64,000 nucleotides of DNA, taken from the sequence record OR352953.1; one strand, 5' to 3'. Below, one piece after another: positions 1-64,000 of this stretch; positions within the stretch are counted from its first letter, which is position 1, and the number at the start of each line of letters is the position of its first letter. Both the position numbers and the translations under genes were made by a program. The notes under the pieces were generated by a model. It made no database searches, was not told the DNA's origin, and saw only the letters and a list, made by a program, of their open reading frames with translations. Origin of the DNA: Escherichia phage AV123.

Positions 1-582
1 ATAATACTCCTCAAACAGTTTAGTAAATGTTTTTACATCAACTACAAACCGATCTTTCCTATATGGAGAATTCTTATGTGCACCATTAATACCACTATTT
101 TCATCGAAGAAAGTAATGTTTTCTTCAGTTGAATACATTAGATAATGATCTGCATTTTTCCAATGTGGTTGTGGACAATGAGGATTACAAACGGAAAGCA
201 AGTAATTAATATTTTCCTCCGTGGCCTCAGTATCCAGGAAACACGTATTATGCACAGTCAGTTGTACTTTTTCAGCCATATCTTTTTCTTTATCCTCTTT
301 AGCAAGATATTCAGTACGAATAATCTCCAGAAAACCTTCAGGTGTTACTTCCATAAATGTATATTCAGGATGAAGCTCCATATATTCAAATCCACAACCA
401 TCTAATTGCTGTAGAAAGTTAGGGTAGAAGAACAAGTCATTAACACTGTGAATCAGATCATTGATTTCTGCTTCGGTTGTGTAACCAAAACTCTTGTGAA
501 TTGCTTCGTTAAGAATATGCAGGATACCCATCTCTTCTGCTGCTTTTTTAACTTCCAGTTTATTAGCGTAAAATGCAATCAT
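1..582 (-). CDS. hypothetical protein, partial (C-terminus beyond window start)
   Basis: ATG at 580-582 with AAGGAG RBS; minus-strand frame open for 194 codons to position 1. Confidence 0.55.
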   Translation of the reverse strand, partial: MIAFYANKLEVKKAAEEMGILHILNEAIHKSFGYTTEAEINDLIHSVNDLFFYPNFLQQLDGCGFEYMELHPEYTFMEVTPEGFLEIIRTEYLAKEDKEKDMAEKVQLTVHNTCFLDTEATEENINYLLSVCNPHCPQPHWKNADHYLMYSTEENITFFDENSGINGAHKNSPYRKDRFVVDVKTFTKLFEEYY

Positions 583-599
583 TATGTTCTCCTTCTAAA

Positions 600-1034
600 T
601 TAGTTTAAAATTTCTTTTGCAATGGTAGAAGCAAGTTTTCCATCATATTGATTCGGATACTCTGCTTTAAGGTGTTTCATCATATCTGGCATTTTCTTGC
701 CTGTCAAGGCAAATTCTTCAGCAATAGCTCGAAGATCATCTTCAGATAGCATTTCTGGCAAATATTTTTCCAGAGTGGTGATATCACGCATAGCTCGCTC
801 ACACTTGCTAATGGAGGCATTAACTTTCTTAAGTGAGTCTAGTTCCTCTTTAGCATGTGCAATACCAATCTTAACAATGTTAATCATAATATCGTCTTCT
901 GATTTATTCAGATTTGCCTTTTGAGTACGAGCAAGGTCAAACTCACCAATAATATTAGTTAACAAAGCAAAAGCACCCTTATCGGTTGTACGTGCTAAGA
1001 TACGATCTGCTTTCATTTGTGTCACAATAGACAT
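600..1034 (-). CDS. GatB/YqeY-domain protein
   Basis: 144 aa ORF; YLP..LSE and DGK..S motifs recalled from YqeY/GatB C-terminal domain proteins. Confidence 0.5.
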   Translation of the reverse strand: MSIVTQMKADRILARTTDKGAFALLTNIIGEFDLARTQKANLNKSEDDIMINIVKIGIAHAKEELDSLKKVNASISKCERAMRDITTLEKYLPEMLSEDDLRAIAEEFALTGKKMPDMMKHLKAEYPNQYDGKLASTIAKEILN

Positions 1035-1046
1035 TCTATTCTCCTC

Positions 1047-1619
1047 TTATTTGCTAATGCTTTGAATCTTATTTACAACACGGTTTATTGCCAGTGAAGC
1101 CCTAGGCTCCGCAATACCTGTTGCATAGATATAAGGATGACCTTTTGGAGACTCCCTCATACCGAATGAACCTAATTCTAAACCATATTCATCCTCTACG
1201 TCAACCCCAATATTAGTGGGTACTAAATATGTTTTAACTCCATAATAAGTAGAGAAGAAACAGCGCATAGAGTTAGCATACTCTTCAATTGTAGCATCAG
1301 GGTAGAACTCAATCAACTCCAATTTCAAGAAAATATTAAAATGGGTATCATCTAAATTTTCTTCTGTGCGGTAACATGGTGTTAGTGCCATATAAGGATT
1401 ACCTGCTGCAAATTCAAAACCATCCTTCTCCATTTGCAGGAAAGATTGTTCTGCACTAGCTACATAGTATTTACCGTTAGGATGCCCTAATGGGCGATCC
1501 TCTTTATTTTCTGGTAGTGTGTACGCCAGTATATCAGCATCCACGAGATATGGAACTTCCAACATTTGTGCAAACCGACCATAGTAATCAATAGCTTGAG
1601 CTATTACTGCAACATTCAT
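1047..1619 (-). CDS. class II aminoacyl-tRNA synthetase-like catalytic core protein (truncated paralog)
   Basis: 190 aa; CYRTEE...HFNIFLKLELIEFY resembles class IIb aaRS motif 2 (FRNE..H..EFT.lEfY); no anticodon-binding domain. Confidence 0.4.
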   Translation of the reverse strand: MNVAVIAQAIDYYGRFAQMLEVPYLVDADILAYTLPENKEDRPLGHPNGKYYVASAEQSFLQMEKDGFEFAAGNPYMALTPCYRTEENLDDTHFNIFLKLELIEFYPDATIEEYANSMRCFFSTYYGVKTYLVPTNIGVDVEDEYGLELGSFGMRESPKGHPYIYATGIAEPRASLAINRVVNKIQSISK

Positions 1620-1867
1620 GATCGACCTCCATTGCGGAATGCACGTTTAGTAATGTTCGACATAGTGATCAAATCTTGAAGCGTCATATCAGGAAAATGC
1701 TGTTCAAGAACACCTTCAACAGCGCCTACAATATCTGATAACTCAATAAGTTGCATCAGCTTGCAATCTTGATCAATAGCATCCTGAAGTTCATAAAGCT
1801 CTTCTTGAATTTTAGCAATAGAACCATATTCCTCTTTGCTAATCTCCTTCAAATGATACCCTGCCAC
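1616..1867 (-). CDS. small acidic helical protein, possibly MazG-like NTP pyrophosphohydrolase
   Basis: 83 aa; EE..E..D helical motif; stop/start overlap with neighbour. Confidence 0.35.
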   Translation of the reverse strand: MAGYHLKEISKEEYGSIAKIQEELYELQDAIDQDCKLMQLIELSDIVGAVEGVLEQHFPDMTLQDLITMSNITKRAFRNGGRS

Positions 1868-1877
1868 TTTAACCCCC

Positions 1878-3614
1878 TTAGTTTACCAGTTTATTTATGT
1901 CTGGTAAAAGATTTATTTCACCTAAAAAATCACCTTCACCTTCCTCTAGCCAACTCTCATATGCTTGTGCATGATTATAGTTACCATCAAAAGAATCTGC
2001 AACAAATTTTTCTACAGTTTTTCGAGATGTGCCAGCGCCAAATACACCAAGTTTAATACCATTGATCGGTAAAGTGGTACTTGTGGGTACTTTCTCTGTT
2101 GCAACACGGTTGATATCTATAATCTCCTGTACGGTTGTGTTCCATTGTAAGCATTTAACACAACGGGTATGCGCTACATACAGTAGGTTTCGCTCTGCCT
2201 CTTCCAGTCCTACCCATTCACCAGTCTTTTTATCATAGTTGGAAGGAAAATCATTAGCAACAATAACCTGATCCCACTCCAAACCTTTAGACTTGTGTGC
2301 TGTAGTCAGTGTGACTTTTGCTGTAGGAGAATTTCTATGCGTTCTAAGTGTATGTGCTATAGTGTTTGCCTTACCAGAAACTACGATGTTTAACAAGCGT
2401 TTAGCATCTGGATCAGCCTCTGCACACTCAACAAATTCATCCCAGTCTGCGTAAGGTAATACAGTTTCATGTTTTACTTTCTCAATATCTCCTCTACGAA
2501 GAGCATTAACACTATCTACCATAGAGATAAAATCCCTGGTATCTACGTTAATAATAATTTCTTCCCCATCTGCAATACGATCCATTGCCTCCATAAGCAA
2601 GGTTAAATTCTTGCGAAAGATGATAGTGTAAGGTTTTGTATAGTCTACAACATCTGATTTGTAGCTACCTACTACAGTATCAAAGCCTTTACCAACCAAA
2701 GGATGACGCAAAGGTTCTTTATCGCTTAAAATCATATTGGCAATGTTTGCCACTTTGGGGCCAAAACGGAAGCAAGCAGTTAATGGAAGCTCTGCCCCAT
2801 ATGTAGAGGTTTCCTTCATCATATTTTGGCTTCCACGGAACTGGTAGATGCTCTGATATTCGTCACCCACCACTACTACTTGTTTTGCAGATTTAGCATT
2901 TCGCAGAATAGACAAGAATGCAGGGTTAACATCCTGGAATTCATCCCCAAAAATAATGTCATAACCAAGATCAGCACCAGACAATTCAAACAATTTTACA
3001 TAGGTGTCATGCGTCATCAAAGTATCTGTATTAGGATCAATGCGCTCTCGCCACAATTGTTTTGCATACTTAACTACTTCTGTAATTAGTTTGTGTTCGT
3101 TAATACCTTTTCTTTTAATATCTGCAAGATGTACACCAGGAAAATGTTTACGGCTGATAAAAGGATCATCCGAAAATTCAAACTTACCTACGGTTTGCTT
3201 GATCATTAAACCAATCATAGCACGAGTTAAAAGTGTTTTCCCTCGCTTATCAATAAGATTATTAATCTTAAATTTCTTTGCTATTTCACTACCTGTACCT
3301 GCAACGTTAACATACTGTCCTTCTGGTCGTGACAGTTTTGCACGTAAACGATGATCCAGGAATTGATAGCAAATAGAATGCAATGTACGGCATTCTACAT
3401 TTAGTGGCATCTTACGTCGTGCTTCTTCTGCCATGCTTTTATTGAAAGCTAAGTAAAGAATGCGATCTTCTGTACTGTTAGCCAGCAAATAAAGTGTTGA
3501 CGTTTTGCCTGATCCAGATTTAGCTTGGATAGTTAAAAAGCGATGGTCTGGAAAAGCCTCCTTAATAGCTGTTTGCTCTTCTGTTGGAGTGAAGCTCAAC
3601 TCTTTCTTAGCCAT
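1878..3614 (-). CDS. UvrD/Rep-like SF1 DNA helicase
   Basis: Walker A AKSGSGKTST, DEFQD, VVVVGDEYQSIYQFRG; start reset to ATG 3612-3614 with GAGAGG RBS. Confidence 0.8.
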   Translation of the reverse strand: MAKKELSFTPTEEQTAIKEAFPDHRFLTIQAKSGSGKTSTLYLLANSTEDRILYLAFNKSMAEEARRKMPLNVECRTLHSICYQFLDHRLRAKLSRPEGQYVNVAGTGSEIAKKFKINNLIDKRGKTLLTRAMIGLMIKQTVGKFEFSDDPFISRKHFPGVHLADIKRKGINEHKLITEVVKYAKQLWRERIDPNTDTLMTHDTYVKLFELSGADLGYDIIFGDEFQDVNPAFLSILRNAKSAKQVVVVGDEYQSIYQFRGSQNMMKETSTYGAELPLTACFRFGPKVANIANMILSDKEPLRHPLVGKGFDTVVGSYKSDVVDYTKPYTIIFRKNLTLLMEAMDRIADGEEIIINVDTRDFISMVDSVNALRRGDIEKVKHETVLPYADWDEFVECAEADPDAKRLLNIVVSGKANTIAHTLRTHRNSPTAKVTLTTAHKSKGLEWDQVIVANDFPSNYDKKTGEWVGLEEAERNLLYVAHTRCVKCLQWNTTVQEIIDINRVATEKVPTSTTLPINGIKLGVFGAGTSRKTVEKFVADSFDGNYNHAQAYESWLEEGEGDFLGEINLLPDINKLVN

Positions 3615-3615
3615 T

Positions 3616-4092
3616 TCAACCTCTCTTAATTTGTTTAACAAGCATAGGAACAAAATCTCGTTTTAAAATTTGTTCAATAATATGATCAGGTAGCTGTTGG
3701 AAATTATAATTAAAAGCTACTGTCTCACCTTTAGGTGTTTCTACCCGCACATATAACATGTTACGAAGTTTATCCACTTGTGCTGTATATTCTAAACCAT
3801 GTAATTGATGCATTGCAAACATCAAATCATCAGTTTCAGTTTGTAATCTATCATTTGCTTGCATCAAGGACAAGGTAAAAGGTAGATTTTCCCTAAGAGC
3901 CACCTTCTTAGGAACTAGTGAAGGAAAATACTCACCAATAACTTCCTGTGTAAGCTGGATACACTCTTTTTCAAGTTGGTTTTGTTCCTTAAGTTCACAA
4001 ACACTTTTTTGTAAAGTGTTAACCTCTTTTTGCAAAGCTGCTAGTTGAGCACTTAACTTTCTTTTTTGATTACGACCAAAACGTTTAGACAT
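3616..4092 (-). CDS. hypothetical protein (coiled-coil N-terminus)
   Basis: 158 aa ORF tightly packed between neighbours. Confidence 0.55.
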   Translation of the reverse strand: MSKRFGRNQKRKLSAQLAALQKEVNTLQKSVCELKEQNQLEKECIQLTQEVIGEYFPSLVPKKVALRENLPFTLSLMQANDRLQTETDDLMFAMHQLHGLEYTAQVDKLRNMLYVRVETPKGETVAFNYNFQQLPDHIIEQILKRDFVPMLVKQIKRG

Positions 4093-4100
4093 ATTTCCCC

Positions 4101-4616
4101 CTAGTAAAACCCTTTAACAATCTGTATTAACTCGGCACAACGGTTGACCAACTTTTCCTCATACAATACACGTTGTGGCATATGTTGTATAATATACTCC
4201 ATTTGCTCATGCCATGTCCACTTTTCTTTTTTGTCTGGGATAACATCACTAGCACGAGAATTATCTTTTAATGTTTGTATAATCCAATTGCTTGGAAAGT
4301 GCTCTCCACCTTTCTTAAATGGTTTATAGTGGCCTAGAGTAAATTGAGAATCCCCTGTTAGAGCACCCAATTTATTTAGATGGATAATCAAACTACGAAA
4401 CACATAGTATTCATAGATGTTATCCACCGTATAGCAAGCATAATATTTCAAGATGCCCTTATCTCGCGGATACTTACCAACATCCAGATTGCACCAGTTG
4501 ACATTTTCTGGATCATAGTGGTGTTCCTTAAGCCATATTTCTCTTTCATCAAAGTCTGGATATATTACCGCTCTGCTTACAGAGTCAACAAGTGGAGATT
4601 GAGCATCAAAAAACAT
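4101..4616 (-). CDS. hypothetical protein
   Basis: 171 aa ORF. Confidence 0.55.
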   Translation of the reverse strand: MFFDAQSPLVDSVSRAVIYPDFDEREIWLKEHHYDPENVNWCNLDVGKYPRDKGILKYYACYTVDNIYEYYVFRSLIIHLNKLGALTGDSQFTLGHYKPFKKGGEHFPSNWIIQTLKDNSRASDVIPDKKEKWTWHEQMEYIIQHMPQRVLYEEKLVNRCAELIQIVKGFY

Positions 4617-4637
4617 TATATTTTCCTTATTGGTTTG

Positions 4638-5003
4638 TTAAACGTTTTCTAAATCTTTTAAGGCATTACCCAACGTTAGAACAATAACATCATTTGCTGC
4701 CTCTTCCCCATTGATATTGGTGAAATTTGGTGTTACAAAAGTAACCATATAAAACTCGTCCACCTGGAAGATAGCAATAACACCATCCATCTTAACATCT
4801 TGACGAAAGGAAAAACCAATCATCTTCTCTTGCAAAGGCATATCCCCTTCCTTCATTACTGCCAGGGAGTCTTCAGGAATGTTATATTTATCTGCTCCGA
4901 TGTAGATGTATGTAATGTTATCTTTATCGTGATGATACAGGGTTGCTTTTTCCATATCTAAACCTGACAGATCAAATACGTTAATTTCTTGTGTAGTCTT
5001 CAT
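4638..5003 (-). CDS. hypothetical protein
   Basis: start reset to ATG 5001-5003 (GGGAGGA RBS); track N-extension overlaps upstream gene. Confidence 0.55.
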   Translation of the reverse strand: MKTTQEINVFDLSGLDMEKATLYHHDKDNITYIYIGADKYNIPEDSLAVMKEGDMPLQEKMIGFSFRQDVKMDGVIAIFQVDEFYMVTFVTPNFTNINGEEAANDVIVLTLGNALKDLENV

Positions 5004-5367
5004 AAATATCCTCCCAAATCCAATAATCATCTGTGTAAGTAGGATGCCTTTTATCCCACTCTGTTCTAGCCCAAGCAACCGCTGCTACCAACACATCACC
5101 ATGACAAGGTTGAGGTGCGCAGAAGCAAACTAAGTCTTTCCCTTCTAATTCTAACAAATCCTCAAGAGTGATTTTACCACAACGAATTTGTTCCCACAAC
5201 CACTCTTTATATCTTTGTATAGTTGACCCTCGTGGTTCATCATCCTTTAACTTAAAAGGATTTGCAAACTTTGAGGCTTTTAACCCCATATGAGGCATAG
5301 CTCTGCCAATGTAAACTGCACCTTCAGGTATTACTTTACCTAAGTGGTAAAAATTTAATACTTTCAT
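4981..5367 (-). CDS. DUF4326-family protein
   Basis: YIGR...NPF...C.C.P.PCHGDVL motifs; start reset to ATG 5365-5367. Confidence 0.5.
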   Translation of the reverse strand: MKVLNFYHLGKVIPEGAVYIGRAMPHMGLKASKFANPFKLKDDEPRGSTIQRYKEWLWEQIRCGKITLEDLLELEGKDLVCFCAPQPCHGDVLVAAVAWARTEWDKRHPTYTDDYWIWEDIYEDYTRN

Positions 5368-5368
5368 A

Positions 5369-5719
5369 TTAACCCAAACACATCTGTGCAATCAAGCCCT
5401 GTATAAATTTATTAGCTTCTTTACTGTCGTAGTCAGTCTCTTCTGGATATCCATCTTCATCGTACACAACTGTACCTTCAATATACCCTGCCTCAATTAA
5501 GGCGCGGATCATATCAAATTGCCAGCATGAGTTACCAAATGGACGTTTACCATTAAAACACTCTTCTTCTCTCCATAACGTAGAGAGTAGTTGTCGGAAA
5601 TATTCCCGTACAGTGACAGTACCAAGATCTGAATCCTCAAACATAACATCCAAGGCATCAGGATTGCTTTTCTCTACATAAGGAATATATTTAACACCAT
5701 TAATAGTTACATCAAGCAT
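5369..5719 (-). CDS. hypothetical protein
   Basis: 116 aa ORF. Confidence 0.5.
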   Translation of the reverse strand: MLDVTINGVKYIPYVEKSNPDALDVMFEDSDLGTVTVREYFRQLLSTLWREEECFNGKRPFGNSCWQFDMIRALIEAGYIEGTVVYDEDGYPEETDYDSKEANKFIQGLIAQMCLG

Positions 5720-6082
5720 TTATTTCTCCTTATCATCATATTCTAGGAACATATCTGCACGATATGCTTTACGCTCTTCAAACTTAGCAGGATCTACAAC
5801 AATAAGCAATACAAGGTTAACATCTAAATACTTCTTAACAAATAGAAATAAATCTTTTCCACAGTTAAAACCTACACCAGTATAGGCATCCCCATATTGA
5901 TCTACTGATTTAATCTTCTTACTAACCGTACACTCTATGCTATTCTTTTCTTCTTGGTATAAGGCTTTCCCACCCCAATATGTAAAGAATTTAGTACCGT
6001 CAGCACCAAGTTTAAAACCCTCTGTTGCATGTCCCGCAAATGAAAGTAAACATAACCAAGTGATCATCAGGTACTTTAGCAT
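5720..6082 (-). CDS. secreted protein with N-terminal signal peptide
   Basis: MLKYLMITWLCLLSFAGHA signal-like N-terminus; ATG 6080-6082 with GGGTGG RBS. Confidence 0.55.
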   Translation of the reverse strand: MLKYLMITWLCLLSFAGHATEGFKLGADGTKFFTYWGGKALYQEEKNSIECTVSKKIKSVDQYGDAYTGVGFNCGKDLFLFVKKYLDVNLVLLIVVDPAKFEERKAYRADMFLEYDDKEK

Positions 6083-6083
6083 T

Positions 6084-6566
6084 TTAACCACCCAATTGTA
6101 AATGTTTAGAAAGAACAATATCCCATTGATCACCACAGCCGTTATCTATGCGGAACATAATGTACGTATCATCTTCTTCTACGACATATAATACCTCATA
6201 GGAATTACAACAACCTTCCCAATTTTTAACAGCCTCTGGTGTATCATGTGTAAGAATTTCATTACCATCGTATGACCAAAACAAAGGGGTAAGGTTTTCG
6301 AAGGTCAGTGAAGTAGGGTTTACTTCATCTTTAACTGCTTCCTCATATTCTTTATGCGTTTGTACTGCTTTAGTTAGTGTACTCATGTCTATCTCCTTTT
6401 CTCCTTCTTGACTATGGAGGATAGCGAACTCTCTAAACTCCACTTCACGCCATGTTTTTAGGTAGTGCTTTATAATTTTATCAACATCTGCCTGTTCAAC
6501 ATTACTTTTCAAGCAATAGTAATCATGGTCTTCGCCCATTCTACCCCATATGCTATACCTTGTCAT
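6084..6566 (-). CDS. hypothetical protein
   Basis: 160 aa ORF. Confidence 0.5.
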   Translation of the reverse strand: MTRYSIWGRMGEDHDYYCLKSNVEQADVDKIIKHYLKTWREVEFREFAILHSQEGEKEIDMSTLTKAVQTHKEYEEAVKDEVNPTSLTFENLTPLFWSYDGNEILTHDTPEAVKNWEGCCNSYEVLYVVEEDDTYIMFRIDNGCGDQWDIVLSKHLQLGG

Positions 6567-6834
6567 CTGATTGATCCTTTACATTGCTCTTGGTATACAC
6601 AGGAATAACATCGTGTTGATCTTTATTACTTTCATCTGTTAAAGCCCAAAACAACTTACCTGCTGGATGTTTAAAGATGTAGGCAATAGGTTCCTCTTCC
6701 TGTGCTTCTTTGCTACGGATACCATCCCGCCAGGCAAGCCAAGTGTAGATCATCACTTCTTGACGTTCTTCTTCGTTAGGCCACATATGTGGTGGGAAGG
6801 TTTTATCAAACCATTGCTTAAATTCTTCGGTCAT
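6553..6834 (-). CDS. hypothetical protein
   Basis: 93 aa ORF. Confidence 0.5.
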   Translation of the reverse strand: MTEEFKQWFDKTFPPHMWPNEEERQEVMIYTWLAWRDGIRSKEAQEEEPIAYIFKHPAGKLFWALTDESNKDQHDVIPVYTKSNVKDQSDDKV

Positions 6835-6844
6835 AATCTACTCC

Positions 6845-7009
6845 TTAACGTACAAAGTTAACCTCTGCTTCTTTCAGCTTTGACACTTCTACATAACCAC
6901 CATGATCATCTTTAATCCATTCTTTTCCTTTACGGATGATAACAGGGTAGGTAGAGTGAGTAAGTTTAGGTACAGATCTTTTTGTTTTAGTGATAGAAAT
7001 GTTTTGCAT
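6845..7009 (-). CDS. small hypothetical protein (54 aa)
   Basis: hand-translated ORF below track threshold; AGGAG RBS 6 nt upstream of ATG 7007-7009. Confidence 0.45.
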   Translation of the reverse strand: MQNISITKTKRSVPKLTHSTYPVIIRKGKEWIKDDHGGYVEVSKLKEAEVNFVR

Positions 7010-7069
7010 AATAATCTCCTTAGTAAACTTTACATAGAGTCTAGATTATTTAGTAGATAGAGTCAATAA

Positions 7070-7336
7070 CTAATTACTGTTAGATCTGTATTCTGTCTTC
7101 CATTCACAATGGTAAACTTCAACAGGTTCTAACTTCCAGTGTTCAGGAACTAGTTCAGGACAATATCTACAAAAGAGAAATAGATAGATAACTAAGACAG
7201 GTATTAAATAGTAAAATGGTATACGATCATAACCATACTTACGAGATAACATGTAGACATATAGATATGGTATAACAATTAAACCTATAACTATAAGTAA
7301 GAAGAGAAGTATAAACCTTAGTGTAGTAACATCCAT
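7070..7336 (-). CDS. small membrane protein
   Basis: 88 aa, two hydrophobic segments. Confidence 0.5.
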   Translation of the reverse strand: MDVTTLRFILLFLLIVIGLIVIPYLYVYMLSRKYGYDRIPFYYLIPVLVIYLFLFCRYCPELVPEHWKLEPVEVYHCEWKTEYRSNSN

Positions 7337-7414
7337 AGTATTCTCCTATACAGTAATATACTCTGTTCCTGCCCCTCCATGAGTGACAGGAACAATATCT
7401 ATAGAGAATACTAA

Positions 7415-7468
7415 CTCGCTTCGCTCGTCACCTTTCAGGTTTAGGGTAGCATGTTTTTCTGAAAAAGT
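7415..7468 (+). other. conserved intergenic element, copy 1 (CTCGCT-CGCTCG...TTAGGGTAGCATGTTTTT..GAAAAAGT)
   Basis: second copy at 34586-34638 with an 18-nt identical core; hairpin immediately upstream in both copies. Confidence 0.5.
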
Positions 7469-7500
7469 CAATACTCTCCACAAAACTTTACAAAATACTT

Positions 7501-7773
7501 TTACATAGGTACAACAGAATCTGTTTTGAAGTCGTACATATGATTTACACCTGTGATTTTTGACATAGAGATTGCACGTTTAGCACCTGCAATTACCTGG
7601 TCTGTCTTCTTAATCTCTTCACGGAACTTACGTACAGTTAAAGAGAAGAAACGATGATCCATCCATTGACGATTCACACGATCACGCTTGAAGTGACGGA
7701 AATCTTCAATCTGCTTATTGCGCAATCGGCGCAGTACATGCAATAGTTGATAGTAAGGGTGTTTATTTTTCAT
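7501..7773 (-). CDS. hypothetical basic protein
   Basis: 90 aa ORF. Confidence 0.5.
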   Translation of the reverse strand: MKNKHPYYQLLHVLRRLRNKQIEDFRHFKRDRVNRQWMDHRFFSLTVRKFREEIKKTDQVIAGAKRAISMSKITGVNHMYDFKTDSVVPM

Positions 7774-7776
7774 AAA

Positions 7777-8205
7777 TTATTCTCCAAATCGAAAATCGTC
7801 AATATCATCAAACCATACACAATGGCGAGTCCTTTCTTTTTCTGTTGCAGACATTGTTTCAACAGCTTTAGGACTAAGCACAACAGGAGTGTAACGAATA
7901 GGTCGTTCATAATAGTAGCCATACTTTTCTGTATTAGCTGCCTCAAAGACTTTACGGCGTTCTTCAAGATCTTCTATGGTGAATCCTACCATATAACCAT
8001 CATGTTTGCTACCCCATCCTTCCTCACTTTCAACAATCGGGATATAAAAGCCGTTACGCGTCCCTGACACTGGTTTTTCTTGAGCCTGAAGGCAAGCCTC
8101 CCATCCTGCTTTAAAGACGTTATAGAGCGATTTACGCACGTTATGAGTGCCGCTTTCGCTTGCTGGATAGAGTTCATTAAATTTGTCTTGAATTTGTTGT
8201 GTCAT
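7777..8205 (-). CDS. hypothetical protein
   Basis: 142 aa ORF. Confidence 0.5.
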   Translation of the reverse strand: MTQQIQDKFNELYPASESGTHNVRKSLYNVFKAGWEACLQAQEKPVSGTRNGFYIPIVESEEGWGSKHDGYMVGFTIEDLEERRKVFEAANTEKYGYYYERPIRYTPVVLSPKAVETMSATEKERTRHCVWFDDIDDFRFGE

Positions 8206-8348
8206 ACTCGCCCCTTAGTGATTATTTGACCAGCTAAACAAATAGCTTGTAGTACAATAAAGAAGTAGCCTAATTTTACACTACCTAATACCCAGAATGC
8301 AATGTTTGCAAACAAACAGAAAGCAATATTAAGTTTAAAGAATAACAT

Positions 8349-8549
8349 TTAATCCCCTTCATATTTAGGTAAAGGCATATATGCCACAATAGGAGGGTAA
8401 TCAAAGTGAAAATGATGGTTCACCACAATAATCTTACCAGACATACTTTTATGCACTTCACAATACCCTTTTTCACCATCTTCCATTACCACCACATACT
8501 CACCTAGTGGGATATCGTATGGATCTTCTACTTTTACCCATCCTGTCAT
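8349..8549 (-). CDS. hypothetical protein
   Basis: 66 aa ORF; ATG overlaps stop of upstream small ORF. Confidence 0.45.
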   Translation of the reverse strand: MTGWVKVEDPYDIPLGEYVVVMEDGEKGYCEVHKSMSGKIIVVNHHFHFDYPPIVAYMPLPKYEGD

Positions 8550-8698
8550 TTTGTAAACTCCTCATAGTAAGGTAAAGCCTTGATCAGTTGTTCTGAAGTG
8601 CCATTTTGCACCCACGTAACACCATTGTCAACAGAAACATACCCTTTTTTGTCAATAAATTTACGCAGACAACCAGTGAACTTATTTTTGTAGATCAT
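8546..8698 (-). CDS. small hypothetical protein (50 aa)
   Basis: hand-translated; stop/start overlap with neighbours on both sides. Confidence 0.4.
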   Translation of the reverse strand: MIYKNKFTGCLRKFIDKKGYVSVDNGVTWVQNGTSEQLIKALPYYEEFTK

Positions 8699-8862
8699 TT
8701 CTTCTTTCCTTTTTTGATTACAGCCCCATCACTTCCTTGCCAAACTTCCGCTCTAAATTCCATCTCAAACCACTCACCACCGCAAAAACGGCTGTGTTCA
8801 ACACGTCTATCTTCCTTCATTGCTTCTTTAGCTTCGATAGAAGTTAGTTCGATGTTTTGCAT
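8695..8862 (-). CDS. small hypothetical protein
   Basis: start reset to ATG 8860-8862 with AAAGGAG RBS; first gene of minus block. Confidence 0.45.
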   Translation of the reverse strand: MQNIELTSIEAKEAMKEDRRVEHSRFCGGEWFEMEFRAEVWQGSDGAVIKKGKKK

Positions 8863-8893
8863 TTGCTTTTCTCCTTTCATTTGGTATGCGCTA

Positions 8894-8921
8894 ATCTTAA
8901 CAAAATAAAAATGTATGTCAA
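8894..8921 (-). promoter_or_regulatory. sigma70-like promoter for the minus-strand block
   Basis: minus strand TTGACA-16-TAAGAT upstream of 8862 gene in the divergent region. Confidence 0.45.
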
Positions 8922-8980
8922 TACTTGATTTGAAATTAGTTTCTGGTACTCTGTGTGTATCGTAACAAAAGAGGTTAGAT

Positions 8981-9271
8981 ATGAACATCACACTAGCAAC
9001 TAAGAATATTACAGAAACTTTCGATGGTTTTGGCATTATTATTGCTGTTCATGGGCATAACGAAAAATGGTTAGCCTCTTTTGAAGAGGACAAAGAACGC
9101 AATGTACGTTTGAATGCACCAATCAAAGTTTTACACCAGGTAGGTGAGAATAAGAAACAATGGAGATCATACAAAGAGTGGAACATTACAAACGAATTAA
9201 TACACAAACTTGACAAAGTGCTAAACATGTTCGACAATGCACCAAGCAGTGCAAAACGTGTTTTACTATAA
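8981..9271 (+). CDS. hypothetical protein
   Basis: 96 aa; AGAGG RBS. Confidence 0.55.
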   Translation: MNITLATKNITETFDGFGIIIAVHGHNEKWLASFEEDKERNVRLNAPIKVLHQVGENKKQWRSYKEWNITNELIHKLDKVLNMFDNAPSSAKRVLL

Positions 9272-9282
9272 AGGAGAGTGAT

Positions 9283-9636
9283 ATGAAAATTGTACACGAT
9301 GAAATTCAATTTGAAGAGAGTGATCTTCTTGATCTGGATGTGACACTAAGTAAACTGATCTACAACGCACTTTCTGCATATCGTGCAAAAGTGATAGCCA
9401 CAAACAATGTTAAAATTCCTAGCGGGTTACTTCGTCGGATGTACCCACACGCTAAAGGTGACTATCTACCTTATATGGAAGAACGAGCAGCAGAACACTG
9501 GTTAGAAATTCTTGAAAAAATGGAGTCCTCTTTTAAGGATTCAACTCCACCTGAAGAAGTTAATGAAAAACAACGGCAAGAGCGTTTAGAAGGTCGTATT
9601 TTGTTTGCTAAGTATTTCCATAATTTGTGGAGCTAA
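9283..9636 (+). CDS. hypothetical protein
   Basis: 117 aa; AAGGAG RBS. Confidence 0.55.
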   Translation: MKIVHDEIQFEESDLLDLDVTLSKLIYNALSAYRAKVIATNNVKIPSGLLRRMYPHAKGDYLPYMEERAAEHWLEILEKMESSFKDSTPPEEVNEKQRQERLEGRILFAKYFHNLWS

Positions 9637-9716
9637 ACATATCTGGTAAAATCACTTATATGTTCTTAGTATACTTGTGTAAAGAAGTTATCGGTCTAAT
9701 TAATTAAGGGGAAGAT

Positions 9717-9968
9717 ATGATTCAGTTTCAAAAAGGTCAAAAGATGACAGTTCACGATGCAGAGGAAATGGAGTTTGCACTTAAACTTCTCGAAAATGCT
9801 GGGTTTGTGTGGATCAACGGTGGAGAGAAGCCTACAGCTTGGCTTCCGCATGAGAAAATAGCCAACCACACCTTCCCTGATAGTATCAATTGGCATTCTG
9901 ATGGTAAGATTTGCCGTGGAAGTTACCCAACAGGTGTTGAGTGGACTATTAAATTAGGAGGGCTTTAA
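9717..9968 (+). CDS. hypothetical protein
   Basis: 83 aa; AAGGGG RBS. Confidence 0.5.
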   Translation: MIQFQKGQKMTVHDAEEMEFALKLLENAGFVWINGGEKPTAWLPHEKIANHTFPDSINWHSDGKICRGSYPTGVEWTIKLGGL

Positions 9969-9969
9969 T

Positions 9970-10308
9970 ATGTTTAGTAAAGAAATGAGAGAAGTAATTG
10001 CCACTTTGGTAGTTGATCATGGTGTTGAAGTTGAGCGTCACGTTTGGAACGATGAACCTCCTTTCTTCGATTTGGCATCACGAGCTAAAAGTCATATGCA
10101 CCTGCTGGAAGACGGTAATGAGTTTGTTCTCCGTATGCGTTATGATCGAGAGTTTCGAATTCCGCTTGACACTGAACCAGATGGTGTAGTAATGTGGTTG
10201 GCAGAACATTTCGCATACGATGCACTACATGGAAGAAGTTTTGGTAATGAGCGTTGGGATGCCATTTGTCGTAAGCATAATATTGAACCAGAGTACGGAG
10301 TTTTATAA
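9970..10308 (+). CDS. hypothetical protein
   Basis: 112 aa. Confidence 0.5.
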   Translation: MFSKEMREVIATLVVDHGVEVERHVWNDEPPFFDLASRAKSHMHLLEDGNEFVLRMRYDREFRIPLDTEPDGVVMWLAEHFAYDALHGRSFGNERWDAICRKHNIEPEYGVL

Positions 10309-10559
10309 TGTTAAGTATCAAACCTAAAATGATAACAGCAGATGAAGCAGACTTTATTTTCAAATGTGGACGTGTATGGAGAGAATTCACAAAAGGGAAT
10401 GAAGTGGTGGTTGTTGTCGAACACAAGATATCTATCCAGGATCTGTTTGGACAATATGTTGATGTTATTAAATTAGGTATTGACAAGGGTTTAGTTGAGG
10501 TGTTAACATTAGATCAAGTTGAAGCAGAGCACCTCGACAAAGTAGTGGTTGAATTTTAA
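10308..10559 (+). CDS. hypothetical protein
   Basis: 83 aa; ATG overlaps upstream stop. Confidence 0.5.
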   Translation: MLSIKPKMITADEADFIFKCGRVWREFTKGNEVVVVVEHKISIQDLFGQYVDVIKLGIDKGLVEVLTLDQVEAEHLDKVVVEF

Positions 10560-10579
10560 AATACAGATGGGAGAAAGGT

Positions 10580-10753
10580 ATGAGTTTCTTTGTTACAGTA
10601 TTTATGGCTATCTGGATTGTAGTCTCACTCGTTCTTTTCCTGGTGGGTTGTCTGGAAGAGATTAAGAAAGCGGTTATTTGCGGTTTCTTTGGCTTTATTA
10701 TCTCTCCTGCCTGGATGTGGTTCTTCATTATGATTGGTTTCCTTAAAAGGTAA
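10580..10753 (+). CDS. small membrane protein (57 aa)
   Basis: hand-translated; GGGAGAAAGG RBS; two hydrophobic helices. Confidence 0.45.
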   Translation: MSFFVTVFMAIWIVVSLVLFLVGCLEEIKKAVICGFFGFIISPAWMWFFIMIGFLKR

Positions 10754-10767
10754 GTGAGGAATAAAGA

Positions 10768-11205
10768 ATGAGTAAAACAAACGCAATCGCAGATAAAGCA
10801 ACTGATGTACTTCTGAACATGGTTAACGTCACTATTCAAACAATGAGTGATGTTGTAGAGTTTGGAAAACAACAAATTCCAGAAGTAATTCATCAATTAT
10901 TAATGTGGAAAGCAGTATCCGCAGGTTTATGGCAACTTTTTAGTATTTGCTTTATGTTTATTACTTTTATTGTTGTGCGGAACCTCATAAAAGCAATTAA
11001 AGATAAAGAATGTCTGTGGTCACGAGATCGCTATGGTGAGGTATCTGCTTTGCCTATTGTTGGTCTTGTTGTCTGTGCTTTCTTTTTCTTTTTAGGATTT
11101 GTTATTTTCTTTTCGAATTTCGATTGGCTAAAAATTATTATTGCACCAAAAGTGTATCTGATTGAATTTGCTGCTGATTTAATTCGTTCATCTCAACAAA
11201 GATAA
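10768..11205 (+). CDS. membrane protein
   Basis: 145 aa, three hydrophobic segments. Confidence 0.55.
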   Translation: MSKTNAIADKATDVLLNMVNVTIQTMSDVVEFGKQQIPEVIHQLLMWKAVSAGLWQLFSICFMFITFIVVRNLIKAIKDKECLWSRDRYGEVSALPIVGLVVCAFFFFLGFVIFFSNFDWLKIIIAPKVYLIEFAADLIRSSQQR

Positions 11206-11217
11206 AAGGGGTTTAAA

Positions 11218-12345
11218 ATGAAATACACGATTTATGGTGATATTGTAAGTGTAAATAAAGATATGGGCGTGGAATCTAACTATCTTCCACCTGGATTCTA
11301 TACTGTTAGTCGTGATCCCCTTGGCAATTACTTTTTAAGCCGTGGTAATCTAACAGGTGTACCGGATGTTCTGTATGGTGAAACAGAAAAACGAGCAAAT
11401 CACGTTATTCGTACATTCCATCGCCGGAGTGCACAAGGTAAAAATACAGGTTTGCTCCTGACAGGCACTAAGGGCAGTGGTAAAACTATGTTAGCCAAAC
11501 TCATTAGTCGTGACCTTGTAGAAGAAGGTATTCCAACTATTATGGTTACTCAAGCCTACAGCGATGCTAATTTCATTGAACTTATTAGCAAGATCACCGA
11601 CAAAGCAGTGATTATTTTTGACGAGTTTGATAAAGTATATGAGAAGAAACAAGATCAAGAAGCACTTCTCACTTTGTTAGATGGTACTGGCAGTGGTAAT
11701 AAACTGTTTATTCTAACTAAAAACAGTGGCTTTATCTCTGAATTCTTTCTAAATCGTCCTAGTCGTGTGTTTTATAATTTTAATTATGATAAAATCTCAC
11801 TAGAAACTATGATTGACTATTTAGATAAAAACCTGGATAACAAAGCACACTTTGATAATTTCCAAAGGCTTTGGGATGTAAGTTTAGAGTTGTCCTTTGA
11901 TGTGATCCAAGGTATAGTAGAAGAACTTAATTTCTACCCTGATTTATCCTTTAAAGAATGCATCTCTATGATGGGCGTTTCTTTGGGTGGTGGTAATAAG
12001 TGGGATATCAGCAGCGTTGTTATTAATGGGAAACTTCAGAAAGTTAGCTGGGTATCTAGTTGGCATAACTTCACACCTGCAATCTTTTTAGGTGGCTCGT
12101 GCACACTAGACGTGTACTTGTCATCTCCAAGTGATGCAGACTCTAAAGAAGCCCTTGCTAATAGCTCTTACGTGGTTTTTGATGATGAAGGAGATGCTCG
12201 AATTCCATTGAATGCGACAAAAATGAAAGCAGATCTTATTACAGGCGGTAAAATCGTTGTGTTTAGTGATGATCCAGAAGATTCTTTCCGTATTGTTCTG
12301 GAACCAACTATCACCAATGGTGCAACTTTGGCAAGCGTGTTTTAA
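11218..12345 (+). CDS. AAA-type ATPase domain protein
   Basis: Walker A GTKGSGKT, Walker B IIFDEFD; 375 aa. Confidence 0.65.
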   Translation: MKYTIYGDIVSVNKDMGVESNYLPPGFYTVSRDPLGNYFLSRGNLTGVPDVLYGETEKRANHVIRTFHRRSAQGKNTGLLLTGTKGSGKTMLAKLISRDLVEEGIPTIMVTQAYSDANFIELISKITDKAVIIFDEFDKVYEKKQDQEALLTLLDGTGSGNKLFILTKNSGFISEFFLNRPSRVFYNFNYDKISLETMIDYLDKNLDNKAHFDNFQRLWDVSLELSFDVIQGIVEELNFYPDLSFKECISMMGVSLGGGNKWDISSVVINGKLQKVSWVSSWHNFTPAIFLGGSCTLDVYLSSPSDADSKEALANSSYVVFDDEGDARIPLNATKMKADLITGGKIVVFSDDPEDSFRIVLEPTITNGATLASVF

Positions 12346-12361
12346 GTAAGCCAGCAAATAA

Positions 12362-12390
12362 AAACCCGCTCCGGCGGGTTTTCTTGTATT
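12362..12390 (+). terminator. rho-independent terminator
   Basis: CCCGCTCCGGCGGG hairpin followed by TTTTCTTG. Confidence 0.6.
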
Positions 12391-12419
12391 GATGCCAGAT
12401 TTAATAAGAGGAGTAATAG

Positions 12420-13409
12420 ATGACAGCACCAAAATCATGGGAACAATATAAAGAAGAGTGTATACCAATAGCAGAGAGTAAGCAAATCCAAATCTTAGGA
12501 TGGACGGGACAATGGAAAGGGGTCCACACAAAACTTGATTTGTTGTGCCATTGTGGTTATAAATGGGATACTACAAGTATTAACAGTTTTAAATGTGGTA
12601 GCGGTTGTCCACAATGTAGGAGGAAGAATATAAGGAAGTCACAAACAATGTCCGACGATCAACATATTGCAGATTTCTTTTCTACAGGGGAATTTAAGGA
12701 AGGCACTATCTTCACTAACACAGGAACACGGGGTAAAGGATGTAGGAATATTATCTGGATGGTTGAATGTCCTGTTTGCTCTCATGATGAATATGTTCAA
12801 GCAGGTGTTTGTGATGGTAAATTTTACTCTGAAGGAGATAACCTTAAACGAGGGTATATTCCGTGTCGTTGTGGGAACTATCGGTATACAGAAGACCAGA
12901 TCACCTATAGGGTAAAAAAGGAAGTAGAAGGGAAAGGGTATGTCTGGGTAGATTGGATTACCAAACCCTCTTCTATAGGTAAGTTTAAATATCTTTGTCT
13001 TGTGCATGGTGAGCAGATAGGGAGTGCTAATAATTTATTAAGCCTCGGTCGAGGTTGTCCTATGTGTGCTGGTCATAGTCAGCAGCAGTTATATATTAAT
13101 ATTGTTAAGGATGATAATATTATAGTTGCTCTTAAGTTTGGTATAGCTAAAGATAGTGATAGGCGATTAAACATTCAAAATAGCCGTAATCTGTTTTTTA
13201 TGGAACGTATTTGTTTATATGATTTTAGCACAGTGAAACAGTGTAAGGCTGCTGAAAGAGCTATAAAGAAAAAATTAAAAACTGGTATTTTAACAGCAAG
13301 AGAGTTGAAAGACGGTCATACAGAAACAGTAAGTGTTTCTGATTTGGAAAATCTTCAAAAAATTATTACACAATATGGTGGCAAGTTAGTATACAATAAG
13401 GAGGTGTAA
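12420..13409 (+). CDS. zinc-ribbon repeat protein with C-terminal T5orf172/GIY-YIG-like domain
   Basis: four C..C pairs; C-terminal YINIV..ALKFGIAKDSDRRL fits T5orf172 pattern. Confidence 0.45.
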   Translation: MTAPKSWEQYKEECIPIAESKQIQILGWTGQWKGVHTKLDLLCHCGYKWDTTSINSFKCGSGCPQCRRKNIRKSQTMSDDQHIADFFSTGEFKEGTIFTNTGTRGKGCRNIIWMVECPVCSHDEYVQAGVCDGKFYSEGDNLKRGYIPCRCGNYRYTEDQITYRVKKEVEGKGYVWVDWITKPSSIGKFKYLCLVHGEQIGSANNLLSLGRGCPMCAGHSQQQLYINIVKDDNIIVALKFGIAKDSDRRLNIQNSRNLFFMERICLYDFSTVKQCKAAERAIKKKLKTGILTARELKDGHTETVSVSDLENLQKIITQYGGKLVYNKEV

Positions 13410-13961
13410 ATGCGGATTACTGATAAGTATGTGTTCTTCTTTTCAGCAAAAGATGAATTTAGCAACTGGTATCTATCATCTTTTATTGAACCTTTAGCAC
13501 CCAAGTATAATAATTCTATTACAAGTTCTGTTGAATTTACTTGTGTGGAACAATATATGATGTGGAGAAAAGCATGTTTGTTTTATGATTACAGTATTGC
13601 ATCTTCTATTTTAACCGGAGATCTAAGATATACAGGAGAAAAAGAACAAGCATATTATAAGCGACTAGGCAGATTAGTTAAAGATTATGATGAAGATACC
13701 TGGACTTCTTTACGGGAGAAGATTGTCAAACGTGGTTTGTATCTTAAATACACACAAAATGAAGATCTCAAAAATAAACTTATAACCTACGCAGATAAGG
13801 AGTTCGTAGAGGCAAGCCCTTATGATTCTATTTATGGTATCAAAATGGGGATGTGGGATCGTGACGTGGAAAATAAGGACTGTTGGAAAGGACAAAATCT
13901 TTTAGGAAAATGGCATACAGACCTTGCTGTTTATCTAAAAGCACAATCTGATATTTCCTGA
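13410..13961 (+). CDS. NADAR (YbiA-like) domain protein
   Basis: 183 aa; FF.S..EFSNW, VEQYMMW.KA, SPYDSIYGIKMG, NLLGK motifs recalled from NADAR/DUF1768. Confidence 0.6.
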   Translation: MRITDKYVFFFSAKDEFSNWYLSSFIEPLAPKYNNSITSSVEFTCVEQYMMWRKACLFYDYSIASSILTGDLRYTGEKEQAYYKRLGRLVKDYDEDTWTSLREKIVKRGLYLKYTQNEDLKNKLITYADKEFVEASPYDSIYGIKMGMWDRDVENKDCWKGQNLLGKWHTDLAVYLKAQSDIS

Positions 13962-14175
13962 TATTTTGAAAATTTTTATTTTTATAAAAAGGGGTGTGGG
14001 TTTCATGTACGGAAATTCACCCTCTGAATAATATATTCAGAGTAAATATTATTTTGTACTCTGTTAATAAATTATTTAATTTGTTTGTTGGATTATGATA
14101 TCTGGTTTTTAAAAGGCATACTATCTCTTAACTACTATTTATAACAGAACAGTAAAATCATTTTTATAAAAAGGA

Positions 14176-14382
14176 CAAAATTATTTAAAGTTTTTACAGA
14201 TTTTTGGATACAAATTTTGAAAATGAAAAGTTCAAGTTTGGTCAAAATTATTTAAAGTTTTTGTATGTATTTCTATCCAGATTTTGAAAATGAAAACTTC
14301 AATTTTTTAAAAATTCCCCAGTTTATTTAAAGTTTTTTTGCCTTTTTCCGTAGAAAAATCAAAAATGAAAAGTTCAATTTCG
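14176..14382. repeat. three tandem ~65 bp AT-rich direct repeats
   Basis: units at 14176, 14243, 14320 sharing ATTTAAAGTTTTT...ATTTTGAAAATGAAAAGTTCAA. Confidence 0.7.
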
Positions 14383-14400
14383 TGTTTTTATAGGTGTGTT

Positions 14401-14513
14401 AATGAGAATCATTTTCGTTTGTAAATGAGAATCATTATCATTTAACTATGTAAGTGATAATCATTCTCACTAAGAGAATGAGAATCATTAGCAAATGAGA
14501 ATTTTTCTCATTT
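14401..14513. promoter_or_regulatory. cluster of five Fur-box-like palindromes (ATGAGAAT-C-ATTCTCAT family)
   Basis: copies at 14401, 14424, 14454, 14474, 14493; one symmetric substitution from E. coli Fur core TGATAATCATTATCA. Confidence 0.5.
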
Positions 14514-14774
14514 AGAGAATAACGCGCAGGGGTGGTGTTTGTCTCGCGCTCCCGTGTCCCCTCGCCATACAATAAGAATAGCATAACCAACAACAAAAGC
14601 AAGCGATTATTTTTATCTTTACATTTCTTTACAAATTTATTTTAGACGAGCTACCAGCGATCAACCTTCCAACCAGTGCCCCCTGGTATGTTAGCCCCGC
14701 CTTTACGCCGTGGGGATGGCGCTTCCTCTTCTGTATGTAAAACAGTATAAGCCCGATCCCTGGGCTTGTCAAGA

Positions 14775-15041
14775 TTATTTTTTGTTTTCTTGCCAGGATA
14801 GGACACCTAACCAAAAATACATGTCGCCCCGCGCCCCTGGCGGGATCTTGCTTTCCCCGCCGCCACTGCAAGCCCATAGATAACCATTTGCGAACGTATC
14901 AAAATGATCTATTTCTTCCACCTTATGATCGCCCAGGTTGAGAACGGTTTCAACCTTTAAGCCCGTTGCGCTTGCTACCTGGTGCACCGTGCCGCCTTGC
15001 CAGCCTAATGAGTGCATGAGGTGTGAAGTAGTATTTGTCAT
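14775..15041 (-). CDS. hypothetical protein in GC-rich island
   Basis: 88 aa; ATG 15039-15041 with AAAGGG RBS; GC-rich unlike surroundings; overlaps a second ORF (14629-14877) in another frame. Confidence 0.35.
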   Translation of the reverse strand: MTNTTSHLMHSLGWQGGTVHQVASATGLKVETVLNLGDHKVEEIDHFDTFANGYLWACSGGGESKIPPGARGDMYFWLGVLSWQENKK

Positions 15042-15152
15042 GGTATCGCCCTTTCTTTGATGTGCGCCCTGGTTGGCGCGGTAGAAAGATAATAGCCCTT
15101 TCCTTTATAGATAGCAAGCAAAAAAGAAATGAAAAAAAGATTAAAAAAGGGG

Positions 15153-15181
15153 TTGACGGTTGGAACGATTAACGCTATTTT
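15153..15181 (+). promoter_or_regulatory. candidate sigma70 promoter
   Basis: TTGACG-17-TATTTT upstream of 15247 ORF. Confidence 0.3.
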
Positions 15182-15246
15182 GTTAGCCGTTCCAGTGTGG
15201 ATCACTGTAGCAATTGTTGTTTCAATCATTCTATAAGGCGCACACT

Positions 15247-15387
15247 ATGAGCAAGGTAATTAATCATAAAGAGTTAAACCCTACCCTTTCAATGAGTGAA
15301 TGTACCGATGGTTTTTGGCTGTATGATGATACGCGCGGTATGAATTTAGCCATGCGTGAAAAAAACAGAAGAGGCGGCGTATATTAA
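15247..15387 (+). CDS. small ORF (46 aa), possibly 5' part of a frameshifted gene
   Basis: ATG 15247; ends shortly after an A7 tract (15359-15365). Confidence 0.35.
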   Translation: MSKVINHKELNPTLSMSECTDGFWLYDDTRGMNLAMREKNRRGGVY

Positions 15388-15529
15388 AGCCCTGGGCTAC
15401 TATCAGGAGCGATTAAAGGAAGTAGAAAACAATTATAATAACCTAAAAGCAAAAGTAGATCACTTTATCAGCCAGGTAGCTCATGACGACGATGATCACT
15501 ACTGCGAACAATGTGGATCATATAGTTAA
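15356..15529 (+). CDS. small ORF in +1 frame, possibly 3' part of a frameshifted gene
   Basis: open from 15350; GTG at 15356; coiled-coil-like sequence; overlaps upstream ORF at the A7 tract. Confidence 0.35.
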   Translation: MKKTEEAAYIKALGYYQERLKEVENNYNNLKAKVDHFISQVAHDDDDHYCEQCGSYS

Positions 15530-15547
15530 AATTATCTAAAAATATTC

Positions 15548-15607
15548 TTGACAACGTTTTTTAATCTGATAAGATGTAACAAATAAGGCGGGAAGTGGTT
15601 TCCCACC
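15548..15607 (+). promoter_or_regulatory. promoter plus leader stem-loop cassette 1
   Basis: TTGACA-16-TAAGAT then GGCGGGAAGTGGTTTCCCACC hairpin, RBS, ATG 15633. Confidence 0.6.
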
Positions 15608-15632
15608 AGGCAATCAAAGAAAGGGTAACACA

Positions 15633-15995
15633 ATGAGCAAGCAAATCAATACTATCATGTTAAACCTGGTATCTTTCCGCGATGACGTGAAAAACCTTCC
15701 GCGTGATGCAGTGGATGCACGGATCGAAAGCTATCGCACACAGATCGCAACATTACCGTTAAAACGTGATCAACATGCCGCTAATATGATGCTTGATGCT
15801 ATGATTAAAAAGATGATTCAGTGTGATATTACCCTGGCTTATGAATATGCTGGCGATCTATTTGTAACATACAATAAACCCGTTCCAGGTATGAGCACAA
15901 CCGAAGAATTGCATGCCTTAAATCTGAGACAAGATGCATGGGATAACATGCGCCGTGTTATGGTATGGGTAGAAAGCGGCAAAATTTACGCGTAA
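15633..15995 (+). CDS. hypothetical early protein
   Basis: 120 aa; AAAGGG RBS. Confidence 0.6.
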   Translation: MSKQINTIMLNLVSFRDDVKNLPRDAVDARIESYRTQIATLPLKRDQHAANMMLDAMIKKMIQCDITLAYEYAGDLFVTYNKPVPGMSTTEELHALNLRQDAWDNMRRVMVWVESGKIYA

Positions 15996-15998
15996 AGA

Positions 15999-16052
15999 TT
16001 GACATTGCACTAAAACCTGATAAGCTATCTTAAAGCGGGAACTATTCCCGCT
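15999..16052 (+). promoter_or_regulatory. promoter plus leader stem-loop cassette 2
   Basis: TTGACA-16-TAAGCT then AGCGGGAACTATTCCCGCT hairpin. Confidence 0.55.
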
Positions 16053-16070
16053 TACATAGGATAAAACTTT

Positions 16071-16217
16071 ATGAAACAATATGTAATGAGTATTCACACC
16101 AAAAACGGCGCTACTGTTACGACTCCGGCACGGTTTGCACTTGTAAACCGTTGCAAAAGACTAAAACGAGAGCTAAAAAACAACCGTGCAACGGGCTTTA
16201 AACGCTGGGGAGGATAA
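16071..16217 (+). CDS. small basic protein (48 aa)
   Basis: hand-translated; AGGA RBS. Confidence 0.4.
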   Translation: MKQYVMSIHTKNGATVTTPARFALVNRCKRLKRELKNNRATGFKRWGG

Positions 16218-16219
16218 TC

Positions 16220-16480
16220 TTGTTTTTTCTAAAAGTTTTTGATAATGTGATCGCTTTTGAACATGCTACAACGTTCGACCTGGCGAGATACGCTATCAGG
16301 TTTAAAGATAATGTTTATCCCCGTGCTGGCGGCGGTTACACTATTTTTAATCATCGCAACGCGCAACTAACTGATATAACTAATCCAGATCCTGGAGTGT
16401 ATCGGATAGGCTGGCTACCGTCAAAAGATGCGGCAAGCATGTTTAAGGTATGTAAACTACTAACAGAAGAGGCGAACTAA
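16220..16480 (+). CDS. hypothetical protein (TTG start)
   Basis: 86 aa; GGAGGA RBS 5 nt before TTG; no in-frame ATG near N-terminus. Confidence 0.4.
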   Translation: MFFLKVFDNVIAFEHATTFDLARYAIRFKDNVYPRAGGGYTIFNHRNAQLTDITNPDPGVYRIGWLPSKDAASMFKVCKLLTEEAN

Positions 16481-16481
16481 C

Positions 16482-17036
16482 ATGGGGCGTGAATATGTGA
16501 TCCAGTCCTGGGTAAAGCATGATGCTAATGATCCGCGCATAATACCAGATGACATGATCGATCACATGGTAGGGTATAGCGGGGAGCAGATAGGAAATCG
16601 AGCGGCAAAGAGCAACGGCAACACCAGGACGCGATCCGTTCGCCCTGGATGGCTGGCAAATGGTAACGCTGACATTGCAAGCGCCGCAGATCCAAGCGAT
16701 GACGCTAAAAATAATCCCTTATACAGTATTGATCCGGCTTTTAAGGTGTTGGAAGAGTATCCCGCTAAATTAGCCGCACTAGATAAAGCATACGAAGAAA
16801 AACGGGTGGCATGGACTGTATACAACACCGCTAAAATGGTGCTAGATGCAAAATTGATTAAAGCCCAGGAGAAGATCAATAAACTTGTTACCATAGCGCG
16901 AGAGGAAGACCAGGACGACCAGGAGGAAGAGGAAGAAATCATGCCTAACCTGGAAGAGGAAGAGATCCAGCCATACACGCCGACAGAAGAGGAAAAAATA
17001 CAAGCCTTAAAAAATTATAAAAATTGTATTGTGTAA
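16482..17036 (+). CDS. hypothetical protein with strongly acidic C-terminus
   Basis: 184 aa; EEDQDDQEEEEEIMPNLEEEEIQ tail. Confidence 0.55.
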   Translation: MGREYVIQSWVKHDANDPRIIPDDMIDHMVGYSGEQIGNRAAKSNGNTRTRSVRPGWLANGNADIASAADPSDDAKNNPLYSIDPAFKVLEEYPAKLAALDKAYEEKRVAWTVYNTAKMVLDAKLIKAQEKINKLVTIAREEDQDDQEEEEEIMPNLEEEEIQPYTPTEEEKIQALKNYKNCIV

Positions 17037-17117
17037 GGCTTGACATATGCAAACAAGCCCCGTAATATGTACCACATAAAGCGGGGCAACGCCCCATAAG
17101 GTGAAATAAAAAATCAC

Positions 17118-17145
17118 TTGACACCTGAAATCAGTAAGCTATAAT
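17118..17145 (+). promoter_or_regulatory. sigma70 consensus promoter
   Basis: TTGACA-16-TATAAT. Confidence 0.6.
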
Positions 17146-17182
17146 GCTTATATAGATTGAAACATTACTAAGGAATAAAAGC

Positions 17183-17362
17183 ATGGCTATTATTGCAAAG
17201 ACTGAGATCGTAGGTTTAGATTCTATCATCCTGGCATATGAGGAAGCTATAGAAATGTATGTGGTTTCCTATGGTGATTATATCCGTGAATATAAATCTA
17301 TTGATCTAGCTTTTGAATGCTATATTCGCCAGGTCAATAAAGCATATGATGATTATCGTTAA
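17183..17362 (+). CDS. small hypothetical protein (59 aa)
   Basis: hand-translated; AAGGAA RBS. Confidence 0.45.
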   Translation: MAIIAKTEIVGLDSIILAYEEAIEMYVVSYGDYIREYKSIDLAFECYIRQVNKAYDDYR

Positions 17363-17457
17363 AAGTTTTAGTCTTGTGCTATTGACAACGAACGATAGTA
17401 CAAGCATAATAACTTTTATCGGGAATACTCCTAACTAATCAAAAGAGATTAAAGACT

Positions 17458-17823
17458 ATGGCTAAAAATATCAATGTTTCTGCTTATGCTACCCTGGCTA
17501 ACACTGCTAAAATTGAACTATCCAGCATTGAAGCGGTACATATTAGCGCCCGTCGCTGGTTTCAAAAGTCTTATGGTAATACTTATTTCTCTTTGATGGT
17601 TGACGTTGAGATCGGCGGTAAACTGATTGAAGTCGTTAACGTTCCGTTTCAATATGGTTATGGTGATCATTTTGATACCGTTGCCCTAGAAGAGTTTAGC
17701 AAGGTTATCAACCTGGAAGGTAAAGAGTTTTCAAATTATGCATACCTTTCCCGTTTTTGCCGTGATAATGGGATCGCTGTATACAGTCATGCAAGCGATG
17801 TTAAACGTAAAAAAGATTTATAA
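17458..17823 (+). CDS. hypothetical early protein
   Basis: 121 aa; own promoter TTGACA-18-CATAAT at 17382. Confidence 0.55.
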   Translation: MAKNINVSAYATLANTAKIELSSIEAVHISARRWFQKSYGNTYFSLMVDVEIGGKLIEVVNVPFQYGYGDHFDTVALEEFSKVINLEGKEFSNYAYLSRFCRDNGIAVYSHASDVKRKKDL

Positions 17824-17829
17824 AAAGCA

Positions 17830-17887
17830 TTGACAGCACGAATAAAAAGCATATAATACTTATATCGAGAGCGGGAATAGTTCCCGC
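17830..17887 (+). promoter_or_regulatory. promoter plus leader stem-loop cassette 3
   Basis: TTGACA-16-TATAAT then GCGGGAATAGTTCCCGC. Confidence 0.6.
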
Positions 17888-17911
17888 CTCACTGAAAAAG
17901 AGATTAACATC

Positions 17912-18151
17912 ATGGCTAAATCTAAAATGTTCTTAGGTCACAAAAACAAAACTCATTGGAATGTAAGCCTTTGGATCAACAACGATGAAGGTTTTTATAA
18001 TCTTGCGCGTGAATTTATCGCAGCTAACACCAATAAGAATGACGCAGCGCGGGATATGATGTTATTTCTTGAAAGTATGGATCAAGATAAAACGCCAGAC
18101 GGATTCAAGTTCAGTAAAACCGCGATCCGTGCCGCTATGGTTGGAATGTAA
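17912..18151 (+). CDS. hypothetical early protein
   Basis: 79 aa. Confidence 0.55.
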   Translation: MAKSKMFLGHKNKTHWNVSLWINNDEGFYNLAREFIAANTNKNDAARDMMLFLESMDQDKTPDGFKFSKTAIRAAMVGM

Positions 18152-18246
18152 AGGAGGTATAAAAATGAAACATCGTTCGACCTATCTCACAAAACGTTTT
18201 AGCTTAGATCATAAGTTAGGCTATTACGGAAGAAATAGAAAATAAT

Positions 18247-18306
18247 TTGACACTGTTTAAAATTCTGGTATAGTTTATCACATAGGGCGGGAAATGGTTT
18301 CCCGCC
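18247..18306 (+). promoter_or_regulatory. promoter plus leader stem-loop cassette 4
   Basis: TTGACA-16-TATAGT then GGCGGGAAATGGTTTCCCGCC. Confidence 0.6.
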
Positions 18307-18328
18307 AAATCAAAGAAAGGTTATCATT

Positions 18329-18556
18329 ATGGCTATCGTTATTGTTCGCGTATCCGGTACGGTTGGAAGCTCCCAGGTAGTAGCAGTTATCACAGAGAAG
18401 AAAGGGGATGATCTTCACTCCTCCTTGAATAGCTGGGCGGTCGCTAACTTTGGGCAATGGTCGAGCGTTGAGTACATCGAATCCTACCAGGTGCCAACGA
18501 TTAGCCTAACCGATCTAAATGTTGATCGCTTGTTGTGCCTGGATCAATTAAACTAA
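18329..18556 (+). CDS. hypothetical early protein
   Basis: 75 aa. Confidence 0.55.
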   Translation: MAIVIVRVSGTVGSSQVVAVITEKKGDDLHSSLNSWAVANFGQWSSVEYIESYQVPTISLTDLNVDRLLCLDQLN

Positions 18557-18564
18557 AAATAATA

Positions 18565-18620
18565 TTGACAAGATAACTAAAATCAGTAAAATGTAATGCA
18601 TAGGGCGGCAATAGTGCCGC
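18565..18620 (+). promoter_or_regulatory. promoter plus leader stem-loop cassette 5
   Basis: TTGACA-16-TAAAAT then GCGGCAATAGTGCCGC. Confidence 0.55.
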
Positions 18621-18643
18621 TCCTAGTGAGAGAGATTATCAAG

Positions 18644-18859
18644 ATGGCTAATATCCGCACACTGTTAAAAAATGCAAGTCAAGTTTTATTTTCAGATGAC
18701 GAGTATTTCAACAAAGACATTACAGGCGTGAAAAATTTAAAAGACGTGAAGGATGTTATCGGTATCCGTGGATCTTTACGTAAAGGTGACATATACGGTA
18801 ACAAGGTGCAATATAAACTGTCAAAAGATTATGATTTTACTTTGACATTTATTTCATAA
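18644..18859 (+). CDS. hypothetical early protein
   Basis: start reset to ATG 18644 downstream of the hairpin. Confidence 0.5.
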   Translation: MANIRTLLKNASQVLFSDDEYFNKDITGVKNLKDVKDVIGIRGSLRKGDIYGNKVQYKLSKDYDFTLTFIS

Positions 18860-18864
18860 AACCG

Positions 18865-18926
18865 CTTGCAATACTGCAAAAATAAAGTAAACTGTATTCA
18901 TCAAGGCGGTGGAATAGCCCACCGCC
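18865..18926 (+). promoter_or_regulatory. promoter plus leader stem-loop cassette 6
   Basis: TTGCAA -35-like, weak -10, GGCGGTGGAATAGCCCACCGCC hairpin. Confidence 0.4.
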
Positions 18927-18949
18927 TAACAAAGAGAAGAGGAAACATC

Positions 18950-19120
18950 ATGATCACTTTCGCTACCCGTGAAGCCGCTCGCAACGTTGCACGTAAAGTT
19001 AACGCCGCCAACCTGGGCGCTACGCTTAAAGCCCCGGTAAAAGATGAATCAGGTAAATGGATCTTCCCTGGTCTGCGTCACGCTGATAAGCTGGGAACGT
19101 TAACGCTAAAAAATAAATAA
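18950..19120 (+). CDS. small hypothetical protein
   Basis: start reset to ATG 18950 after hairpin; AGAGGA RBS. Confidence 0.5.
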   Translation: MITFATREAARNVARKVNAANLGATLKAPVKDESGKWIFPGLRHADKLGTLTLKNK

Positions 19121-19127
19121 AATCCGC

Positions 19128-19186
19128 TTGACAGTAGCATCATTTATAAGTAAAGTAACAACAACGGCGGGAAATGGTTTCCCGCC
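19128..19186 (+). promoter_or_regulatory. promoter plus leader stem-loop cassette 7
   Basis: TTGACA-17-TAAAGT then GGCGGGAAATGGTTTCCCGCC. Confidence 0.6.
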
Positions 19187-19206
19187 ATCAATAAAGAGAT
19201 AAGATC

Positions 19207-19566
19207 ATGAAATCAGTAAAAGCAATTAAAACTTACATTGTGTCGGCTATTTCTTTTGATGGTACTACAACCGAAAAAGAAAAGATCACCGAACTGATGC
19301 GCCGTTTTAACTCTGAATACTGGTATCCCGATAATCAAAAACGTTACAATTATAACGTGATCAAGGCGATAGCCTCATGGTTACAAGGTTTACCGTCAGA
19401 CATTAACATCGCCTTTGATTATAACGAGATTGATCATTTATTAATTGAATGGAAGTACATAAAAGAAACAAGCAAAGAAACAACCGTTACCCGTGAGCGG
19501 GAAAATTATTGGTTATATATTGCAAGCATGATCGTAATCCTGGCAAAACAGCATAACGTGGCGTAA
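19207..19566 (+). CDS. hypothetical early protein
   Basis: 119 aa. Confidence 0.55.
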   Translation: MKSVKAIKTYIVSAISFDGTTTEKEKITELMRRFNSEYWYPDNQKRYNYNVIKAIASWLQGLPSDINIAFDYNEIDHLLIEWKYIKETSKETTVTRERENYWLYIASMIVILAKQHNVA

Positions 19567-19581
19567 TTAAGAGGAAGAAAC

Positions 19582-19719
19582 ATGAACGCATCACAGCAGA
19601 TCGAAAAATTCAACCGCAGCAAGGCGCGTAAAGATTGGAACGAAGAGATCACCAAAAAAGGCGACAAGCGGAACAAAACAAAGAGAGATCGCAGCACAAA
19701 AAGATACTGGAACGAATAA
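19582..19719 (+). CDS. small lysine/arginine-rich protein (45 aa)
   Basis: hand-translated; AAGAGGAAG RBS. Confidence 0.45.
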   Translation: MNASQQIEKFNRSKARKDWNEEITKKGDKRNKTKRDRSTKRYWNE

Positions 19720-19723
19720 CAAA

Positions 19724-19747
19724 AAAGGGCGCAATAAGCGCCCTTTT
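19724..19747 (+). terminator. rho-independent terminator
   Basis: GGGCGCAATAAGCGCCC then TTTTAGC. Confidence 0.55.
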
Positions 19748-19838
19748 AGCTTATATAGAGGCTTGTTACCCATAGGCAATGGTAACGCCAGGATAAGCCT
19801 ATAAATCAACGTTAGACGGCTTTACAGGAGCTTTAAAA

Positions 19839-20021
19839 ATGAAATTAGACGAAATAAGCAAGGCACTAGCCCAGGGGCAAAGGTTATGCGCCCGATATCG
19901 TGATCAATATGGCTTCATAACTAGCGGCGTGATCCTGGGGATTGAAGGCAATAAGATTTTTATTGACACGTTGAAAAACGTTGTATATAGTGACAATATA
20001 ATCTCAATAAAACATATATGA
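19839..20021 (+). CDS. hypothetical protein
   Basis: 60 aa; AGGAG RBS. Confidence 0.45.
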   Translation: MKLDEISKALAQGQRLCARYRDQYGFITSGVILGIEGNKIFIDTLKNVVYSDNIISIKHI

Positions 20022-20029
20022 GGCAAGAA

Positions 20030-20431
20030 ATGAAAAAATTATTGATCGCTGGTTTAATCTCTTTTGGCATGGTTGGAACATCTAGCGCGGCGATATCCTC
20101 CACAGTAGCAGAATTAAGCGCCGTTGATGCAATGGAAAACGTCATGCTTATTAATAATGCGATCCCCGATGAAATCATGGAGGATTCACACATGATCGCT
20201 TATGGTGCTGTTACACAACTAACGGCAAAAATAGATAAATCTATTGTTAACGGCTTAAATGAAGATGTGCCATGTGAAATTATTACCAGTGTGCTGACTA
20301 CTCAAAATTTTACGCCGTGGTTAAAAAGTATTCAAAAAGTACACAGTACAGCCGCAGATCGTAGCAATGAAAAACTAGTGTCAGCACTTGCAACGTATAC
20401 CCTAGCAAAATGCACCGAGATAAAAGATTGA
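20030..20431 (+). CDS. secreted protein with signal peptide
   Basis: MKKLLIAGLISFGMVGTSSAA; start reset to ATG 20030. Confidence 0.55.
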   Translation: MKKLLIAGLISFGMVGTSSAAISSTVAELSAVDAMENVMLINNAIPDEIMEDSHMIAYGAVTQLTAKIDKSIVNGLNEDVPCEIITSVLTTQNFTPWLKSIQKVHSTAADRSNEKLVSALATYTLAKCTEIKD

Positions 20432-20478
20432 CAACATAGAAAGCACGTTATAAGATACACACAACAAAGGAGAACTAC

Positions 20479-20781
20479 ATGAACGGCATAGCTAAAACGT
20501 TTTTTCTTTTTTCTGGTGTAAATGATCCATCAATAAAAGTCGATAGTGTAAAAGAAAACAATACTATCACCGCTAAATTGTTTCAAGATGAAACAAATAA
20601 CGTGCTAATCATTAATCTTAAAGAAATAACGAAAGGTTATTATACTATTGCTTACCATGCAATCTATCGTGCTGGTACTAGTGAGGAAGTGCAAACAAGC
20701 AACAACGAAAGCGCGGCACTACCTGGTGATCTGGTGCTGGGCGTTATCAGTTTAATTGTCAATGATTTTTTTAAGGAGTAA
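20479..20781 (+). CDS. hypothetical protein
   Basis: 100 aa; promoter TTGACA-17-TAAGAT at 20428. Confidence 0.55.
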   Translation: MNGIAKTFFLFSGVNDPSIKVDSVKENNTITAKLFQDETNNVLIINLKEITKGYYTIAYHAIYRAGTSEEVQTSNNESAALPGDLVLGVISLIVNDFFKE

Positions 20782-20785
20782 AACC

Positions 20786-20881
20786 ATGCCCTATTTACAT
20801 TTATTTTTCGGTATCTTATTGACAGGATCTTTTTTCTTCTGTATGCTTGTTTCTATTGTAAACCACGTTTTAAGACATTAA
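20786..20881 (+). CDS. hydrophobic micro-protein (31 aa)
   Basis: hand-translated; strong TAAGGAG RBS. Confidence 0.4.
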   Translation: MPYLHLFFGILLTGSFFFCMLVSIVNHVLRH

Positions 20882-20890
20882 GGAAACAGC

Positions 20891-21010
20891 ATGAAAATTA
20901 TTCCCGTACAATATAGCGTAATAAATCCAGCATACGAGGAAGGAAGGAAAACAAGCATGGCTTTATGTTGTATTGCTACTATAGCCATGTTGTTATACAT
21001 TGTGTTTTAA
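20891..21010 (+). CDS. hydrophobic micro-protein (39 aa)
   Basis: hand-translated; AAGGAAA RBS. Confidence 0.35.
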   Translation: MKIIPVQYSVINPAYEEGRKTSMALCCIATIAMLLYIVF

Positions 21011-21110
21011 TAGGTTTTATAGTTGTACGCTTTAAAGGCTTGACAATTTTTTGTTATGCTTTAAACTATATCTTGAAAACGGCAAAGGCCGCAAACAAAA
21101 GGGTAAAATT

Positions 21111-21434
21111 ATGAAATCTGTGATCGGTGTTTATTTGGATAACTCTGATTTTTTCTATCATCGCGCGCGTTTACTTGATGCTATTGAAATGATAGAATCA
21201 GGCTTTAAAGAGTATCGCCTTGCACATGATGACCTGGAAGCATTACAGGGCAATAGTGTTTTTACATTGCAAGCGAAAGCACTATGCAAAAGCCGGATCG
21301 AGATTGCAAGTAAAAAGATACAACGCGGCATGTCCTGGTTGCGCACCGCAGAAATCAACATGGGGCAATGGTACGGCGAAAACTTAGAAAATAAACGCAC
21401 TTTTGTAAATGTAGAAAATCTTAAAGATTATTGA
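21111..21434 (+). CDS. hypothetical protein
   Basis: start reset to ATG 21111. Confidence 0.5.
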   Translation: MKSVIGVYLDNSDFFYHRARLLDAIEMIESGFKEYRLAHDDLEALQGNSVFTLQAKALCKSRIEIASKKIQRGMSWLRTAEINMGQWYGENLENKRTFVNVENLKDY

Positions 21435-21496
21435 TTGACAGCACACCTAACAGATAGTATATTGTATCTCATAGAGCGGGGAAATGGTTTCCCCGC
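21435..21496 (+). promoter_or_regulatory. promoter plus leader stem-loop cassette 8
   Basis: TTGACA-17-TATATT then GCGGGGAAATGGTTTCCCCGC. Confidence 0.6.
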
Positions 21497-21516
21497 CTTA
21501 ACAGAAGAGATAAGCT

Positions 21517-21801
21517 ATGAAGATCACAAAAGCACTTTCCAACTATGCAGCACGTCGCGGATTATGTTTAACCGTTGAAAATTTAGGGAAAGAAGATTTT
21601 TTGTGCTTTTGGGAGCTTGAGAATGATAATGAGTGGATCTTCTCTTATTCTATCTGCGAAGATCAAAACGGTTGTTTATTAACCTGGCGCGGTAATATCT
21701 ATCTACCGGAAGAAATCAAAGAAGAATTACCAGGCACGATCATGACTGAGAAACAGCTTAAGGAAGTGATCAATTTTGTAGGGCAAAACATTAAAAAATA
21801 A
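21517..21801 (+). CDS. hypothetical early protein
   Basis: 94 aa. Confidence 0.55.
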   Translation: MKITKALSNYAARRGLCLTVENLGKEDFLCFWELENDNEWIFSYSICEDQNGCLLTWRGNIYLPEEIKEELPGTIMTEKQLKEVINFVGQNIKK

Positions 21802-21802
21802 T

Positions 21803-21862
21803 TTGACACTAGGCAAACAACGTAGTAAAGTTTATCACATAGGGCGGGAAATGGTTTCCCGC
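21803..21862 (+). promoter_or_regulatory. promoter plus leader stem-loop cassette 9
   Basis: TTGACA-17-TAAAGT then GGGCGGGAAATGGTTTCCCGC. Confidence 0.6.
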
Positions 21863-21885
21863 TCACAACAGAAGAGAAACAAATC

Positions 21886-22056
21886 ATGATCCCAACTATG
21901 TTTTATGTATCGCGCAAAGGTCACAATATTTTTTGGTCTGAAGATTTAAATGAAGCCATGACGTTTGCCCGTGATCGTGTTGCTATCGGTGGCGTTAACA
22001 TTACTGTAACCGATGAAAACGGCATTGAATACTATAACGGCGACGATGAAGAGTAA
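21886..22056 (+). CDS. small hypothetical protein (56 aa)
   Basis: hand-translated; follows cassette 9. Confidence 0.45.
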   Translation: MIPTMFYVSRKGHNIFWSEDLNEAMTFARDRVAIGGVNITVTDENGIEYYNGDDEE

Positions 22057-22063
22057 TTAATAA

Positions 22064-22084
22064 GGCGGGGGAGTATTCCCCGCC
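22064..22084 (+). promoter_or_regulatory. leader stem-loop 10 (no obvious promoter)
   Basis: GGCGGGGGAGTATTCCCCGCC just upstream of RBS of 22104 gene. Confidence 0.5.
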
Positions 22085-22103
22085 GTCAATAAAGAGGTAA
22101 ATC

Positions 22104-22373
22104 ATGAAAATATCTTTGGACGTTGCAATCAAGGCCATTGAATCCGGTTACACCCTGGTAAAAGATGATAAGGCTAAAACCGTGCACCACGTTAACAAGG
22201 AAACAGGCGAAAGCATGATCACATATAAAACCGCCTATTTTCTCCAATCAGTAGCAGATCCGCGCGTACAACGCCAGGTTACGGCGGCTATTGCTAAAAA
22301 ATTATGTGCTTTACAGGGTACAAGTTTTAACGAGATCGCCCCGTGTTTTGACTGGTCGAGCTTGAAAAAATAG
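22104..22373 (+). CDS. hypothetical early protein
   Basis: 89 aa. Confidence 0.55.
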   Translation: MKISLDVAIKAIESGYTLVKDDKAKTVHHVNKETGESMITYKTAYFLQSVADPRVQRQVTAAIAKKLCALQGTSFNEIAPCFDWSSLKK

Positions 22374-22374
22374 T

Positions 22375-22430
22375 TTGACAACAATTATAAATCGGGTAGA
22401 ATGTATTTCGTAGGGCGGCAATAGTGCCGC
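22375..22430 (+). promoter_or_regulatory. promoter plus leader stem-loop cassette 11
   Basis: TTGACA-17-TAGAAT then GGCGGCAATAGTGCCGC. Confidence 0.6.
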
Positions 22431-22453
22431 TCACAACTAAAAGAGAAATCAGC

Positions 22454-22648
22454 ATGGCGCTTAAAAAACTAACAAGCAATACTCGTTGGGATGAAATCGA
22501 CGGAGAAGTTTACATTTTCGCCCGTAAACCAGGTGATCAAAAATGGTCTAAGGCTTTTACTTGCCACCCTGCAACAATAGACCTGATAAAAAGGGAAGGT
22601 TTACGTGAAGCGGTAGCAAGAAGTTTACTGATCCCTTATAAAAAATAG
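22454..22648 (+). CDS. hypothetical early protein
   Basis: start reset to ATG 22454 after hairpin. Confidence 0.5.
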   Translation: MALKKLTSNTRWDEIDGEVYIFARKPGDQKWSKAFTCHPATIDLIKREGLREAVARSLLIPYKK

Positions 22649-22649
22649 T

Positions 22650-22711
22650 TTGACAATACGCGGTTATCTGGTAAAGTGTACGACATAGGGCGGGGCAATA
22701 AGGCAACGCCC
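22650..22711 (+). promoter_or_regulatory. promoter plus leader stem-loop cassette 12
   Basis: TTGACA-16-TAAAGT then GGGCG...CGCCC hairpin. Confidence 0.55.
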
Positions 22712-22729
22712 ATTAATGAGGGTAGAATC

Positions 22730-22834
22730 ATGTTAGAGAAAATTTTCACGGTTGTAATAGTTGGCCTGGCGTTATCGGTTGGATTGGTTGCAACTATGGC
22801 TAACATGATCCTATCTTCCCACGGTATTGGATAA
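22730..22834 (+). CDS. hydrophobic micro-protein (34 aa)
   Basis: hand-translated; GAGGG RBS. Confidence 0.4.
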   Translation: MLEKIFTVVIVGLALSVGLVATMANMILSSHGIG

Positions 22835-22844
22835 GGTGAATCAA

Positions 22845-23060
22845 ATGATCACGAATAAGACAGGTAAAACAGAATTTTTACGCGGCTTGCAAATAGGTAA
22901 ACCTGAGATCTGGCATTGCACTAAATCCGCGCATAATGAAATGAAAGATTTTACCGCTACTTTACAACGTGTTAAAATATCTATCACGCAGAAAAAAGCC
23001 TTGTTAGTAGTAGAAAACGAGATACCGCAAACCATTATTATTGTCGAGCGTACAGCATGA
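22845..23060 (+). CDS. hypothetical protein
   Basis: start reset from TTG 22827 to ATG 22845. Confidence 0.45.
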   Translation: MITNKTGKTEFLRGLQIGKPEIWHCTKSAHNEMKDFTATLQRVKISITQKKALLVVENEIPQTIIIVERTA

Positions 23061-23443
23061 AAACTGAAATCATTATTGAAATCATCAACGGTTATAAAGA
23101 AGCCTTTATTTTTGCTGAATCAGCCAGGGATCATGAAGGCTATTTTATTGATAACTTAGACGATTATGATTTTTCAGATCAAGCCCATCAGCGGATCATT
23201 CATGACGTAGCGGCTTATTGTGATGCCAATGATGCTGCTATCTCTGAGGCAATGAGCGACGGCGCTACAGCAAACCAGATCGGGAATGATTTACATTTTA
23301 CCCGTAACGGTCACGGCGTAGGCTTTTGGGATCGCCCTGAAATATACACTACTAACACCGCCAACCGCCTAACAAATGCAGCTAAATTAATGCCATCGGT
23401 GCATGCTTACATTGGTGAAGATAATTTGATTTATATTGAATAA
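23057..23443 (+). CDS. hypothetical protein
   Basis: 128 aa; ATG overlaps upstream stop. Confidence 0.55.
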   Translation: MKTEIIIEIINGYKEAFIFAESARDHEGYFIDNLDDYDFSDQAHQRIIHDVAAYCDANDAAISEAMSDGATANQIGNDLHFTRNGHGVGFWDRPEIYTTNTANRLTNAAKLMPSVHAYIGEDNLIYIE

Positions 23444-23449
23444 AAAGTA

Positions 23450-23508
23450 TTGACACCGATCCCCAATATGTTATTATTTACCACGTAGGCGGGAAATGGT
23501 TTCCCGCC
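23450..23508 (+). promoter_or_regulatory. promoter plus leader stem-loop cassette 13
   Basis: TTGACA-16-TATTAT then GGCGGGAAATGGTTTCCCGCC. Confidence 0.6.
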
Positions 23509-23531
23509 AGGTAATCAAAAAGGTAAATACT

Positions 23532-23921
23532 ATGCGCAACCTGGTTTCTGTTTCTAACGTTGAAAAATTCCAATCTTTACAGGGTATCGTTAACAACGTA
23601 GCGCCTTTTTTAGTCAATGGCTTGATTGCAAAGATGAAAAATAAACATCATGCGGCATGGTCTGCTTACTGCTTTGATAATGATGAAAAAGCGGCTGAAA
23701 TGATGTTAAATATGCTGTTAGACAGTGTAGAATCATCTTTACCGGAAAACATCGCAGAAGAGATCACCTATCGTTATAATATGGCGATCACTTACCAGGA
23801 GGTTGCGCAATTTAATATGATGGATGATGACGAACAACAGGATCAGGAAATGTTCTGGGAGTATGCAGATCGTCAATCGGCTTTTGATGAAAAGTTAGCG
23901 ATGTATTATAACGAATATTAA
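23532..23921 (+). CDS. hypothetical acidic protein
   Basis: start reset to ATG 23532; track start lay inside the hairpin. Confidence 0.55.
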   Translation: MRNLVSVSNVEKFQSLQGIVNNVAPFLVNGLIAKMKNKHHAAWSAYCFDNDEKAAEMMLNMLLDSVESSLPENIAEEITYRYNMAITYQEVAQFNMMDDDEQQDQEMFWEYADRQSAFDEKLAMYYNEY

Positions 23922-23933
23922 TACACGGTAAAA

Positions 23934-23961
23934 GAAAGGGGCGCACTAAGCGCCCTTTTTT
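23934..23961 (+). terminator. rho-independent terminator
   Basis: GGGCGCACTAAGCGCCC then TTTTTTG. Confidence 0.65.
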
Positions 23962-24305
23962 GTATTCTTTTTCACAATGGAAGCGACACGTAAAGAATAG
24001 GCGTAAAGGTGGCGTAAAACCATCTAAAACCGACTGTAACCGCTTAAACAAGGTAGGAATGATTAATCACCTTACCAGGATGAAAAAGCTGTTATAAAGC
24101 TATCTAGAGCGTTTAAAGCACATAGGAAATAATTTGCTTTTTATCTTGCCTTTTATCCTGCTTTTGATTATTATTATGGAACGGGCGGCACCTGGGGACA
24201 GGGGAAGATAATCACCGGAAGATCCCGCTATATATTAATAGCTAATACCTATCAAACAACAAAACATCAAAGGAATAAACTATCAAATCTTTACAATCCT
24301 ACCTA

Positions 24306-24365
24306 TTGACACCGGATCGCCCTTATACTAAGATGTATCACGTAAGGCGGGAAGTGGTTTCCCGC
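24306..24365 (+). promoter_or_regulatory. promoter plus leader stem-loop cassette 14
   Basis: TTGACA-17-TAAGAT then GGCGGGAAGTGGTTTCCCGC. Confidence 0.6.
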
Positions 24366-24384
24366 TCAATATAGGAATCATATC

Positions 24385-24615
24385 ATGATCGAACAAATTA
24401 AACGCGCTGAAGCTATTAACGGCAATGTGATCTATTCTGTCAGCAATAACGAAAAAGGCGTACCCTATGCAGCGGTGATAGTACAGCCTGACGGTGATTA
24501 TTGGTTTACTGTATACGGATCTTATTCTTTTGGGCGTCCAGTACATGATAAAATTTTGAAAGTAGCTAATCCCACTGGGAAGAATATCACAGTAGAAAAA
24601 TTTTTTGAAAAATAA
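24385..24615 (+). CDS. hypothetical early protein
   Basis: 76 aa. Confidence 0.55.
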   Translation: MIEQIKRAEAINGNVIYSVSNNEKGVPYAAVIVQPDGDYWFTVYGSYSFGRPVHDKILKVANPTGKNITVEKFFEK

Positions 24616-24690
24616 CTTGCTTTATAGCCTCTGTTAACTTATAGTTATCGTGTAGGGCAAACAATTTTAAACGGTAAACGAGGAATCACC

Positions 24691-25074
24691 ATGAGCAATA
24701 TCATCAACCTGGCGGCTACTGTAAACGGTAAAGACTTTAACGGCGCTGTAGACCGTGATCCTATGTGGTGCTTGTCAGTGTTTAAAGGTGACTTGGTTGA
24801 AGTTAGAACAACCGAAGGGTATAGCGATGATTATAAATGCGAGATCCATTTACACAACTGGTACACGGGTAAAACTTATGCACTGAATCATGCGTTTATC
24901 GGCAAGGTTGAATATAGAGAAATGATCGACGAAGAAACGGGGCAAGATTTTAGCGAGCATGTTTATATTCGTTCAGAAACATTAGCCGAACGTTTGATCG
25001 AGAAAATGAAAGCAAAAAATAAAATTAATTTATCTCATTGGATTGATATAACAAACGATCCAGCTTATCAGTAA
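24691..25074 (+). CDS. hypothetical protein
   Basis: 127 aa; promoter TTGCTT-17-TATAGT at 24617; GAGGAA RBS. Confidence 0.55.
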   Translation: MSNIINLAATVNGKDFNGAVDRDPMWCLSVFKGDLVEVRTTEGYSDDYKCEIHLHNWYTGKTYALNHAFIGKVEYREMIDEETGQDFSEHVYIRSETLAERLIEKMKAKNKINLSHWIDITNDPAYQ

Positions 25075-25087
25075 ATAACATTTCAAA

Positions 25088-25116
25088 CAAGGGCGCTTAT
25101 TGCGCCCTTTCTTTTT
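25088..25116 (+). terminator. rho-independent terminator
   Basis: GGGCGCTTATTGCGCCC then TTTCTTTTT. Confidence 0.65.
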
Positions 25117-25321
25117 ACCTAAATAAAGATGATAGCTTTTACCTATCAAAAACGTTCACCGAAAAAAGTGAATAGATCGCGGTATCGAGCTAATCAAGGA
25201 GCAGATGAACAACCATACCATGAAGATCATAAGGCGCTTACAACGTGTTTTAGACCGCTTATTTTTAATTTCTTCATGTAATTACCTGGCAAAAACAGCC
25301 TTTTTCTTGTCTTTCCTCTTA

Positions 25322-25392
25322 AATGATAATCATTCTTATTTATAGCTGATTATTTATGCAATAAATTGCATAATGCAATAATGAGAATCATT
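25322..25392. promoter_or_regulatory. two Fur-box-like palindromes
   Basis: AATGATAATCATTCTTAT at 25322 and AATGAGAATCATT at 25380. Confidence 0.45.
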
Positions 25393-25801
25393 CTTAACTT
25401 AAGACCATCTAACCTATAAAATAATAAGTTATCTAACTAAATTAAAACTAATTATCTCACCTTTATTTATAACTTACTGTTACTATCTCATTGATAACAT
25501 TGTATTAAACAATAATAACTAATATAAATCATTACTAAGCTAAATATAATCTATCTAACCCTTAAAACTACAATTATAATCTATCGAATTGTTGCACAAA
25601 GTAACTATTAAATTGTTAGTAACATTACTAAATAATTCACATCCTATCTATTTATGATCTAATCTTTACCTTCCTATCTATTACTTAGATAATCATTTCA
25701 TACAGTAACCATTTCATGTAGTAATCATTCCATACAATAACTATAACAAGAAATATAATTCGCAAGCGTATCATTAGCAGCCTATGCCGGACACATAGGC
25801 G

Positions 25802-25948
25802 GCTAATAATAACGCAACTACACACCCCACATAATAACCATCACCGATAGTTATTATTTGTGCTTATGTAGCTTGCAACAATTGCAAGCGCAACAATATA
25901 CTAGGGTATATTGTATCCCTTACATTGTTGCGGTGCGTTATTATTAGC
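25802..25948. repeat. long-range inverted repeat with internal palindromes
   Basis: GCTAATAATAACGCAAC at 25802 versus GTTGCG(GTG)CGTTATTATTAGC at 25927; inner ACAATATAC..GTATATTGT. Confidence 0.6.
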
Positions 25949-26241
25949 TAATGTTTAGAACATTGGCTATAATATAAGCTATCCAATAATAAACATGGTG
26001 AATAATGACACTGATGATCATAATGCGCCACCCTCCAGGGGGCGCTATGTGAACACAAAGAAATCTTTCTTGTCAAGAAAAATATCACCATTATTGCGCA
26101 AAATTATTTATATCTGAATAGATGATTTTTCATACTATTGCCCCCTTGATTATTACCATTTGTTGAGCCTACTTTCTTAAAAGCGCAATAAAATAGAATT
26201 ATATTGATTTTTAGTCGGTTTTATAGTACAGAAAGTATGCA

Positions 26242-26456
26242 AATGATAATCATTATCAGCTATCTTCCACGGGTGGCACTATTTCACACCAGATCATTTC
26301 ATTTGGCAAGGTGTATATAGATGTTTAGACTTGCCAAGCCATTGATTTCCTTAGAATTTATCTGTTTTGTTGTGAGTAGTACCTTTCTTGCTTAGAAAAT
26401 AATCAAAAGTCTTATAAGTCATTGAATGATAATACAAATGATAATTATTCTCATTG
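26242..26456. promoter_or_regulatory. Fur-box-like sites
   Basis: AATGATAATCATTATC at 26242 (15/15 to Fur core) and GAATGATAAT..ATGATAATTATTCTCATTG at 26424. Confidence 0.5.
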
Positions 26457-26814
26457 ATATTTGAGGGGGACGGTCGGCAGAAATCGGGGGGTGCTGAAAA
26501 TCGCGTTAAGCACCTCTCGCAAGCGAGCAGTATTTTGCGGCAAGTTATTGATATTATTGACTTTACGCTTATGAAAAGGGGGTGTGTCGAAATAAATCGG
26601 GTATACCGGAAAATTTTTGTGGCATAGATATTTATTTGTCTATATTATGTACAAAGGGGTGTGTTAAAAATAATAGGTATATATAGAATAATTGATAGGG
26701 AATATCTATACTAATTCCTCCATTAATGATATTCCTATGCTACTGCTCTTGTAATAGATGAAAAGACGCTGTATGATGTGTGGCATGAAACGTAAACTTA
26801 TAAAGGAGTCTGAT

Positions 26815-27180
26815 ATGTGTGTTCCTCTTAGCAGTCCACTGCTGTTAGAATTTTACAAAGCATGGATGCAAGATCATTCCTCAATGCATCGTGAGAATGT
26901 TGGTTTGTGTATTTGCCTTATGGATTATCTGGCAACCACTATGTCAAAGAAAAAACCTACGCGAGAAGATATAGAACATTTCAAAATGGTTCGCAGTAAA
27001 ACGCTGGAAGAGATGAAATTGCAATTCACGTGTGCTGGGCTATCCTCCTTCCTGCCCTTTAATGATGATCTTCTGTGTTATGAAGATGAAGGTAAGAAAC
27101 ATTCTTGCCATACTAACCCAGGGAGATTGCAGTGGGTGAAAGACAGACTCGAAGATGCAAATAATGCTTGCATTGAATAG
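26815..27180 (+). CDS. paralog family A protein (copy 1)
   Basis: LLEFY, GLCICL, PFN, RLQWVKDR motifs shared with 28961 and 29953; start reset to ATG 26815 (AAAGGAG RBS). Confidence 0.6.
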   Translation: MCVPLSSPLLLEFYKAWMQDHSSMHRENVGLCICLMDYLATTMSKKKPTREDIEHFKMVRSKTLEEMKLQFTCAGLSSFLPFNDDLLCYEDEGKKHSCHTNPGRLQWVKDRLEDANNACIE

Positions 27181-27250
27181 AAATGCCTGTACACTGTGTT
27201 CCATAAGATATGCAATATCGCGCATAACAAACTACTAATGAGAGGTGTAA

Positions 27251-27568
27251 ATGAGAACCTTAGCTTTGTATATTGATCCTCACTCCATTCGAGAAATGCG
27301 AGATGTACAACAGGATTATGAATTCTACCCAGAAATTTGTGAACGCTATGAAACTATTCTTAGTTCTGTAGAAGATCCAGATACTAGTGAAACAGGTGTT
27401 TCCCACTTACTGTGGATGTTGAATGAAATTCAGGATGGGTGTAATGATATGTCTGAAACCAAACGCCATCGTTGGCTAGGCTATATTCAGGGTGTTATGG
27501 TTATGAAAAACCTTATTACAGTGAATGATGAACGTAATGCTACACGCCCCGTCTTTAATGGAGCATAA
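27251..27568 (+). CDS. hypothetical protein
   Basis: 105 aa; GAGAGG RBS. Confidence 0.55.
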   Translation: MRTLALYIDPHSIREMRDVQQDYEFYPEICERYETILSSVEDPDTSETGVSHLLWMLNEIQDGCNDMSETKRHRWLGYIQGVMVMKNLITVNDERNATRPVFNGA

Positions 27569-27569
27569 C

Positions 27570-27785
27570 ATGAAAAGCATTCAGGTGTGTATTGAAAATA
27601 ATTGTGGTTATCTGGGATTGACACATGTTGCTTTCCCTCTTATGTTAGATGCCGATATCGCTTACAGCGGAGTTGCTTATGTGTCATTCAAGACAATGAG
27701 CCAAGTACCTGGCTGGAAGTGGGAAGTAGTTGATGTTGTTGAAGGAGAAGACTATGTTTTCCTTCCACACGAATATACTGTTTAA
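27570..27785 (+). CDS. hypothetical protein
   Basis: start reset to ATG 27570. Confidence 0.5.
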   Translation: MKSIQVCIENNCGYLGLTHVAFPLMLDADIAYSGVAYVSFKTMSQVPGWKWEVVDVVEGEDYVFLPHEYTV

Positions 27786-27799
27786 AAGAGGAAAAGAAG

Positions 27800-27976
27800 A
27801 TGGATAAAGAGACTACTGTGTACTTAGTAACAAAGAATACCCCAGGCTGGAGCCAATGCAGCACTGTACCTTACAAAATCTGTGCAACACTAGAACTAGC
27901 ACAACGTGCAGAAGCAGAAGTGAATGCCATGCAATACAGCTATGGTGAAATCATTCCTTTTACTCTTGAACAATAA
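27800..27976 (+). CDS. small hypothetical protein (58 aa)
   Basis: hand-translated; AAGAGGAAAAG RBS. Confidence 0.45.
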   Translation: MDKETTVYLVTKNTPGWSQCSTVPYKICATLELAQRAEAEVNAMQYSYGEIIPFTLEQ

Positions 27977-27987
27977 GGAGTTGTGTA

Positions 27988-28440
27988 ATGTTTGAAATTG
28001 GTAAAGTGTATCGTTTTAAAAACCCATCTTATATCCGTAAGTTTGCTAACGTGTCTGAGTGCAATAGCAGGATTGCTTCTTTTTTAGGTGATTCCTATTT
28101 TCGTGTATTAGATGTGGATGATTGGTATGGTGTCACTGCTTTGCAATCCTTAGCAGGAGAACAAGAAATTATCGCTCAAAATGAAGGAGACTTTCTTCAG
28201 TGTTACACGTTGCTTGCAAAAAGTGAGTTTGAGTATTTTGTAGAAGTTTTAGAGGAAGCACCAAAAAGTAAACACGAAGAGAAATACCTGCTTGTAGTGG
28301 ATGGAGTTCCGATCATGGAAACCATCTCCCGTGAGGAAGTTGAAAAAGAGGCGAAACGTTACAAGCTGAATCGTACACAGAGTGTAGTTGAAGTCTATTC
28401 TCTTGTTGGTGTTGCAGATATTAGTGTGAACATTGTATAA
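27988..28440 (+). CDS. hypothetical protein
   Basis: 150 aa; AAGGAG RBS. Confidence 0.6.
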   Translation: MFEIGKVYRFKNPSYIRKFANVSECNSRIASFLGDSYFRVLDVDDWYGVTALQSLAGEQEIIAQNEGDFLQCYTLLAKSEFEYFVEVLEEAPKSKHEEKYLLVVDGVPIMETISREEVEKEAKRYKLNRTQSVVEVYSLVGVADISVNIV

Positions 28441-28651
28441 TATATGTGTAATGACAGATACATTCTTCGTGTATCTGATAAGTCCCCTATGTTTGACTGG
28501 CGGGCTGGTGGCTACTAGCTCCGATGCAAGGTCTGACAGACGTGGAAAAGGAGGCTTATGTGTATACAAAAGAAGAGATAGAAAGTAGCCTTTATTTGAC
28601 AGATAACATTAAGAATGGTATCTTTGAGTGTAAATTGAAAGGAGAGGAAGA

Positions 28652-28951
28652 ATGACTATTACAGAAAAACTGCGCTGTATTGCAAAGCAAAGTGGAGAAG
28701 GCTTATGGTTTCCTATTGAGGAAATTATTCAGGACTGTTATGATCAGGCTAAGACTGGCAAATACTCCAAAGCATTTAAACCATCTGTTTTCGGTTTGGA
28801 TGATTATCCAAAAAATGAACAAGCAAAGAAACGACAAGTTGATTTGATTGATCTGGCTATGGAAGCACTACGAGAGCATGGACTTAGTAAGGTGTATGCT
28901 TTAAACACCAAAGAGGGCTTTGTAGATTCAGTGATCGTAGACTGGTATTAA
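28652..28951 (+). CDS. hypothetical protein
   Basis: 99 aa; AGGAGAGGAAG RBS. Confidence 0.55.
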
Positions 28952-28960
28952 GGAGAAGTC

Positions 28961-29329
28961 ATGCAAGAGAATAGTAAAGTGTGTAGCATGAAAAGCAGCC
29001 CCTATTTGCTACAATTTTATGAGTGGTGGTTAGAACAAGAAGATACAAACTTTAGCAAAAAGCATTATGGTCTTTGCACGTGTCTTGTAGACTTCTTATA
29101 CAATATTGCTTGGATAAAAGATGTTGAGAATGTAGCAAACCTCCAGTCCTCTGTACGAGAGGAAATGAAGGAACAGTTTAAGAAAGCGGGTTTGAACCAT
29201 TTACACCCATTTAATACAGATTTCTCACATTACTTTACGGAAACAGAGTTAGGCATTGCACACCTTAACAAAGAACGTGTACAATGGGTGATTGATCGTA
29301 TTCGTGATATGGAGGAATACAATGGTTAA
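28961..29329 (+). CDS. paralog family A protein (copy 2)
   Basis: YLLQFY, GLCTCL, HPFN, RVQWVIDR. Confidence 0.6.
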   Translation: MQENSKVCSMKSSPYLLQFYEWWLEQEDTNFSKKHYGLCTCLVDFLYNIAWIKDVENVANLQSSVREEMKEQFKKAGLNHLHPFNTDFSHYFTETELGIAHLNKERVQWVIDRIRDMEEYNG

Positions 29330-29540
29330 GTTTAAAACTTTCTGTGCGATTACTGTTTGCCTTATTCTTGCATACGTGTTATTCTCTGGTATCGTTCGTT
29401 TAGGCGAGTATATGGCAAGAGAAGCTCGTGAAAGTGCAGCTAAAAAAGAACAGTGTATTGTGTTCAAGCATCAAAGAGATGCTGAAAAGTTTCTCGCACT
29501 TGATTGTAATCGCTATGTATCTTATCAAATGTATGAGTAA
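29322..29540 (+). CDS. paralog family B small membrane-anchored protein (copy 1)
   Basis: TM helix then KEQCIVFKHQRDAEKFL; start reset to ATG 29322 (GGAGG RBS). Confidence 0.5.
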   Translation: MVKFKTFCAITVCLILAYVLFSGIVRLGEYMAREARESAAKKEQCIVFKHQRDAEKFLALDCNRYVSYQMYE

Positions 29541-29549
29541 GGAGGATTT

Positions 29550-29774
29550 ATGGTAAAACGTCTGGAATGGGATGCGTGTACTGCTCACGCTTGTCACTGT
29601 GATATTGTTGAAGACCCTAATGGAGAAATGGTGTATTATGAGGATTACGAAGCATTGCATAATGCTGTGATCGCTTTACTGGATGATATTAGCTCACGCT
29701 ATCCAGGACAACAGTTTACGTGTCCACATATCCAACTGTTAGCCAAACTTACGGAGTATCCAAGTGTTCCATAG
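29550..29774 (+). CDS. paralog family C protein (copy 1)
   Basis: CDIVEDPNGEMVYYEDYEAL shared with 34910 ORF. Confidence 0.5.
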   Translation: MVKRLEWDACTAHACHCDIVEDPNGEMVYYEDYEALHNAVIALLDDISSRYPGQQFTCPHIQLLAKLTEYPSVP

Positions 29775-29775
29775 T

Positions 29776-29943
29776 ATGGGTATCCCTGAACAACTGCTAT
29801 TTATTGTAGGATTAGTAGGTTTATTGGCGGCTGGCGCTAAAGCCGCTTCTCACACGCATCACATAATGTTAAGATTTCTATTCCTACTCCCTTCTATCCT
29901 TGTATTATTAGTCATACTGATTGATAACATTTTTCACAATTAA
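29776..29943 (+). CDS. small membrane protein (55 aa)
   Basis: hand-translated; two hydrophobic helices. Confidence 0.4.
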   Translation: MGIPEQLLFIVGLVGLLAAGAKAASHTHHIMLRFLFLLPSILVLLVILIDNIFHN

Positions 29944-29952
29944 GGAGAGGCT

Positions 29953-30537
29953 ATGAGTAAAGTTATACCAAGCAGTTATGAATTATTACAGTTTTATGTG
30001 TATTATATAGACTGGGTTAGTAGATCGAATGTTAAAGACAATGCGATGTTTAGTAAAAACATCTGTTTAACAGAAAGTATCTTCCGTTACTGGCACACAG
30101 GTAGAAAGTGTACACACAGTGAAGCTATGCGCATTGTAGGAGAATATCTGGAGCAATTGCAAAAAGCAGAGCTACCTGTCCTTCACCCATTCAATGAATC
30201 TAAAGAAGAATTAGAACAAGAATGTAGGGAAGGTAAGTGCCATTTGAATGAAAAACGTATCGAATGGGTGAGGCAACGTTTAGCCGATGCAGGGAATCCT
30301 CCTAGTGACTCTGACTATACGTGGTATGATGTAGAGGGTTTAGTTCAAGGTTTTGAGGCTTGTGCTATAGGTAATACCAACTTTGCCAAAGTTTTATGCG
30401 AGGTTTATGATCTGGCAGATAAAATCCGAAATCACGGATGGAAACAAGAGCATAAAGAATCATATGAACGCCTTGACAAGATTTTCAAACAGATCTATTC
30501 TAACCACAAAGAGATGTTCCAAATGGAGGATGTGTAA
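29953..30537 (+). CDS. paralog family A protein (copy 3, extended C-terminus)
   Basis: LLQFY, HPFN, RIEWVRQR; 194 aa. Confidence 0.6.
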   Translation: MSKVIPSSYELLQFYVYYIDWVSRSNVKDNAMFSKNICLTESIFRYWHTGRKCTHSEAMRIVGEYLEQLQKAELPVLHPFNESKEELEQECREGKCHLNEKRIEWVRQRLADAGNPPSDSDYTWYDVEGLVQGFEACAIGNTNFAKVLCEVYDLADKIRNHGWKQEHKESYERLDKIFKQIYSNHKEMFQMEDV

Positions 30538-31223
30538 TGAAAGAGATTATGTTTGAAGGGCATCGTTACGAAGTTCCAGACAATGCAAATTTCATGGCTC
30601 GTGATATCACTGGAGATGTGTTCTGGTTTGAAGATGAACCTGTGTTTTCTTCGAACAAACACTGGTTTTCACAACAATCTTCTTCGGAAAATATGACTTT
30701 TGGCTACGTAGAGCCTAAAGTGCGCTGCAAAGCAGCTTCTTCTTTGGTAAAAATTTCCCAAGATGATCAAGAAAATACTCCAGATGTTGTTAGTGCACTA
30801 CTGAAATACATTGCAGAACTTGAGAATAAAATTAAAGAAGCAGAAACTAAGGTGAAAGCACGATCAGCCATCATTGAAGCTATGTCTGAACGTATCTTAG
30901 AGCTAGAAGATTTGTGTGGAGAGGCTTATCAAGTGGTCGGTGCACTGGCTTATGAAGCACAAATGTTTGAAACTTCAGAACAAGTTTCACATATGTTAGA
31001 TAATTTAAGTGAATGTAAAATGATTCATGATGATGTATTGCCATTTTGTTGCAATGTTAACAAAACAGAGCAAACAGAAGATTCAGAAACAGTTTATGTT
31101 CCGCTGATGTGTGTTCCAGATCATTTAAAAGGTGTATTCTCTTGTAAATGGTCACTGTTGAGCGTTACTAATTGTGGTGAAAACTATTCTGCCAACATTG
31201 AATTGCTAAAACACGTTAAATAA
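30537..31223 (+). CDS. hypothetical protein with central coiled coil
   Basis: 228 aa. Confidence 0.6.
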   Translation: MKEIMFEGHRYEVPDNANFMARDITGDVFWFEDEPVFSSNKHWFSQQSSSENMTFGYVEPKVRCKAASSLVKISQDDQENTPDVVSALLKYIAELENKIKEAETKVKARSAIIEAMSERILELEDLCGEAYQVVGALAYEAQMFETSEQVSHMLDNLSECKMIHDDVLPFCCNVNKTEQTEDSETVYVPLMCVPDHLKGVFSCKWSLLSVTNCGENYSANIELLKHVK

Positions 31224-31233
31224 GGAGAGTAAT

Positions 31234-31638
31234 ATGTGGTCTGTTAAAATCAAATATAATGCGCAGTATTATGGTGGAAAGCCTTACGAAGTTGTTATTT
31301 GTGACTGTATCTCTAAAGAAGTTGCACAGCTTTGTGGCACTGGTGTTAGTGAAGCTATGAACAAAATGCATAACTCGACTGTGCGTTACCTGGATCAAGA
31401 TATTCCAGAAGATGTAAATGACTATGCTTACGAAGTTATTTACAGTGAAGGTAAGAAGCTCTCTATTGAAGATGCACTTAAAGCACTACCTGCTATGTGC
31501 AGCCCAACACCAGAAGCAGTTAAAGAGATTTTACCAGAATCCAACCCCGATGAATATGCCTCTATGGTTGCTTCAGACATGTGGAATCTCTGTCGAGAAA
31601 CTATGATTAAAAATCTTGTGGAAATGGCGCATGAGTAA
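31234..31638 (+). CDS. hypothetical protein
   Basis: 134 aa; AAGGAGAG RBS. Confidence 0.6.
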   Translation: MWSVKIKYNAQYYGGKPYEVVICDCISKEVAQLCGTGVSEAMNKMHNSTVRYLDQDIPEDVNDYAYEVIYSEGKKLSIEDALKALPAMCSPTPEAVKEILPESNPDEYASMVASDMWNLCRETMIKNLVEMAHE

Positions 31639-31849
31639 AACACACTTTATACATCCGTTTGATCCAAAGAACAAGGCGGTTATACACCGCCGTTGGACTG
31701 AAACGCGCATTACAAAATGTCCTGTGCCAGCAGCACAGGAATATAACAAAACATATAAAGCAGAATTTGTGGAGTACACCTTTGTAAATAACAAAGGGAA
31801 GGAGGTTTATGTTCCAGAATACTGCCTTTGGATAAAATGGGAGGAATAA
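31631..31849 (+). CDS. hypothetical protein
   Basis: start reset from TTG 31616 to ATG 31631. Confidence 0.45.
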   Translation: MSKTHFIHPFDPKNKAVIHRRWTETRITKCPVPAAQEYNKTYKAEFVEYTFVNNKGKEVYVPEYCLWIKWEE

Positions 31850-32016
31850 TGCAAACATTTTTTATCGACAAGTTCAATAAAAGTATGAATACGTGGATGG
31901 CAACATTCACTATGCAATTTGCGTCATTTAAAGAAGCTCAAGAATGGTGCGATCAACACAAGGATTTTGATTTTTACTATCAAGTTAATGCAAACCTTTC
32001 TCCAGAGGAGAAATAA
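31849..32016 (+). CDS. small hypothetical protein
   Basis: start reset to ATG 31849 (GGGAGGAATA RBS). Confidence 0.45.
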   Translation: MQTFFIDKFNKSMNTWMATFTMQFASFKEAQEWCDQHKDFDFYYQVNANLSPEEK

Positions 32017-32017
32017 T

Positions 32018-32362
32018 ATGTTGGCTGATATTGAAATCCTTATGTACCGACAAGGTATGATCAAAATGTGGCTAGATTCTTTTAGCAACATATACTGCAC
32101 AGTACGATCAGCAGACGAGCGTAAAACGCTTATTTTATCTGCTATTGTTGACAAACAACGTTTCTTCAAAGAAGTTTTGCAAACAGGCTTCTCCGATGCA
32201 GGAGTAGAGATTGCAACGCTTAGTCTTGGAGTGCTGTCTTACTTGGAATCCGTTGTTTTATATGTCTTCTCTTTAGAAGAACACTTGCAATTCAAAGCAT
32301 TAAAACTTATCTTAGATGCTGCAATTGACATAGAACAAAATCGAATTGATTCTTTTGAATAA
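32018..32362 (+). CDS. hypothetical protein
   Basis: start reset to ATG 32018 (GAGGAG RBS). Confidence 0.5.
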   Translation: MLADIEILMYRQGMIKMWLDSFSNIYCTVRSADERKTLILSAIVDKQRFFKEVLQTGFSDAGVEIATLSLGVLSYLESVVLYVFSLEEHLQFKALKLILDAAIDIEQNRIDSFE

Positions 32363-32378
32363 AAATAAGGAGGAAACT

Positions 32379-32837
32379 ATGCAAGAGGTTAAACATTATC
32401 CACATGGTCGTAGTTTTGTAGCTGTATGGCATGTTCCTGCTCGTAATGAACTATTTTGTGCATCTTTTCATTACAAAGATGGACAATATTTCACCTATGA
32501 CGAAACGATGGATGATTTTATCCCAGAGTGCGATCATGGGTATACACCAATGTTCTTTAAACGTATGAAAGCTCGTTTCTTCGTTACAGATGTTGATGGT
32601 GAACCTACTTGGCACATCGAAGAAGATTGGCAAGATTCTGTAGATATTAAAGAAGCCCCAGAATGGGCTACATTACTGGTACACGTCAAAACCCCTACTC
32701 TTGACGTTATGGCGTGGGTTAATCATGATGATACCCATTACCAATACATAAATGGTAGCACAGAGATTTCTGGTGAGATTATTGGTCGTTGGAAGCCTAC
32801 GAATCAGGTTGCTATTGTCGGGTATAAGACAGTATAA
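32379..32837 (+). CDS. hypothetical protein
   Basis: start reset to ATG 32379 (AAGGAGG RBS). Confidence 0.55.
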   Translation: MQEVKHYPHGRSFVAVWHVPARNELFCASFHYKDGQYFTYDETMDDFIPECDHGYTPMFFKRMKARFFVTDVDGEPTWHIEEDWQDSVDIKEAPEWATLLVHVKTPTLDVMAWVNHDDTHYQYINGSTEISGEIIGRWKPTNQVAIVGYKTV

Positions 32838-32838
32838 T

Positions 32839-33033
32839 ATGAAAAATAGTGTAGATTGGGATGATTTATCCGATTTTGAAAAATGGTTCTTAGGTAGTGG
32901 TTGTTATGCAGATGGGGATCTCGAAAGAGATCCTTCTGGAAATTACATTATGCCATTAACCCAAGGTTTTTATGAGTGCTGGTGCGCAGCACAAAACAAC
33001 GTACTGAATAAGGAGACAACACAATGCAATTAA
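32839..33033 (+). CDS. small hypothetical protein
   Basis: start reset to ATG 32839. Confidence 0.45.
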   Translation: MKNSVDWDDLSDFEKWFLGSGCYADGDLERDPSGNYIMPLTQGFYECWCAAQNNVLNKETTQCN

Positions 33034-33263
33034 ACATCGGACAACCAATTTTTGATGCAGATACTGGTCAATATGCAGTGATTGTTGCTCGTATGAGCGG
33101 TGATGACCTTATTGTTTCAGAACTACTCGGATCAGATCCGCAACTGCGCGTAGTATGTGATCTATATCTTCGAGACGAAAGTGATCGCATTGCACTGAAA
33201 GAAGATGGTATGCTCTACTATACCTGGACTAGAGATCCTGGGGTAACGGAGGTAGAGGTATAA
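33024..33263 (+). CDS. hypothetical protein
   Basis: 79 aa; AAGGAG RBS. Confidence 0.55.
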   Translation: MQLNIGQPIFDADTGQYAVIVARMSGDDLIVSELLGSDPQLRVVCDLYLRDESDRIALKEDGMLYYTWTRDPGVTEVEV

Positions 33264-33562
33264 TGGTAAGGAATAGGGGTTTACATAAAAGAAGACACCT
33301 TACTTACTGGCATCGTAAAGTACATGAACCTGTATCAAAGAAAGAATGGCAATATCTGCCTTATGGGAAGGAGCGAAGAAAGTATCTGTTAGCTCACTTA
33401 AGGGTACATGGTTCTCTTCCTGTTAACAGTAAGTGGCAATTGCAAACAGCTTATGACGAAGATATGAAATATCTGTTAAAGAGAGGCATTATTTGCCTTG
33501 TTAAGATCGGACGATGGAAATCTCGTCAATCTTATATCGTACTTAAACAGGAGAAACGATGA
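33263..33562 (+). CDS. highly basic small protein
   Basis: 99 aa, K/R-rich. Confidence 0.5.
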   Translation: MVRNRGLHKRRHLTYWHRKVHEPVSKKEWQYLPYGKERRKYLLAHLRVHGSLPVNSKWQLQTAYDEDMKYLLKRGIICLVKIGRWKSRQSYIVLKQEKR

Positions 33563-33810
33563 ATATCAAAGATGTTGTAGCATACGTAGAAGATGAAGTT
33601 AAAAACCATACAAGTTTACTGAAAGTAATGGTTGTGGTTAAAGATGGTATTGGACAAGTAAACGTACAACATGTCTTATCTGACACTGTATACAATGTGT
33701 TTGAATGTAAAGAAACACCTCATGGAGTACGTGTGGTTTATATTGATAACAATTTCAAAGAATGTGTGAGACATACCTTAGAAAATGAACTAAGGATCAC
33801 AATCTTATGA
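33559..33810 (+). CDS. hypothetical protein
   Basis: 83 aa. Confidence 0.5.
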   Translation: MNIKDVVAYVEDEVKNHTSLLKVMVVVKDGIGQVNVQHVLSDTVYNVFECKETPHGVRVVYIDNNFKECVRHTLENELRITIL

Positions 33811-33980
33811 GTTATTATGTTGTACCTTATGCCAATAAGTGGAGAGTAAGAGAAACTTGTTTTCTATTCTCCTGGTGGGCTACGTTCGGAGATGGTTGTG
33901 GAAATGATACAGGAAAGCCTGTAGAGTACGACACAAAAGAAGAATGTGAACAATGGATAAAATTAACACAAAGATGTTGA
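33807..33980 (+). CDS. small cysteine-containing protein (57 aa)
   Basis: hand-translated; overlapping stop/start. Confidence 0.4.
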   Translation: MSYYVVPYANKWRVRETCFLFSWWATFGDGCGNDTGKPVEYDTKEECEQWIKLTQRC

Positions 33981-34033
33981 CACGATCTTAACTTCTTGTT
34001 AGTATCAATGTGTACTAACGATAAGGAGGGTTT

Positions 34034-34258
34034 ATGAAGTCTGTAAACAAGTTGCAACAATTTTTGTTATCAACAGCAATCTTTTTGCTTTTGTTAATTG
34101 GTATTCTGTATGGTGCATCTAACTTATACAATCTACATAGTGATGTAGAACAGAATAAAGAGAAGTGCATCATTCTAAAACACAAGAAACAAGCAGAAGA
34201 TTTCTTAAAGAATAAGTGTTACAACTACATTGATTATGAGGAGACAAACAATGATTAA
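34034..34258 (+). CDS. paralog family B small membrane-anchored protein (copy 2)
   Basis: TM helix then KEKCIILKHKKQAEDFL. Confidence 0.5.
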   Translation: MKSVNKLQQFLLSTAIFLLLLIGILYGASNLYNLHSDVEQNKEKCIILKHKKQAEDFLKNKCYNYIDYEETNND

Positions 34259-34493
34259 AGAATTAGGTATGCGAGTATACAGTGAGTGGACTCCAAGCAA
34301 TGGCCCAGGAGTTGTTGCAGCTAAATGTATCAATGGTCGTATTGAGTACCTGGAAGGGTATGAAGATAATGAAGAGTTAGTAGATTATGCTAAATCTTTT
34401 ATTGAAGATGATACAGACTTTATTGTATTATATGATACAGGAGAGTTAGAGTATGGATATGATGGAGATGGGGATATCTTTGAACTTCAATAA
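34251..34493 (+). CDS. acidic hypothetical protein
   Basis: start reset to ATG 34251 (GAGGAG RBS). Confidence 0.5.
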   Translation: MIKELGMRVYSEWTPSNGPGVVAAKCINGRIEYLEGYEDNEELVDYAKSFIEDDTDFIVLYDTGELEYGYDGDGDIFELQ

Positions 34494-34585
34494 GAGTAGT
34501 AAGTAAGGTATAAAGAGTATATAGTTAGTTATAGAGTTAGTAACATTACATATACTCTTTCCATGTATAACATGGAATATTCTCT

Positions 34586-34638
34586 ACCTCGCTATCGCTC
34601 GGTATATAAGATTAGGGTAGCATGTTTTTTACGAAAAG
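34586..34638 (+). other. conserved intergenic element, copy 2
   Basis: matches 7415-7468 including identical TTAGGGTAGCATGTTTTT. Confidence 0.5.
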
Positions 34639-34700
34639 TAAAACTGTTTATACCGATTGATAGCAGGTTTTTAATAGATTCTATCTATGAGGAGTAGAAA

Positions 34701-34919
34701 GTGTACAAATTATATAAAGGAAAAGATAAGTTTACGGGTAATACATCTGGTTTCTATGTAACACCACGTGGCGTTGCCGTATTTGATTGGATTCCTGGTA
34801 CTCCAGATCGTGAAATGATCTCTCTTGTAAAACTGTCGGAACAAGAGTACACTTACGGTGACATTACAACATTCTATTCTCGTGCAGAAAATCCAAAACT
34901 GATTGCGGAGTGGGAATAA
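34701..34919 (+). CDS. hypothetical protein (GTG start)
   Basis: 72 aa; GAGGAG RBS 7 nt upstream of GTG. Confidence 0.45.
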   Translation: MYKLYKGKDKFTGNTSGFYVTPRGVAVFDWIPGTPDREMISLVKLSEQEYTYGDITTFYSRAENPKLIAEWE

Positions 34920-35182
34920 TGGTTACACGATATGATTTAGAGGTGTACAGCCAAGGTGCTGCTGGTCAATGTGATATTGTACCAGATCCAGAAGGAGACT
35001 ATGTTCTTCTTGCTGATTACAACAAGCTAGAAGAAAGACTTCTGGCTGTGTATGCTAAAGAGAACAAAACAATCTGTCCTTATTGCAATGGAATGGGTTG
35101 GGTTGTTGCAGATGTTGGACAAATGTATGAATGTGTGCCTTGTAAAACCACAGGATTTATTGAAAAGGATACTGACAAATGA
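34910..35182 (+). CDS. paralog family C protein (copy 2) with C-terminal Cys cluster
   Basis: CDIVPDPEGDYVLLADYNKL; CPYCNG..CVPC. Confidence 0.5.
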   Translation: MGIMVTRYDLEVYSQGAAGQCDIVPDPEGDYVLLADYNKLEERLLAVYAKENKTICPYCNGMGWVVADVGQMYECVPCKTTGFIEKDTDK

Positions 35183-35427
35183 CTGTAGCAGATAAAATGA
35201 GAGAACTGGCAGAAAACGCAGAACTTAACAAAGCAAAGGAGAGTTTACAAAATATCTACGCGTATATTGAGAGAGCAGCTAAAGATGGAGACAGAGAAGT
35301 TGCTATATACACGCTTTATCCAACTTTCGCAAAAGTTAGCTTGGATGCTGAAGGTTTTTCAACTTTTATTGATACAGAAACATCTCATTACGATGAAAAC
35401 TTTACTCGAATAGTTATTCGATGGTAA
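35179..35427 (+). CDS. hypothetical protein
   Basis: 82 aa. Confidence 0.5.
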   Translation: MTVADKMRELAENAELNKAKESLQNIYAYIERAAKDGDREVAIYTLYPTFAKVSLDAEGFSTFIDTETSHYDENFTRIVIRW

Positions 35428-35532
35428 ATTTCTGATATTTATGCGCCCTGGCTACCTGGGCGTAATAAATTCAGCTTATATTTGATCCGCGCCTTCGGCG
35501 CTTAGGCAAAGCCACGCCACACAGGAGAGTTT

Positions 35533-35943
35533 ATGTTCAAATGGTTAAAAGAGTTTCTAACATCTTTGGCAGAACCTAAGCAAGATGTTATTAAAAGCTC
35601 TATCACAGGAAAACCGCTTGTTATAGTTACAGGCGGTTTTGGTCATGGGTTTTCTCTTAAACAAACAGATATAGGTTTACAGGGATCTTTGATTAGTTTT
35701 AGAATCACCCAACTAGGAGATAATAGACAAACAATCTTAGACCTTTTCAATGGGGAATTTGATGACTATTTATCCAAGAGTGGTAAAGAACGTCTGATCG
35801 AGCATATAAAACACCGCTATGAGCATGGTGGTTACTACTTAGATACAAAACGTAATGCACAAGGTGATCTTGACATAGTTCGTATAGCGTGGGATAATGA
35901 ATTTAAAACTAAACTTGGTAAACTTCTGGAGGAGTTATGGTAA
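35533..35943 (+). CDS. hypothetical protein
   Basis: 136 aa; AGGAGAG RBS; preceded by two GC hairpins. Confidence 0.55.
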   Translation: MFKWLKEFLTSLAEPKQDVIKSSITGKPLVIVTGGFGHGFSLKQTDIGLQGSLISFRITQLGDNRQTILDLFNGEFDDYLSKSGKERLIEHIKHRYEHGGYYLDTKRNAQGDLDIVRIAWDNEFKTKLGKLLEELW

Positions 35944-36119
35944 ATATTAAAACAGGTGATATTGTACGTCTTGCCAGTGAAGAAATGTTAATGACTGTAA
36001 TGGTATCTACCTATGATACTTGCGAAGTGGTATGGTTTGATGTTAATGAACAACTACAGAAAGCTACATTTGATAAACGTATGCTTCGTAAAGTTGAAGA
36101 AGTGAAGGAGGAAGAATAA
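35937..36119 (+). CDS. small hypothetical protein
   Basis: 60 aa; GGAGGAG RBS. Confidence 0.45.
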   Translation: MVNIKTGDIVRLASEEMLMTVMVSTYDTCEVVWFDVNEQLQKATFDKRMLRKVEEVKEEE

Positions 36120-36120
36120 T

Positions 36121-36333
36121 ATGACAATGTTGCTTCGTATGTTTGTGTTTCTTATGTTCTGGATTATCGTTGGTAACGGTATTGTGTTTTTGATTTTTCC
36201 TGAAGTAATGACAGGTAATGAAAATAAGGCAGTGCCTTACATTATGCTTATCGGTTACGGTATTGGTACACTTGGATTACTGTTTGCTGACTGGTTAGTC
36301 AATACTTTGTTCTCTAAGTACAGGAACAACTAA
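36121..36333 (+). CDS. small membrane protein
   Basis: 70 aa, two hydrophobic helices. Confidence 0.5.
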   Translation: MTMLLRMFVFLMFWIIVGNGIVFLIFPEVMTGNENKAVPYIMLIGYGIGTLGLLFADWLVNTLFSKYRNN

Positions 36334-36334
36334 T

Positions 36335-36607
36335 ATGTCGGAAAAATTACCTAATGTTTTCTTTTGTTTTGTAGATTGTGTTACACAAGAAATTATAGTT
36401 GACGAAGAAGGTATGTTTACTTATTTTGCATCTGAAGAAGAGGCAAAACTATCAGCTATGAAATGTATAAGCCAATTGTCAGTACCTGCTGTCAACAGGT
36501 TCGGTATTGCACAGGTGTATAAAACAGTAACAGAGTTTACACCAGATCGAAAACTAACTTTTCTTAACGTTCACTTTGTTTGTAAGTTTAGTGAACTACG
36601 ACATTAA
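36335..36607 (+). CDS. hypothetical protein
   Basis: 90 aa. Confidence 0.5.
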   Translation: MSEKLPNVFFCFVDCVTQEIIVDEEGMFTYFASEEEAKLSAMKCISQLSVPAVNRFGIAQVYKTVTEFTPDRKLTFLNVHFVCKFSELRH

Positions 36608-36620
36608 ATCAGGAGTAAAA

Positions 36621-37220
36621 ATGAAAGAATATTGGAGTGGTGAGAAGGGCTTACTAAAGCCAGGAATGCTTTTGCGAGTGAAGAACATGTTGATCACACA
36701 AGATTACATAATGCCTAATCCTGGAGCATTAGTAGAATTCCTTACTGCGCGAGATCAACCTGGGGTTGGTGAAATGTGGATAGTAACGTGGATATCTCTC
36801 GATGGTAAATTGCGCGTTGCTCCTATTGACCCAAAACACCTAGAATCTCCTTACGCCAGTATTGATCCTCGGATCATAGATTTGGCTAGAGTTTATAAAG
36901 CTCGTACTGGTGTAGAATTAAATGTGGAAATTTTAAATCAATGTATTGACTTCTTACCGGAAAAAGTGCATAATGCACAACAAGAAGGTAACGGTTTAGA
37001 AGTTGTTCTTCTTAATGATGGGATGTTCTCTGGTTTGGCATCCGTAGATTTTCCAATAACATTAAGATTGTTACCTGGAGAATATGTACTGGATGAAGAT
37101 ACTATTGCTATATCCTCTAAAATTTTAGAACTCATTCCAGGTGCAAGGTGTGTTGGTGATACATCTTCCTTGCTGTTTACTCTGAATGAAGAAGCCATTA
37201 TAGTTAAAAAGGAGAAGTAA
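36621..37220 (+). CDS. hypothetical protein
   Basis: start reset to ATG 36621 (AGGAG RBS). Confidence 0.55.
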   Translation: MKEYWSGEKGLLKPGMLLRVKNMLITQDYIMPNPGALVEFLTARDQPGVGEMWIVTWISLDGKLRVAPIDPKHLESPYASIDPRIIDLARVYKARTGVELNVEILNQCIDFLPEKVHNAQQEGNGLEVVLLNDGMFSGLASVDFPITLRLLPGEYVLDEDTIAISSKILELIPGARCVGDTSSLLFTLNEEAIIVKKEK

Positions 37221-37325
37221 ATGATGACGTTTATTGTTGGTGTTGTTGTTGGTTATTTTGGTCACAAGTACCAGGATGTTATCATCGCTAAAGTTGACGA
37301 AGTAATCGAAAAATTTAAACACTAA
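37221..37325 (+). CDS. hydrophobic micro-protein (34 aa)
   Basis: hand-translated; AAAGGAGAAG RBS. Confidence 0.35.
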   Translation: MMTFIVGVVVGYFGHKYQDVIIAKVDEVIEKFKH

Positions 37326-37333
37326 TTTTTTAA

Positions 37334-37362
37334 AAGGCTGTACTGCTGTGCAGCCTATCTTT
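37334..37362 (+). terminator. candidate terminator or RNA hairpin
   Basis: GGCTGTACTGCTGTGCAGCC then TATCTTTC. Confidence 0.35.
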
Positions 37363-37376
37363 CAAAGGAGAGTAAA

Positions 37377-37550
37377 ATGTTCAAAGATACCAATTATAAA
37401 TGTGTACATTGTGGTAAATCTTTTGGTGATCACAAAGCTAAAACATTCAATTGTCCACGAAAAGGGCGGGGTAGCTTTAAAGGTTTTAATCCATCCCACG
37501 TTTATTCTCCCAACTACGAGAAACCAGAAGAAGAAAAATTTGTAATCTGA
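37377..37550 (+). CDS. small zinc-ribbon protein (57 aa)
   Basis: hand-translated; CVHCG...NCPRKG; AAAGGAGAG RBS; track ORF 37348-37545 is the wrong frame. Confidence 0.45.
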   Translation: MFKDTNYKCVHCGKSFGDHKAKTFNCPRKGRGSFKGFNPSHVYSPNYEKPEEEKFVI

Positions 37551-37559
37551 GGAGGCAAT

Positions 37560-37847
37560 ATGGAACTAGTGCAAGAAGTTTATGAAAAACTGAAAGAAGA
37601 GAATCTTGATTGGCCTGAACATGCTCTTATTGTCGTCAAAGATACTAATGGTGAAATAAAATTCTCAAGTGTAAGTGAAGATGATGTTGTTTTAAGTCCT
37701 ACAGGATATTATATGAGAGGTGTTACGTGTCTATTCAACACCAAAGTGTATCCTGAAATTAAACTTAGTTACGGTGAACCTGATCATCCAGAAATCGTTA
37801 CACGTAATGAATATGAAAATTATTATTTTGCTCGTGAAAGCAAATAA
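37560..37847 (+). CDS. hypothetical protein
   Basis: 95 aa; GAGGAGG RBS. Confidence 0.55.
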   Translation: MELVQEVYEKLKEENLDWPEHALIVVKDTNGEIKFSSVSEDDVVLSPTGYYMRGVTCLFNTKVYPEIKLSYGEPDHPEIVTRNEYENYYFARESK

Positions 37848-37855
37848 GGAAAACT

Positions 37856-38179
37856 ATGCAAAAAATAAACACTGGTTCTCGTCATAAACAGAAGCAAACA
37901 AAAGCAAGGGTATCTTATGTTGACAACTCTTGTTATAATTTCAAAAATGTTAAAGAAGTTATCATTGATGAAAAAGAAGGTTTGATTCACATTTCATCTG
38001 AACGTTTGAAAGGTAGTGTTACTCTTCGTGAGAATGTATCTATACCTATGAAAGTTGTGGCTACACTCTGTGTTGATAAACCAGATGTTGTTAACTACTA
38101 TGTGTTCCGTGATAGTTGTATTTCATTACATAATAAGATTTTTAAATCTTCGCACGTTAAAACAAAACACATTGTATAA
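37856..38179 (+). CDS. hypothetical protein
   Basis: 107 aa. Confidence 0.55.
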   Translation: MQKINTGSRHKQKQTKARVSYVDNSCYNFKNVKEVIIDEKEGLIHISSERLKGSVTLRENVSIPMKVVATLCVDKPDVVNYYVFRDSCISLHNKIFKSSHVKTKHIV

Positions 38180-38185
38180 CACATA

Positions 38186-38208
38186 AACCCGCTTCGGCGG
38201 GTTTTCTT
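38186..38208 (+). terminator. rho-independent terminator
   Basis: CCCGCTTCGGCGGG then TTTTCTT. Confidence 0.65.
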
Positions 38209-38253
38209 GTATGTGTGTTTTTATTTGTCTTAGCATAAACAATAGGAGGTATT

Positions 38254-38475
38254 ATGTCTGTAGTTGTAGAAGGTAGTATTGGTTTCTTAGTAGATAACCC
38301 TCACCCTTTCGTGGTTAAGGTTCATATTCAAGAAAAGGTAAGCAACAATACGTGGTTGTGCTTGTTAGATAGTAAGATACACTCTTATACAGAGGTTTAT
38401 CTTCATACTTGGCAAATTGGTACGATAACAGCAGAGGATGAATTGATAATTGAATTATATGAACGAGATCTATAG
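38254..38475 (+). CDS. hypothetical protein
   Basis: 73 aa; AGGAGG RBS. Confidence 0.55.
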   Translation: MSVVVEGSIGFLVDNPHPFVVKVHIQEKVSNNTWLCLLDSKIHSYTEVYLHTWQIGTITAEDELIIELYERDL

Positions 38476-38549
38476 ATGACTTTACTAGAGAGTATCGTAG
38501 TGTTAATCATCTTTATCATTGTTGTCATAGGATATTTTACAGAGGACTA

Positions 38550-38588
38550 AAATAAAGCCCCTAGAATCACTTCTAGGGGCTTTTGTTT
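38550..38588. terminator. bidirectional terminator between convergent blocks
   Basis: AGCCCCTAGAATCACTTCTAGGGGCT flanked by A-run and T-run. Confidence 0.6.
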
Positions 38589-38650
38589 GCATTAGATAGG
38601 GAAACGTATTACTAAAATAAAAAGTGCGTTAGAATGCGTTACAGGAGGTT

Positions 38651-38908
38651 TTAGGAATGCATAAAATCTTCTTCAGGGCAGGTTGAGAGATAAGAGATGC
38701 ACGTTGGGACAACAACAACATTATCTTTAAGGTTTGCAACCAAGCCTTTTGTAATTCCAGCCACTGCTCCGTTAATATCTGCTTGACGGATACCAAAACC
38801 TTGTTGTGCGGATAGATAACAAAATCCCTCACCTTTCTGTTGATTATTATTGAAGTAATAAACGTAGTGCATCATAAAATGGTCTTTAACGATTTGTTCT
38901 GTGGTCAT
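38651..38908 (-). CDS. hypothetical protein
   Basis: 85 aa; AGGAG RBS. Confidence 0.5.
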   Translation of the reverse strand: MTTEQIVKDHFMMHYVYYFNNNQQKGEGFCYLSAQQGFGIRQADINGAVAGITKGLVANLKDNVVVVPTCISYLSTCPEEDFMHS

Positions 38909-38917
38909 AATATTCTC

Positions 38918-38945
38918 CTATAAGAAAAGGGGCTTTCGCCCCTTG
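38918..38945 (-). terminator. rho-independent terminator (minus strand)
   Basis: GGGGCGAAAGCCCC then T-run on minus strand. Confidence 0.5.
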
Positions 38946-38951
38946 GTCAAG

Positions 38952-39764
38952 TTACTTAGTCAAATGATCTTCTATCATTTTTATGAAAGCAGGATTGCTA
39001 AAAGCATCTGCTGCCTTTTCTCTATAAACAAAGACTCCTCTATCTTCGTAAAGAAGAGTTTCTTCGTAATTAATTCCTGGGTTAACAACAATCATTTTTG
39101 TACCCATAGTAAGTGCAGGGAATAATTCCCAATTAAAATTGATAACTTGGTTTGAACATCCTACTACAACAACCAAATCTTGCATGGTCAAAGTATCAAA
39201 CAAGTGAGCCATATCTGCATACAAAGGTGCAGCCTCACCAAAAAATACAACATTAGGCTTCACCCAGTTATAATCATCTATGTTTATACTATTGTAACCA
39301 ATGTCTACCAGTGTTTTGTAATCTCCAGGATGCATACGGTAAACTACTTCAGGGAGATACCCGTGCACGTGAATAACAGAATCCCTGTCCACACCTGCTC
39401 GCTCTAGTAGATCATCGACGTTTGTTGTCAAGTTTACTACTTGGTTAGGATATTCCTTAAACCACTTTGCTATTTGAATATGTGCAGCATTAGGTTGTAC
39501 ATCTTTAAGCTCAACACGTCTTTTGTTATAAAATTCGTGTGTTTTGGCATATAAGTCCATACCGTTCTCGTCTACACCACCGACCACTGGAAGATCTGGA
39601 GATGTTCTCACACGATAACCTGCTTGGAAAGCTCCAATATCGCAGACCTCTTCTAAGTCATATTCTTCCCATAAGGCACGACCACTATCTGTGTCTGTTC
39701 GGAACGTTCGAATCCCACTGTCTGCACTTAAACCTGCGCCACTAACAAAAATTACTCTTCGCAT
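38952..39764 (-). CDS. Sir2-family NAD-dependent deacylase/ADP-ribosyltransferase-like protein
   Basis: GAGLSADSGIRTFR, TTNVDDL, HVHG, VVVVGCS sirtuin motifs; 270 aa. Confidence 0.7.
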   Translation of the reverse strand: MRRVIFVSGAGLSADSGIRTFRTDTDSGRALWEEYDLEEVCDIGAFQAGYRVRTSPDLPVVGGVDENGMDLYAKTHEFYNKRRVELKDVQPNAAHIQIAKWFKEYPNQVVNLTTNVDDLLERAGVDRDSVIHVHGYLPEVVYRMHPGDYKTLVDIGYNSINIDDYNWVKPNVVFFGEAAPLYADMAHLFDTLTMQDLVVVVGCSNQVINFNWELFPALTMGTKMIVVNPGINYEETLLYEDRGVFVYREKAADAFSNPAFIKMIEDHLTK

Positions 39765-39775
39765 TCAATATCCTC

Positions 39776-40306
39776 TTAGTAATCATCATCCCAAGAAGAT
39801 GCGTCGTAACGCTCTTCCTCTTCGAAATCCCAATTAATTTCTACTCCAAAATCTAAAAACAATTTAACAATGTTTTCTGTAGAGTAGTATTTATCATAAG
39901 CATTAGCTAGTTCCCAATACTTGTCACTCAATTTTTTATATTTAGGATCATTATAGTCATAATCTACTTTATAACCATAATCATACATCTCTTGTTCAGC
40001 TTTAAGCATAGCTTCTGGTGTAAGAAGATTAGGGAACGGACGATTTCTTTCTTTTAACTTAGAAGCAATCCAGTTTGCAACATTCGCCACTTCACCATCT
40101 CGATTATCACCTAAACAACTTGCATAATCTCCATCTTCGTAAGTGCCTAAATCCCCACTAACTTCATGTACAATAGACGAATACGATCCACACGTTTCAC
40201 AATCTGAAAAAGTGTCTACTGTTGTAATATCAATAGATAAAACTGGTAAAGCCATAGCTTCTTTCACACAAGCCTCCTCATATAATAACATGTCATCAAA
40301 ACCCAT
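39776..40306 (-). CDS. acidic hypothetical protein
   Basis: start reset from TTG 40321 to ATG 40304-40306 (GGAGGA RBS). Confidence 0.5.
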   Translation of the reverse strand: MGFDDMLLYEEACVKEAMALPVLSIDITTVDTFSDCETCGSYSSIVHEVSGDLGTYEDGDYASCLGDNRDGEVANVANWIASKLKERNRPFPNLLTPEAMLKAEQEMYDYGYKVDYDYNDPKYKKLSDKYWELANAYDKYYSTENIVKLFLDFGVEINWDFEEEERYDASSWDDDY

Positions 40307-40320
40307 ATATCCTCCAGACA

Positions 40321-40345
40321 AATAAAGCCCCTGCTTGGGGCTTTG
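40321..40345 (-). terminator. rho-independent terminator (minus strand)
   Basis: AGCCCCAAGCAGGGGCT then TTATTT on minus strand. Confidence 0.5.
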
Positions 40346-40360
40346 GTTAAGTTTTACGGA

Positions 40361-40972
40361 TTATACCAGACTTTTAAGGTACTTGTCAAGGGCTTCTTGA
40401 TCACCTTGACAAACATAGCAACGGAAGTCTTGAGCAGAAGGTTCTTTGTCCTCGTCCCAATCCCAATAGACAGTACCTTTATAGCGTGAGCCTGGGAACT
40501 CGAAGTATGCCACATGAGTAATATGGTGTGGGCCACCCCAAAATTCTGTAAAAGTAAATTGAGGATACGCTGCTTTAACTGTATTCTCAAACCAAGTTTT
40601 ACGATCTAATGCTTCGTTTATAAAATAAGCATGGCGTTCCATTTCATCCCAATCTTTCCAAACGCATTTTTCATCCAGAGAAAAAACAAAATCTTCACTG
40701 TTAAAATCGTCTGTATCTGATTCCAAAATATCATAATCATGTGCACTAGGTATCCACCATCCAGCTTCTAATAGTGCTTTTGCAGGTACAAAACCTTTTT
40801 CAGCATATTGATCAAATTCTTTTACTCTACGTACAGTGCAGTATTCATCTTCACCACCAATGTCCAGTAGACAAGCACCTTTGCGTCTTGCTGCAAGACC
40901 ATGTGTATCAAAAACTACAACACTACCTTCACCGTCTTCACGATCTACTTGATATGCAACTTTTTGAGTCAT
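40361..40972 (-). CDS. hypothetical protein
   Basis: 203 aa; GGGGG RBS. Confidence 0.6.
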   Translation of the reverse strand: MTQKVAYQVDREDGEGSVVVFDTHGLAARRKGACLLDIGGEDEYCTVRRVKEFDQYAEKGFVPAKALLEAGWWIPSAHDYDILESDTDDFNSEDFVFSLDEKCVWKDWDEMERHAYFINEALDRKTWFENTVKAAYPQFTFTEFWGGPHHITHVAYFEFPGSRYKGTVYWDWDEDKEPSAQDFRCYVCQGDQEALDKYLKSLV

Positions 40973-40973
40973 A

Positions 40974-41111
40974 TTACCCCCAATGTATATGGGAAATTAA
41001 CCAAAAGATAAATTCCCAAAAACACCAACCAAGAAAAGTTAATGGAATTATAAAGGCTATCAGAGCAGTCTTCCAGCCTTTCCACAATGTTTCCACTATT
41101 CCTCCATACAT
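40974..41111 (-). CDS. small membrane protein (45 aa), tentative
   Basis: hand-translated; overlaps 3' end of methyltransferase gene by 16 nt; weak RBS. Confidence 0.3.
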   Translation of the reverse strand: MYGGIVETLWKGWKTALIAFIIPLTFLGWCFWEFIFWLISHIHWG

Positions 41112-42085
41112 TTAAGAATATGTGCAATGACAGGTATAGTCCAACCGTTACCTAACATCTTATATGCTTGTGTGTTACTACTCACTTTAAAGTAGTCATC
41201 TGGCACACCTTGCAAACGGCAACACTCTTTAACGGTTAACTTTCTATAATGTACGCCTTCACTCAATTTTTCAAAAGCATCTAAATATCTTCCAGGTGGA
41301 ATGTAAGCTAATAGTACGTCTTTCGGCACAGTCGTGAGGCAACGAGTTTTTTCACTGTCCTGAACTTCCAAACAATGTACCAAACGATCAGTTTTAGATG
41401 TACTACGTTTGCCATTTTCATTAATTCTACGCCCATATATTGCTGCTGGATAAAAAACCAGTTGTCTGCGACTCTTTTCAAAATACTGTTCTATATTGCC
41501 ACCTTTGGCATAATTTGCATCTATGCAATAAGCCTTATCTCTGTCTACAATACTATCATCTTCAATGATATCTTGCAATACTTCATTGGTAATCTCCCAG
41601 GGTTTTATTTCCCAGTTGCACCAGTATAAACGTTGTCTATTCTGTGCCGTGAAATCTGCGGAGTTAATGAATACGGGATCAACACCTAAGTAACTTGTGA
41701 TCACGTTTTCCCACTCCACTTTCATCTTAACGTTTTCAAGCATGAACTTAACATTAGGGTTAAACTTTTTAATATGTTCAAGAATTTCAACATATTCGAA
41801 GAATAGCTTAGATCGCGGATCTTGAAAGTTCAAACCCTTACCAGAAGAAGAGAAGCCTTGACACGGACTACCACCTAACAAAAGATCAATTTCTCCCCAC
41901 GGGATATCCCATTCTCTCCATTTTGTAACATCACCTAACTGAATAATATCTGGAAAATTTGCTTGGCTTTCAGCTATGGCAAATTTGTCTAATTCTGAAG
42001 CATAATATGTATCTACTTCAATACCTGCACTTTTTAGCGCAAGCATTCCTCCTGACATACCATCAAAAAGACTTAAAACTTTCAT
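41096..42085 (-). CDS. DNA cytosine-5 methyltransferase
   Basis: motif I LFDGMSGG, motif IV GGSPCQGFS, motif VI ENV; 329 aa. Confidence 0.85.
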   Translation of the reverse strand: MKVLSLFDGMSGGMLALKSAGIEVDTYYASELDKFAIAESQANFPDIIQLGDVTKWREWDIPWGEIDLLLGGSPCQGFSSSGKGLNFQDPRSKLFFEYVEILEHIKKFNPNVKFMLENVKMKVEWENVITSYLGVDPVFINSADFTAQNRQRLYWCNWEIKPWEITNEVLQDIIEDDSIVDRDKAYCIDANYAKGGNIEQYFEKSRRQLVFYPAAIYGRRINENGKRSTSKTDRLVHCLEVQDSEKTRCLTTVPKDVLLAYIPPGRYLDAFEKLSEGVHYRKLTVKECCRLQGVPDDYFKVSSNTQAYKMLGNGWTIPVIAHILKCMEE

Positions 42086-42087
42086 TA

Positions 42088-42498
42088 TTACTTCTTCTCC
42101 TTAACACTAGCTGGTAATTCTGCCTTGAGGCAGAAGTTTAAACGGTAAGCCTCATTCTCATTTAAAAGTACAGATTCACACGATAACCAGAACAAGAGAT
42201 CCTCAATACTAGGACTGTTAAGCCAACAGTGCAGAAGAGAATGTTGTTCTATATCAATGTAATTTAGTAACAAGGCTTGTAAGGCGTAACTAGTTCCTGT
42301 CGTTTTTGCTTTTTCAAGGATGATATTGTGTTTATTAACAACTTTCTTCCTAAGACCAAACCATTTATTAACAACAACAGTCTCTTCTTGTAGTTGTTTT
42401 CTTATTTTCTCACATTCTTTAACTACAATCTGCATCTTATCCACTGCTGATTGAAGTTGTTCTTTTGTTGGGTTTACAAAATAATCACTATAATACAT
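42088..42498 (-). CDS. hypothetical protein
   Basis: 136 aa; GAGGAG RBS. Confidence 0.55.
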   Translation of the reverse strand: MYYSDYFVNPTKEQLQSAVDKMQIVVKECEKIRKQLQEETVVVNKWFGLRKKVVNKHNIILEKAKTTGTSYALQALLLNYIDIEQHSLLHCWLNSPSIEDLLFWLSCESVLLNENEAYRLNFCLKAELPASVKEKK

Positions 42499-42551
42499 GC
42501 TAATCTCCTCTTCTGTTTTTCTGTAGTTTATTCGAAAAAACTGGTGTTGTC

Positions 42552-42578
42552 AACAAAAAACCCGCCGAAGCGGGTTTA
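42552..42578 (-). terminator. rho-independent terminator (minus strand)
   Basis: AACCCGCTTCGGCGGGTT then TTTTTT on minus strand. Confidence 0.65.
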
Positions 42579-42580
42579 TA

Positions 42581-42838
42581 TTATTCTACAGGAACTTCTT
42601 CACCAAAAGAAACTTCTAAACGGAATGCTTTACTTTCAATACACTCACTACCTTTTAGAAAATCAAATTGCACTATAGACTGACTTAATAGGATAGATAG
42701 AATCACATCGCAATCTTCACTAGGAGCTAGATGTTTGTATTCTTCCTTCAAGGTAACATCATAAAAACATAAATCCCCTACTCCTAGTTCATCCCATCCT
42801 TCCCACGCATCTACAAAGTTAAACTCTAAACCTTTCAT
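42581..42838 (-). CDS. hypothetical protein
   Basis: 85 aa; GAGGAGG RBS. Confidence 0.55.
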   Translation of the reverse strand: MKGLEFNFVDAWEGWDELGVGDLCFYDVTLKEEYKHLAPSEDCDVILSILLSQSIVQFDFLKGSECIESKAFRLEVSFGEEVPVE

Positions 42839-43359
42839 ACAACCTCCTCGTAGTTGTTATTGTGTTTTACTGTCTCAACATACAATAAAGATTCCATCTG
42901 TAATACATTACCAGAAATAATAAACCCATAAGCCATTTCAGATGTGTCTATATCATATGCCCCGTCTTCCGGTTTAGCAAAGTGTAAAACTATTTCATCC
43001 GGGTTTTCTTCATCCCATAGTTTAGAAATTTTCCGAACCAGAATGTTAGCTAAAATAGTTGACATTCGGGATAAAGCTGTATCCTCATATCTTTTAAAAC
43101 CTAGCCAATAGAGGTTAAGAATTTCTACTTCTTCTTGTGTTAAGTTTTTGTCTAAAGTAATCAGATCTGTAGAGCACGGCGTTTTTGTTGAACCTACTGT
43201 TACAAAACCTGGAGTGTTATGAAAAACAATCTTAACTTTATCACGTATAAAGTTTAAACCTTGTGCCTCAACTATATATTGTATTGTAGGTACAATATCG
43301 TTTGTTACATCAATAAAACTATCTTTAATGACGCTTATATTATTTCTGGACAAGACCAT
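42835..43359 (-). CDS. hypothetical protein
   Basis: 174 aa; AGAGGAGA RBS. Confidence 0.55.
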   Translation of the reverse strand: MVLSRNNISVIKDSFIDVTNDIVPTIQYIVEAQGLNFIRDKVKIVFHNTPGFVTVGSTKTPCSTDLITLDKNLTQEEVEILNLYWLGFKRYEDTALSRMSTILANILVRKISKLWDEENPDEIVLHFAKPEDGAYDIDTSEMAYGFIISGNVLQMESLLYVETVKHNNNYEEVV

Positions 43360-43918
43360 TCTCCTCTAAAATAGGCTTAATAAACTCGAAAATTTGTTTT
43401 TTACTTTTACCTCTAATATTAAAACAAGGAACATTAAACTTTTTAGCCAACATCCAAGCTGTTCTTGTACCACCTAAAGGATCTCCATTTTTATCTGTAT
43501 TTGCACAAGCTAAAAGAAAACAAGATGGTTTTGGATTCTCAAGATCTCTGCCAAGAACTTGGTGGATATTCCTTTGATGTAATTTTTTAGCACCTTGAGA
43601 TAATCTGTCCCAAGCCGGATGCAATTCTTTTGCATATTGTAAGGTTAAAGCATAGTTTACACTATCTGGTCTGTCAAGAACAATAACCTCTCCCTCTATT
43701 TCATTACCTTTAAACGAGAGCCAAGGGATGTATATTTCTTTCTTTGTATTGTTCCCACTATCATATACCCCGCATTCAAATGCGGAATCTGCACCTTCTG
43801 CTTTACCAGATCGCAAAATGAACCATGTAGATAACCATTTTGCAACAGATACCATAGTATCCCATTCTTCGTCTGTAATATCTCTGCTACCAACACCTGT
43901 GTAGAATAAATCGCTCAT
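43340..43918 (-). CDS. DprA/Smf-like Rossmann-fold (SLOG-type) protein
   Basis: GVGSRD...SGKAEGADSAFECG resembles DprA SGgA.G.D motif; start reset to ATG 43916-43918 (AAGGAG RBS). Confidence 0.4.
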   Translation of the reverse strand: MSDLFYTGVGSRDITDEEWDTMVSVAKWLSTWFILRSGKAEGADSAFECGVYDSGNNTKKEIYIPWLSFKGNEIEGEVIVLDRPDSVNYALTLQYAKELHPAWDRLSQGAKKLHQRNIHQVLGRDLENPKPSCFLLACANTDKNGDPLGGTRTAWMLAKKFNVPCFNIRGKSKKQIFEFIKPILEENGLVQK

Positions 43919-43928
43919 GGTTTTCTCC

Positions 43929-44249
43929 TTAACAAGTAATATTGGGAGTAACAATTGGATTAACAATTGGAGTAATAGGGTACGTAAACCAAGGGCTTCC
44001 AATTTCCCAAGGATTATAAGGTCTACGAGGATCAAATGGGGGAGTTACTTCAGGCTTTTTCCAAATCTCCGCTAGTTGTTTCTTCCATTTATCCCTTGCT
44101 GTCTCATTATCTTCATCCAACTGTTCATCATTATCTTTTATTTCTGGTTTTGGAAATAAAAGCTCTTTGACTAACTCAACATCTTCCGTCTCAATAGTAG
44201 TTTCTTTCGTAAGTTCTCCTACTGTTTCTTTAATTGTGATTTTATACAT
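43929..44249 (-). CDS. hypothetical protein
   Basis: 106 aa; GAGGAGG RBS. Confidence 0.55.
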   Translation of the reverse strand: MYKITIKETVGELTKETTIETEDVELVKELLFPKPEIKDNDEQLDEDNETARDKWKKQLAEIWKKPEVTPPFDPRRPYNPWEIGSPWFTYPITPIVNPIVTPNITC

Positions 44250-44992
44250 TAGTCCTCCTCTAAAGTAGAATAAAATTGTAACGTATTTGAATCATCAAAA
44301 TATGCAAAGGTTAAATTACCATTGAAGCAAGATCCTGTGTCCATATATACCCTATTACTGCTAATCACAGGTTTAGGAACATAAGAATGCCCGTGAAATA
44401 CATAATCTACTCCTGAAACCCTAGGAAGAAGAATTCCTTCAAGTGCGCAATCTATCATATCACGATCCCACATTAAAGATTCTGTGAATCGAGAAACTTG
44501 CTCTTTATTCATATTCAAACAAAATGGCAAAACTTCTGTCACTGGTAAATGTTCCAAAACTGAAGGATACCCACCGTGAATAAAGCCTAGTTTCATATTA
44601 CGATAATTGACAACAAGTACAACAGGTAAATCTTCTAGCATCAAAGCAAGAGCAGTTGCACCCTCTTCTCCACACTCGTCTAGAACTGTATGGCCTCCGT
44701 TCTGAAACCAACATTCGTAATATCGTCTATCACCTTCTAGCAACCCTTTAATCATCATATCTTCATGATTTCCACGAATACCATAACGATTTAGCTTTCT
44801 GGTGAATTCAACAACACAACGAAAATTCTGCTTGCCGCGATCTGTAAGATCTCCTAAAGATACAACAACATCTTGATCTCGGATACCTAAAGTATTAACA
44901 CCTTTCTGGTACAAATCAAAGCAACCATGTAAATCACCAATAATAAACAGGTCTTGATCATCTTTTACACTAATTTCTTGATATACTAGCAT
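44249..44992 (-). CDS. lambda-type Ser/Thr metallophosphatase
   Basis: GDLHG, GDLTDRG, GNHE motifs; start reset from TTG to ATG 44990-44992. Confidence 0.8.
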   Translation of the reverse strand: MLVYQEISVKDDQDLFIIGDLHGCFDLYQKGVNTLGIRDQDVVVSLGDLTDRGKQNFRCVVEFTRKLNRYGIRGNHEDMMIKGLLEGDRRYYECWFQNGGHTVLDECGEEGATALALMLEDLPVVLVVNYRNMKLGFIHGGYPSVLEHLPVTEVLPFCLNMNKEQVSRFTESLMWDRDMIDCALEGILLPRVSGVDYVFHGHSYVPKPVISSNRVYMDTGSCFNGNLTFAYFDDSNTLQFYSTLEED

Positions 44993-45318
44993 CAACTCTC
45001 CTCAAAATCCATAAGTATAAAGATATTAACTTTACCTTCTATATTATGTTCTACAACAAGATCTGCAAATTCTTTGTAGGCTTTTTCTTCTATTTGTTCA
45101 ATGTGAGACGCTACATCTTTGTATATAGCGTCACCATCTACTTTAACAAGGAGGAATAGAGATCTTACTTCAATCTCTTTATTTTTGCGGGGTAGAAAAT
45201 CGACGGCTTCTTGTATACGCCAGCCGAGATACCCTGGAGTCCTTTGAATATCCTCCAAATGACTTTCTAAGATTTCCCTTCCTTTGTCTATTAAAGCCTG
45301 TTCTGTCGTTATTTTCAT
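44992..45318 (-). CDS. hypothetical protein
   Basis: 108 aa. Confidence 0.5.
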   Translation of the reverse strand: MKITTEQALIDKGREILESHLEDIQRTPGYLGWRIQEAVDFLPRKNKEIEVRSLFLLVKVDGDAIYKDVASHIEQIEEKAYKEFADLVVEHNIEGKVNIFILMDFEES

Positions 45319-45328
45319 CCCCTTCTCC

Positions 45329-45901
45329 TTAATGTGTTAATGAAACTGCGTAGCTAAACACAGGTTCAGATATTACATCGGCTACAGTAATAAAAACGTC
45401 TTCGTCTTGAGTTGTTTCTACACGACATACAGTTACACCATTCACCACAAATTCAACGCAATGTGGAATATCTTCACAAACGAAGGTAGTGTAAGTAACA
45501 CCCAAAGCATCATACAAAGATTTAACAGTGTTTGCAAGTGCCGCAGTTTCTTCTTTTTCTGAGACAATGAATGCTGTAACAATAAGATTGTTTGCATAGT
45601 TTAAACTGTCCTCTATAGCCAATGATTTACAAGGTAGTAATGCAAAATATTTACCTGGTTTAATCAGACCTGCTTCCCATTGATTCAAAATTGCCTGGGA
45701 TGGTTTAGTAATATAAAACAGATTTTCACTTGGGTTATCAATATTACTTCTGGCGATACAACGTGAAGGATTATTAATATCAAATACATGATCAAAATCT
45801 ACACAAACAGGTAAACTGAAAGGTGTGAATTTTTTACCTAATAATCCTATGGCTGATAATATGTTTGCTGTGCTTATCTTCCCGTTAAAAGCTAAACGCA
45901 T
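45329..45901 (-). CDS. hypothetical protein
   Basis: 190 aa. Confidence 0.55.
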   Translation of the reverse strand: MRLAFNGKISTANILSAIGLLGKKFTPFSLPVCVDFDHVFDINNPSRCIARSNIDNPSENLFYITKPSQAILNQWEAGLIKPGKYFALLPCKSLAIEDSLNYANNLIVTAFIVSEKEETAALANTVKSLYDALGVTYTTFVCEDIPHCVEFVVNGVTVCRVETTQDEDVFITVADVISEPVFSYAVSLTH

Positions 45902-45912
45902 ACTTAACTCCT

Positions 45913-46116
45913 TTAACTAGCAACCGTAACTTCCGAACTTTCTTCTTTCGTACTGTCTACGATATGCCTGGTGGCAATATACGAGACTTGCCAGTTACCA
46001 TCTGGTGTAGTCTCAATAAGTACCCTATCTACTTCGAGAAAATGCAAAAATTCAACCATCGCTCGCTTCGATAGGAATTGTTTTTTAACAGTCTCCTCAA
46101 AAGATTGAACTGCCAT
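45913..46116 (-). CDS. small hypothetical protein
   Basis: 67 aa. Confidence 0.45.
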   Translation of the reverse strand: MAVQSFEETVKKQFLSKRAMVEFLHFLEVDRVLIETTPDGNWQVSYIATRHIVDSTKEESSEVTVAS

Positions 46117-46125
46117 GTTTCCTCC

Positions 46126-46788
46126 TTATTTAATATTCAATTTTGCACAAAGACGTTGTACCGCTTTGGCATCGAACAAACTCCCACGAATAGTTCTCTT
46201 TCCTGATTCATTCAGATGCTTTGCAATCGTCATATATGGCGTTTTACAAGCTCTGTATGCAACTAAAGAATCTTTTAAAGAAAGCGCAAACTCTCTTGAG
46301 CGTTTTGCTTCTTCCGTTTTCGTATAATCTGTTCTTTTGTATTTAGGGTTTGCTGCACCAAGAAGCGTTCCCTTCGCTTTTGCTACCTTAAGGCTCTTCT
46401 TAACACGATCAGATATTGCACGAGCCTCTTCTTCTGCCAGAACTGCTAAAATATTTATTATCATATTTTCAGCGGAGGGCATAGTTGCTATTCGTACATT
46501 AATCATCTCTAATAAGGTTGCAACAGAGGCTGTGTTACGTCCAAGACGGTCAACCTTAGCAACAACAAGTGTAGCACCTGTTTCTTTGCAAAGATTAACA
46601 GCTTTTACAAGCTCTCTACGTTGCTTCCAATCGCCTTTACCCGAATAAAACTCTGCAAAGCTACCTACAATAGTATAATTTTCTTGTGAATCCAGGAAGC
46701 GTTGAATATCTGCTTCCTGTGATTCTATACCATACTGGTTGCCTTGTTGTTTCTTCTTAGAAAGTCGATGATATAGTACAAACTTCAT
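46126..46788 (-). CDS. serine recombinase (resolvase/invertase family)
   Basis: N-terminal YHRLSKKKQ catalytic-Ser context, resolvase-like core; GGAGGG RBS; 220 aa. Confidence 0.7.
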   Translation of the reverse strand: MKFVLYHRLSKKKQQGNQYGIESQEADIQRFLDSQENYTIVGSFAEFYSGKGDWKQRRELVKAVNLCKETGATLVVAKVDRLGRNTASVATLLEMINVRIATMPSAENMIINILAVLAEEEARAISDRVKKSLKVAKAKGTLLGAANPKYKRTDYTKTEEAKRSREFALSLKDSLVAYRACKTPYMTIAKHLNESGKRTIRGSLFDAKAVQRLCAKLNIK

Positions 46789-46845
46789 AATACCCTCCTG
46801 TTCTGTTACAGGAAGTATGCACTACCTTAATGTTAAAGTCAACAG

Positions 46846-47049
46846 TTAAGTAGTGGTAATATCATCCTCTTGAATACTAGGGTCAACTTCTGCAAAGATA
46901 GCCTCTACAGGAATTTCTTCACCTGCTATTCTAGAAAGAAGCACTGAACCAATAGCTTTTGCGTGTTCTTCGGATTCCGCATAAACATTAGTTCCTGTGT
47001 CTTTTTTCTTAGTTTCGTTAAAATATACCAGATAGTAATTGTATGCCAT
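46846..47049 (-). CDS. small hypothetical protein
   Basis: 67 aa. Confidence 0.45.
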   Translation of the reverse strand: MAYNYYLVYFNETKKKDTGTNVYAESEEHAKAIGSVLLSRIAGEEIPVEAIFAEVDPSIQEDDITTT

Positions 47050-47300
47050 TATTCATCCCAATCGCCGTTACGAGCACTTTCAAGAACCTTGACAACTTCT
47101 GCATACTCTACAGCTAAACCAGCACATACTTCAGCTTGTTTTGCAATTGCTTGTTTAAAGAACATAGCGATTGCAACACTCTGTGTTGTGTGAATGTTAT
47201 CTGCTTTAGTTGATACATGAAGATCAAAATCTTCTTCATCAAAGGTGAGTTCCATAGTAACAATAAATTTCTCGGTCATAAAAATGCTCCTCTTAAACAA
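47049..47300 (-). CDS. small acidic protein
   Basis: 83 aa. Confidence 0.45.
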   Translation of the reverse strand: MFKRSIFMTEKFIVTMELTFDEEDFDLHVSTKADNIHTTQSVAIAMFFKQAIAKQAEVCAGLAVEYAEVVKVLESARNGDWDE

Positions 47301-47802
47301 AATAGAAAGGTTGAGTTAAACCCAGCCTGTTTTTTGGGTCGTAGACGTACCAAGCATATGCTGTCTTATCAGTACCACCTGCAACAAAAGATGGTCGTTC
47401 AGAAAGAACAATTAAATTTGTTGGTGGATTCTGTTTATGGAATTCCCTTCGTTTAATAGACTCTAGGAACCCAAGACGCAACAAGTATATGCAAACGTCT
47501 GCTTCTTTTAAGCTCTTTTGCAAGAACTCAAGTGCAAGTTTGAATGGGGGATTTGTGATTATAATATCCGGCTTAGTATGCCATTCGTGGTTAAAATAAT
47601 CTTTCCCTTCTTCTAACTCACAATATTCTGATCCTTCTGGAAAATGTTGATAAATTGCAGCAGCAGCGCCTTTACACGGTTCTGCAAAAATAAAACCTTC
47701 TTCTTTAAGGTTATTAAAATCTATTACACTAAATAATGCATTTATACATTTTTGTGGAGTAGGATAGTAATCAGTTGGTGGACGATCATACTTATTTGCC
47801 AC
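47293..47802 (-). CDS. DNA N6-adenine (or N4-cytosine) methyltransferase
   Basis: DYYPTP near N-terminus and NPPF motif IV; GTG start per track. Confidence 0.6.
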   Translation of the reverse strand: MANKYDRPPTDYYPTPQKCINALFSVIDFNNLKEEGFIFAEPCKGAAAAIYQHFPEGSEYCELEEGKDYFNHEWHTKPDIIITNPPFKLALEFLQKSLKEADVCIYLLRLGFLESIKRREFHKQNPPTNLIVLSERPSFVAGGTDKTAYAWYVYDPKNRLGLTQPFYFV

Positions 47803-48220
47803 TACTTAAAATCTCCTCTTTTGTGATTTCAGGGTCTTCTTCAAAAACCATAATATCTCTTAAGAACGTTAATTCTTCCATAGATACTGGTATTGTATCT
47901 TCTTCTGTTTTTCGTTTACATAAATCGTCAAGAAAGTTTTTAAAGTTTTCTGACAAATCGTAAAATTTTAACAGTTGATAATCACAGGAGGAGATCCTAT
48001 CTAGTTCTAACATTCTTTCTAAGATATTTTCTGTGTTGCCGTACAACACACGAACTTCTCCGAAAGGGTTAACTGAATATTGTGAAGTTCTGAACCATCC
48101 CTTTTTAGATACAGTGTAACGCTGTTCTGCTAAACTTTCAATAAAATTTTTAGCTCTTTTACAGTTTTGTTCTAAAGAGTAGTAGGCTTTTTCTACAAAG
48201 GTTACAGGTACTGGTAACAT
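47792..48220 (-). CDS. hypothetical protein
   Basis: 142 aa; AGGAGG RBS. Confidence 0.55.
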   Translation of the reverse strand: MLPVPVTFVEKAYYSLEQNCKRAKNFIESLAEQRYTVSKKGWFRTSQYSVNPFGEVRVLYGNTENILERMLELDRISSCDYQLLKFYDLSENFKNFLDDLCKRKTEEDTIPVSMEELTFLRDIMVFEEDPEITKEEILSSGK

Positions 48221-48231
48221 ATCTCCTCCTA

Positions 48232-48252
48232 ATAACCCCCTTGCGGGGGTTT
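48232..48252 (-). terminator. candidate terminator (minus strand)
   Basis: AACCCCCGCAAGGGGGTT hairpin; weak T-run. Confidence 0.4.
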
Positions 48253-48260
48253 ATACTAGA

Positions 48261-48914
48261 TTAATTATCAGAGGACACTTTATCAAGTTTTTCAGAGACT
48301 GTCAATACTTTTTCTTGTGATTCTTTCATTTCTGCTAAAATACTTTCAGCTTCATCACTATCAGGATCACCAGTCAACAGCATACTAATTAGTTGCTCCT
48401 TGCTGAAGTTCAGAATATCTTCCGCTGTTAACTCCAGTTGTTCTTCGATCTCTTCGATAAAAGTTTCACCGCCTGAAAAAGCATCTCGCAGTTTTGCAAC
48501 TTCCATCGCTTCTTCTGGGGTTGCCCCAGCGTCTAAAGCTGCTAAAGCAAAATCTGCCCCACTACCAACAGCATAATAATCTTCAGTTAAAGGATATGCT
48601 CGCGTTGGATTGTTACCCTCGTGCATATAAATTTTACCGTCTGGGTGAACAACTAATGCCACAAACTCTTCATCTTCTTTATCAGGATCTGACTGGATCA
48701 CCAAACCTGGGATTGTCTCTTGTGCTGCTTGGCATTGTAAGTTTTGTTCGAACCAAGAAAAGAAAGTCAGGATAGAAGACAGACGTCCTGCACCACCAAC
48801 AAGGTAATCCCCAATTTTACGCACTTTCTTGAAATTTAAAGTGTCTACACGACTACCTACTGTTACTTTACCATCAGATAGAATTTTGTTATGTGTTGCA
48901 ATAATTGTTGTCAT
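48261..48914 (-). CDS. hslV: HslV-like N-terminal-Thr peptidase with acidic C-terminal extension
   Basis: MTTII N-terminus, KKVRKI, LVGGAG, GSGADFALAA align to HslV/ClpQ pattern; about 45 aa acidic tail. Confidence 0.6.
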   Translation of the reverse strand: MTTIIATHNKILSDGKVTVGSRVDTLNFKKVRKIGDYLVGGAGRLSSILTFFSWFEQNLQCQAAQETIPGLVIQSDPDKEDEEFVALVVHPDGKIYMHEGNNPTRAYPLTEDYYAVGSGADFALAALDAGATPEEAMEVAKLRDAFSGGETFIEEIEEQLELTAEDILNFSKEQLISMLLTGDPDSDEAESILAEMKESQEKVLTVSEKLDKVSSDN

Positions 48915-49405
48915 TGTACTTCCTCCTGTAGTGTTTTAAGGACTGCTTTACCACCGCTTACATATTTACGGAGGTAATCAATAGCTCTTAGTGTTTCTTT
49001 ATCCACAAGAATTTTATTAGTTCTTGTCAATGGATGATTCAGTAAGTCACTGCAATTTCTTACTAACATAGATTTCTTGTGAAAGATACTGCTAAGAAAA
49101 AGAAGTTTAGAATCTTCTTCATCAATCAGGAGTAATTCTGAATTAGACCCAGCTACATTTATTATACACTCAAACAAGCCTTCTTGACTATCAGATAATT
49201 CCTGGTAATATTTAGTTAGCCAATCCTCTCCTTTTAACCAACTAAAAAACATCTGAACTTTTTGCAAAGTTGTCATGTTCTCTAAACGAAGAGATATTTC
49301 TTTTTCAATCTTGTCAATATAAATCTGTCTAAACTCATTCGGCTTAACTAAGCCAGCTTGATAGCATTCATCAATACCATTGCGATCAATCTCAATTAGC
49401 GTCAT
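48911..49405 (-). CDS. hypothetical protein
   Basis: 164 aa. Confidence 0.55.
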   Translation of the reverse strand: MTLIEIDRNGIDECYQAGLVKPNEFRQIYIDKIEKEISLRLENMTTLQKVQMFFSWLKGEDWLTKYYQELSDSQEGLFECIINVAGSNSELLLIDEEDSKLLFLSSIFHKKSMLVRNCSDLLNHPLTRTNKILVDKETLRAIDYLRKYVSGGKAVLKTLQEEVQ

Positions 49406-49441
49406 TTAACCTCCATAATAGGCATCCTTGCCTTGTAATTA

Positions 49442-50194
49442 TTAATATACTTCCGTGATGAACTGAGACAAACGGGAACGTTGGTTATCAGCAGTTGTCA
49501 TTTCAACATAACCAATAAAATCTACAATAGCTTCCCTTTCTCCTTCTTCGTTAATAGGAACAACACGATCTAACAAATCACCTAACCCGTTAGCTCTTCG
49601 TTTAATTGCATATGTTTGATTAACATCGCCCATAATGACAATACGTGTATTAAGACCTGCTCGCTCAAGGAGAAGTTTTACTGTGTTTGGTGACATAAGT
49701 TGAACTTCATCAATAAGAATAATGCTGTTATCCCACGTAGCACCTAGTGCATAGTTCGGAATATTAAGTTCAATTTTGCCACTTGCAATATCGTTTTCCA
49801 ATTTATTTGCAGTCATAAACTGTTGGAAAATTCTTTTAGTTGACTCGTAGTGTGCTGCTAGTTTATCAGTCTTATCTCCAGATAAGAAACCGATTTGGTC
49901 ATCACCTACTTCTGTCGGGTTTTTAAGGAAAATCAACTTTCTGAAGTCACCAGCTTTAAGCATTTGCAATGCTTTCCATAGTGCTGTTGTCGTTTTTCCT
50001 GTTCCTGCTGGGGCATTAACAATGGTTAAATCATTCCAAACCATGCTTCTTACAATAGCTTCTTGATTCCCAACAGGGGTAAATTCATCAAGACGGTAAT
50101 CATCATTTCCTACTGCTTTAGCCGCATAACGACTGGCACGTTTGTCATCATTGGCTGTTGATTGACGACGAGCCTTTGCGGTTTTATTTCCCAT
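49442..50194 (-). CDS. phoH: PhoH-like ATPase
   Basis: Walker A APAGTGKTT, Walker B ILIDEVQ; 250 aa. Confidence 0.8.
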   Translation of the reverse strand: MGNKTAKARRQSTANDDKRASRYAAKAVGNDDYRLDEFTPVGNQEAIVRSMVWNDLTIVNAPAGTGKTTTALWKALQMLKAGDFRKLIFLKNPTEVGDDQIGFLSGDKTDKLAAHYESTKRIFQQFMTANKLENDIASGKIELNIPNYALGATWDNSIILIDEVQLMSPNTVKLLLERAGLNTRIVIMGDVNQTYAIKRRANGLGDLLDRVVPINEEGEREAIVDFIGYVEMTTADNQRSRLSQFITEVY

Positions 50195-50207
50195 GTTTGC
50201 ACTCCTT

Positions 50208-50231
50208 ATAAAAGGGGCTTTCGCCCCTTTG
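50208..50231 (-). terminator. rho-independent terminator (minus strand)
   Basis: AAAGGGGCGAAAGCCCCTTTT. Confidence 0.6.
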
Positions 50232-50232
50232 T

Positions 50233-50733
50233 TTAGTTATAAGCGTCTAATGTTCCAGTTTTAAGCACCTGAATTACACGCTCTGCGCGATTAGGCGTTT
50301 GGCGATACCATTTACTTTTACGTAAATTTATAGAGGCTTGAGTATAATATGAATTACTCACTAAAGTCAAGCTATTTTTGAAAGATTCTGCACCTTTCAA
50401 TCCCATTTGAAATACCATATTAATAATAGCCATTTTACGATTAGGACTTACTTTATCGTAAATAGGAGATAATATGGTGCTTGAATGGATTTGTTGTATC
50501 GCTTTCTTTACGTCACTCTCAAAGATTCTTCTAGCTTCCGCTTCAGTAATAACTCCATTGGTTTTTCTACCTACTAAGTTATCAAGAATGCGTATAGCTT
50601 CTGCTTTATCTTTGAGTTTTGTCAGAAGGTGTCCAATACCAACTGTCCAATACCCTTCGGTATCAGGATATACAGTTAGCTTTAGTCCTTCATCAAAACG
50701 TAACATATCAAACACATCAACTACTTTAGCCAT
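50233..50733 (-). CDS. T4-type lysozyme (GH24 endolysin)
   Basis: FDMLRFDEGLKLTVYPDTEGYWTVGIGHLL matches T4 lysozyme catalytic region. Confidence 0.85.
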   Translation of the reverse strand: MAKVVDVFDMLRFDEGLKLTVYPDTEGYWTVGIGHLLTKLKDKAEAIRILDNLVGRKTNGVITEAEARRIFESDVKKAIQQIHSSTILSPIYDKVSPNRKMAIINMVFQMGLKGAESFKNSLTLVSNSYYTQASINLRKSKWYRQTPNRAERVIQVLKTGTLDAYN

Positions 50734-50745
50734 GTTTTCCTTATA

Positions 50746-50889
50746 TTAGTCGCCCTCCCCATGATCTAGCTCTTGAAACAGTAGGTGTTCAGGAGACATT
50801 TCACGTTTAGGCTTCGTCTTTTTAGTTTGGGACTTAAGCTCTGTTGCCAAAGCACGAGAAAAGATCTTACGTTTCTGTTTACCTTTCAT
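50746..50889 (-). CDS. small basic protein (47 aa)
   Basis: hand-translated; GGAG RBS. Confidence 0.4.
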   Translation of the reverse strand: MKGKQKRKIFSRALATELKSQTKKTKPKREMSPEHLLFQELDHGEGD

Positions 50890-50893
50890 ATTG

Positions 50894-51154
50894 TTACTCC
50901 GCAATCTGAGCCATGAATTCACGTAGTTCAGAAAAACCTCCTACGTGGGTTAGCTGTTCACCATCTTCCACAAAAATCTGAGGAAATGTGCGTGGTAGAA
51001 CACCTGTTTTCTCTACAACCAGATTCTGAATCTGATCTAAAGAATAGTCTTCATCTAAGGTAAGATATTTAAAATCCTGTTCACGCTGTTCTAGTAGAAT
51101 CTTAGCGTTAGTGCAGAAAGGACAATTTGGTTTACCGTAGATAATAAAATTCAT
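50894..51154 (-). CDS. glutaredoxin/thioredoxin-like redoxin
   Basis: CPFC active site; start reset from GTG to ATG 51152-51154 (AAGGAG RBS). Confidence 0.75.
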   Translation of the reverse strand: MNFIIYGKPNCPFCTNAKILLEQREQDFKYLTLDEDYSLDQIQNLVVEKTGVLPRTFPQIFVEDGEQLTHVGGFSELREFMAQIAE

Positions 51155-51156
51155 TT

Positions 51157-51987
51157 TCACTCCTTGTTTAAAAGTATAGTTAAAGTTCTTACAATACCGC
51201 TATCAACACTTCGCGGATTTAAAGTAGGATCTGTTTTTAAATAAGATGTTGCTGGTCTGACTGCTTTGGAATTATAGGTTGAAGCAGATACAGGATTAAC
51301 TGTAACAGACAAATCTACAACAAGAAATATCTTTCGTGCAAAATCATACCAAGAAATATAATCTGCACCTGCATAGTGTACAATTTTACTATTTACACCA
51401 TCTTTTACAAGTTTAAAAATTGTTTCTGCAAGATCAGGTGCATAAGTAGGACATGATAAATGATCACATACTACATTAAATTCTTTTTGACCACCGTTGT
51501 AGCGTTCCAACATAGTTTTCAAAAAGTTATGTCCAAATTCACTATAAACAGAAGCTGTTCTGATAATAAGTGCTGTAGGACAAACTGTTTGTACTAAAGT
51601 TTCACCTAATTGTTTACTGTAACCGTAGGTGTTCAAGGGGTTTGTTTTACTATCTTCTGTGCCAGCAACATGCCCATCAAAAACATAGTCTGTTGAAATA
51701 TGTACAAACTGTATCAGTAAATCATTACATGCTTTGGCAATGTTTGTTGCACCGTATGCATTAACATTTATACAGGTGTTAACATCTTCTTCAGCTTTAT
51801 CTACTGCCGTGTAAGCCGCACAATTCACAACAACATCAGGCACATGCTGTACAAGACTATTCATAACATCTTTAAAGTTGGTAATGTCTACATCACTTGC
51901 TTCAATCAAAATAACATCTTCGGGCGCAACTTTTGCCAAAGACTGTCCTAATTGACCTTTTGAACCAAAGATTAAAAATTTTGTCAA
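51157..51987 (-). CDS. rmlD: dTDP-4-dehydrorhamnose reductase
   Basis: FGSKGQLG Rossmann motif, RmlD-like length; TTG start overlapping rmlC stop. Confidence 0.75.
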   Translation of the reverse strand: MTKFLIFGSKGQLGQSLAKVAPEDVILIEASDVDITNFKDVMNSLVQHVPDVVVNCAAYTAVDKAEEDVNTCINVNAYGATNIAKACNDLLIQFVHISTDYVFDGHVAGTEDSKTNPLNTYGYSKQLGETLVQTVCPTALIIRTASVYSEFGHNFLKTMLERYNGGQKEFNVVCDHLSCPTYAPDLAETIFKLVKDGVNSKIVHYAGADYISWYDFARKIFLVVDLSVTVNPVSASTYNSKAVRPATSYLKTDPTLNPRSVDSGIVRTLTILLNKE

Positions 51988-52538
51988 AATATGATCTCCT
52001 TTAGTGTTTTGGCTTGCTGATCTTTTTGTGACAAGATAGGTTTAAAATTAATATCATTAAAGATTAAATCAAAACCCCAATCAATATTGATATCTGGATC
52101 ATTCCACGCAAGACTACACTCTGAAGTCGGATCGTAATACTCTGTACATTTATATTCAAAATCAGCAATGTCACTAATCACAACAAAGCCATGAGCGAAA
52201 CCAGGAGGAATCCAAAATTGTGTTTTATTCTTTTCAGATAAGAGAACACCTACCCATTCTCCAAATGTTGGACTACCAACCCTAATATCTACAGCAACAT
52301 CATAAACTTCACCACGAACACAACGTACTAACTTCCCTTGTGGGTTTTTCTTTTGAAAATGAAGCCCACGTAGAACTCCTCGAATAGAACGTGAATGGTT
52401 GTCTTGGACAAAGTTTTGTTTACCTATGTATTGATCATATAAAGCCTGATTAAAACTTTCTAAGAAAAAACCACGTTCATCTCCGTAAACGTCAGGTTGA
52501 ATGATCAACAAATCTTCGATTTTTGTTGCTTGAATCAT
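51984..52538 (-). CDS. rmlC: dTDP-4-dehydrorhamnose 3,5-epimerase
   Basis: GDERGFF..F and RGLHFQ cupin motifs; 184 aa. Confidence 0.8.
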   Translation of the reverse strand: MIQATKIEDLLIIQPDVYGDERGFFLESFNQALYDQYIGKQNFVQDNHSRSIRGVLRGLHFQKKNPQGKLVRCVRGEVYDVAVDIRVGSPTFGEWVGVLLSEKNKTQFWIPPGFAHGFVVISDIADFEYKCTEYYDPTSECSLAWNDPDINIDWGFDLIFNDINFKPILSQKDQQAKTLKEIIF

Positions 52539-52550
52539 TTAATTCCCCCT

Positions 52551-53420
52551 TTATTTTAATTTAAGTAAATACTTACCGTAGTCTGTTTTACTTAAAACCT
52601 CTCCAGAACTTTTTACAGAGTCTAAAGTAATCCATTCATTTTTAAAAGCAATCTCTTCCAGGCATGCAACCTTCATACCTTGTTGCTTTTCTATTGCATG
52701 AACAAATTGAGATGCTTCCATAAGACTTTCATGTGTTCCTGTATCCAGCCAAGTGAAACCTCTTCCTAGTTTACAGACACGTAAAGCCTTTTCTTTCCAG
52801 TACATATCATTTATATCTGTAATCTCTAACTCCCCTCTAGCAGAAGGTTTAACGCTTTTAGCTTTCTGTATAACAGAATTATCGTAAAAGTACAAGCCTG
52901 TGATTGCATAGTTGCTTTTTGGTGCTTTTGGTTTTTCTTCAATACTCACCACTGTACCTTCAGAATCAAACTCAACAACACCAAATCTTTCAGGATCATT
53001 TACGTGATACCCAAAAATATTAGCTCCACCATTCTTCTCAATATGTTCTTTAGCAGAATCTAAAATGCTACCAAAACTCTGACCAAAGAATAAATTATCA
53101 CCTAGCACAAGTGCTACAGAATCTTCACCAATAAAGTTCTCACCAATAATAAACGCTTCTGCTAAACCTCTTGGGCTATCCTGTATTGCATACTGTAGGG
53201 AAATACCAAAAGAGGAACCATCACCTAGAAGATTTACAAAATTAATTTGATCTTCTGGTGTTGTAATTATTAGTATTTCCCTAATTCCAGAAAGCATTAG
53301 GACAGAGAGTGGATAATAAATCATAGGCTTATCATAAATTGGTAATAGTTGTTTACTAACCCCTTTAGTAACTGGGTAAAGTCTTGTTCCACTACCACCT
53401 GCTAAGATAATACCTTTCAT
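52551..53420 (-). CDS. rmlA: glucose-1-phosphate thymidylyltransferase
   Basis: [19 protein letters not shown]-terminus; 289 aa. Confidence 0.85.
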
Positions 53421-53428
53421 ACTCCTCC

Positions 53429-54418
53429 TTAAACTTTATTTTCCCACCACTCTTTGTTATCTACATACCAATCAATGGTTGAATAAAGTTTTTCTTCAAA
53501 TGTGCCTTTAGCTTTCCACCCTAATTCCTTTTCAATCTTATAAGGATTCACTTCATATCTTAGATCATGTCCAGGTCTATCTGTAACCATCTCAATTAGG
53601 CTACAAGCATCTGTTTCAGATGGATACACCGCATCCATATAATCACAAATCATATAGATTACATCAATATTAGTTCTAGGGTTTCTGCTCCCAATATTAT
53701 ATGTTTCTCCAGATTTGCCTTTAGTTACTACTAGGTGTAATGCTTCTGCGTGATCGTCAACGTATAACCAGTCTCTTACTTGAAGACCATTGCCATAAAC
53801 AGGGATTGGTTTATTCATCAAGATATTTGTTATCGTTTTAGGTATTAGTTTTTCTGGATGATGATATGCTCCAAAATTATTTGAACAATTTGTTATAACT
53901 GTCGGAATACCATAAGTACGATGCCACGCTCTTACCAAATGATCGCTTGCTGCCTTAGATGCAGCATATGGACTACTTGGCTTATAAGGATTCTGTTCTG
54001 TAAACGGATAATCCCCTTCTTCCATATCACCATATACTTCATCTGTTGAAATATGATGGAACATTTTAAGATTTGATTTATCTCCCATTAAACGAACAGC
54101 TTCTAGGAGATTAAATGTCCCAACAATATTTGAATTTATAAAAACACTCGGTGATGCTATTGAATTATCTACGTGACTTTCTGCTGCAAGATGCATTATA
54201 TAATCTGGATTAACATCTGCCACAATCTTAGCAGTTAACTGCGCATTTGTCAAGTCAACACGACAAAACTTTACATTGGGTGTTTCTGATAAATTTCTAG
54301 GGTCTGAAGCGTAACCCCATTTATCTATAACGTAAATATCATTTTTAGTATTTTTAGCCAGGAAACGAACTACCGCACTTCCAATAAAGCCTAAACCACC
54401 TGTTACTAAGTATTTCAT
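53429..54418 (-). CDS. rmlB: dTDP-glucose 4,6-dehydratase
   Basis: TGGLGFIGS Rossmann motif, YAASKAASD catalytic YxxxK; 329 aa. Confidence 0.85.
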
Positions 54419-54612
54419 TTAGTCTCCTTCCAATTATTCCCTTCAGTAAAAATAATACCTTCATAAAACAACCATCTGGAACCTTTTTCAACAGGAACAG
54501 GAAGCTCTTCTTCAGTAAAGTTATAAACCTCTCTAGCATCTTCTAAAAGTGATGCAAATGTTTTTGGACTTACTGTTACGCGAGGAGCATTGATCAGTTG
54601 ATCTAGCATCAT
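54415..54612 (-). CDS. small hypothetical protein
   Basis: start reset to ATG 54610-54612 (AAGGAGG RBS). Confidence 0.45.
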   Translation of the reverse strand: MMLDQLINAPRVTVSPKTFASLLEDAREVYNFTEEELPVPVEKGSRWLFYEGIIFTEGNNWKETK

Positions 54613-54625
54613 TCTACTATCCTCC

Positions 54626-54952
54626 TTACCAAACGTGTTGAGAAATAATAGTTTCCGTTTCAATGTTATATTTTTCAAGAAGTTGTGCATAGGCTTCTTT
54701 TGCATTCTTATTTAGTTGCTCAAGATCTACAGCTACACTTCCTTCGCCACCTTCTAAATAAATGCCATATATGCAATAAGATTCATCAGCGTCATAGAAA
54801 GGAGAGATACGACTTAAATCAAGACCTTCTTGTAAGAACCAGTTAAAATCTCCATCAAATTCTTCTTCAATTCTAGGATCTTCTCCTACAGCCTCTTCCC
54901 ATTTATTAAAAGGCGCACCCTGTAACATACGCCATTCAATATTAGTTCCCAT
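54626..54952 (-). CDS. acidic hypothetical protein
   Basis: start reset to ATG 54950-54952 (AGGAGG RBS). Confidence 0.5.
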   Translation of the reverse strand: MGTNIEWRMLQGAPFNKWEEAVGEDPRIEEEFDGDFNWFLQEGLDLSRISPFYDADESYCIYGIYLEGGEGSVAVDLEQLNKNAKEAYAQLLEKYNIETETIISQHVW

Positions 54953-55088
54953 TATCTTCCTCCTCTTCTTTTTCTTCCGTATGAACGAAACATAAACCGT
55001 TACAATTCCAACAAGGAATAAATTGTTCCATACTAACAATAAAATTCCCAGTGCCACCACAGACAGGACAAATACTTACATCATCCAT
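54942..55088 (-). CDS. small zinc-ribbon protein (48 aa)
   Basis: hand-translated; CPVCGG...CWNC; GAGGAG RBS. Confidence 0.4.
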   Translation of the reverse strand: MDDVSICPVCGGTGNFIVSMEQFIPCWNCNGLCFVHTEEKEEEEDNGN

Positions 55089-55090
55089 TA

Positions 55091-55273
55091 TTAAAGCTCC
55101 TCAATCTTTTCTAACATCTGTTTTAACTCGTTCTCTGTTAACAGAATTTCTGTGATACCATCATAAGTTTCTACCATCAGAGTAAAACATTTTTCCCCAT
55201 CTGAACACACAAAAGCGCCACCTTCATCTTCTGTTAAGTCAGAATTAATATCTACATCAACAAAATCAATCAT
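55091..55273 (-). CDS. small acidic protein
   Basis: start reset to ATG 55271-55273 (AAGGAG RBS). Confidence 0.45.
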   Translation of the reverse strand: MIDFVDVDINSDLTEDEGGAFVCSDGEKCFTLMVETYDGITEILLTENELKQMLEKIEEL

Positions 55274-55484
55274 CTTTTTCTCCTTTGATAATTTCAAACT
55301 TGGCTACACCATTAACTATGATATGACCGCAAGACATAACTCCTAGCCAATGATCACCATTCTTTTTTAAACGTTTGCCGTAAACATCACAGAAACCATT
55401 CTGTAATTCGGAAGCCTCGTAAGAGGCTCCCTTTTCGAAAACGTCTTTGAAGTCAGAAATTAATCCAACACAAAGTAGTTTCAT
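55266..55484 (-). CDS. small hypothetical protein
   Basis: 72 aa. Confidence 0.45.
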   Translation of the reverse strand: MKLLCVGLISDFKDVFEKGASYEASELQNGFCDVYGKRLKKNGDHWLGVMSCGHIIVNGVAKFEIIKGEKDD

Positions 55485-56569
55485 TAAAAGTCTAACTCCT
55501 CGTCATCACTTACATCTTTATTTGCTGAATTCAGTTTGTAAGCTGTAATTTGGATCTCCTGTGCTGCTGCTTGAATTTGATCTGGGTTTAACCAAACATC
55601 CATCCAAGGCAGTGGACTTTTCTTCGGTGCACGGAATTTGTGTTTCATTTTCAGTCTGCGATAGATAGGTGCAGCATTGAAGTAAACCCAAAGTTTGAAC
55701 AACTCTGCGTTACCACCAACGATAACCCTTCCTTCACTAAACAGATAGTCACACCAATCTTCCTCTTGTCCAACTACCGTGTCAAGAATTTCTGTCAGAA
55801 CGTCGATATTATCTTCGTATACTTTTCTCCAAACAGGATCTTTCAGCAGTGCATCAATAATAGCATAATCCATTTTAACGTGCAATAGTTCATCCAACAT
55901 AATTTTTTGAATGAGTTTAGCTGCACCTACAAACAATTGCTGCTCTGCTAAGGCAAATGTTGCAGCAAAAGAGGAGATGAACTGAATACCTTCCAGACCG
56001 ATAAGTGCAATCATTCCTTTCAGGATCAGTAGACGAAGGTTATCATCCTTCTCAATCAGACCTAGAGCATATTTATGTCCTGCCTCTGCCAGATCACTCA
56101 TTATCTCTTCAACTATACCCATCCTCTGGAAGATTCTTTCATTCTCCATGATCTGATCGATAACTTCATTTGGATTAGGGATACACTGACGAATAATTTC
56201 AGAATATGTTAAAGCGTGTAAAACTTCCATTTCTGATTGCTTCATCATCATTGCACATGCTTCGTTGTTGCTTAAAAATGGTGCAAACAAAGTGATGATT
56301 GATTTAGCAAGTGAATCATTTTCCCATTGGAAAGATAGGTTTTTGATCATAACATCATAGTTGCTTTTAGAACAAGCTACGAAATCTTTTCGTGTCTGAT
56401 CTAAGTTTACTTCGTTTTCATCCCAATCTTGCTGTTTTTGTAGTTTGTACAGACGATGCATTTCTGGGTATGTTACGTTAATAGAATCAAAAATACCTAA
56501 CTGTTCGCCCAAAAATACAGGGTAGAAACCTTCTTTGTAAGTGTCGTTGTATAAATTAATTGCTGCCAT
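55484..56569 (-). CDS. nrdB: ribonucleotide reductase class Ia beta subunit
   Basis: 361 aa; di-iron ligand context and C-terminal acidic tail typical of R2. Confidence 0.8.
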   Translation of the reverse strand: MAAINLYNDTYKEGFYPVFLGEQLGIFDSINVTYPEMHRLYKLQKQQDWDENEVNLDQTRKDFVACSKSNYDVMIKNLSFQWENDSLAKSIITLFAPFLSNNEACAMMMKQSEMEVLHALTYSEIIRQCIPNPNEVIDQIMENERIFQRMGIVEEIMSDLAEAGHKYALGLIEKDDNLRLLILKGMIALIGLEGIQFISSFAATFALAEQQLFVGAAKLIQKIMLDELLHVKMDYAIIDALLKDPVWRKVYEDNIDVLTEILDTVVGQEEDWCDYLFSEGRVIVGGNAELFKLWVYFNAAPIYRRLKMKHKFRAPKKSPLPWMDVWLNPDQIQAAAQEIQITAYKLNSANKDVSDDEELDF

Positions 56570-56891
56570 TTAAATCCTCCACAATATCACACATTGCTTT
56601 TATTGTATCAATGTGTTCTCTCTCCATACCATTCTCTATGTAAGCCTTCTCTAATGCGTTCCATACACTCTTTGTGAGTAGTACAGTAACCTCTCCCTCA
56701 TATCTTGCCCTGGTTAAAGCATACCAGGTAGCTTCGGGATCATTGGAAGCCCATATTTCAACACTGGAAAATTGAAAACCTGCAATATGATGACAACACC
56801 AATCGAATGTAAAATCTTTACTATCTACCAGTGTATAATTGCCCCAACGCCTTTGTGGTGTTGCCCCAGGTAATACAACTAATGTAGGCAT
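56556..56891 (-). CDS. hypothetical protein
   Basis: start reset to ATG 56889-56891 (AAGGAGG RBS). Confidence 0.5.
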   Translation of the reverse strand: MPTLVVLPGATPQRRWGNYTLVDSKDFTFDWCCHHIAGFQFSSVEIWASNDPEATWYALTRARYEGEVTVLLTKSVWNALEKAYIENGMEREHIDTIKAMCDIVEDLNGSN

Positions 56892-56904
56892 ATTCCTCCT
56901 TAAG

Positions 56905-56926
56905 AAATGGGGGACAAAGCCCCCTA
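56905..56926 (-). terminator. candidate terminator/attenuator (minus strand)
   Basis: GGGGGCTTTGTCCCCC then ATTTCTT on minus strand. Confidence 0.45.
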
Positions 56927-56932
56927 GCTTCA

Positions 56933-59194
56933 TTACATCTTACAAGCCTCACAACCGGATTCTTCATCCTCTTGAGCGAGTGAGGTTGCTGATTTTGTTC
57001 GACTATTTAGATAGTACAAAGATTTACCACCAAGTTTTGCAAACTGAAGGATATATTGCATTTCTGATTTAATGGATAAACGACCACCTTCCATCTTAGA
57101 ATAGTCAATCCACTTGTCACATGATGCACCTTGATCTAAGAATTTAGTCAACAGTCCATATGCTTCAGCCATATCTTTATCTGGCGTATCCCAAGCCGAT
57201 TGGTAAATATCTTTTAGTTTATCGTAATCTGGCACAATAAACAAGACATTACCTTTTTGGCTTTGTTTATAAACTATAGTATCACGTACAGGATACACAG
57301 AGTTAGTCGTATTACTTACAAGACTACTGGACTCATTCGGAGCAATAGCTGCTAATACACTATTTCGGATACCACCTTGTGCAATTATATCTTGTCGTAA
57401 ACCTTCCCAATCCATTTTAAGTTTAAAATTGCCAATATCGTCTACAGCTTTAGCGTAGGTATCAATAGGCAACCATCCTTCAGGCCATTTGGTTTTATGC
57501 ATCCATTCTGCATTACCTTTCTCTTTTGCCAAACGAAGAGAAGCTCTTGCTAACCAGTAATAATGTCTTTCTGCTAATTCGTGAATTAGTTTTTTGCCGT
57601 AAGGATCTGAATAAGTAACAAAATTACTTGCCAGATAATGTGCCAGGTTTGTAATACCTACACCGATAGACCTACGTGCTTTAGCAGTGATTTCGTTATG
57701 TTTAAACGGATACTGCATTGTTTCAATAACATTATCAATAGTTAGAACGGTATAATATGCAACATCTTCATATTCTTCTGGTGTAACACGACCAGCTACA
57801 ATAGAAGACAGGAAACATAATGCCAATTCTTGATCTTCTGTATTCTCACCTGTGAAAAGATCAGTCATACTGTGAAATGCTTTCGTAGGCAAGAAAATTT
57901 CTTGGCACAAGTTTGACTGATAAATAACATCCTTAAACGGAGTATGCTTATTAGCATTATCCGCAAAGAACATATAAATACGTCCTGTCTCTGCTCTTTG
58001 TGTAATAATTTCTGCCAGAAGATCTCGTGCTTTTACAAACTTCTTCTTAATTCGTTTGCGACTAACTTTTTCATATACTTCTTCAAACTCTTCCTCGCTT
58101 TTATAAAGCGCCTCATAGAGTTCTGGTGCTTCGTCATAACTAACTAGCATCCAATCTTTACCTTTTGCTGCACGGCGCAGGAAAGCATTGTTTACTACGA
58201 TAGAGTAATCAAGTTTATCTACTCGTTTTTCACTAACAGTAGTTGGGTTTTTCAAACGTACCAGATCTTCAAAATCAGGTTCTAATATTGTAAACGTTAC
58301 TGTTGCACTTCCACCACGACTTGCTTGTTTTGATGCTCCAACACTTGTCTCCATCCATTTCAGATATGGTAAAAGACCACCGTGAACAATACGGTTGTTC
58401 TTAACACCTTGTCCTGTAGCACGGGTTTGGAGGTTAACACCAATACCTGCATTATTCAATGTATATTCATGAGCAAGATAGTTAGCAATTGCTAAAGATT
58501 CTGCTGTATCATCTGCTCTAAACAGACAACAAGAAGCACTACCTTTAATCTTAGTACGCAACGTTGTTAAATAAGGTGATGGTAAATTAATCTTAAGATC
58601 ACTTACGTAGGTATATAGACGTTTAATGTCTTCTACTCTGCGATCTTTTGGTTGGATTTCCATTACCTTCATTGCTACACCAATGAATAAAAATTGTGGT
58701 GATTCAAAAACCACATCATTGATCGCATCTTTCACAAGATACTTATCAACCATCTGGCGCAGTACGGAATAACCATAAGTTAGGTTTTTATCATGATTGA
58801 TAATTTTACCAATCTCAATAATTTCTTCTTCTGTATAATTCATTTTCCCCCAATAGCCTTTACTTACAGACATATTGTAGAAATCCAGGAGGGAGGGGAT
58901 ATTGTGATATCCCCCATGAGCCTGTTTATAGATCATACCAAGAAGTAACCGACCTGCCATATCACTATATGCCTGATCTTTCTTATCAATACATGCTGCT
59001 ATCATAGCTTTATGTAAATCACGAGTAGGCACACCGTCGTAACAACGTTTAACAGCTTCGAGTTCGATTTCAGACCAATTTAATTTACCAGCAGCAAACT
59101 CTGACCATTTACGAAGTTTTTCTGGATTAAATTCTTCTTTCTTGCCGTTTGTTTTTGTTACATAACGGATAGATTTGCTTAGATACTGAGTCAC
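56933..59194 (-). CDS. nrdA: ribonucleotide reductase class Ia alpha subunit
   Basis: 753 aa, N-terminal ATP-cone-like region, C-terminal CEACKM tail; GTG start with AGGAGAGG RBS. Confidence 0.85.
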   Translation of the reverse strand: MTQYLSKSIRYVTKTNGKKEEFNPEKLRKWSEFAAGKLNWSEIELEAVKRCYDGVPTRDLHKAMIAACIDKKDQAYSDMAGRLLLGMIYKQAHGGYHNIPSLLDFYNMSVSKGYWGKMNYTEEEIIEIGKIINHDKNLTYGYSVLRQMVDKYLVKDAINDVVFESPQFLFIGVAMKVMEIQPKDRRVEDIKRLYTYVSDLKINLPSPYLTTLRTKIKGSASCCLFRADDTAESLAIANYLAHEYTLNNAGIGVNLQTRATGQGVKNNRIVHGGLLPYLKWMETSVGASKQASRGGSATVTFTILEPDFEDLVRLKNPTTVSEKRVDKLDYSIVVNNAFLRRAAKGKDWMLVSYDEAPELYEALYKSEEEFEEVYEKVSRKRIKKKFVKARDLLAEIITQRAETGRIYMFFADNANKHTPFKDVIYQSNLCQEIFLPTKAFHSMTDLFTGENTEDQELALCFLSSIVAGRVTPEEYEDVAYYTVLTIDNVIETMQYPFKHNEITAKARRSIGVGITNLAHYLASNFVTYSDPYGKKLIHELAERHYYWLARASLRLAKEKGNAEWMHKTKWPEGWLPIDTYAKAVDDIGNFKLKMDWEGLRQDIIAQGGIRNSVLAAIAPNESSSLVSNTTNSVYPVRDTIVYKQSQKGNVLFIVPDYDKLKDIYQSAWDTPDKDMAEAYGLLTKFLDQGASCDKWIDYSKMEGGRLSIKSEMQYILQFAKLGGKSLYYLNSRTKSATSLAQEDEESGCEACKM

Positions 59195-59205
59195 TTCCTC
59201 TCCTA

Positions 59206-59466
59206 TTAATTGTGCATGTTTAGAACATCTACATCATAACCGCCACGCATCTCATTATATAAGCCATTTGCGTATAGAAAACCTTCAAAATGATCTATAC
59301 CTTCAAAACCTTTTGCCTTTGCTTTGCGGTCTGCTTCTTGTCTTTTTGGGGATAATCTTTTAGATGTATCAAGGATAACTGTTACATTGCAACCTAATGT
59401 TTCATCAAAATAGACTTCAATTTCACAGCCTTCATATTTATTACTTTCTGTCATTTGGCCTCTCAA
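59206..59466 (-). CDS. hypothetical protein
   Basis: 86 aa. Confidence 0.5.
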   Translation of the reverse strand: MRGQMTESNKYEGCEIEVYFDETLGCNVTVILDTSKRLSPKRQEADRKAKAKGFEGIDHFEGFLYANGLYNEMRGGYDVDVLNMHN

Positions 59467-59877
59467 TTAGAATTCAGAATCATCATCTCGTGATGGATCA
59501 TGTTCATTTCCGAAGTCTTCCATTTTGATATGAGAGCTACCCCAACCTGTAAAATCTTCTTCTCCAAAGTGCAAAATATCTACACCTTGATAGATTCGCT
59601 TATATTTATAGTCTTGTCGAACTGGGAAAGTATACAATGTAGTATTTGCAAACACCACACGTCGATTGTTGTTACTACGAATATTAACACCACGTTCTAC
59701 TGTATAATGTCCATCGGTAGACATACCAAGCATTACTAATGCTGCTCTCAATGTAGTGTTATGATACTCGTGAGGAATTTTTCCTCCGTGCTTTTTAGCC
59801 ATTTCTTTCCAGATCGGTGTAGCCTTAATGGTAGACATACTTACGGTCGCCCAAATGGTTGTATTAATTAGTGACAT
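59467..59877 (-). CDS. hypothetical protein
   Basis: 136 aa; GAAGGAGAA RBS. Confidence 0.55.
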   Translation of the reverse strand: MSLINTTIWATVSMSTIKATPIWKEMAKKHGGKIPHEYHNTTLRAALVMLGMSTDGHYTVERGVNIRSNNNRRVVFANTTLYTFPVRQDYKYKRIYQGVDILHFGEEDFTGWGSSHIKMEDFGNEHDPSRDDDSEF

Positions 59878-59899
59878 AAATTCTCCTTCTCTCTTTTAA

Positions 59900-59957
59900 G
59901 GAGAGCATAGCTCTCCTAACGTTAGCCTATACTACACGAATCTCAATTAAAAGTCAA
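59900..59957 (-). promoter_or_regulatory. minus-strand promoter with leader stem-loop
   Basis: minus strand TTGACT-17-TAGTAT followed by AGGAGAGCTATGCTCTCCT hairpin upstream of 59877 gene. Confidence 0.4.
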
Positions 59958-59974
59958 CTATAATTTTAAGTTGA

Positions 59975-60946
59975 TCACCATTTTGTATGGTTAGTCAAAA
60001 GTTGACGATGTTGAATCCAACCACAGAAGTTTCCACTCCACAAACGATGTTTACGATCCATATGTGTAATACCTTCTTCCCAAGAAGTAGGGAACGGAGG
60101 AATATTAATACCACCTTTCTGTTGTTTTAATCCTGACAAATCCATTTCTTTCATTGGTGTTGCCTGGTGTTCAAACGGAGATGCATGTACCTTCTGTCCA
60201 GACAGCAAACGAGAATAGATATCCAATGCTTTATCTTTAGTATCATTCAATTTACGATAACTTACCTGAGCGCAACAAGAAGCTGAGATAGCTTTTGCTT
60301 CATCTTCTGTCAACATTTTCTCGTTGGAGAAGGTTTCACCCAAGAAATAACGGATCATACCAGTTTCTGGATCTCGATCACGATTAACGTAAGGTGTATG
60401 CCATTCCCCTGGGAAAAGAAGATATGGTTCAGAAGATTCATACAATTTTTTAATTTCTTTAGCAAGAGCCTCAATAGTAGGATCTGCATCAGCATCTACG
60501 CGCAACCACAAGAAGTTTTCTAGCTCTGTAGTGGTTACTACAGTCTTCATACGCTGGAATGGTTCTAGTAGGCGGTTTGCAACCTGTTTATGATAACCAG
60601 CAAGGGCAAACTCTTCTGCAAAACGTGCAGCACTTAGCGCAGCCAAGTCCCACCATTCTTTTGCAGTGTAACCTGCATCAATCAGGGCATCGTGATCTGT
60701 GCCTTTATCTTGCATACCTGGTTGGTTAGCACCAAAACGATAAGGACGTGCTGGAGATTGCCGTACCATTTCAATTAGAGTTTTAACAGGGATAGCTCGA
60801 CTTGATGCGGCATTACGAGAAAACAAACGATGCGTCATCAATTCAGAGTGAATGATTCGAGGATATTCAAGTTCAAAGGTAACAATATCCTTACCTTCAG
60901 ATGTTTGAGAGTGTGCAATAATTTTTGCTGAAATAGAATTTGTCAT
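59975..60946 (-). CDS. thyX: flavin-dependent thymidylate synthase
   Basis: ThyX motif HRLFSRNAASSRA (RHR...S.R); 323 aa. Confidence 0.8.
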   Translation of the reverse strand: MTNSISAKIIAHSQTSEGKDIVTFELEYPRIIHSELMTHRLFSRNAASSRAIPVKTLIEMVRQSPARPYRFGANQPGMQDKGTDHDALIDAGYTAKEWWDLAALSAARFAEEFALAGYHKQVANRLLEPFQRMKTVVTTTELENFLWLRVDADADPTIEALAKEIKKLYESSEPYLLFPGEWHTPYVNRDRDPETGMIRYFLGETFSNEKMLTEDEAKAISASCCAQVSYRKLNDTKDKALDIYSRLLSGQKVHASPFEHQATPMKEMDLSGLKQQKGGINIPPFPTSWEEGITHMDRKHRLWSGNFCGWIQHRQLLTNHTKW

Positions 60947-60955
60947 TATTTCTCC

Positions 60956-61546
60956 TTAAGGTAGTAAAATACTTTCAATTTCTTCCCACTGATTATCTAA
61001 ACCAGTGATAATTACATTAGGAAGTTTCTTTAACTCTTCCAAGTATGGATCTTCGTAAATAGTGTTGAAATATATTTTCAACGTTTCATCTGGAAATAGG
61101 ACAAGATTTTCAGCCCTATCGTCAATAGTTACGTCGCAAGGTAATAAGTATTTTTCTTTTGTTGCGAAAAAGCCATTACCAGATGTTCTACTAAAGTCCA
61201 CTTTATCTAAAGATCGTGTTACGTGTCTATATTTAGAACTAAGGTGTCCACCCTTAGTGTGGCTTGCTATAGATATATTAGCTCCATTTGCAATTATACG
61301 ATGAACAACATCTGTACTATTAGGTACTACTCCCATAGTATCATATAGATGTTGGTTATCCCAAAAAGAGTAAGGATCTACACCAAATTGCTTTTTAAAA
61401 TCAGGAAAATATTTCGTAATATCATAATGCACAGTCTTTTGTGTCTTATCAAACTTGATATTAGATCTACTTACCGCATTTAACCAACTCAACCATTCTA
61501 CATCGGCAGGGGCTATTACTAAATCCCAATCACATACTAGACGCAT
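60956..61546 (-). CDS. HAD-family 5'(3')-deoxyribonucleotidase-like protein
   Basis: DWDLV (DxDxV) and downstream IDDRAEN motifs; start reset to ATG 61544-61546 (AGGAG RBS). Confidence 0.5.
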   Translation of the reverse strand: MRLVCDWDLVIAPADVEWLSWLNAVSRSNIKFDKTQKTVHYDITKYFPDFKKQFGVDPYSFWDNQHLYDTMGVVPNSTDVVHRIIANGANISIASHTKGGHLSSKYRHVTRSLDKVDFSRTSGNGFFATKEKYLLPCDVTIDDRAENLVLFPDETLKIYFNTIYEDPYLEELKKLPNVIITGLDNQWEEIESILLP

Positions 61547-62093
61547 TATTTCTCCTGTTATAACATTTTCTACACATTGTTTCGTAAATGTCTTCTCCTC
61601 CAATAACAATCTGTTCTTTAGAGTCGATAAGTCTAGCATTGAAAATAGCTTTTCTTCCACATTTACAAATGCTTTTCAATTCTGTAATTGAATCTGCTAT
61701 GGCTAATAACCGTTCAGAACCTTCAAACAATTCTGTAGCAAAATCTGTTTTAAGCCCATAACAGAATACAGGAATATCGTAATTATCTACCACATCTCCA
61801 AGAATGTCAACCATATCTTTAGTTAGGAATTGTGATTCGTCCACAAATACTGCATCTACTGGATTTTCTTTAAGTTGTGTATAAATTTCCAGCATATCTT
61901 CTTTTGTTTTAACTGGTTTTGCTTCCTCTTTAATACCTATCCTAGAAGCAATAGCACAACCAGATCTGGTATCTAAAGCTGAAGTTAAAAGAAGAACTTT
62001 CATATTTCTTTCTTTATAGTTCCAAGCTGTTTGTAGCAGATGTGTGCTTTTACCACTGTTCATCGGACTATATCGGAAATAAAGTTTAGCCAT
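61530..62093 (-). CDS. tdk: thymidine kinase
   Basis: MAKLYFRYSPMNSGKST P-loop, C-terminal CxxC zinc motif; 187 aa. Confidence 0.85.
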   Translation of the reverse strand: MAKLYFRYSPMNSGKSTHLLQTAWNYKERNMKVLLLTSALDTRSGCAIASRIGIKEEAKPVKTKEDMLEIYTQLKENPVDAVFVDESQFLTKDMVDILGDVVDNYDIPVFCYGLKTDFATELFEGSERLLAIADSITELKSICKCGRKAIFNARLIDSKEQIVIGGEDIYETMCRKCYNRRNNASSM

Positions 62094-62138
62094 ATTTTCT
62101 CCTCTAACGCTCCCATTTGTGGGAGCGATAATACTTTA

Positions 62139-62714
62139 TTATTTCTCTTCGTCAAGAAGAATTTTTACTATTTGTTTTCTTCGCTTACTTACTGTACTTT
62201 CTGGTGAAATTCCGCGCTTCGTTAGCCAATTTTTATCCTTTTTAGACTGGCATAAAGCTATCGCTTCCTTCTCCGCTTTTGCTTCCCTGAATGTCATATC
62301 GTGCTTGTCAGCATAAGCCAGGATAGCGTTACACTGCTTACAAACTACACGCAGGTCGTCTTCTGTTACGTACAATAAGCGTAAAACAAAACTTGGAATA
62401 TCTTCATAACAGGTTAATGTACCTGCTGCATTAATATGGTCTACTTGAAAGTCTTTCATACCTCCTGTATGTCCACACAATTCACATTTACAATTCCAAA
62501 CCTGTTTCGGTTTGCCTGTTTTCTTATCTAAGACTATATTTCCATCTTTATCCAACCTATCCGCTTTAAATCGTACAGATTGGATCTTTTTTATCTTATT
62601 CGGGTGTCTCACCCATGCTTTCCTTAAGCAACCCCTTAAATATGTATAAAAGGCTGCTTGAGTTTTCCAAGGTGTTCCATCTCCCCAAATAACTTTAGGT
62701 TCTTTATTTTCCAA
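62139..62714 (-). CDS. HNH endonuclease
   Basis: CELCGH...VDHIN...CKQCN HNH motif; TTG start per track. Confidence 0.65.
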   Translation of the reverse strand: MENKEPKVIWGDGTPWKTQAAFYTYLRGCLRKAWVRHPNKIKKIQSVRFKADRLDKDGNIVLDKKTGKPKQVWNCKCELCGHTGGMKDFQVDHINAAGTLTCYEDIPSFVLRLLYVTEDDLRVVCKQCNAILAYADKHDMTFREAKAEKEAIALCQSKKDKNWLTKRGISPESTVSKRRKQIVKILLDEEK

Positions 62715-62898
62715 TAGTGCTCACCTTTTTAGCTACATAATCTCCTGGTGGAATGTTATATTTAAAGAAAAGCATACGGTCTAAACCAGCCTTACACATG
62801 TTTTCTGGGATTGTGATTGTATATAAGAGTTTATCTCCACGTTTATTGTATATTTTATATACTTCACCCTCTCCGTATTGTTTACCGTGAGAAGCCAT
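62704..62898 (-). CDS. small hypothetical protein
   Basis: 64 aa. Confidence 0.45.
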   Translation of the reverse strand: MASHGKQYGEGEVYKIYNKRGDKLLYTITIPENMCKAGLDRMLFFKYNIPPGDYVAKKVSTIGK

Positions 62899-63283
62899 CT
62901 ACGCTCTCCTTCAATGTTTCAATAGCATCTGCTGCTTCAATATACTTACCTTTGTACATTGCTTTTAAAGCCTTACGAACAAGATCATCGTCTGTGTATA
63001 AATCAATTAGCTGATTAGCTAACTCAATTTTTACAGGATTTTTTAAGTTAGGGTAGGCTTCATACAACATATTGTAATACTTATCACTTAATTCTTTTTC
63101 AATATGAATAACGTGAATCGCTTTGTTTAGGTTGATCACACGATCACCTTTGTTTCGACAAGCATACTTAGCTAACTTAGTGAAACAAGGAGTTGCACCA
63201 ATTAGATATGCAAGTTCCAAAGGTTGCATACGCATACGTTTGTAGTGATCACCATCAATTTGAATATCCAGTGCTGTAGTCAT
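62882..63283 (-). CDS. DUF3310-like phage protein
   Basis: DHYK, KYACRNKG, NLNKAI motifs recalled from DUF3310. Confidence 0.45.
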   Translation of the reverse strand: MTTALDIQIDGDHYKRMRMQPLELAYLIGATPCFTKLAKYACRNKGDRVINLNKAIHVIHIEKELSDKYYNMLYEAYPNLKNPVKIELANQLIDLYTDDDLVRKALKAMYKGKYIEAADAIETLKESVDGFSR

Positions 63284-63294
63284 AAATCCTCCAA

Positions 63295-63322
63295 AAATAA
63301 AGGGGCTTTCGCCCCTTTTTTA
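63295..63322. terminator. bidirectional terminator-like hairpin
   Basis: AAAGGGGCTTTCGCCCCTTTTTT. Confidence 0.55.
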
Positions 63323-64000
63323 TTAAATTCCAATAACAGTGTTTACACGCTTCTCTTTGCTACGCAAATTAACACGTCCACGAGACAGGCTATTACATGA
63401 TGTGCATCTTAGCACTTGGAATGTACTAACCGCTGTTGTGTAAACCTTACCAGGAACAACTTCAAGGTGCTCTTTACCGCAACGAGGACAACGAAGTTTT
63501 TCATCGTCATAGAATGCAGATACGTTAGGATGTTGTGGAATCCATGCACGAAGTTTGATGTAAAGATCTCTAAGAGAAACAACATCACCATCATTGTATG
63601 TTTGCATACGGAAGAAGGCATGTCTATCTCCTTCACAACATGCTTTCCACAAAGGAAAACCTTCATTGTCAAGTTTAAAGTTTTCTGTATCAAAATACAA
63701 ACACATTTCTTTAAGCGCATTAGAAGGTAGTGCAAACTGCTTCTTAGCTGCCTTGAGTGTATCAATTACAACATAATGTGATGGTGGCTCCATACCGTGA
63801 AAAGCAAAACGTTGGTTAATATAAGCCTTATCAAACTTAATACCGTTGTGCGCGATCACAATATCTGCATCGTCAAGCAAGTGCCAGAGATCTTGACATA
63901 ATTCCCAATCATCTGTATGATCTATGTCAAACAAAGGGTAATTGCTAAGGTTCTTACCTTCTACTTCCCCTGTTTCTAAATCAGCAGATGAATAGGAAAG
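63323..64000 (-). CDS. DnaQ-like (DEDD) 3'-5' exonuclease with C-terminal zinc ribbon, partial (N-terminus beyond window end)
   Basis: frame open to window edge; ADLETG (Exo I) near edge, HNGIKFDKAYI (Exo II), C-terminal CPRCG...CTSCN. Confidence 0.6.
   Translation of the reverse strand, partial: LSYSSADLETGEVEGKNLSNYPLFDIDHTDDWELCQDLWHLLDDADIVIAHNGIKFDKAYINQRFAFHGMEPPSHYVVIDTLKAAKKQFALPSNALKEMCLYFDTENFKLDNEGFPLWKACCEGDRHAFFRMQTYNDGDVVSLRDLYIKLRAWIPQHPNVSAFYDDEKLRCPRCGKEHLEVVPGKVYTTAVSTFQVLRCTSCNSLSRGRVNLRSKEKRVNTVIGI

Follow-up and report, generated by a model that had tools for sequence, protein, structure and literature searches.

The seven small genes that make up families A, B and C near the left genome end of Escherichia phage AV123 are, judged from sequence comparison, true paralogs that diverged long ago. 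They probably represent three accessory families of mixed origin in a presumed early block, with the family A proteins possibly serving as cytoplasmic binders. The window, i.e. the whole stretch of 64,000 nucleotides analysed (record OR352953.1), originates from a Justusliebigvirus (phi92-like) coliphage and is 98% identical to vB_Eco_PATM.

The array is part of an 11-kb plus-strand block in which no Pfam domains were detected. Just upstream, at 26166-26508, lies an inferred direct terminal repeat (DTR) that would mark the physical left genome end. The left DTR of UAB_1 is annotated at record positions 1-343, and position 36 of this record maps to window position 26201 with 96.6% identity. The array starts about 300 nt beyond the repeat, gene A1 being the first after it. 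From just past the repeat (approx. 26.5 kb), the block extends to a bidirectional terminator at approx. 38.2 kb. Terminators at 25089-25109 and 38185-38204 flank the block plus its 1.65-kb upstream leader, and the GC skew reverses at approx. 38 kb. Because of this genome position and the small-ORF make-up, the block is presumably transcribed early in infection. Large virulent phages carry clusters of small early genes with host-takeover or accessory roles, for instance the T4 early ORFs, the T5 pre-early region and the N4 early genes. The window likewise has ORFs of 50-200 aa packed densely on one strand next to the genome end. Almost all of its left-end ORFs lack known domains and, as in takeover-gene blocks, gene content and copy number vary among close relatives, although no sequence relationship of window genes to characterised T4, T5 or N4 early proteins was found. 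Two conserved Fur-box-like sites (26239-26257 and 26437-26453) are located inside the inferred DTR, upstream of A1.

Paralogy of the seven genes

All seven genes proposed in the preliminary description are present as plus-strand ORFs, and only the start of C2 probably differs from that given. In pairwise BLASTP, the proteins were compared with each of the 321 window ORFs that encode at least 45 aa. A1 and A2 share 39% identity over 117 aa (E = 6e-24), A2 and A3 30% over 114 aa (E = 5e-9), and A1 and A3 match with E = 1e-6. The two B proteins (E = 4e-7) are 31% identical overall and 46% in the tail; C1 and C2 are 36% identical over 44 aa (E = 2.7e-4). Further members of the three families were absent from these 321 ORFs.

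It could be argued that the shared motifs are a chance likeness among unrelated short ORFs, as the proteins are small and the C1-C2 match is short. Smith-Waterman comparison with 5000 shuffles per pair speaks against this reading: the observed score was reached in none of the 5000 shuffles of any pair, with z = 36, 12 and 16 for the A pairs, 14 for B1-B2 and 9.5 for C1-C2. The tail of family B alone gave z = 13, placing the signal in the soluble tail and not merely in the hydrophobic anchor. Moreover, reciprocal PHROG cross-matches link the members within each family, and searches with the family profiles recover precisely these window ORFs plus the orthologs of nine further genomes. With all five paralog pairs far beyond chance (E = 6e-24 to 3e-4), we rejected chance similarity, whose probability is negligible. 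All genes are intact in relatives, and dN/dS values of 0.03-0.25 indicate purifying selection.

Family A: three copies of a widespread phage domain

The three copies of family A were borne out by BLASTP, shuffles, PHROG and HMM searches alike. A1 (26815-27180, plus strand; HMM E = 9e-32; PHROG 2510 E = 6.5e-22) encodes 121 aa and is intact in orthologs (dN/dS 0.23). Its ATG at 26815 is preceded by AAGGAG and matches the annotation in relatives (UAB1_gp001, 366 nt), while the longest ORF would begin at 26758. The gene is missing from PD06 and W22, and is followed by an additional A copy in PATM and EC_OE_11. A2, of the phi92 gp006 type (28961-29329, plus strand; HMM E = 1e-35; PHROG 2510 E = 1.3e-25), encodes 122 aa (dN/dS 0.10) and overlaps the start of B1 by 8 nt. 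A3, of the phi92 gp010 type (29953-30537, plus strand; HMM E = 2e-31), is a full-length member of PHROG 27059 (E = 2e-138; PHROG 2510 E = 2.4e-17). Its 194-aa product (dN/dS 0.09) carries the A domain at residues approx. 4-116 and ends in an acidic extension of 75 aa (pI 4.9).

Family A corresponds to an all-alpha domain of about 110 aa that is shared by PHROGs 2510, 27059 and 6418; the PHROG database divides the family among several clusters and gives no function. The motifs LL.FY, GLC.(C/N)L, PFN and R..WV, noted beforehand, form invariant or nearly invariant columns in an alignment of 117 sequences, which also contains an unusually well conserved polar set (S13, Y20, C39, E68, Q72, N85, H101, N103, R106 and W109). 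The proteins are soluble and mildly acidic and have no hydrophobic segment. An AF2 model of A2 (pLDDT 90.9, pTM 0.83) consists of six helices and gave no fold match in the PDB. No Pfam or NCBIfam model and no PDB entry for the family was found. With 688 clusters at E ≤ 1e-3 in 1.84 billion proteins, family A is a large, unnamed, phage-only protein family without a recognisable solved fold. Its multi-copy behaviour and a structure model were not on record in the literature and databases searched.

Related genomes carry 2, 3, 4, 7 or 9 copies of family A, i.e. 2-9 per Stephanstirmvirinae genome. The domain also occurs in tandem genes (three in an unrelated 164-kb contig), in single proteins with two to three repeats, and in P22-like 'ea-region' proteins, where it forms one module. 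In one such protein of 402 aa it spans residues 89-193, and the C-terminal module matches an annotated 'EaA protein'. The gene is part of the early-left accessory region between the Erf/Anti-RecBCD genes and the integrase, beside Ead_Ea22- and DUF551-containing genes. In contrast to this mosaic, the A domain of the window is found three times as a stand-alone gene in a virulent 146-kb myovirus, and the EaA module is absent. The ea-region genes of lambdoid and P22-like prophages are non-essential early accessory genes. In about 10 contexts sampled elsewhere, the neighbours of A genes were always small early or accessory genes.

The lineages within the family are deep. A2 resembles P0011 (47%) more closely than it does A1 (39%), and several metagenomic members (31-38%) are closer to A3 than A1 and A2 are (29-30%). 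Local tandem duplication is suggested only by the left-end copies (A1 and its neighbours in PATM, phAPEC8 and phiWec186), which form one clade. As the window copies are not most closely related to one another, an ancient split or independent acquisition fits better than duplication of a cassette within the genome.

Families B and C and the question of a duplicated cassette

The proposal of two small membrane-anchored B proteins agrees with our data (E = 4e-7, z = 14, predicted hydrophobic anchors). B1 (29322-29540, plus strand; PHROG 15662 with a cross-match to 23204; hydropathy 2.55) encodes 72 aa with a predicted N-terminal anchor at residues 7-25 and a conserved tail (dN/dS 0.22). B2 (34034-34258, plus strand; PHROG 23204 with a cross-match to 15662; hydropathy 2.41) encodes 74 aa, the anchor being predicted at residues 10-28 (dN/dS 0.19). 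The tail motif KE.CI..KH...AE.FL is invariant in the family alignment, as is a second Cys. Family B is restricted to this phage lineage. In phAPEC8, which belongs to another genus, gp0030 and gp0031 are an A gene directly followed by an overlapping B gene, as in A2-B1.

The two copies of family C (E = 2.7e-4, z = 9.5, PHROG cross-matches) share the conserved core C.(I)V.DP.G..V...DY..L. C1 (29550-29774, plus strand; PHROG 23083 with a cross-match to 22955) encodes 74 aa with a pI of 4.6 (dN/dS 0.033). In phAPEC8, the orthologous sequence is the N-terminal half of gp0036 (56% identity to phAPEC8 12420-12875). C2 (34919-35182, plus strand; PHROG 22955 with a cross-match to 23083) encodes 87 aa (dN/dS 0.07) and likely starts at the ATG at 34919, not at the GTG at 34910. 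This ATG overlaps the stop codon of the gene before it, and C2 is annotated with 264 nt in relatives. C2 shares only the N-terminal approx. 45 aa with C1. Its different C-terminus is zinc-finger-like (PHROG 13972, E = 3e-9), with the tail CPYCNGMG...CVPCKTTG resembling two CxxCxGxG units, whereas C1 is entirely without such a tail. Matches of the C2 tail to PF00684 (E = 0.017), PF15777 (E = 0.029) and NF058604 (E = 0.0024), among them DnaJ_CXXCXGXG and anti-TRAP, are weak and all far below the curated cut-offs. Family C is a soluble, acidic, small protein without a hydrophobic segment that is restricted to this phage lineage.

Between C1 and A3, a conserved 59-aa hydrophobic protein (29764-29943, plus strand; hydropathy 2.78) belongs to none of the three families. 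It is intact in 8/8 sequences (dN/dS 0.063) and had no PHROG or Pfam match.

The preliminary description proposes segmental duplication and divergence. In such a model, an A-B-C or B-C cassette would have been duplicated and diverged, with later insertion of genes and loss of the second A. The modular adjacency is real on one side, where A2 overlaps B1 and B1 adjoins C1, but B2 and C2 are separated by two plus-strand genes (34251-34493 and 34701-34919; PHROGs 23012 and 16110; dN/dS 0.11 and 0.05) unrelated to A, B, C, any gene around A2-B1-C1, or PATM_189. Old paralogy and the order B then C, occurring twice on the same strand, are compatible with segmental duplication and divergence. If four genes were placed at random among 40, both pairings would arise with p of approx. 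0.011, or approx. 0.073 conditional on the B1-C1 adjacency, values that would still accommodate a genuine, old duplication of a block. The overlapping A-B pair kept in phAPEC8 and the similar divergence of B1-B2 and C1-C2 point in the same direction. However, an HMM search in six frames revealed no A homolog near B2, and neither the genes between B2 and C2, nor the flanking genes, nor the extra B1-C1 gene of some relatives showed similarity across the two modules. At the DNA level, the paralogs share no similarity apart from 38 nt (76%) within the C core. In phiWec186, B and C lie approx. 17 genes apart and are unlinked. In addition, the C-termini of C1 and C2 differ, and the A copies are not most closely related to one another. 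We therefore regard the cassette model as unlikely, and nothing in the sequences supports a recent duplication.

Possible functions of the array

Homology assigned no function to A, B or C, and Pfam, NCBIfam and PADLOC returned no match to any member. A role in superinfection exclusion or host range, as suggested initially, received no direct support and is quite improbable. Several known exclusion proteins, such as T4 Imm and Sp and P22 SieA, are membrane proteins of small size that are produced early. B1, B2 and the 59-aa protein are predicted to be membrane-anchored, and the location of the array directly behind the genome end would allow very early expression. Like Imm and Sp, B1 and B2 are small proteins; they have about 70 aa and one N-terminal hydrophobic helix, and are encoded in a presumably early region. 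Because of its membrane anchor, B alone would be compatible with such a role, but it has no sequence similarity to Imm/Sp-type families, and its tail with two invariant Cys (KEqCIvlKH..dAEkFL...C) is distinctive. Five of the seven genes (A and C) encode soluble, acidic proteins and, leaving the weak C2 tail matches aside, Pfam and NCBIfam, exclusion families included, gave no match at E ≤ 1. According to the BASEL paper (PMC8594841), the lateral tail fibres are the likely basis of the broad host range of phi92-like phages. Finally, family A is also present in prophage ea regions and in phages that infect widely differing hosts, which fits better with a general intracellular role than with exclusion.

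Alternatively, the families might be anti-defence proteins (immune inhibitors or sponges), with A as a ligand- or effector-binding module whose copies broaden the range of systems countered. This is possible, if on the doubtful side. The array lies in the first-entering genome region, and close relatives differ from each other both in gene content and in the number of copies. The small A domain has a strongly conserved polar site and forms fusions of two or three domains, typical of oligomeric binders. A genes adjoin NADAR and AcrVA2-like genes in one context, are near Gad2 in another, and share an operon region with Anti-RecBCD_p2 in a P22-like prophage. This is guilt by association only. Anti-defence neighbours turned up in just 3 of about 10 contexts sampled and would be expected in accessory regions anyway. 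C1 has a Lar-like PHROG match, but it is marginal (E = 9e-4) and conservation does not extend to the four zinc ligands. Moreover, family A does not resemble any solved anti-defence protein in structure, and the orthologs are under purifying selection. The reported very high sensitivity of phi92-like phages to RM systems (PMC8594841) makes anti-restriction, at least, unlikely.

The reading that we favour combines old paralogy with several origins. Family A seems prone to multiply, whether as scattered single genes, as tandem genes or as repeats inside one gene: the left-end copies would have arisen by local tandem duplication, A2 and A3 by duplication in the distant past and/or by recombinational uptake from a large pool of phage genes. 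The B-C pairs may reflect one old duplication or functional coupling. As to function, a simple arms-race binder would be expected to show diversifying rather than purifying selection, and the conserved polar residues of family A could form a buried structural network instead of a binding or active site. Nevertheless, an early cytoplasmic accessory protein that binds and modulates host or defence components is our best inference. The A proteins would bind a conserved host or defence component or a small ligand stoichiometrically via the conserved polar site, while B, with its Cys-pair tail, may act at the envelope. The variable surfaces of the paralogs would then widen or tune the specificity of the A proteins.

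Paralogous genes after the genome end

The seven plus-strand ORFs of the preliminary description are all present in the window: the family A genes A1 (26815-27180), A2 (28961-29329) and A3 (29953-30537), which share a domain of about 110 aa, and the small genes B1 (29322-29540), B2 (34034-34258), C1 (29550-29774) and C2 (34919-35182). The most likely start of C2 is ATG 34919, which overlaps the preceding stop and is annotated in the same way in relatives. All-against-all BLASTP with the 321 window ORFs of at least 45 aa recovered exactly the paralog pairs that had been claimed: A1-A2 (39% identity over 117 aa, E = 6e-24), A2-A3 (30% over 114 aa, E = 5e-9), A1-A3 (E = 1e-6), B1-B2 (E = 4e-7) and C1-C2 (36% over 44 aa, E = 2.7e-4). 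In none of 5000 shuffles did a pair reach its observed Smith-Waterman score (z = 36, 12, 16, 14 and 9.5 for the five pairs). The signal of the family B pair resides in the soluble tail (z = 13) and not merely in the hydrophobic anchor. Reciprocal PHROG cross-hits occur within each family, and the A, B and C alignments identified the shared motifs as real family signatures. A further pair from the same comparison lies elsewhere on the minus strand (53429-54418 and 51157-51987; 28% over 162 aa, E = 3e-7).

Since paralogs at 30-40% amino-acid identity have saturated synonymous sites, dN/dS was restricted to orthologs (pooled Nei-Gojobori) from seven Justusliebigvirus relatives, in all of which the seven genes are intact. 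The values were 0.23, 0.10 and 0.09 for A1, A2 and A3, 0.22 and 0.19 for B1 and B2, and 0.03 and 0.07 for C1 and C2, similar to those of neighbouring genes (0.05-0.25). All A, B and C genes are under purifying selection, and the ortholog comparison gave no indication of diversifying selection in these relatives. The seven genes are real and constrained, and as paralogs they are ancient; all lie in the block that comes first after the genome end. The preliminary observation is confirmed, and its interpretation is supported in part.

The region from 26.7 to 35.3 kb is 96-98% identical to that of Justusliebigvirus coliphages (vB_Eco_PATM, Paula, EmilieFrey, UAB_1 and others), phi92-like Stephanstirmvirinae with genomes of about 146 kb. 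It corresponds to phi92 gp001-gp026 in the relatives' records, where all genes are annotated as hypothetical. Four records labelled 'Campylobacter phage' with host C. jejuni (MG065645, MG065689, MG065639 and MG065656) are 97% identical to this coliphage region and are probably mislabelled or contaminant assemblies. Two terminators delimit the dense plus-strand gene block together with its 1.65-kb upstream leader: a strong one at 25089-25109 and a bidirectional one at 38185-38204, where the GC skew flips. The UAB_1 record has its left direct terminal repeat annotated at positions 1-343, and the UAB_1 sequence from position 36 onward maps to the window from 26201. Mapping of this repeat places a 343-bp direct terminal repeat at approx. 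26166-26508, suggesting that the window reads through joined genome ends and that A1 is the first gene past the physical left end. The leader itself (25110-26757, from the strong terminator to A1) is AT-rich (32% GC), lacks credible genes, contains three 37-nt repeat units at 26005, 26237 and 26432, and matched no Rfam family.

Of 20 proteins scanned, 19 of them encoded in the block and one, the product of the upstream gene, through its PHROG scan, none contained a Pfam domain, and essentially all PHROG matches of the block are to families without assigned function. Two named matches are marginal (Lar-like, E = 8.7e-4; goF, E = 3e-6), and beyond these the zinc-finger-like tail of C2 matches a family labelled 'DNA ligase'. 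The product of 27251-27568 had been suspected to be a dNTP pyrophosphohydrolase N-domain, for which Pfam gave no support. In the searches for A, B and C proteins in Pfam-A and NCBIfam, nothing reached a curated cut-off, the best matches being spurious (E = 0.007-0.2). Literature searches by PHROG identifier and by phAPEC8 and phi92 early genes returned nothing on these genes, and they are not mentioned in the rV5, phiWec or accessory-gene-screen papers.

Families B and C and the question of segmental duplication

B1 and B2 each contain one N-terminal hydrophobic 19-mer (Kyte-Doolittle 2.55 and 2.41), a segment absent from families A and C. Family B is membrane-anchored, with an ambiguous positive-inside signal in both proteins. 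The anchor is followed by a conserved tail of about 28 aa, KEqCIvlKH..dAEkFL...C..yV.Y, with two invariant cysteines. In the genomes covered by the searches, family B turned up at Stephanstirmvirinae loci alone; seven unrelated contigs contained no member. The role in superinfection exclusion or host range that had been proposed for the whole array lacks positive evidence and is compatible only with family B, as B1 and B2 alone are expected at the membrane. No Pfam, NCBIfam or PADLOC match linked the A, B or C proteins to a known exclusion family.

Family C occurs only in Stephanstirmvirinae-type contigs of about 150 kb. C1 is orthologous to the N-terminal half of phAPEC8 gp0036 (56% identity), and C2 has only its first ~45 aa in common with C1 (C.IV.DP.G..V...DY..L). 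The tail of C2 is zinc-finger-like and was compared with the DnaJ CxxCxGxG zinc finger and anti-TRAP: CPYCNGMG fits CxxCxGxG and CVPCKTTG does so partly. It matches PHROG 13972 (E = 3.4e-9) and scores weakly against PF00684 (15.8 bits, cut-off 32.7) and NF058604 (17.9, cut-off 65). Of these proteins, only C1 matches the Lar-like restriction alleviation protein of the zinc-ribbon Lar family (PHROG 3592), with E = 8.7e-4 over 47 residues. The Lar-like reading fails because it has no Pfam support, because the C homologs have only two invariant cysteines, C17 and C58, against the four zinc ligands of Lar, and because phi92-like phages are reported to be exceptionally sensitive to restriction-modification (PMC8594841). 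Searches of the PDB found no relatives of families B and C.

The gene order partly supports the proposal that an A-B-C cassette arose by segmental duplication followed by divergence. B precedes C twice, at distances of one and three genes; the chance of both pairings is approx. 0.011 jointly, or 0.073 given the adjacency of B1 and C1. Moreover, the overlap of an A gene with the beginning of a B gene is conserved in phAPEC8. The recurrence of B and C near 34034-35182 is correct as to order, but two genes intervene between B2 and C2, and no A copy lies near B2. Not all members were duplicated, and what surrounds them is dissimilar: the two intervening genes, the flanking genes and an 82-aa gene of PATM, W22 and PD06 are unrelated across both sites, which share no DNA similarity except a 38-nt stretch in the C core. 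In phiWec186, B and C are far apart. Furthermore, the A copies form deep, separate lineages in a neighbour-joining tree, and A2 and A3 are closer to relatives outside the genome than to copies inside it. This closest-relative comparison covers family A, as families B and C have too few homologs. The 82-aa gene lies between B1 and C1 (PATM_189, 6355-6603 in PATM) and has no counterpart between 29540 and 29550 of the window. Its GenBank label, 'M20/M25/M40 family metallo-hydrolase', is implausible at this length and looks like a propagated mis-annotation.

Family A, a phage domain that multiplies

Family A proteins are soluble and helical; their domain contains a conserved cluster of polar residues and tends to multiply. 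A1, A2 and A3 match the PHROG 2510 profile over the full domain (E = 6.5e-22, 1.3e-25 and 2.4e-17), and A3 additionally matches PHROG 27059 (E = 2.2e-138), placing all three in the PHROG 2510/27059 superfamily. A word-indexed search with the single sequence of A2 found only its own cluster. The three-paralog profile was required and, run against 1.84 billion representative proteins, retrieved 688 clusters at E <= 1e-3 and 130 at E <= 1e-10, mostly stand-alone proteins of 100-120 aa. An HMM of 117 sequences recovers exactly the three window ORFs (E <= 1e-31). The source annotations of ten members are all unnamed or 'hypothetical', and PADLOC contains no model for the family.

The signature of the 117 sequences reads LL.FY..W ... 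GLC.NL ... EM..QF..AGL....PFN....Y..E....CH.N..R..WV. No variation occurs at P83, F84 or R106. Conservation reaches 99% at C39 and W109 and at least 90% at L16, F19, Y20, G37, L38, E68, Q72, F73, L78, N103 and V110, with E68, Q72 and N103 above that value. These residues are present in A1-A3, A3 having NIC where the others have GLC. AlphaFold2 with the 117-sequence alignment predicts six helices (pLDDT 90.9, pTM 0.83); this run replaced a mediocre one with three sequences (pLDDT 72). The proteins of the family are mildly acidic, with a median pI of 5.3, and contain no hydrophobic segments. Structure searches found no solved relative of family A, and the matches in a viral structure library are uncharacterised proteins of phages from Pectobacterium, Burkholderia, Rhizobium, Achromobacter, Delftia, Klebsiella and Pseudomonas. 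Two motif-based candidates, a reversed HEPN-like arrangement (H.N..R) and a papain-like Cys-His pair, were discarded: H101 is conserved in only 79%, the fold is all-alpha, and the sole HEPN match has a TM of 0.22. A3 carries an acidic 75-aa extension (residues ~120-194, 30313-30537; pI 4.9) that A1 and A2 do not have; it weakly matches PHROGs 24126 and 12188 and, marginally, PADLOC DzbA (E = 0.015).

HMM searches of related genomes revealed two family A copies in PD06 and W22, three in the window, UAB_1, KKE7M and 92CQ, four in PATM and EC_OE_11, seven in phAPEC8 and nine in phiWec186. The left-end copies (A1, the extra PATM/EC_OE_11 copy, phAPEC8 gp0018/0019 and three phiWec186 genes) form one clade, the only one that has the look of local tandem duplication. 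The slot after the terminal repeat (26758-28000) is a hotspot of gene-content change among phages that are otherwise 96-98% identical. PD06 and W22 lack A1 and have a phi92 gp001-type gene in its place, whereas PATM and EC_OE_11 have an additional A copy directly after A1 and also differ in the genes beyond. Segment 27126-27980 is 85-94% identical in nucleotides to Phapecoctavirus, another genus, a match that the rest of the region does not have, which suggests a recent recombinational exchange of this module.

Multiplication also occurs within proteins, several of which contain two or three A domains per chain (e.g. three repeats in a protein of the 263-kb record MK552140). Three tandem A genes lie in an unrelated 164-kb metagenomic phage contig (L018 4983-9712, GCA_016294905.1), with a NADAR-domain gene directly 3' and an AcrVA2-like gene 3 kb downstream; in a second contig (L021), an A gene is 2.2 kb from a Gad2 (anti-Gabija) gene. 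In both contigs, anti-defence genes annotated by Pfam lie no more than 3 kb from an A gene. In a P22-like prophage, the domain makes up residues 89-193 of a mosaic 402-aa protein encoded in the early-left 'ea' region, with Erf/Anti-RecBCD_p2/Ead_Ea22 genes on one side and DUF551/integrase on the other; at megablast level this gene had no match in complete E. coli genomes. In the other phages sampled, the A gene is always among small early or replication-proximal genes without assigned function, as in Sadiya (Drexlerviridae), in N4-like Fifi287 near the early RNAP subunit at the genome end, and in rV5-like W70 after DNA polymerase.

Fur-box-like sites and possible roles of the left-end block

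The E. coli Fur-box consensus is GATAATGATAATCATTATC. Similar sites occur in the non-coding leader upstream of A1 at 25322-25338, 25380-25396, 26239-26257 and 26437-26453, the two proximal ones inside the putative terminal repeat. The best site, GCAAATGATAATCATTATC, has two mismatches. In the window we counted five matches with up to three mismatches (0.09 expected) and eleven core matches (1.09 expected). In PATM, phAPEC8, phiWec186 and a distant metagenomic contig, boxes are found at conserved distances from the first A gene, ~380-590 and ~1300-1470 nt on its upstream side. Early transcription may be under Fur- or iron-dependent control, or the sites may titrate Fur. With phAPEC8, phiWec186 and the same distant contig, the window also shares a conserved GAAAATCGCGTTAAGCA block immediately 3' of the proximal box. 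Another cluster, in which four Fur-box-like sites follow one another within ~95 bp (14398-14492), is not in an obvious promoter position because the ~670-nt gap around it separates convergent 3' ends (13410-13961, plus strand; 14629-14877, minus strand).

The left-end block would be expressed early. Family A proteins could then bind a host or defence protein or a small ligand stoichiometrically in the cytoplasm via their conserved site, with paralogs and repeats broadening specificity or building oligomers; an enzymatic role may also be envisaged. The most far-reaching reading, a joint one, seems improbable to us: family A would be an undescribed immediate-early effector class without a represented fold, encoded in a Fur-gated left-end array. 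Such an effector would use a conserved Cys/His/Asn/Arg/Trp pocket, would come in two to nine copies per genome and elsewhere in two to three repeats per chain, and would, for example, serve as a multi-target inhibitor scaffold, or sequester or convert a small molecule of the host or of its immunity as a sponge or an enzyme. If true, Fur gating through the conserved sites in and next to the terminal repeat would link takeover to host iron status.

Paralogous ORFan families are common in phage early regions and ordinary in large phage genomes, and the A, B and C proteins have already been grouped by PHROGs, so that the array as originally described is an ordinary finding. What the analysis adds is a definition of family A, a structurally unassigned phage domain worth characterising. 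With hundreds of 50%-identity clusters and a fold that is confidently predicted, it is a sizeable, phage-restricted domain lacking a curated model or solved structure. It multiplies within genomes and within proteins and sits where host-takeover and anti-defence genes usually occur. These features make it a sensible candidate for a Pfam entry, for structural work, and for a deletion or pull-down study in tractable BASEL phi92-like phages. The conserved Fur-like sites are a separate lead, through which early transcription might couple to host physiology.

Follow-up and report, generated by a model that had tools for sequence, protein, structure and literature searches.

The window analysed here, the whole 64,000-nucleotide stretch of Escherichia phage AV123 (OR352953.1), comes from a genome of the phi92-like Justusliebigvirus type belonging to a virulent phage. 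On the minus strand at 38952..39764 it carries a sirtuin gene of the Phi92_gp038 family, encoding a protein of 270 aa from an ATG start that a GAGGA ribosome-binding site precedes by 8-12 nt. The gene itself is a routine, long-annotated feature of the phi92-type phage group, and a Sir2 annotation is already present in many GenBank records. Directly after the stop codon lies a terminator-like GC hairpin (AAGGGGC-GAAA-GCCCCTT followed by TTCTTAT; 38944-38927, minus strand) that bears a terminator annotation in phage Paula and is kept in relatives with ~70% protein identity, in one case with compensatory stem changes, such that the terminator attributed to the gene in a first-pass annotation is real as a conserved terminator-like hairpin.

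The sirtuin shares its transcription unit with gp039 (39776..40306, minus strand; 176-181 aa, PHROG 9509), an acidic protein with an invariant CxxC...C motif that is found in only part of the subfamily and whose gene precedes the sirtuin start by 11 nt. The label 'aminoacyl-tRNA synthetase' given to gp039 in BASEL is unsupported, with the PDB profile search empty and PhetRS_B1 at E=0.03 as the sole Pfam hit. Upstream of gp039 is a sigma-70 promoter matching the consensus at 12/12 positions (TTGACA-18 nt (with TG)-TATAAT; 40360..40389, minus strand), which is kept at 11/12 upstream of the sirtuin unit in four relatives. Between promoter and gp039 a GC hairpin (40324..40344, strand not assigned) either serves the upstream Dcm-gp041 unit as its terminator or forms a stem-loop in the 5′ leader. 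Within the subfamily gp041 (40361..40972, minus strand; 203 aa, PHROG 8514; C-terminal half with a generic cystatin/NTF2-like fold) is always immediately upstream of the sirtuin unit, yet it lies outside the promoter. The conserved downstream neighbour gp037 (38651-38908, minus strand; 85 aa, PHROG 15991) is the last gene of the minus-strand block, which is separated from the convergent plus-strand block by a strong bidirectional terminator with a 13-bp stem (38554-38583, no strand assigned). The sirtuin gene had been placed at the start of this block; it is indeed near the low-coordinate edge, but in the order of transcription it is the second-to-last gene. The sigma-70 promoter, gp039, the sirtuin gene and the terminator form a self-contained unit, for which early expression by the host RNA polymerase is predicted.

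Assignment of the product to the Sir2 family, proposed from its motifs alone, was borne out by Pfam (PF02146, E=1.3e-22, 81 bits against a cutoff of 24), by PHROG 2162 'Sir2' (E=2e-105) and by a PDB search in which E. coli CobB was the best solved relative (E=1.3e-18), a family match far above chance level. An AF2 model (pLDDT 91.2) has the two-domain Rossmann fold, superposes on CobB 1s5p with a target-normalised TM of 0.86 and in Foldseek matched CobB, Sir2Af1 and SIRT5 at E=1e-13 to 1e-17, such that by both sequence and fold the nearest solved relatives are lysine deacylases. CobB and SIRT5 are class III lysine deacylases/desuccinylases. The first-pass annotation had also drawn an analogy with the NAD-depleting Sir2 effectors of bacterial defence, which found no backing, since the protein is a canonical PF02146 sirtuin closest to CobB/SIRT5, the Pfam scan returned PF02146 only with no PF13289-type match, the best match to the PADLOC defence SIR2 profiles was non-significant (13.8 bits, E=0.007, an unrelated candidate) and no HerA, TIR/SLOG or pAgo partner was seen among the sirtuin neighbours.

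The sirtuin motif GAGLSADSGIRTFR corresponds to residues 9-22 and the catalytic His lies, as had been read, within HVHG (residues 132-135), with H134 aligned to the catalytic His of E. coli CobB. The key residues are GAGxS at 9-13, F21-R22, Y79/R82, N115/D117, H134, FGE at 175-177, G202-x-S204 and N228, with F21, F175 and V207 among those common to CobB. Across 53 homologues with identity down to ~55% the entire NAD-binding and catalytic set (GAGxS, F21-R22, N115, D117, H134, FGE, GxS and N228) is invariant, as are Y79, R82 and R83, with Y79/R82 aligning with FYNARR of CobB as the YxxR acyl-carboxylate recognition motif of class III. The dN/dS ratio is <= ~0.1-0.2 (dN 0.2-0.37, with dS saturated), indicating strong purifying selection. 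The protein is therefore predicted to be catalytically competent and NAD+-dependent, and the decoy role entertained in the first-pass annotation is unlikely.

Other parts of the protein have diverged. No conserved Cys is present in residues 135-170, where the two Cys pairs of the structural zinc site would be expected in the small domain, while CxxC...CxxC-type pairs are retained in CobB and in two jumbo-phage relatives; zinc-site loss has been noted earlier for other phage sirtuins (Skliros et al., 2016, PMC5107563). The cofactor loop is extended by a conserved four-residue insertion (TDTxSG), and the canonical GTSxxVxP substrate-groove motif is absent, reading GCSNQVINFNW in the phage sirtuin (GCSNQVINFNWELFP in the T5/rV5/phi92 clade vs GTSGHVYPAAGF in CobB). 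Together the lost zinc Cys, the replaced groove motif and the loop insertion make the peptide-binding surface non-canonical. In the phi92-type subfamily the helical small domain carries a further insert of ~21 residues. The protein misses the NCBIfam CobB cutoffs for both the equivalog NF040867 (86 vs 320 bits) and the best subfamily model NF001753 (106 vs 243 bits). It is strongly acidic (pI 4.8, net charge -15; clade median pI 4.97; CobB pI 5.4) and, with 6 of the 8 conserved basic positions common to CobB, no new nucleic-acid-binding patch is visible. Taken together, these features point to a sirtuin of a zinc-less, phage-specific branch that appears to derive from class III (CobB/SIRT5-type) sirtuins; recent capture of a host cobB is ruled out by an identity to E. 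coli CobB of 26-32%.

Sirtuin homologues occur in 974 of 50,697 phage records (~2%), including the model phages T5, rV5 and phi92 and many therapy candidates. The protein is 100% identical in Escherichia phage Nernie, the gene is 97-99% identical at the DNA level in phi92, arall and inny, and the sirtuins of rV5, T5-like, Klebsiella and Salmonella phages are 47-76% identical to that of AV123. The clade of rV5, Mydo and T5-like SP15 sirtuins, for which a KptA/Tpt1-like function in RNA repair has been predicted (Iyer et al., 2022, PMC9503650), includes the AV123 protein, with 47-60% identity, one BLAST cluster and one PHROG in common. The published linkage of sirtuins with RNA repair was reproduced independently in rV5-like, T5-like and jumbo phages. 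In eight rV5/Mydo-like lineages the gene order is metallophosphoesterase, Rnl1, AAA_33 kinase, SIR2 and ATP-ligase, with MazG further on; in T5 the sirtuin is followed, after 330 bp, by a HAD_SAK_2 gene, and among jumbo phages Rnl1 is 1.2 kb upstream in one and RlaP 2.3 kb away in another. On a T4-like contig RlaP, SIR2 and NADAR are tightly packed and on another contig SIR2 and PTH2 overlap by 4 bp. Overall, RNA- or tRNA-processing genes (Rnl1, RlaP, HAD_SAK_2, PTH2) lie within 2.5 kb of the sirtuin in 6 of ~9 informative independent phage contexts, in none of which acyl-transfer genes adjoin it; several further outgroup contigs were too short to count as informative. The neighbours in relatives also include NADAR, nucleoside-2-deoxyribosyltransferase-like genes, MazG and a NadR-like NMNAT/kinase whose gene overlaps that of the sirtuin by 8 bp.

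Within the 64-kb window there are no RNA-repair genes (ligase, kinase, phosphoesterase, HAD or 2H neighbourhood) and no tRNA genes, and a local hhalign comparison of 612 profile pairs, its sensitivity limited by shallow profiles, gave no remote homology of at least 40% probability between the neighbours (gp037, gp039, gp041, c41, c35 and others) and rV5-type RNA-repair genes. The same genome type has 15 tRNA genes and a full RNA-repair cassette, which in phi92-type genomes lies ~30 kb from the sirtuin, keeps its kinase, Rnl1, phosphoesterase and ligase at 74-78% identity and forms a complete set without a sirtuin, whose slot holds three small ORFs. The genome that encodes the sirtuin also has genes for a phosphoribosyltransferase of the NAPRTase family and for a PRPP synthetase. 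Across phages the distributions of sirtuin and Rnl1 are largely non-overlapping: the T5-like phages, which are most of the sirtuin carriers, have no Rnl1-type ligase and most Rnl1 carriers have no sirtuin, with sirtuin vs Rnl1 ligase records numbering 289 vs 14 in Salmonella phages and 131 vs 36 in Klebsiella phages.

Both activities raised in the first-pass annotation, deacylation and ADP-ribosyl transfer, are still live options for such a protein. The reading favoured here, tentatively and ahead of a Tpt1-like role in RNA repair, is that the phage sirtuin is a CobB-like NAD+-dependent lysine deacylase. It draws on the lysine deacylases being the nearest solved relatives and on the invariance of the NAD-binding, catalytic and YxxR residues; on the CobB-like acidity of the protein; on its autonomous early unit, remote from a repair cassette that is complete without it; and on the largely separate distributions of sirtuin and Rnl1 and the NAPRTase-family and PRPP synthetase genes in the same genome. 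By standard sirtuin chemistry NAD+ would bind the Rossmann domain and the acyl-lysine would enter a conserved hydrophobic tunnel (F21, V116, H134, F175 and V207), with the acyl carbonyl oxygen attacking C1″ of the ribose to release nicotinamide and H134 activating the 2″-OH to give free lysine and O-acyl-ADP-ribose. Retention of Y79-x-x-R82 suggests that negatively charged acyl groups of the succinyl/malonyl type may be accepted besides acetyl, and the changes to the small domain and the substrate groove imply that its targets differ as a set from those of host CobB. Early in infection the enzyme might strip acyl marks off host or phage proteins and so tune metabolism, translation or the enzymes of nucleic acids, the NAD+ consumed being refilled by the phage phosphoribosyltransferase and PRPP synthetase. 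Counting against a deacylase are the missed CobB thresholds, the lost zinc Cys, the replaced groove motif and the cofactor-loop insertion, as well as the frequent proximity to RNA- and tRNA-processing genes with acyl-transfer genes never adjoining. Literature searches found no experimental characterisation of phage sirtuins. Koyuncu et al. (2014) present sirtuins as antiviral factors, and it is then less evident why a phage should carry one that has this same activity.

A more doubtful reading is that the sirtuin transfers ADP-ribose from NAD+ to a 2′-phosphate or other terminal phosphate on cleaved tRNA or mRNA and, in concert with the kinase, phosphoesterase and Rnl1 ligase of the phage, reverses damage of the kind inflicted by anticodon nuclease-type defences. 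The prediction was published for exactly this sirtuin clade, typified by rV5, Mydo and T5-like SP15 (Iyer et al., 2022), and the reproduced linkages, from the rV5/Mydo-like cassette to the SIR2/PTH2 overlap, together with the full cassette and tRNA genes of the phage's own genome, are consistent with it. There is also a parallel between the mechanism of sirtuins and the two-step chemistry of Tpt1, and an anion might be bound by YxxR. However, the linkage is absent in the phi92-type lineage, where the slot in the cassette is taken by other ORFs, and it is not matched by the distributions of sirtuin and Rnl1, while HAD_SAK_2 and RlaP take their 'RNA repair' names from context alone. The protein itself is very acidic, has no clade-specific conserved basic patch and keeps the residues of the hydrophobic acyl-lysine tunnel. 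As is known from PNKP-type systems, the healing and sealing of ends by kinase, metallophosphoesterase and ligase does not in principle require a 2′-phosphotransferase. To our knowledge, activity on RNA has never been demonstrated for a sirtuin. It is conceivable, if somewhat improbable, that the zinc-less phage clade comprises the first nucleic-acid-acting sirtuin, an NAD+-dependent enzyme removing or ADP-ribosylating terminal or 2′-phosphates, or N-acyl groups on aminoacyl-tRNA, which would converge functionally on Tpt1/KptA, reverse immune damage to tRNA or mRNA and in phi92-type phages have become an independently transcribed early gene.

Unlikely, though with some points in its favour, is an ADP-ribosyltransferase that modifies RNA polymerase, a translation factor or some other protein of the host, in the manner of T4 Alt/Mod, or an enzyme that makes or destroys a metabolite or immune signal derived from NAD or ADP-ribose. 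Some sirtuins are known to have ADP-ribosyltransferase activity (PMC8120803), early sigma-70 expression would fit a host-takeover factor, the NADAR, nucleoside-2-deoxyribosyltransferase-like, MazG and NadR-like neighbours in relatives suit an ADP-ribosyl or small-molecule substrate, and the conserved cofactor-loop insertion has no ready explanation. However, a small-molecule substrate has no direct support, and in the robust ADP-ribosylating sirtuins (SirTM) Gln replaces the catalytic His and the gene is in an operon with a macrodomain protein, GcvH-L and LplA2 (PMC8120803). With H134 invariant and no macrodomain among the sirtuin neighbours examined, identity with SirTM is ruled out. Although NAD+ is a known battleground, the sirtuin fold is able to hydrolyse NAD+ and the phage carries NAD-salvage genes, a plain NADase, or else a decoy or sponge without catalytic activity directed against host Sir2-based defence, is very improbable, and was rejected together with a defence-type SIR2, on the family assignment, the PADLOC result, the invariance of the full catalytic set, the lack of any sensor, activator or defence-partner gene near the sirtuin and the harm that early NAD+ depletion would do to the phage, which has NAD-dependent needs itself.

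The conflict between bacteria and phages is fought centrally over NAD+, and this strictly conserved, predicted NAD-consuming sirtuin is present in ~2% of the phage genomes sequenced; the two ideas published for it, protein deacetylase and Tpt1-like RNA repair, are incompatible. Were the deacylase reading true, a phage-driven layer of protein deacylation would be added to host takeover, while the RNA reading would bring a new nucleic-acid chemistry to sirtuins.

Set against known systems, the defence SIR2 NADases (ThsA, DSR1/2, SIR2-HerA and SPARSA) share with the phage sirtuin the broad superfamily and NAD+ as substrate but belong to another Pfam family, the phage protein being a single domain without partner or sensor domains in a virulent phage. 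SirTM is also a microbial sirtuin, with a role other than deacetylation, but differs in its catalytic residue and its operon, no macrodomain, GcvH-L or LplA2-type neighbours accompanying the phage gene. Tpt1/KptA uses NAD+ as ADP-ribose donor in a two-step chemistry that would in principle be open to imitation by a sirtuin, and the phage clade often adjoins RNA ligase and end-healing genes; however, the folds are unrelated and the analogy is purely predicted, with no association in the window and mismatched phyletic patterns. E. coli CobB (1S5P, 6RXJ) and human SIRT5 share GAGxSxxSGIxTFR, YxxR, TxNxD, HG, FGE and an acidic surface with the phage protein, which differs in its low identity and sub-threshold NCBIfam scores, its missing zinc cysteines, the cofactor-loop insertion, VINFNW in place of VYP and the small-domain insert. 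Among the Phi92_gp038/PHROG 2162 phages (phi92-, rV5-, Mydo- and T5-like) nothing is different at the protein level; in the phi92-type subfamily the sirtuin shares an autonomous promoter-to-terminator unit with gp039 and has gp041 and gp037 on either side, whereas in rV5-like phages it lies inside the RNA-repair cassette.

The open reading frame at 38952-39764 (minus strand; 270 codons, ATG start, GAGGA ribosome-binding site upstream) carries the sirtuin motifs recognised in the first-pass annotation, with GAGLSADSGIRTFR at residues 9-22 and HVHG at residues 132-135, and its product resembles sirtuins to a degree far exceeding chance. It matches PF02146 in Pfam with 81 bits against a threshold of 24 (E=1.3e-22) and PHROG 2162, 'Sir2 (NAD-dependent deacetylase)', at E=2e-105, with E. 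coli CobB the closest solved structure (E=1.3e-18) followed by Sir2Af1/2, Sir2Tm and SIRT5. An AlphaFold2 model built with 53 homologues as input (pLDDT 91.2, pTM 0.88) likewise aligned best with CobB (1s5p; target-normalised TM 0.86), then with Sir2Af1 and SIRT5. Alignment of 53 homologues (55-100% identity) revealed that the entire NAD-binding and catalytic set plus the class III Y-x-x-R motif is invariant (G9-A-G-x-S13, S16, F21-R22, Y79, R82-R83, N115, D117, H134-G135, F174-F175-x-E177, G202-x-S204 and N228). Pairwise dN was 0.2-0.37 with dS saturated, indicating strong purifying selection on the gene, and together with the invariant catalytic set this makes a relic, or the decoy suggested earlier, very unlikely. 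Judged from these alignments, the product is shown to be an intact, selected and predicted NAD-binding sirtuin in a phage-specific zinc-less branch.

Phi92-like E. coli myoviruses (Justusliebigvirus, Stephanstirmvirinae), among them arall, inny, EmilieFrey, Paula and phi92, share 97-99% identity with the region, and phage Nernie encodes a protein 100% identical to this sirtuin. The gene, Phi92_gp038, is labelled 'putative Sir2-like transferase / sirtuin family protein / NAD-dependent deacetylase' in the GenBank records of these phages. Of 50,697 phage records, 974 contain a homologue at an E of 1e-10 or better (Escherichia 373, Salmonella 289, Klebsiella 131, Vibrio 50 and others), spanning phi92-, Phapecocta-, rV5-, Mydo- and T5-like phages and some jumbo phages. 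Four 'Campylobacter phage' records (MG065635, MG065644, MG065650 and MG065682) have sirtuin and Rnl1 sequences of the rV5/phi92-like coliphage type, such that their host labels look doubtful. In OR062526.1 (vB_EcoM_10C3_SA_NWU; 152 kb, Phapecoctavirus-sized) the sirtuin at 17981-18787 is 96.7% identical to that of the window, with only 63-69% identity in other relatives of about 150 kb, and the 96.7% match suggests that the sirtuin unit was recently swapped between genera.

A Vibrio phage Sir2/CobB has been modelled, found to lack the zinc site and proposed to deacetylate host Acs (Skliros et al., 2016; PMC5107563). The majority of viral sirtuins were subsequently assigned to a distinct clade tied to RNA-repair genes, with rV5, Mydo, T5-like SP15 and Serratia phage BF as prototypes and KptA/Tpt1-like removal of RNA 2'-phosphates as the proposed function (Iyer, Burroughs, Anantharaman and Aravind, 2022; PMC9503650). 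No experimental study was found in the literature on phage sirtuins.

The neighbourhoods of relatives were compared by calling ORFs in 52 IMG/VR loci (1399 products, clustered); a cut-off of 80% sirtuin identity yields 19 lineages. Eight of these, of the rV5/Mydo-like kind, have metallophosphoesterase followed by T4-Rnl1-type RNA ligase, AAA_33 (PNK-like) kinase, SIR2, ATP-dependent ligase, two genes without assigned function and a MazG-like gene, with PRPP synthetase and a phosphoribosyltransferase of about 590 aa some 5 kb upstream. T5-like lineages have PhoH, NrdD, small ORFs, SIR2, HAD_SAK_2 (a 168-aa 'Swiss-army-knife RNA repair' phosphatase, E=4e-20), DUF7415 and a helicase. One jumbo phage has Rnl1 1.2 kb upstream of the sirtuin, while in a second a nucleoside-deoxyribosyltransferase-like gene adjoins it with RlaP 2.3 kb off. 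Among distant metagenomic relatives, a T4-like contig carries RlaP-SIR2-NADAR and others have SIR2 overlapping a PTH2 peptidyl-tRNA hydrolase or a NadR-like NMNAT/kinase, several of the remainder being uninformative or probably cellular. Overall, nine independent phage contexts are informative, and about six of them have an RNA- or tRNA-processing gene within 2.5 kb of the sirtuin, reproducing the association of Iyer et al. A 'DprA-like' Rossmannoid protein (PHROG 768) also recurs 4-7 kb from the sirtuin in phi92-type and T5-type phages, and jumbo-phage sirtuins are flanked by nucleoside-2-deoxyribosyltransferase-like genes (entries of either kind: window 43340-44035, minus strand; L016 15323-15892; L021 15851-16444; L052 8713-9195; L053 11814-12236), which may constitute a second co-association.

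The sirtuin's neighbours in the five phi92/Phapecocta-type lineages are gp041, which is always there, gp037, and a variable member that is either gp039 or a substitute of about 90 aa (gp039 is absent from locus L061); all are PHROGs without assigned function. Within the 64-kb window there are no tRNA genes and no homologues of Rnl1, the kinase, MazG, the 191-aa phosphoesterase or the ATP-ligase. The same genome type (Justusliebigvirus alia OZ035770) does carry the entire cassette, about 30 kb from the sirtuin, just past the position of the window's right end (OZ035770.1 ~130.3-146.6 kb; 32339-48582 of the fetched locus L057), with 74, 78 and 75% identity to the rV5-type phosphoesterase, Rnl1 and kinase. 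There three small ORFs fill the slot held by the sirtuin in rV5, and the cassette continues with ATP-ligase, MazG and c34, then PRPP synthetase, a NAPRTase-family enzyme and 15 tRNA genes, indicating that the cassette has been kept intact without the sirtuin and the sirtuin kept as an independent unit. Local profile-profile comparison of the unknown neighbours in this lineage with RNA-repair genes found no hidden homology; gp041 showed only a generic NTF2/cystatin-like fold, and gp039 combines an invariant CxxC...C with an acidic tail. No relative of gp039 was found in Pfam or PDB, leaving its database label 'aminoacyl-tRNA synthetase' unsupported.

On the minus strand a sigma-70 promoter (40389-40360; TTGACA-18 nt with TG-TATAAT, 12/12 consensus) overlaps the gp041 stop codon and is followed by a hairpin (40344-40324), gp039, an 11-nt spacer, the sirtuin gene, a hairpin terminator (38944-38927), gp037 and, 3' of gp037, a strong bidirectional terminator (38583-38554). 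Terminator-like sites number eight against 2.4 +/- 1.4 expected. Relatives of just ~70% protein identity have both promoter (11/12) and terminator at matching positions, the promoter lying 82 nt 5' of the sirtuin start in L061, which lacks gp039, and the terminator stem carrying compensatory changes in locus L048; neither signal is present in the rV5-like and T5-like loci compared. By this recurrence the sirtuin is, at sequence level, a self-contained unit in the phi92-type subfamily, presumably transcribed early by host polymerase. The gene thus does have its own terminator, conserved in relatives; its placement at the start of the minus-strand block holds in coordinates, while in transcription it is the penultimate gene. 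The gp039 frame closes at a TAA (39776-39790, minus strand) eight codons short of its end in close relatives such as P0300, where it runs on (...DYEEDIECEE) to overlap the sirtuin start codon; this suggests translational coupling in relatives, lost or altered in the AV123 isolate. Roughly 60-70 tiny ORFs make up a long plus-strand block (~17900-38475) that runs towards the sirtuin block and meets it at the bidirectional terminator; the annotation of EmilieFrey calls almost all of these ORFs 'hypothetical'.

A Dcm-like C5 cytosine methyltransferase (41096-42085, minus strand; PF00145, E=1e-43) lies two genes upstream of the sirtuin unit, and an ORF labelled N6-adenine methyltransferase in other annotations (47293-47802, minus strand) has no Pfam match. 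The window also encodes a complete dTDP-L-rhamnose pathway (51157-54418, minus strand; Pfam E=1e-72 to 1e-82), comprising RmlD (51157-51987), RmlC (51984-52538), RmlA (52551-53420) and RmlB (53429-54418), raising the question of whether a virulent coliphage uses it for virion, DNA or host-surface glycosylation. A Resolvase-family serine recombinase (46126-46788, minus strand; PF00239, E=8e-22) in a virulent myovirus might act as an invertase or in resolving replication products. Other notable genes in segments 1878-3653 (minus), 11218-12345 (plus), 12420-13409 (plus) and 48261-48914 (minus) are listed as a UvrD-like helicase, an AAA/STAND-like ATPase, a CapR + T5orf172 protein and a weak proteasome-subunit-like protein (25 bits).

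As to substrate, phyletic, electrostatic and tunnel-residue tests that DISCRIMINATE two main ideas point to a protein or peptide and gene neighbourhoods to an RNA/ADP-ribose role, in neither case decisively. An rV5-type Rnl1 query identified 730 phage records (Escherichia 205, Pseudomonas 177, Streptomyces 95, Vibrio 84, Klebsiella 36, Salmonella 14), whereas Pseudomonas and Streptomyces are outside the top ten hosts of the sirtuin, indicating that most T5-like sirtuin carriers lack Rnl1 and most Rnl1 carriers lack the sirtuin. The clade is acidic (median pI 4.97, net charge -13; window protein 4.8 and -15) and six of its eight conserved basic positions (R3, R22, R82, R83, R122, K169) are common to CobB, such that no new RNA-binding basic patch is evident, while the acyl-lysine tunnel residues of canonical sirtuins (F21, V116, H134, F175, V207) are invariant. 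Our narrow and tentative commitment is to a CobB-like lysine deacylase whose range of targets has changed and which might take anionic acyl groups via Y79/R82. NAD+ would be cleaved to nicotinamide and ADP-ribose passed to an oxygen nucleophile with the assistance of H134. A Tpt1-like role in RNA repair is a close rival, if a somewhat doubtful one: it would account for the nearby RNA- and tRNA-processing genes, but some of those families were named 'RNA repair' from context only, nucleotide-metabolism genes cluster in large phages anyway, and the differing Rnl1 and sirtuin carriers, the acidic surface and the retained tunnel all count against it. Ranked third, and improbable, is a protein ADP-ribosyltransferase or NAD-metabolite enzyme. 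SirTM identity is ruled out, since SirTM has Gln at the catalytic His position and a macrodomain partner (PMC8120803) and H134 is invariant in the phage proteins. A NADase or decoy has very little probability, and the analogy drawn with anti-phage Sir2 effectors fails, a defence-type SIR2 being ruled out by a Pfam result of PF02146 only, no significant PADLOC match and no HerA, SLOG/TIR or pAgo partner among the neighbours examined.

The gene, its family, the missing zinc site and the RNA-repair neighbourhoods are already in databases and the literature. Three points are added to these: in Stephanstirmvirinae the sirtuin has been separated from a cassette that is otherwise intact and forms an autonomous promoter-to-terminator unit, its phyletic distribution does not match that of Rnl1, and its surface is acidic and CobB-like; a phage sirtuin is ordinary as a genome feature, yet marks a real substrate question. 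Orthodox CobB is ruled out, with NCBIfam CobB thresholds widely missed (86 against 320 bits required; 106 against 243) and identity to E. coli CobB just 26-32%. Alignment with CobB and jumbo-phage relatives identified four derived features separating the T5/rV5/phi92 clade. The flexible cofactor loop is lengthened by a conserved four residues (F-R-T-D-T-x-S-G-x-A-L-W), forming the sole low-confidence portion of the AlphaFold2 model; GCSNQVINFNWELFP stands where GTSxxVxP is expected; and an additional insert of about 21 residues in the helical small domain of the phi92/Phapecocta subfamily and L046/47 accounts for the split of distant-sirtuin matches into two segments. The zinc cysteines, too, are all gone from this clade, whereas CobB and the relatives L052, L053 and P0161 keep them. 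The picture is one of retained NAD chemistry with a remodelled substrate-facing small domain and groove.

Follow-up and report, generated by a model that had tools for sequence, protein, structure and literature searches.

Organization of the methyltransferase locus

The window, i.e., the entire 64,000-nucleotide stretch of DNA that was analyzed, derives from Escherichia phage AV123 (OR352953.1). This phage is a phi92-like E. coli myophage (Justusliebigvirus) with ~98.8% identity to phi92 and EmilieFrey/Bas61. The minus strand carries every gene from about 38.6 kb to beyond 51 kb, and two methyltransferase genes are positioned within this region (Table 1). The original prediction, which was made from the sequence alone, placed both in a single minus-strand block. 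The gene orientation bears this out, and both open reading frames (ORFs) are present and intact where they were predicted to lie. Scans of the window for Rfam families, tRNAs, and tandem repeats gave nothing relevant. A third methyltransferase, which is Dam-like (PF01555), is present in close relatives and is located outside the window.

Table 1. Methyltransferase genes and adjoining ORFs
Feature	Position	Strand	Remarks
C5-cytosine DNA methyltransferase, 329 aa	41096..42085	-	phi92 gp43; EmilieFrey bas61_0190; PF00145, TIGR00675
Minimal gamma-order amino-methyltransferase, 169 aa, putative DNA N6-adenine	47293..47802	-	phi92 gp56; EmilieFrey bas61_0203
136-aa ORF directly upstream of the C5 methyltransferase	42088..42498	-	phrog_16551, unknown function
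203-aa ORF downstream of the C5 methyltransferase	40361..40972	-	Lineage-specific; without nuclease fold
142-aa ORF, 11-nt overlap with the start of the 169-aa methyltransferase gene	47792..48220	-	phrog_15078
83-aa ORF, 8-nt overlap with the end of the 169-aa methyltransferase gene	47049..47300	-	phrog_14731

Both methyltransferase genes are kept at identities of at least 95% in about 54–55 phage records, and the codon differences over the two genes are mostly synonymous (synonymous to non-synonymous 12:1, 17:4, 4:1, and 4:1, the first two ratios referring to the C5 gene and its relatives). Both genes are under purifying selection. The 169-aa gene is a core gene across the wider rV5/phAPEC8/phi92 group, and the C5 gene is found in Justusliebigvirus only; the two are not a pair and appear to be unrelated and independently inherited. 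In phAPEC8, the genes that flank the C5 gene are present around a different methyltransferase, which is preceded by gp193 (24% identical to the 136-aa ORF). Relatives of the C5 enzyme at 55–60% identity have unrelated neighbors. The protein itself is 100% identical to a protein of phage arall.

The C5-cytosine methyltransferase

The gene for the 329-aa protein starts with ATG and is preceded by AAGGAG. Its product matches PF00145 over residues 1–327 (E 1.1e-43; 150.3 bits relative to a threshold of 22) as well as TIGR00675 (141.1 bits; cut-off 100.65). The C5 motif set I, IV, VI, VIII, IX, and X is complete and in the expected order, with FDGMSG at position 7, PCQGFS at 74, ENV at 117, QNRQR at 148, RLQGVP at 290, and GNGW at 312, and the catalytic Cys75 belongs to motif IV. 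A variable region of ~120 aa separates motifs VIII and IX. Among PDB sequences, the protein matches DNMT3A/B, M.HaeIII, and M.HhaI with E values of about 1e-23. Judged by its sequence, this is a classical and complete C5-cytosine DNA methyltransferase.

The enzyme had been described as Dcm-type. This label is valid for the generic C5 family (PF00145 and TIGR00675) but not for the E. coli Dcm subfamily, and the protein is no ortholog of E. coli Dcm. Membership in the E. coli Dcm/EcoRII-type (CCWGG) group was rejected, with NF007772 giving 29.9 bits where 710 are required, in an alignment that covers the C-terminal motifs IX–X only. Shigella Dcm structures align with residues 273–328 only.

The small amino-methyltransferase

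The 169-aa gene has a GTG start with GAGGAG ahead of it. The encoded protein carries DYYPTP (residues 11–16), EPCKG (41–45), and NPPF (84–87), i.e., the gamma-class order X, I, IV. The DYYPTP and NPPF motifs, on which the original prediction was based, were confirmed and are conserved, with no variation at T15, N84, P85, or P86 among 45 homologs. The predicted structure is a confident methyltransferase fold that includes NPPF, and it matches DNA (TaqI, MmeI, and HsdM) and RNA (METTL5 and PH1948) N6-adenine methyltransferases equally well. The 169 residues constitute the catalytic core only, and a target-recognition domain is absent.

The sole annotated family matched by this protein is phrog_799, "DNA methyltransferase" (E 7.8e-57). 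Nothing in Pfam was found at E ≤0.01 (best, EcoRI_methylase, E 0.041), and no NCBIfam model reached its threshold (best E 0.27). Divergent relatives were collected in a search over 1.84 billion representatives and then scanned with Pfam. Their matches are sub-threshold only and divided between DNA and RNA/protein methyltransferase families, most of them being to DNA adenine methyltransferase families (Eco57I 10, Dam 6, EcoRI_methylase 5, and N6_Mtase 5). Searching PDB sequences with the family profile places DpnA-type enzymes, HsdM, and PacII first (E 0.003–0.013), ahead of ErmAM (E 0.06) and the RNA enzymes METTL5/PH1948 (E 0.23–0.86, with METTL5 at 0.23). Moreover, distant homologs lie in phage replication modules, where they adjoin Dam (PF05869), MethyltransfD12, and C5 methyltransferases. 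The phage context and the weak profile matches suggest that DNA is the favored substrate. Of the predicted N6-adenine DNA methyltransferase, the gamma motif order stands, as does a methyltransferase fold that DNA and RNA enzymes have in common, whereas all curated family models stay below threshold and the DNA substrate is a reading of this context.

Clustering at 50% identity divides the family into about 14,700 groups. Most members are stand-alone proteins 130–260 aa in length, and no biochemical characterization of the family was found in the literature. Some members have a Cys-rich insertion, possibly a zinc ribbon, which could bind nucleic acid. An obligatory partner of the 169-aa enzyme was considered and rejected: nothing equivalent to the flanking 142- and 83-aa ORFs is encoded next to distant homologs (for the 142-aa ORF, no similarity to the genes at these positions was detected), and no neighbor is conserved there.

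Search for a cognate nuclease

The original prediction stated that a restriction endonuclease is lacking, and the search agrees with this. Among 20 neighboring ORFs (38.9–49.4 kb), none was identified as a restriction endonuclease by Pfam, PHROGs, or PADLOC, and the EmilieFrey annotation contains no restriction enzyme anywhere. The 203-aa protein, which is the sole one of the four immediate neighbors (203, 136, 142, and 83 aa) with a predicted fold, has no nuclease fold; its family has 23 members only, many of them on contigs of about 145–153 kb, a size typical of this phage group. The 136-aa ORF, whose stop codon is 2 nt ahead of the C5 methyltransferase ATG, is without match in Pfam and PADLOC. 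Its PDB matches, all of them weak, are limited to NAP1-related proteins and a myosin/GCN4 coiled-coil chimera. The 142- and 83-aa ORFs likewise have no match in Pfam and PADLOC. As discussed above, phAPEC8 has the C5-flanking genes as well, with another methyltransferase between them, and they are therefore not cognate nucleases. Both methyltransferases are orphans, with no cognate restriction endonuclease recognizable nearby. A type II restriction-modification (RM) system at the locus was rejected, as an endonuclease of matching specificity was not found among these ORFs.

Restriction site avoidance and restriction sensitivity

Site statistics revealed that 15 six-base palindromes are absent and that GGWCC occurs once compared to 47.5 expected. 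GGWCC, GGCC, CCGG, and CCSGG are strongly avoided and are therefore unlikely to be protected motifs, while GATC, CCWGG, GCGC, and GCWGC show no avoidance. The target motif of the C5 enzyme was sought by comparing the site statistics of phi92-like phages with those of phAPEC8, whose corresponding slot is occupied by another methyltransferase. No motif could be deduced because GCGC-containing six-base palindromes are still avoided or absent.

The phi92-like phages Bas60–62 are exceptionally sensitive to EcoKI, EcoCFT_I, EcoRI, EcoRV, EcoP1_I, and EcoCFT_II (PMC8594841), and any protection by methylation is therefore narrow. There is no broad protection, and promiscuous adenine methylation by the 169-aa enzyme is excluded, at least at a level that would be effective. 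Site avoidance is a clearer anti-restriction signal in the sequence than methylation. A literature search found no methylome or restriction-digest record for phi92-like phages. Anti-restriction methylation is what is usually inferred from orphan genes of this kind, and it has already been proposed for this genus (BME3 paper; PMC12210895).

Proposed role and alternative explanations

On balance, we favor a model in which two unrelated solitary DNA methyltransferase genes give narrow anti-restriction methylation of phi92-like lytic phage DNA. The model builds on the gene integrity, the C5 family assignment, the fold and motifs of the 169-aa protein, the lack of a recognizable nuclease, and the purifying selection established here. 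The locus would be a minus-strand block of non-structural genes for nucleotide and DNA metabolism. The 329-aa enzyme is predicted to flip the target cytosine from the helix, whereupon Cys75 (in PCQ) would attack C6 and the methyl group would be transferred from SAM to C5; its variable region would read a short motif. The 169-aa enzyme is most likely a bare NPPF catalytic core that generates m6A in phage DNA, with a short or degenerate motif as its target. Methylation of replicating phage DNA by both enzymes would result in progeny that resist a host restriction enzyme if its sites overlap the methylated motifs. The benefit would be narrow and would supplement the main, passive strategy, the wholesale avoidance of palindromic restriction sites. 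The DNA substrate of the 169-aa enzyme, the target motifs, and the anti-restriction benefit are the parts of the model that we infer.

The methyltransferases might instead act on phage DNA with a main purpose other than escape from restriction, either in processes of the phage itself or in other conflicts. For example, they could time replication or packaging, regulate genes, mark phage versus host DNA, or interfere with host systems that read methylation. The six RM systems referred to above revealed no measurable protection, and most palindromic sites have already disappeared from the genome, which leaves less to protect. Moreover, interactions of phage methyltransferases with other defenses are known, as a Drexlerviridae Dcm triggers retron Ec86 (bioRxiv 10.1101/2023.08.16.553469), and for Drexlerviridae the BASEL authors could not relate restriction resistance to methyltransferase genes in any simple way (PMC8594841). 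We nevertheless regard this explanation as unlikely, since there is no supporting evidence for it in this phage group and since the slot holds different methyltransferases in sister genera, a swap that is more readily explained by arms-race turnover than by a housekeeping role.

Somewhat less probable again is that the 169-aa protein forms m6A in rRNA or tRNA as a METTL5/PH1948-like RNA methyltransferase, which tunes translation during infection and leaves the DNA to the C5 and Dam-like enzymes. The equal fold match to METTL5 and PH1948 is in keeping with this idea. However, the family profile ranks DNA enzymes ahead of ErmAM and METTL5, the weak Pfam matches of divergent members are mostly to DNA adenine methyltransferase families, and the distant homologs adjoin DNA methyltransferases in replication modules (see above). 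In addition, METTL5 requires the partner TRMT112, and a conserved partner gene is absent here. In a related vein, it is conceivable, if doubtful, that substrate or recognition is unconventional in the 169-aa family: the enzymes might form m6A on RNA in the course of infection, act on DNA that is replicating or single-stranded, or recognize a very short motif by means of the catalytic core alone. If true, this would explain the full sensitivity of the carrier phages to m6A-dependent restriction systems.

Restriction nucleases evolve fast and are often missed by HMMs, and the 136-aa ORF may be translationally coupled to the C5 gene, being 2 nt from its start; yet it is very improbable that the 136-, 203-, 142-, or 83-aa neighbor is a novel restriction nuclease of a phage-borne RM system directed against competing phages or host DNA, given the lack of nuclease matches in Pfam, PHROGs, and PADLOC and of a nuclease fold in the 203-aa protein, the small 203-aa family, the NAP1-related and coiled-coil chains as the only (weak) PDB matches of the 136-aa ORF, the flank homologs around a different methyltransferase in phAPEC8, and the unrelated neighbors of C5 relatives. 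Equally far-fetched is that one or both genes are decaying, inactive relics: no phenotype is reported and the phage is restriction-sensitive, but all catalytic motifs are intact, both genes have good ribosome-binding sites, and their conservation and mostly synonymous codon differences speak against decay.

The preferred model of narrow anti-restriction methylation is ordinary, in that the genes and their orphan anti-restriction interpretation are already in print and in GenBank. Its value is that sequence and published phenotypes together show that methylation adds at most narrowly to the massive site avoidance in a therapeutically relevant genus with a broad host range. Moreover, the 169-aa methyltransferase is a member of a huge family that Pfam and NCBIfam miss.

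Comparison with known methyltransferases

The closest counterparts are in phi92 (gp43 and gp56) and EmilieFrey (bas61_0190 and bas61_0203), which have the same genes in the same order (98.8% DNA identity over the region; proteins 98–100%). Nothing of substance differs from the genes in the window, and the annotations of these phages are likewise purely computational. In EmilieFrey, the two genes are already annotated as "Dcm-like C5 cytosine methyltransferase" and "putative N6 adenine methyltransferase".

The 329-aa protein has the full PF00145 architecture in common with M.HhaI, M.HaeIII, and the catalytic domain of DNMT3A/B. Compared with M.HhaI and M.HaeIII, however, its region between motifs VIII and IX is without an identifiable relative of known specificity, and it is not accompanied by a cognate nuclease. 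The 169-aa protein corresponds to the catalytic domain alone of M.TaqI, the MmeI methyltransferase domain, HsdM, CamA, and M.BseCI (10–19% identity); in contrast to these gamma-class DNA enzymes, it has neither a target-recognition domain nor a specificity subunit. Relative to METTL5/PH1948, its sequence-profile match is weaker, a gene for a TRMT112-like partner is absent, and its context is phage DNA metabolism and other DNA methyltransferases.

Solitary enzymes from E. coli phages or prophages to which an anti-restriction role is likewise ascribed are the Drexlerviridae K42 Dcm (CCWGG; the retron Ec86 trigger) and M.EcoGII. K42 Dcm has 237 aa compared to 329 aa for the C5 enzyme. M.EcoGII is a non-specific adenine methyltransferase of the beta class (PMC7544214); kinship with the 169-aa protein is ruled out by the gamma motif order of the latter, and an M.EcoGII-like non-specific activity fits poorly with the EcoRI and EcoRV sensitivity of Bas60–62.

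Phage identity and layout of the minus-strand block

Searched with a 9-kb query around both methyltransferase genes, 61 phage records align at 95-99% identity, and the window therefore belongs to a lytic, phi92-like myophage (genus Justusliebigvirus, subfamily Stephanstirmvirinae). The best matches [KMB37, EmilieFrey (Bas61), inny, and phi92] are 98.8-98.9% identical over the full query length; window positions equal EmilieFrey positions minus 64870. "Campylobacter phage" records A150, C9, C14, and A141 (MG065639.1 and others) carry genes that are 47-98% identical to those of the E. coli group, and the genomes in these records probably come from E. coli phages that were given a Campylobacter name on deposition.

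From ~38.6 kb to beyond 51 kb, every gene lies on the minus strand, and the GC skew is negative in the same stretch. The two genes thus share one minus-strand block, as the original prediction had stated. Among the small ORFs of the plus-strand block, two small tandem repeats are present, at 14176-14306 (67 bp x 2) and 25690-25741 (16 bp x 3.2), the latter where the GC content of the window is lowest (24-26 kb, GC 0.345). Scans against Rfam and for tRNA genes gave no match at either repeat.

Features of the methyltransferase block and its surroundings (window coordinates)
Feature	Position	Strand	Remarks
Sir2-family protein	38952-39764	-	PF02146, phrog_2162; 69% identity in phAPEC8
Swapped methyltransferase slot	40361-42498 vs phAPEC8 L014:16485-18209		conserved flanking genes
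C5-cytosine methyltransferase	41096-42085	-	ATG start, AAGGAG ribosome-binding site, 329 aa
67-aa ORF adjoining serine recombinase	45913-46116	-	
Serine recombinase/DNA invertase	46126-46788	-	PF00239, E 8e-22; phage strictly lytic
Small putative N6-adenine methyltransferase	47293-47802	-	GTG start after GAGGAG, 169 aa
HslV/proteasome-like peptidase	48261-48914	-	phrog_1040; PF00227 E 1.7e-5; just upstream of small-methyltransferase block
dTDP-rhamnose operon, four genes, rmlABCD-like	~51.2-54.4 kb	-	EmilieFrey annotation L004:29-3290; after glutaredoxin gene

The C5-cytosine methyltransferase

The C5 methyltransferase is present exactly where it had been predicted. PF00145 covers the protein end to end (E 1.1e-43), the TIGR00675 superfamily model scores above its cut-off, and the diagnostic motif set is complete, in the order FDGMSG, PCQGFS (nucleophilic cysteine), ENV, QNRQR, RLQGVP, and GNGW. 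The closest solved structures, the DNMT3A/B catalytic domains, M.HaeIII, and M.HhaI, rank nearly equal (E ~1e-23). The label "Dcm-type" is acceptable as a loose name for the C5 family but not as a Dcm subfamily assignment. Orthology to Dcm was rejected, as the E. coli Dcm subfamily model yields 29.9 bits where its cut-off demands 710, and the alignment is limited to the C-terminal motifs.

The C5 gene is found in 54 records at 95% identity or more, after which identity drops to less than 60% (for example, 52% in a Vibrio phage and ~51% in jumbo E. coli phages); relatives of the enzyme at 55-60% identity occur in other phage contigs with unrelated neighbors. Judged from this distribution, the gene is an acquisition specific to the genus Justusliebigvirus.

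The small methyltransferase

The small ORF was likewise recovered as predicted, with DYYPTP at residues 11-16 and NPPF at 84-87, and with EPCKG at 41-45. Among 45 homologues (42-84% identity), T15, N84, P85, and P86 are invariant and D11, Y13, P16, E41, P42, C43, G45, E62, D68, and Y69 nearly so, which defines the three motifs as the conserved family core. Pfam returned nothing at E<=0.01 (top match EcoRI_methylase, E 0.041), the top NCBIfam match (E 0.27) is below threshold, and a PDB sequence search gave no match. PHROGs assigns the protein to phrog_799, "DNA methyltransferase" (E 7.8e-57), and PADLOC gave a single weak type II methyltransferase match (E 9.4e-5). The AlphaFold2 model, built on the 45-sequence alignment, has high confidence (pLDDT 90.7, pTM 0.87) and consists of a Rossmann-type methyltransferase core and nothing further, and M.TaqI and CamA rank at the top in Foldseek (E ~1e-4).

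The predicted fold supports N6-adenine chemistry and does not tell the substrate. Of the designation "N6-adenine type", the chemistry is backed by the fold; DNA as the substrate is something we infer. A profile of the small family, compared with PDB sequences, ranks DpnA-type, HsdM StySJI, and PacII (E 0.003-0.013) ahead of ErmAM (0.06) and METTL5 (0.23). Subthreshold Pfam matches of 40 divergent members fall mostly to families of DNA adenine methyltransferases, namely Eco57I (10), Dam (6), EcoRI_methylase (5), and N6_Mtase (5), with another 10 to MTS, and distant homologues in phage contigs adjoin Dam (PF05869), MethyltransfD12, and C5 methyltransferases. From these ranks, matches, and contexts, we lean towards DNA.

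The family is very large, comprising 14,740 clusters (50% identity, E<=1e-3), for which no Pfam or NCBIfam model reaches threshold. With few exceptions, the best 150 representatives listed stand alone, at lengths of 130-260 aa. A Cys-rich insertion (CxxC...CxC) separates the RPSF and TD motifs in some members, and P0368 has an additional N-terminal region of 370 aa as a fusion. A search next to distant homologues found no neighbor conserved across the family, which therefore has no obligatory partner or specificity subunit.

Identity of the small gene is at least 95% within Justusliebigvirus, 82-88% in Phapecoctavirus, and ~47-52% in rV5-like, PVP-SE1-like, and related phages; it is a core gene of this wider group, and the two methyltransferase genes have different histories. 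Compared with EmilieFrey and phi92, the C5 gene shows synonymous to non-synonymous codon differences of 12:1 and 17:4, and the small gene shows 4:1 in both comparisons; both genes are under purifying selection.

Gene neighborhood and orphan status

None of the 20 ORFs between 38.9 and 49.4 kb was detected as a restriction endonuclease by Pfam, PHROGs, or PADLOC, the last of which includes restriction endonuclease models. Neighbors with a recognizable family are Sir2, a DprA-like protein, a NinI-type phosphatase, the serine recombinase, and the HslV-like peptidase, with no nuclease among them. For the 136-aa ORF directly upstream of the C5 gene, all matches are weak and fall to NAP1-related or coiled-coil chains.

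The most telling evidence is the synteny with phAPEC8 (Phapecoctavirus). In the same slot, this phage carries gp194, a different methyltransferase-like gene (227 aa; FDGSG, PPC, and ENP motifs) that has no Pfam match and does not align with the 329-aa enzyme in BLAST, between homologues of the 136-aa ORF (24% identity) and of the 203-aa ORF downstream of the C5 gene (68%). The flanks were kept while the methyltransferase was exchanged, and the flanking genes are therefore not cognate nucleases. On this sequence evidence, the predicted orphan status of both methyltransferases holds.

The syntenic phAPEC8 block lacks counterparts of the serine recombinase and the adjoining 67-aa ORF. Relatives also encode, outside the window, nicotinamide phosphoribosyltransferase and PRPP synthetase, which together with Sir2 suggests an NAD-related conflict with host defenses. 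The BASEL authors regard the dTDP-rhamnose genes as putative dTDP glycosylation machinery (PMC8594841); it gives no restriction protection.

Restriction-site avoidance and the role of methylation

Site statistics were taken on a composite phi92-like genome of 146.6 kb (the window plus EmilieFrey loci L015, L016, and L017). Fifteen six-base palindromes, each expected 6.5-43 times, do not occur, among them AAGCTT (43 expected), CTGCAG (31.6), AGTACT (22.8), GGTACC, GGATCC, CAGCTG, and CCATGG. For GGWCC, a single site is present where 47.5 are expected; GGCC, CCGG, CCSGG, CTSAG, and CATG are also depleted. GATC, CCWGG, and GCGC are not avoided, and no C5 target motif could be deduced from these statistics. 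Neither GAATTC (34 vs 35.7 expected) nor GATATC (52 vs 52.1) is avoided, in agreement with the sensitivity that has been reported for EcoRI and EcoRV (PMC8594841). This extreme site avoidance is a further and stronger strategy than methylation, which is therefore at most a narrow supplement to it.

A third methyltransferase, Dam-like and of the beta class (PF01555, E 1.9e-30), is encoded in close relatives outside the window (EmilieFrey L015:35999-36730); with it, the phage has at least three.

EcoKI, EcoCFT_I, EcoRI, EcoRV, EcoP1_I, and EcoCFT_II are, as far as is known, all blocked by m6A at their sites. Phi92-like phages Bas60-62 are exceptionally sensitive to these six systems (PMC8594841), and the 169-aa enzyme is therefore no efficient nonspecific adenine methylase. 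The predicted anti-restriction role of both enzymes, a textbook reading on which this phenotype sets limits, is plausible in a narrow form. The small enzyme represents a very widespread minimal methyltransferase that lacks a target-recognition domain.

Both genes are already known: EmilieFrey lists a "Dcm-like C5 cytosine methyltransferase" and a "putative N6 adenine methyltransferase", and the phi92 record annotates both as DNA methyltransferases. The anti-restriction reading has already been published for Justusliebigvirus in the BME3 paper, which counts four methyltransferases (PMC12210895).
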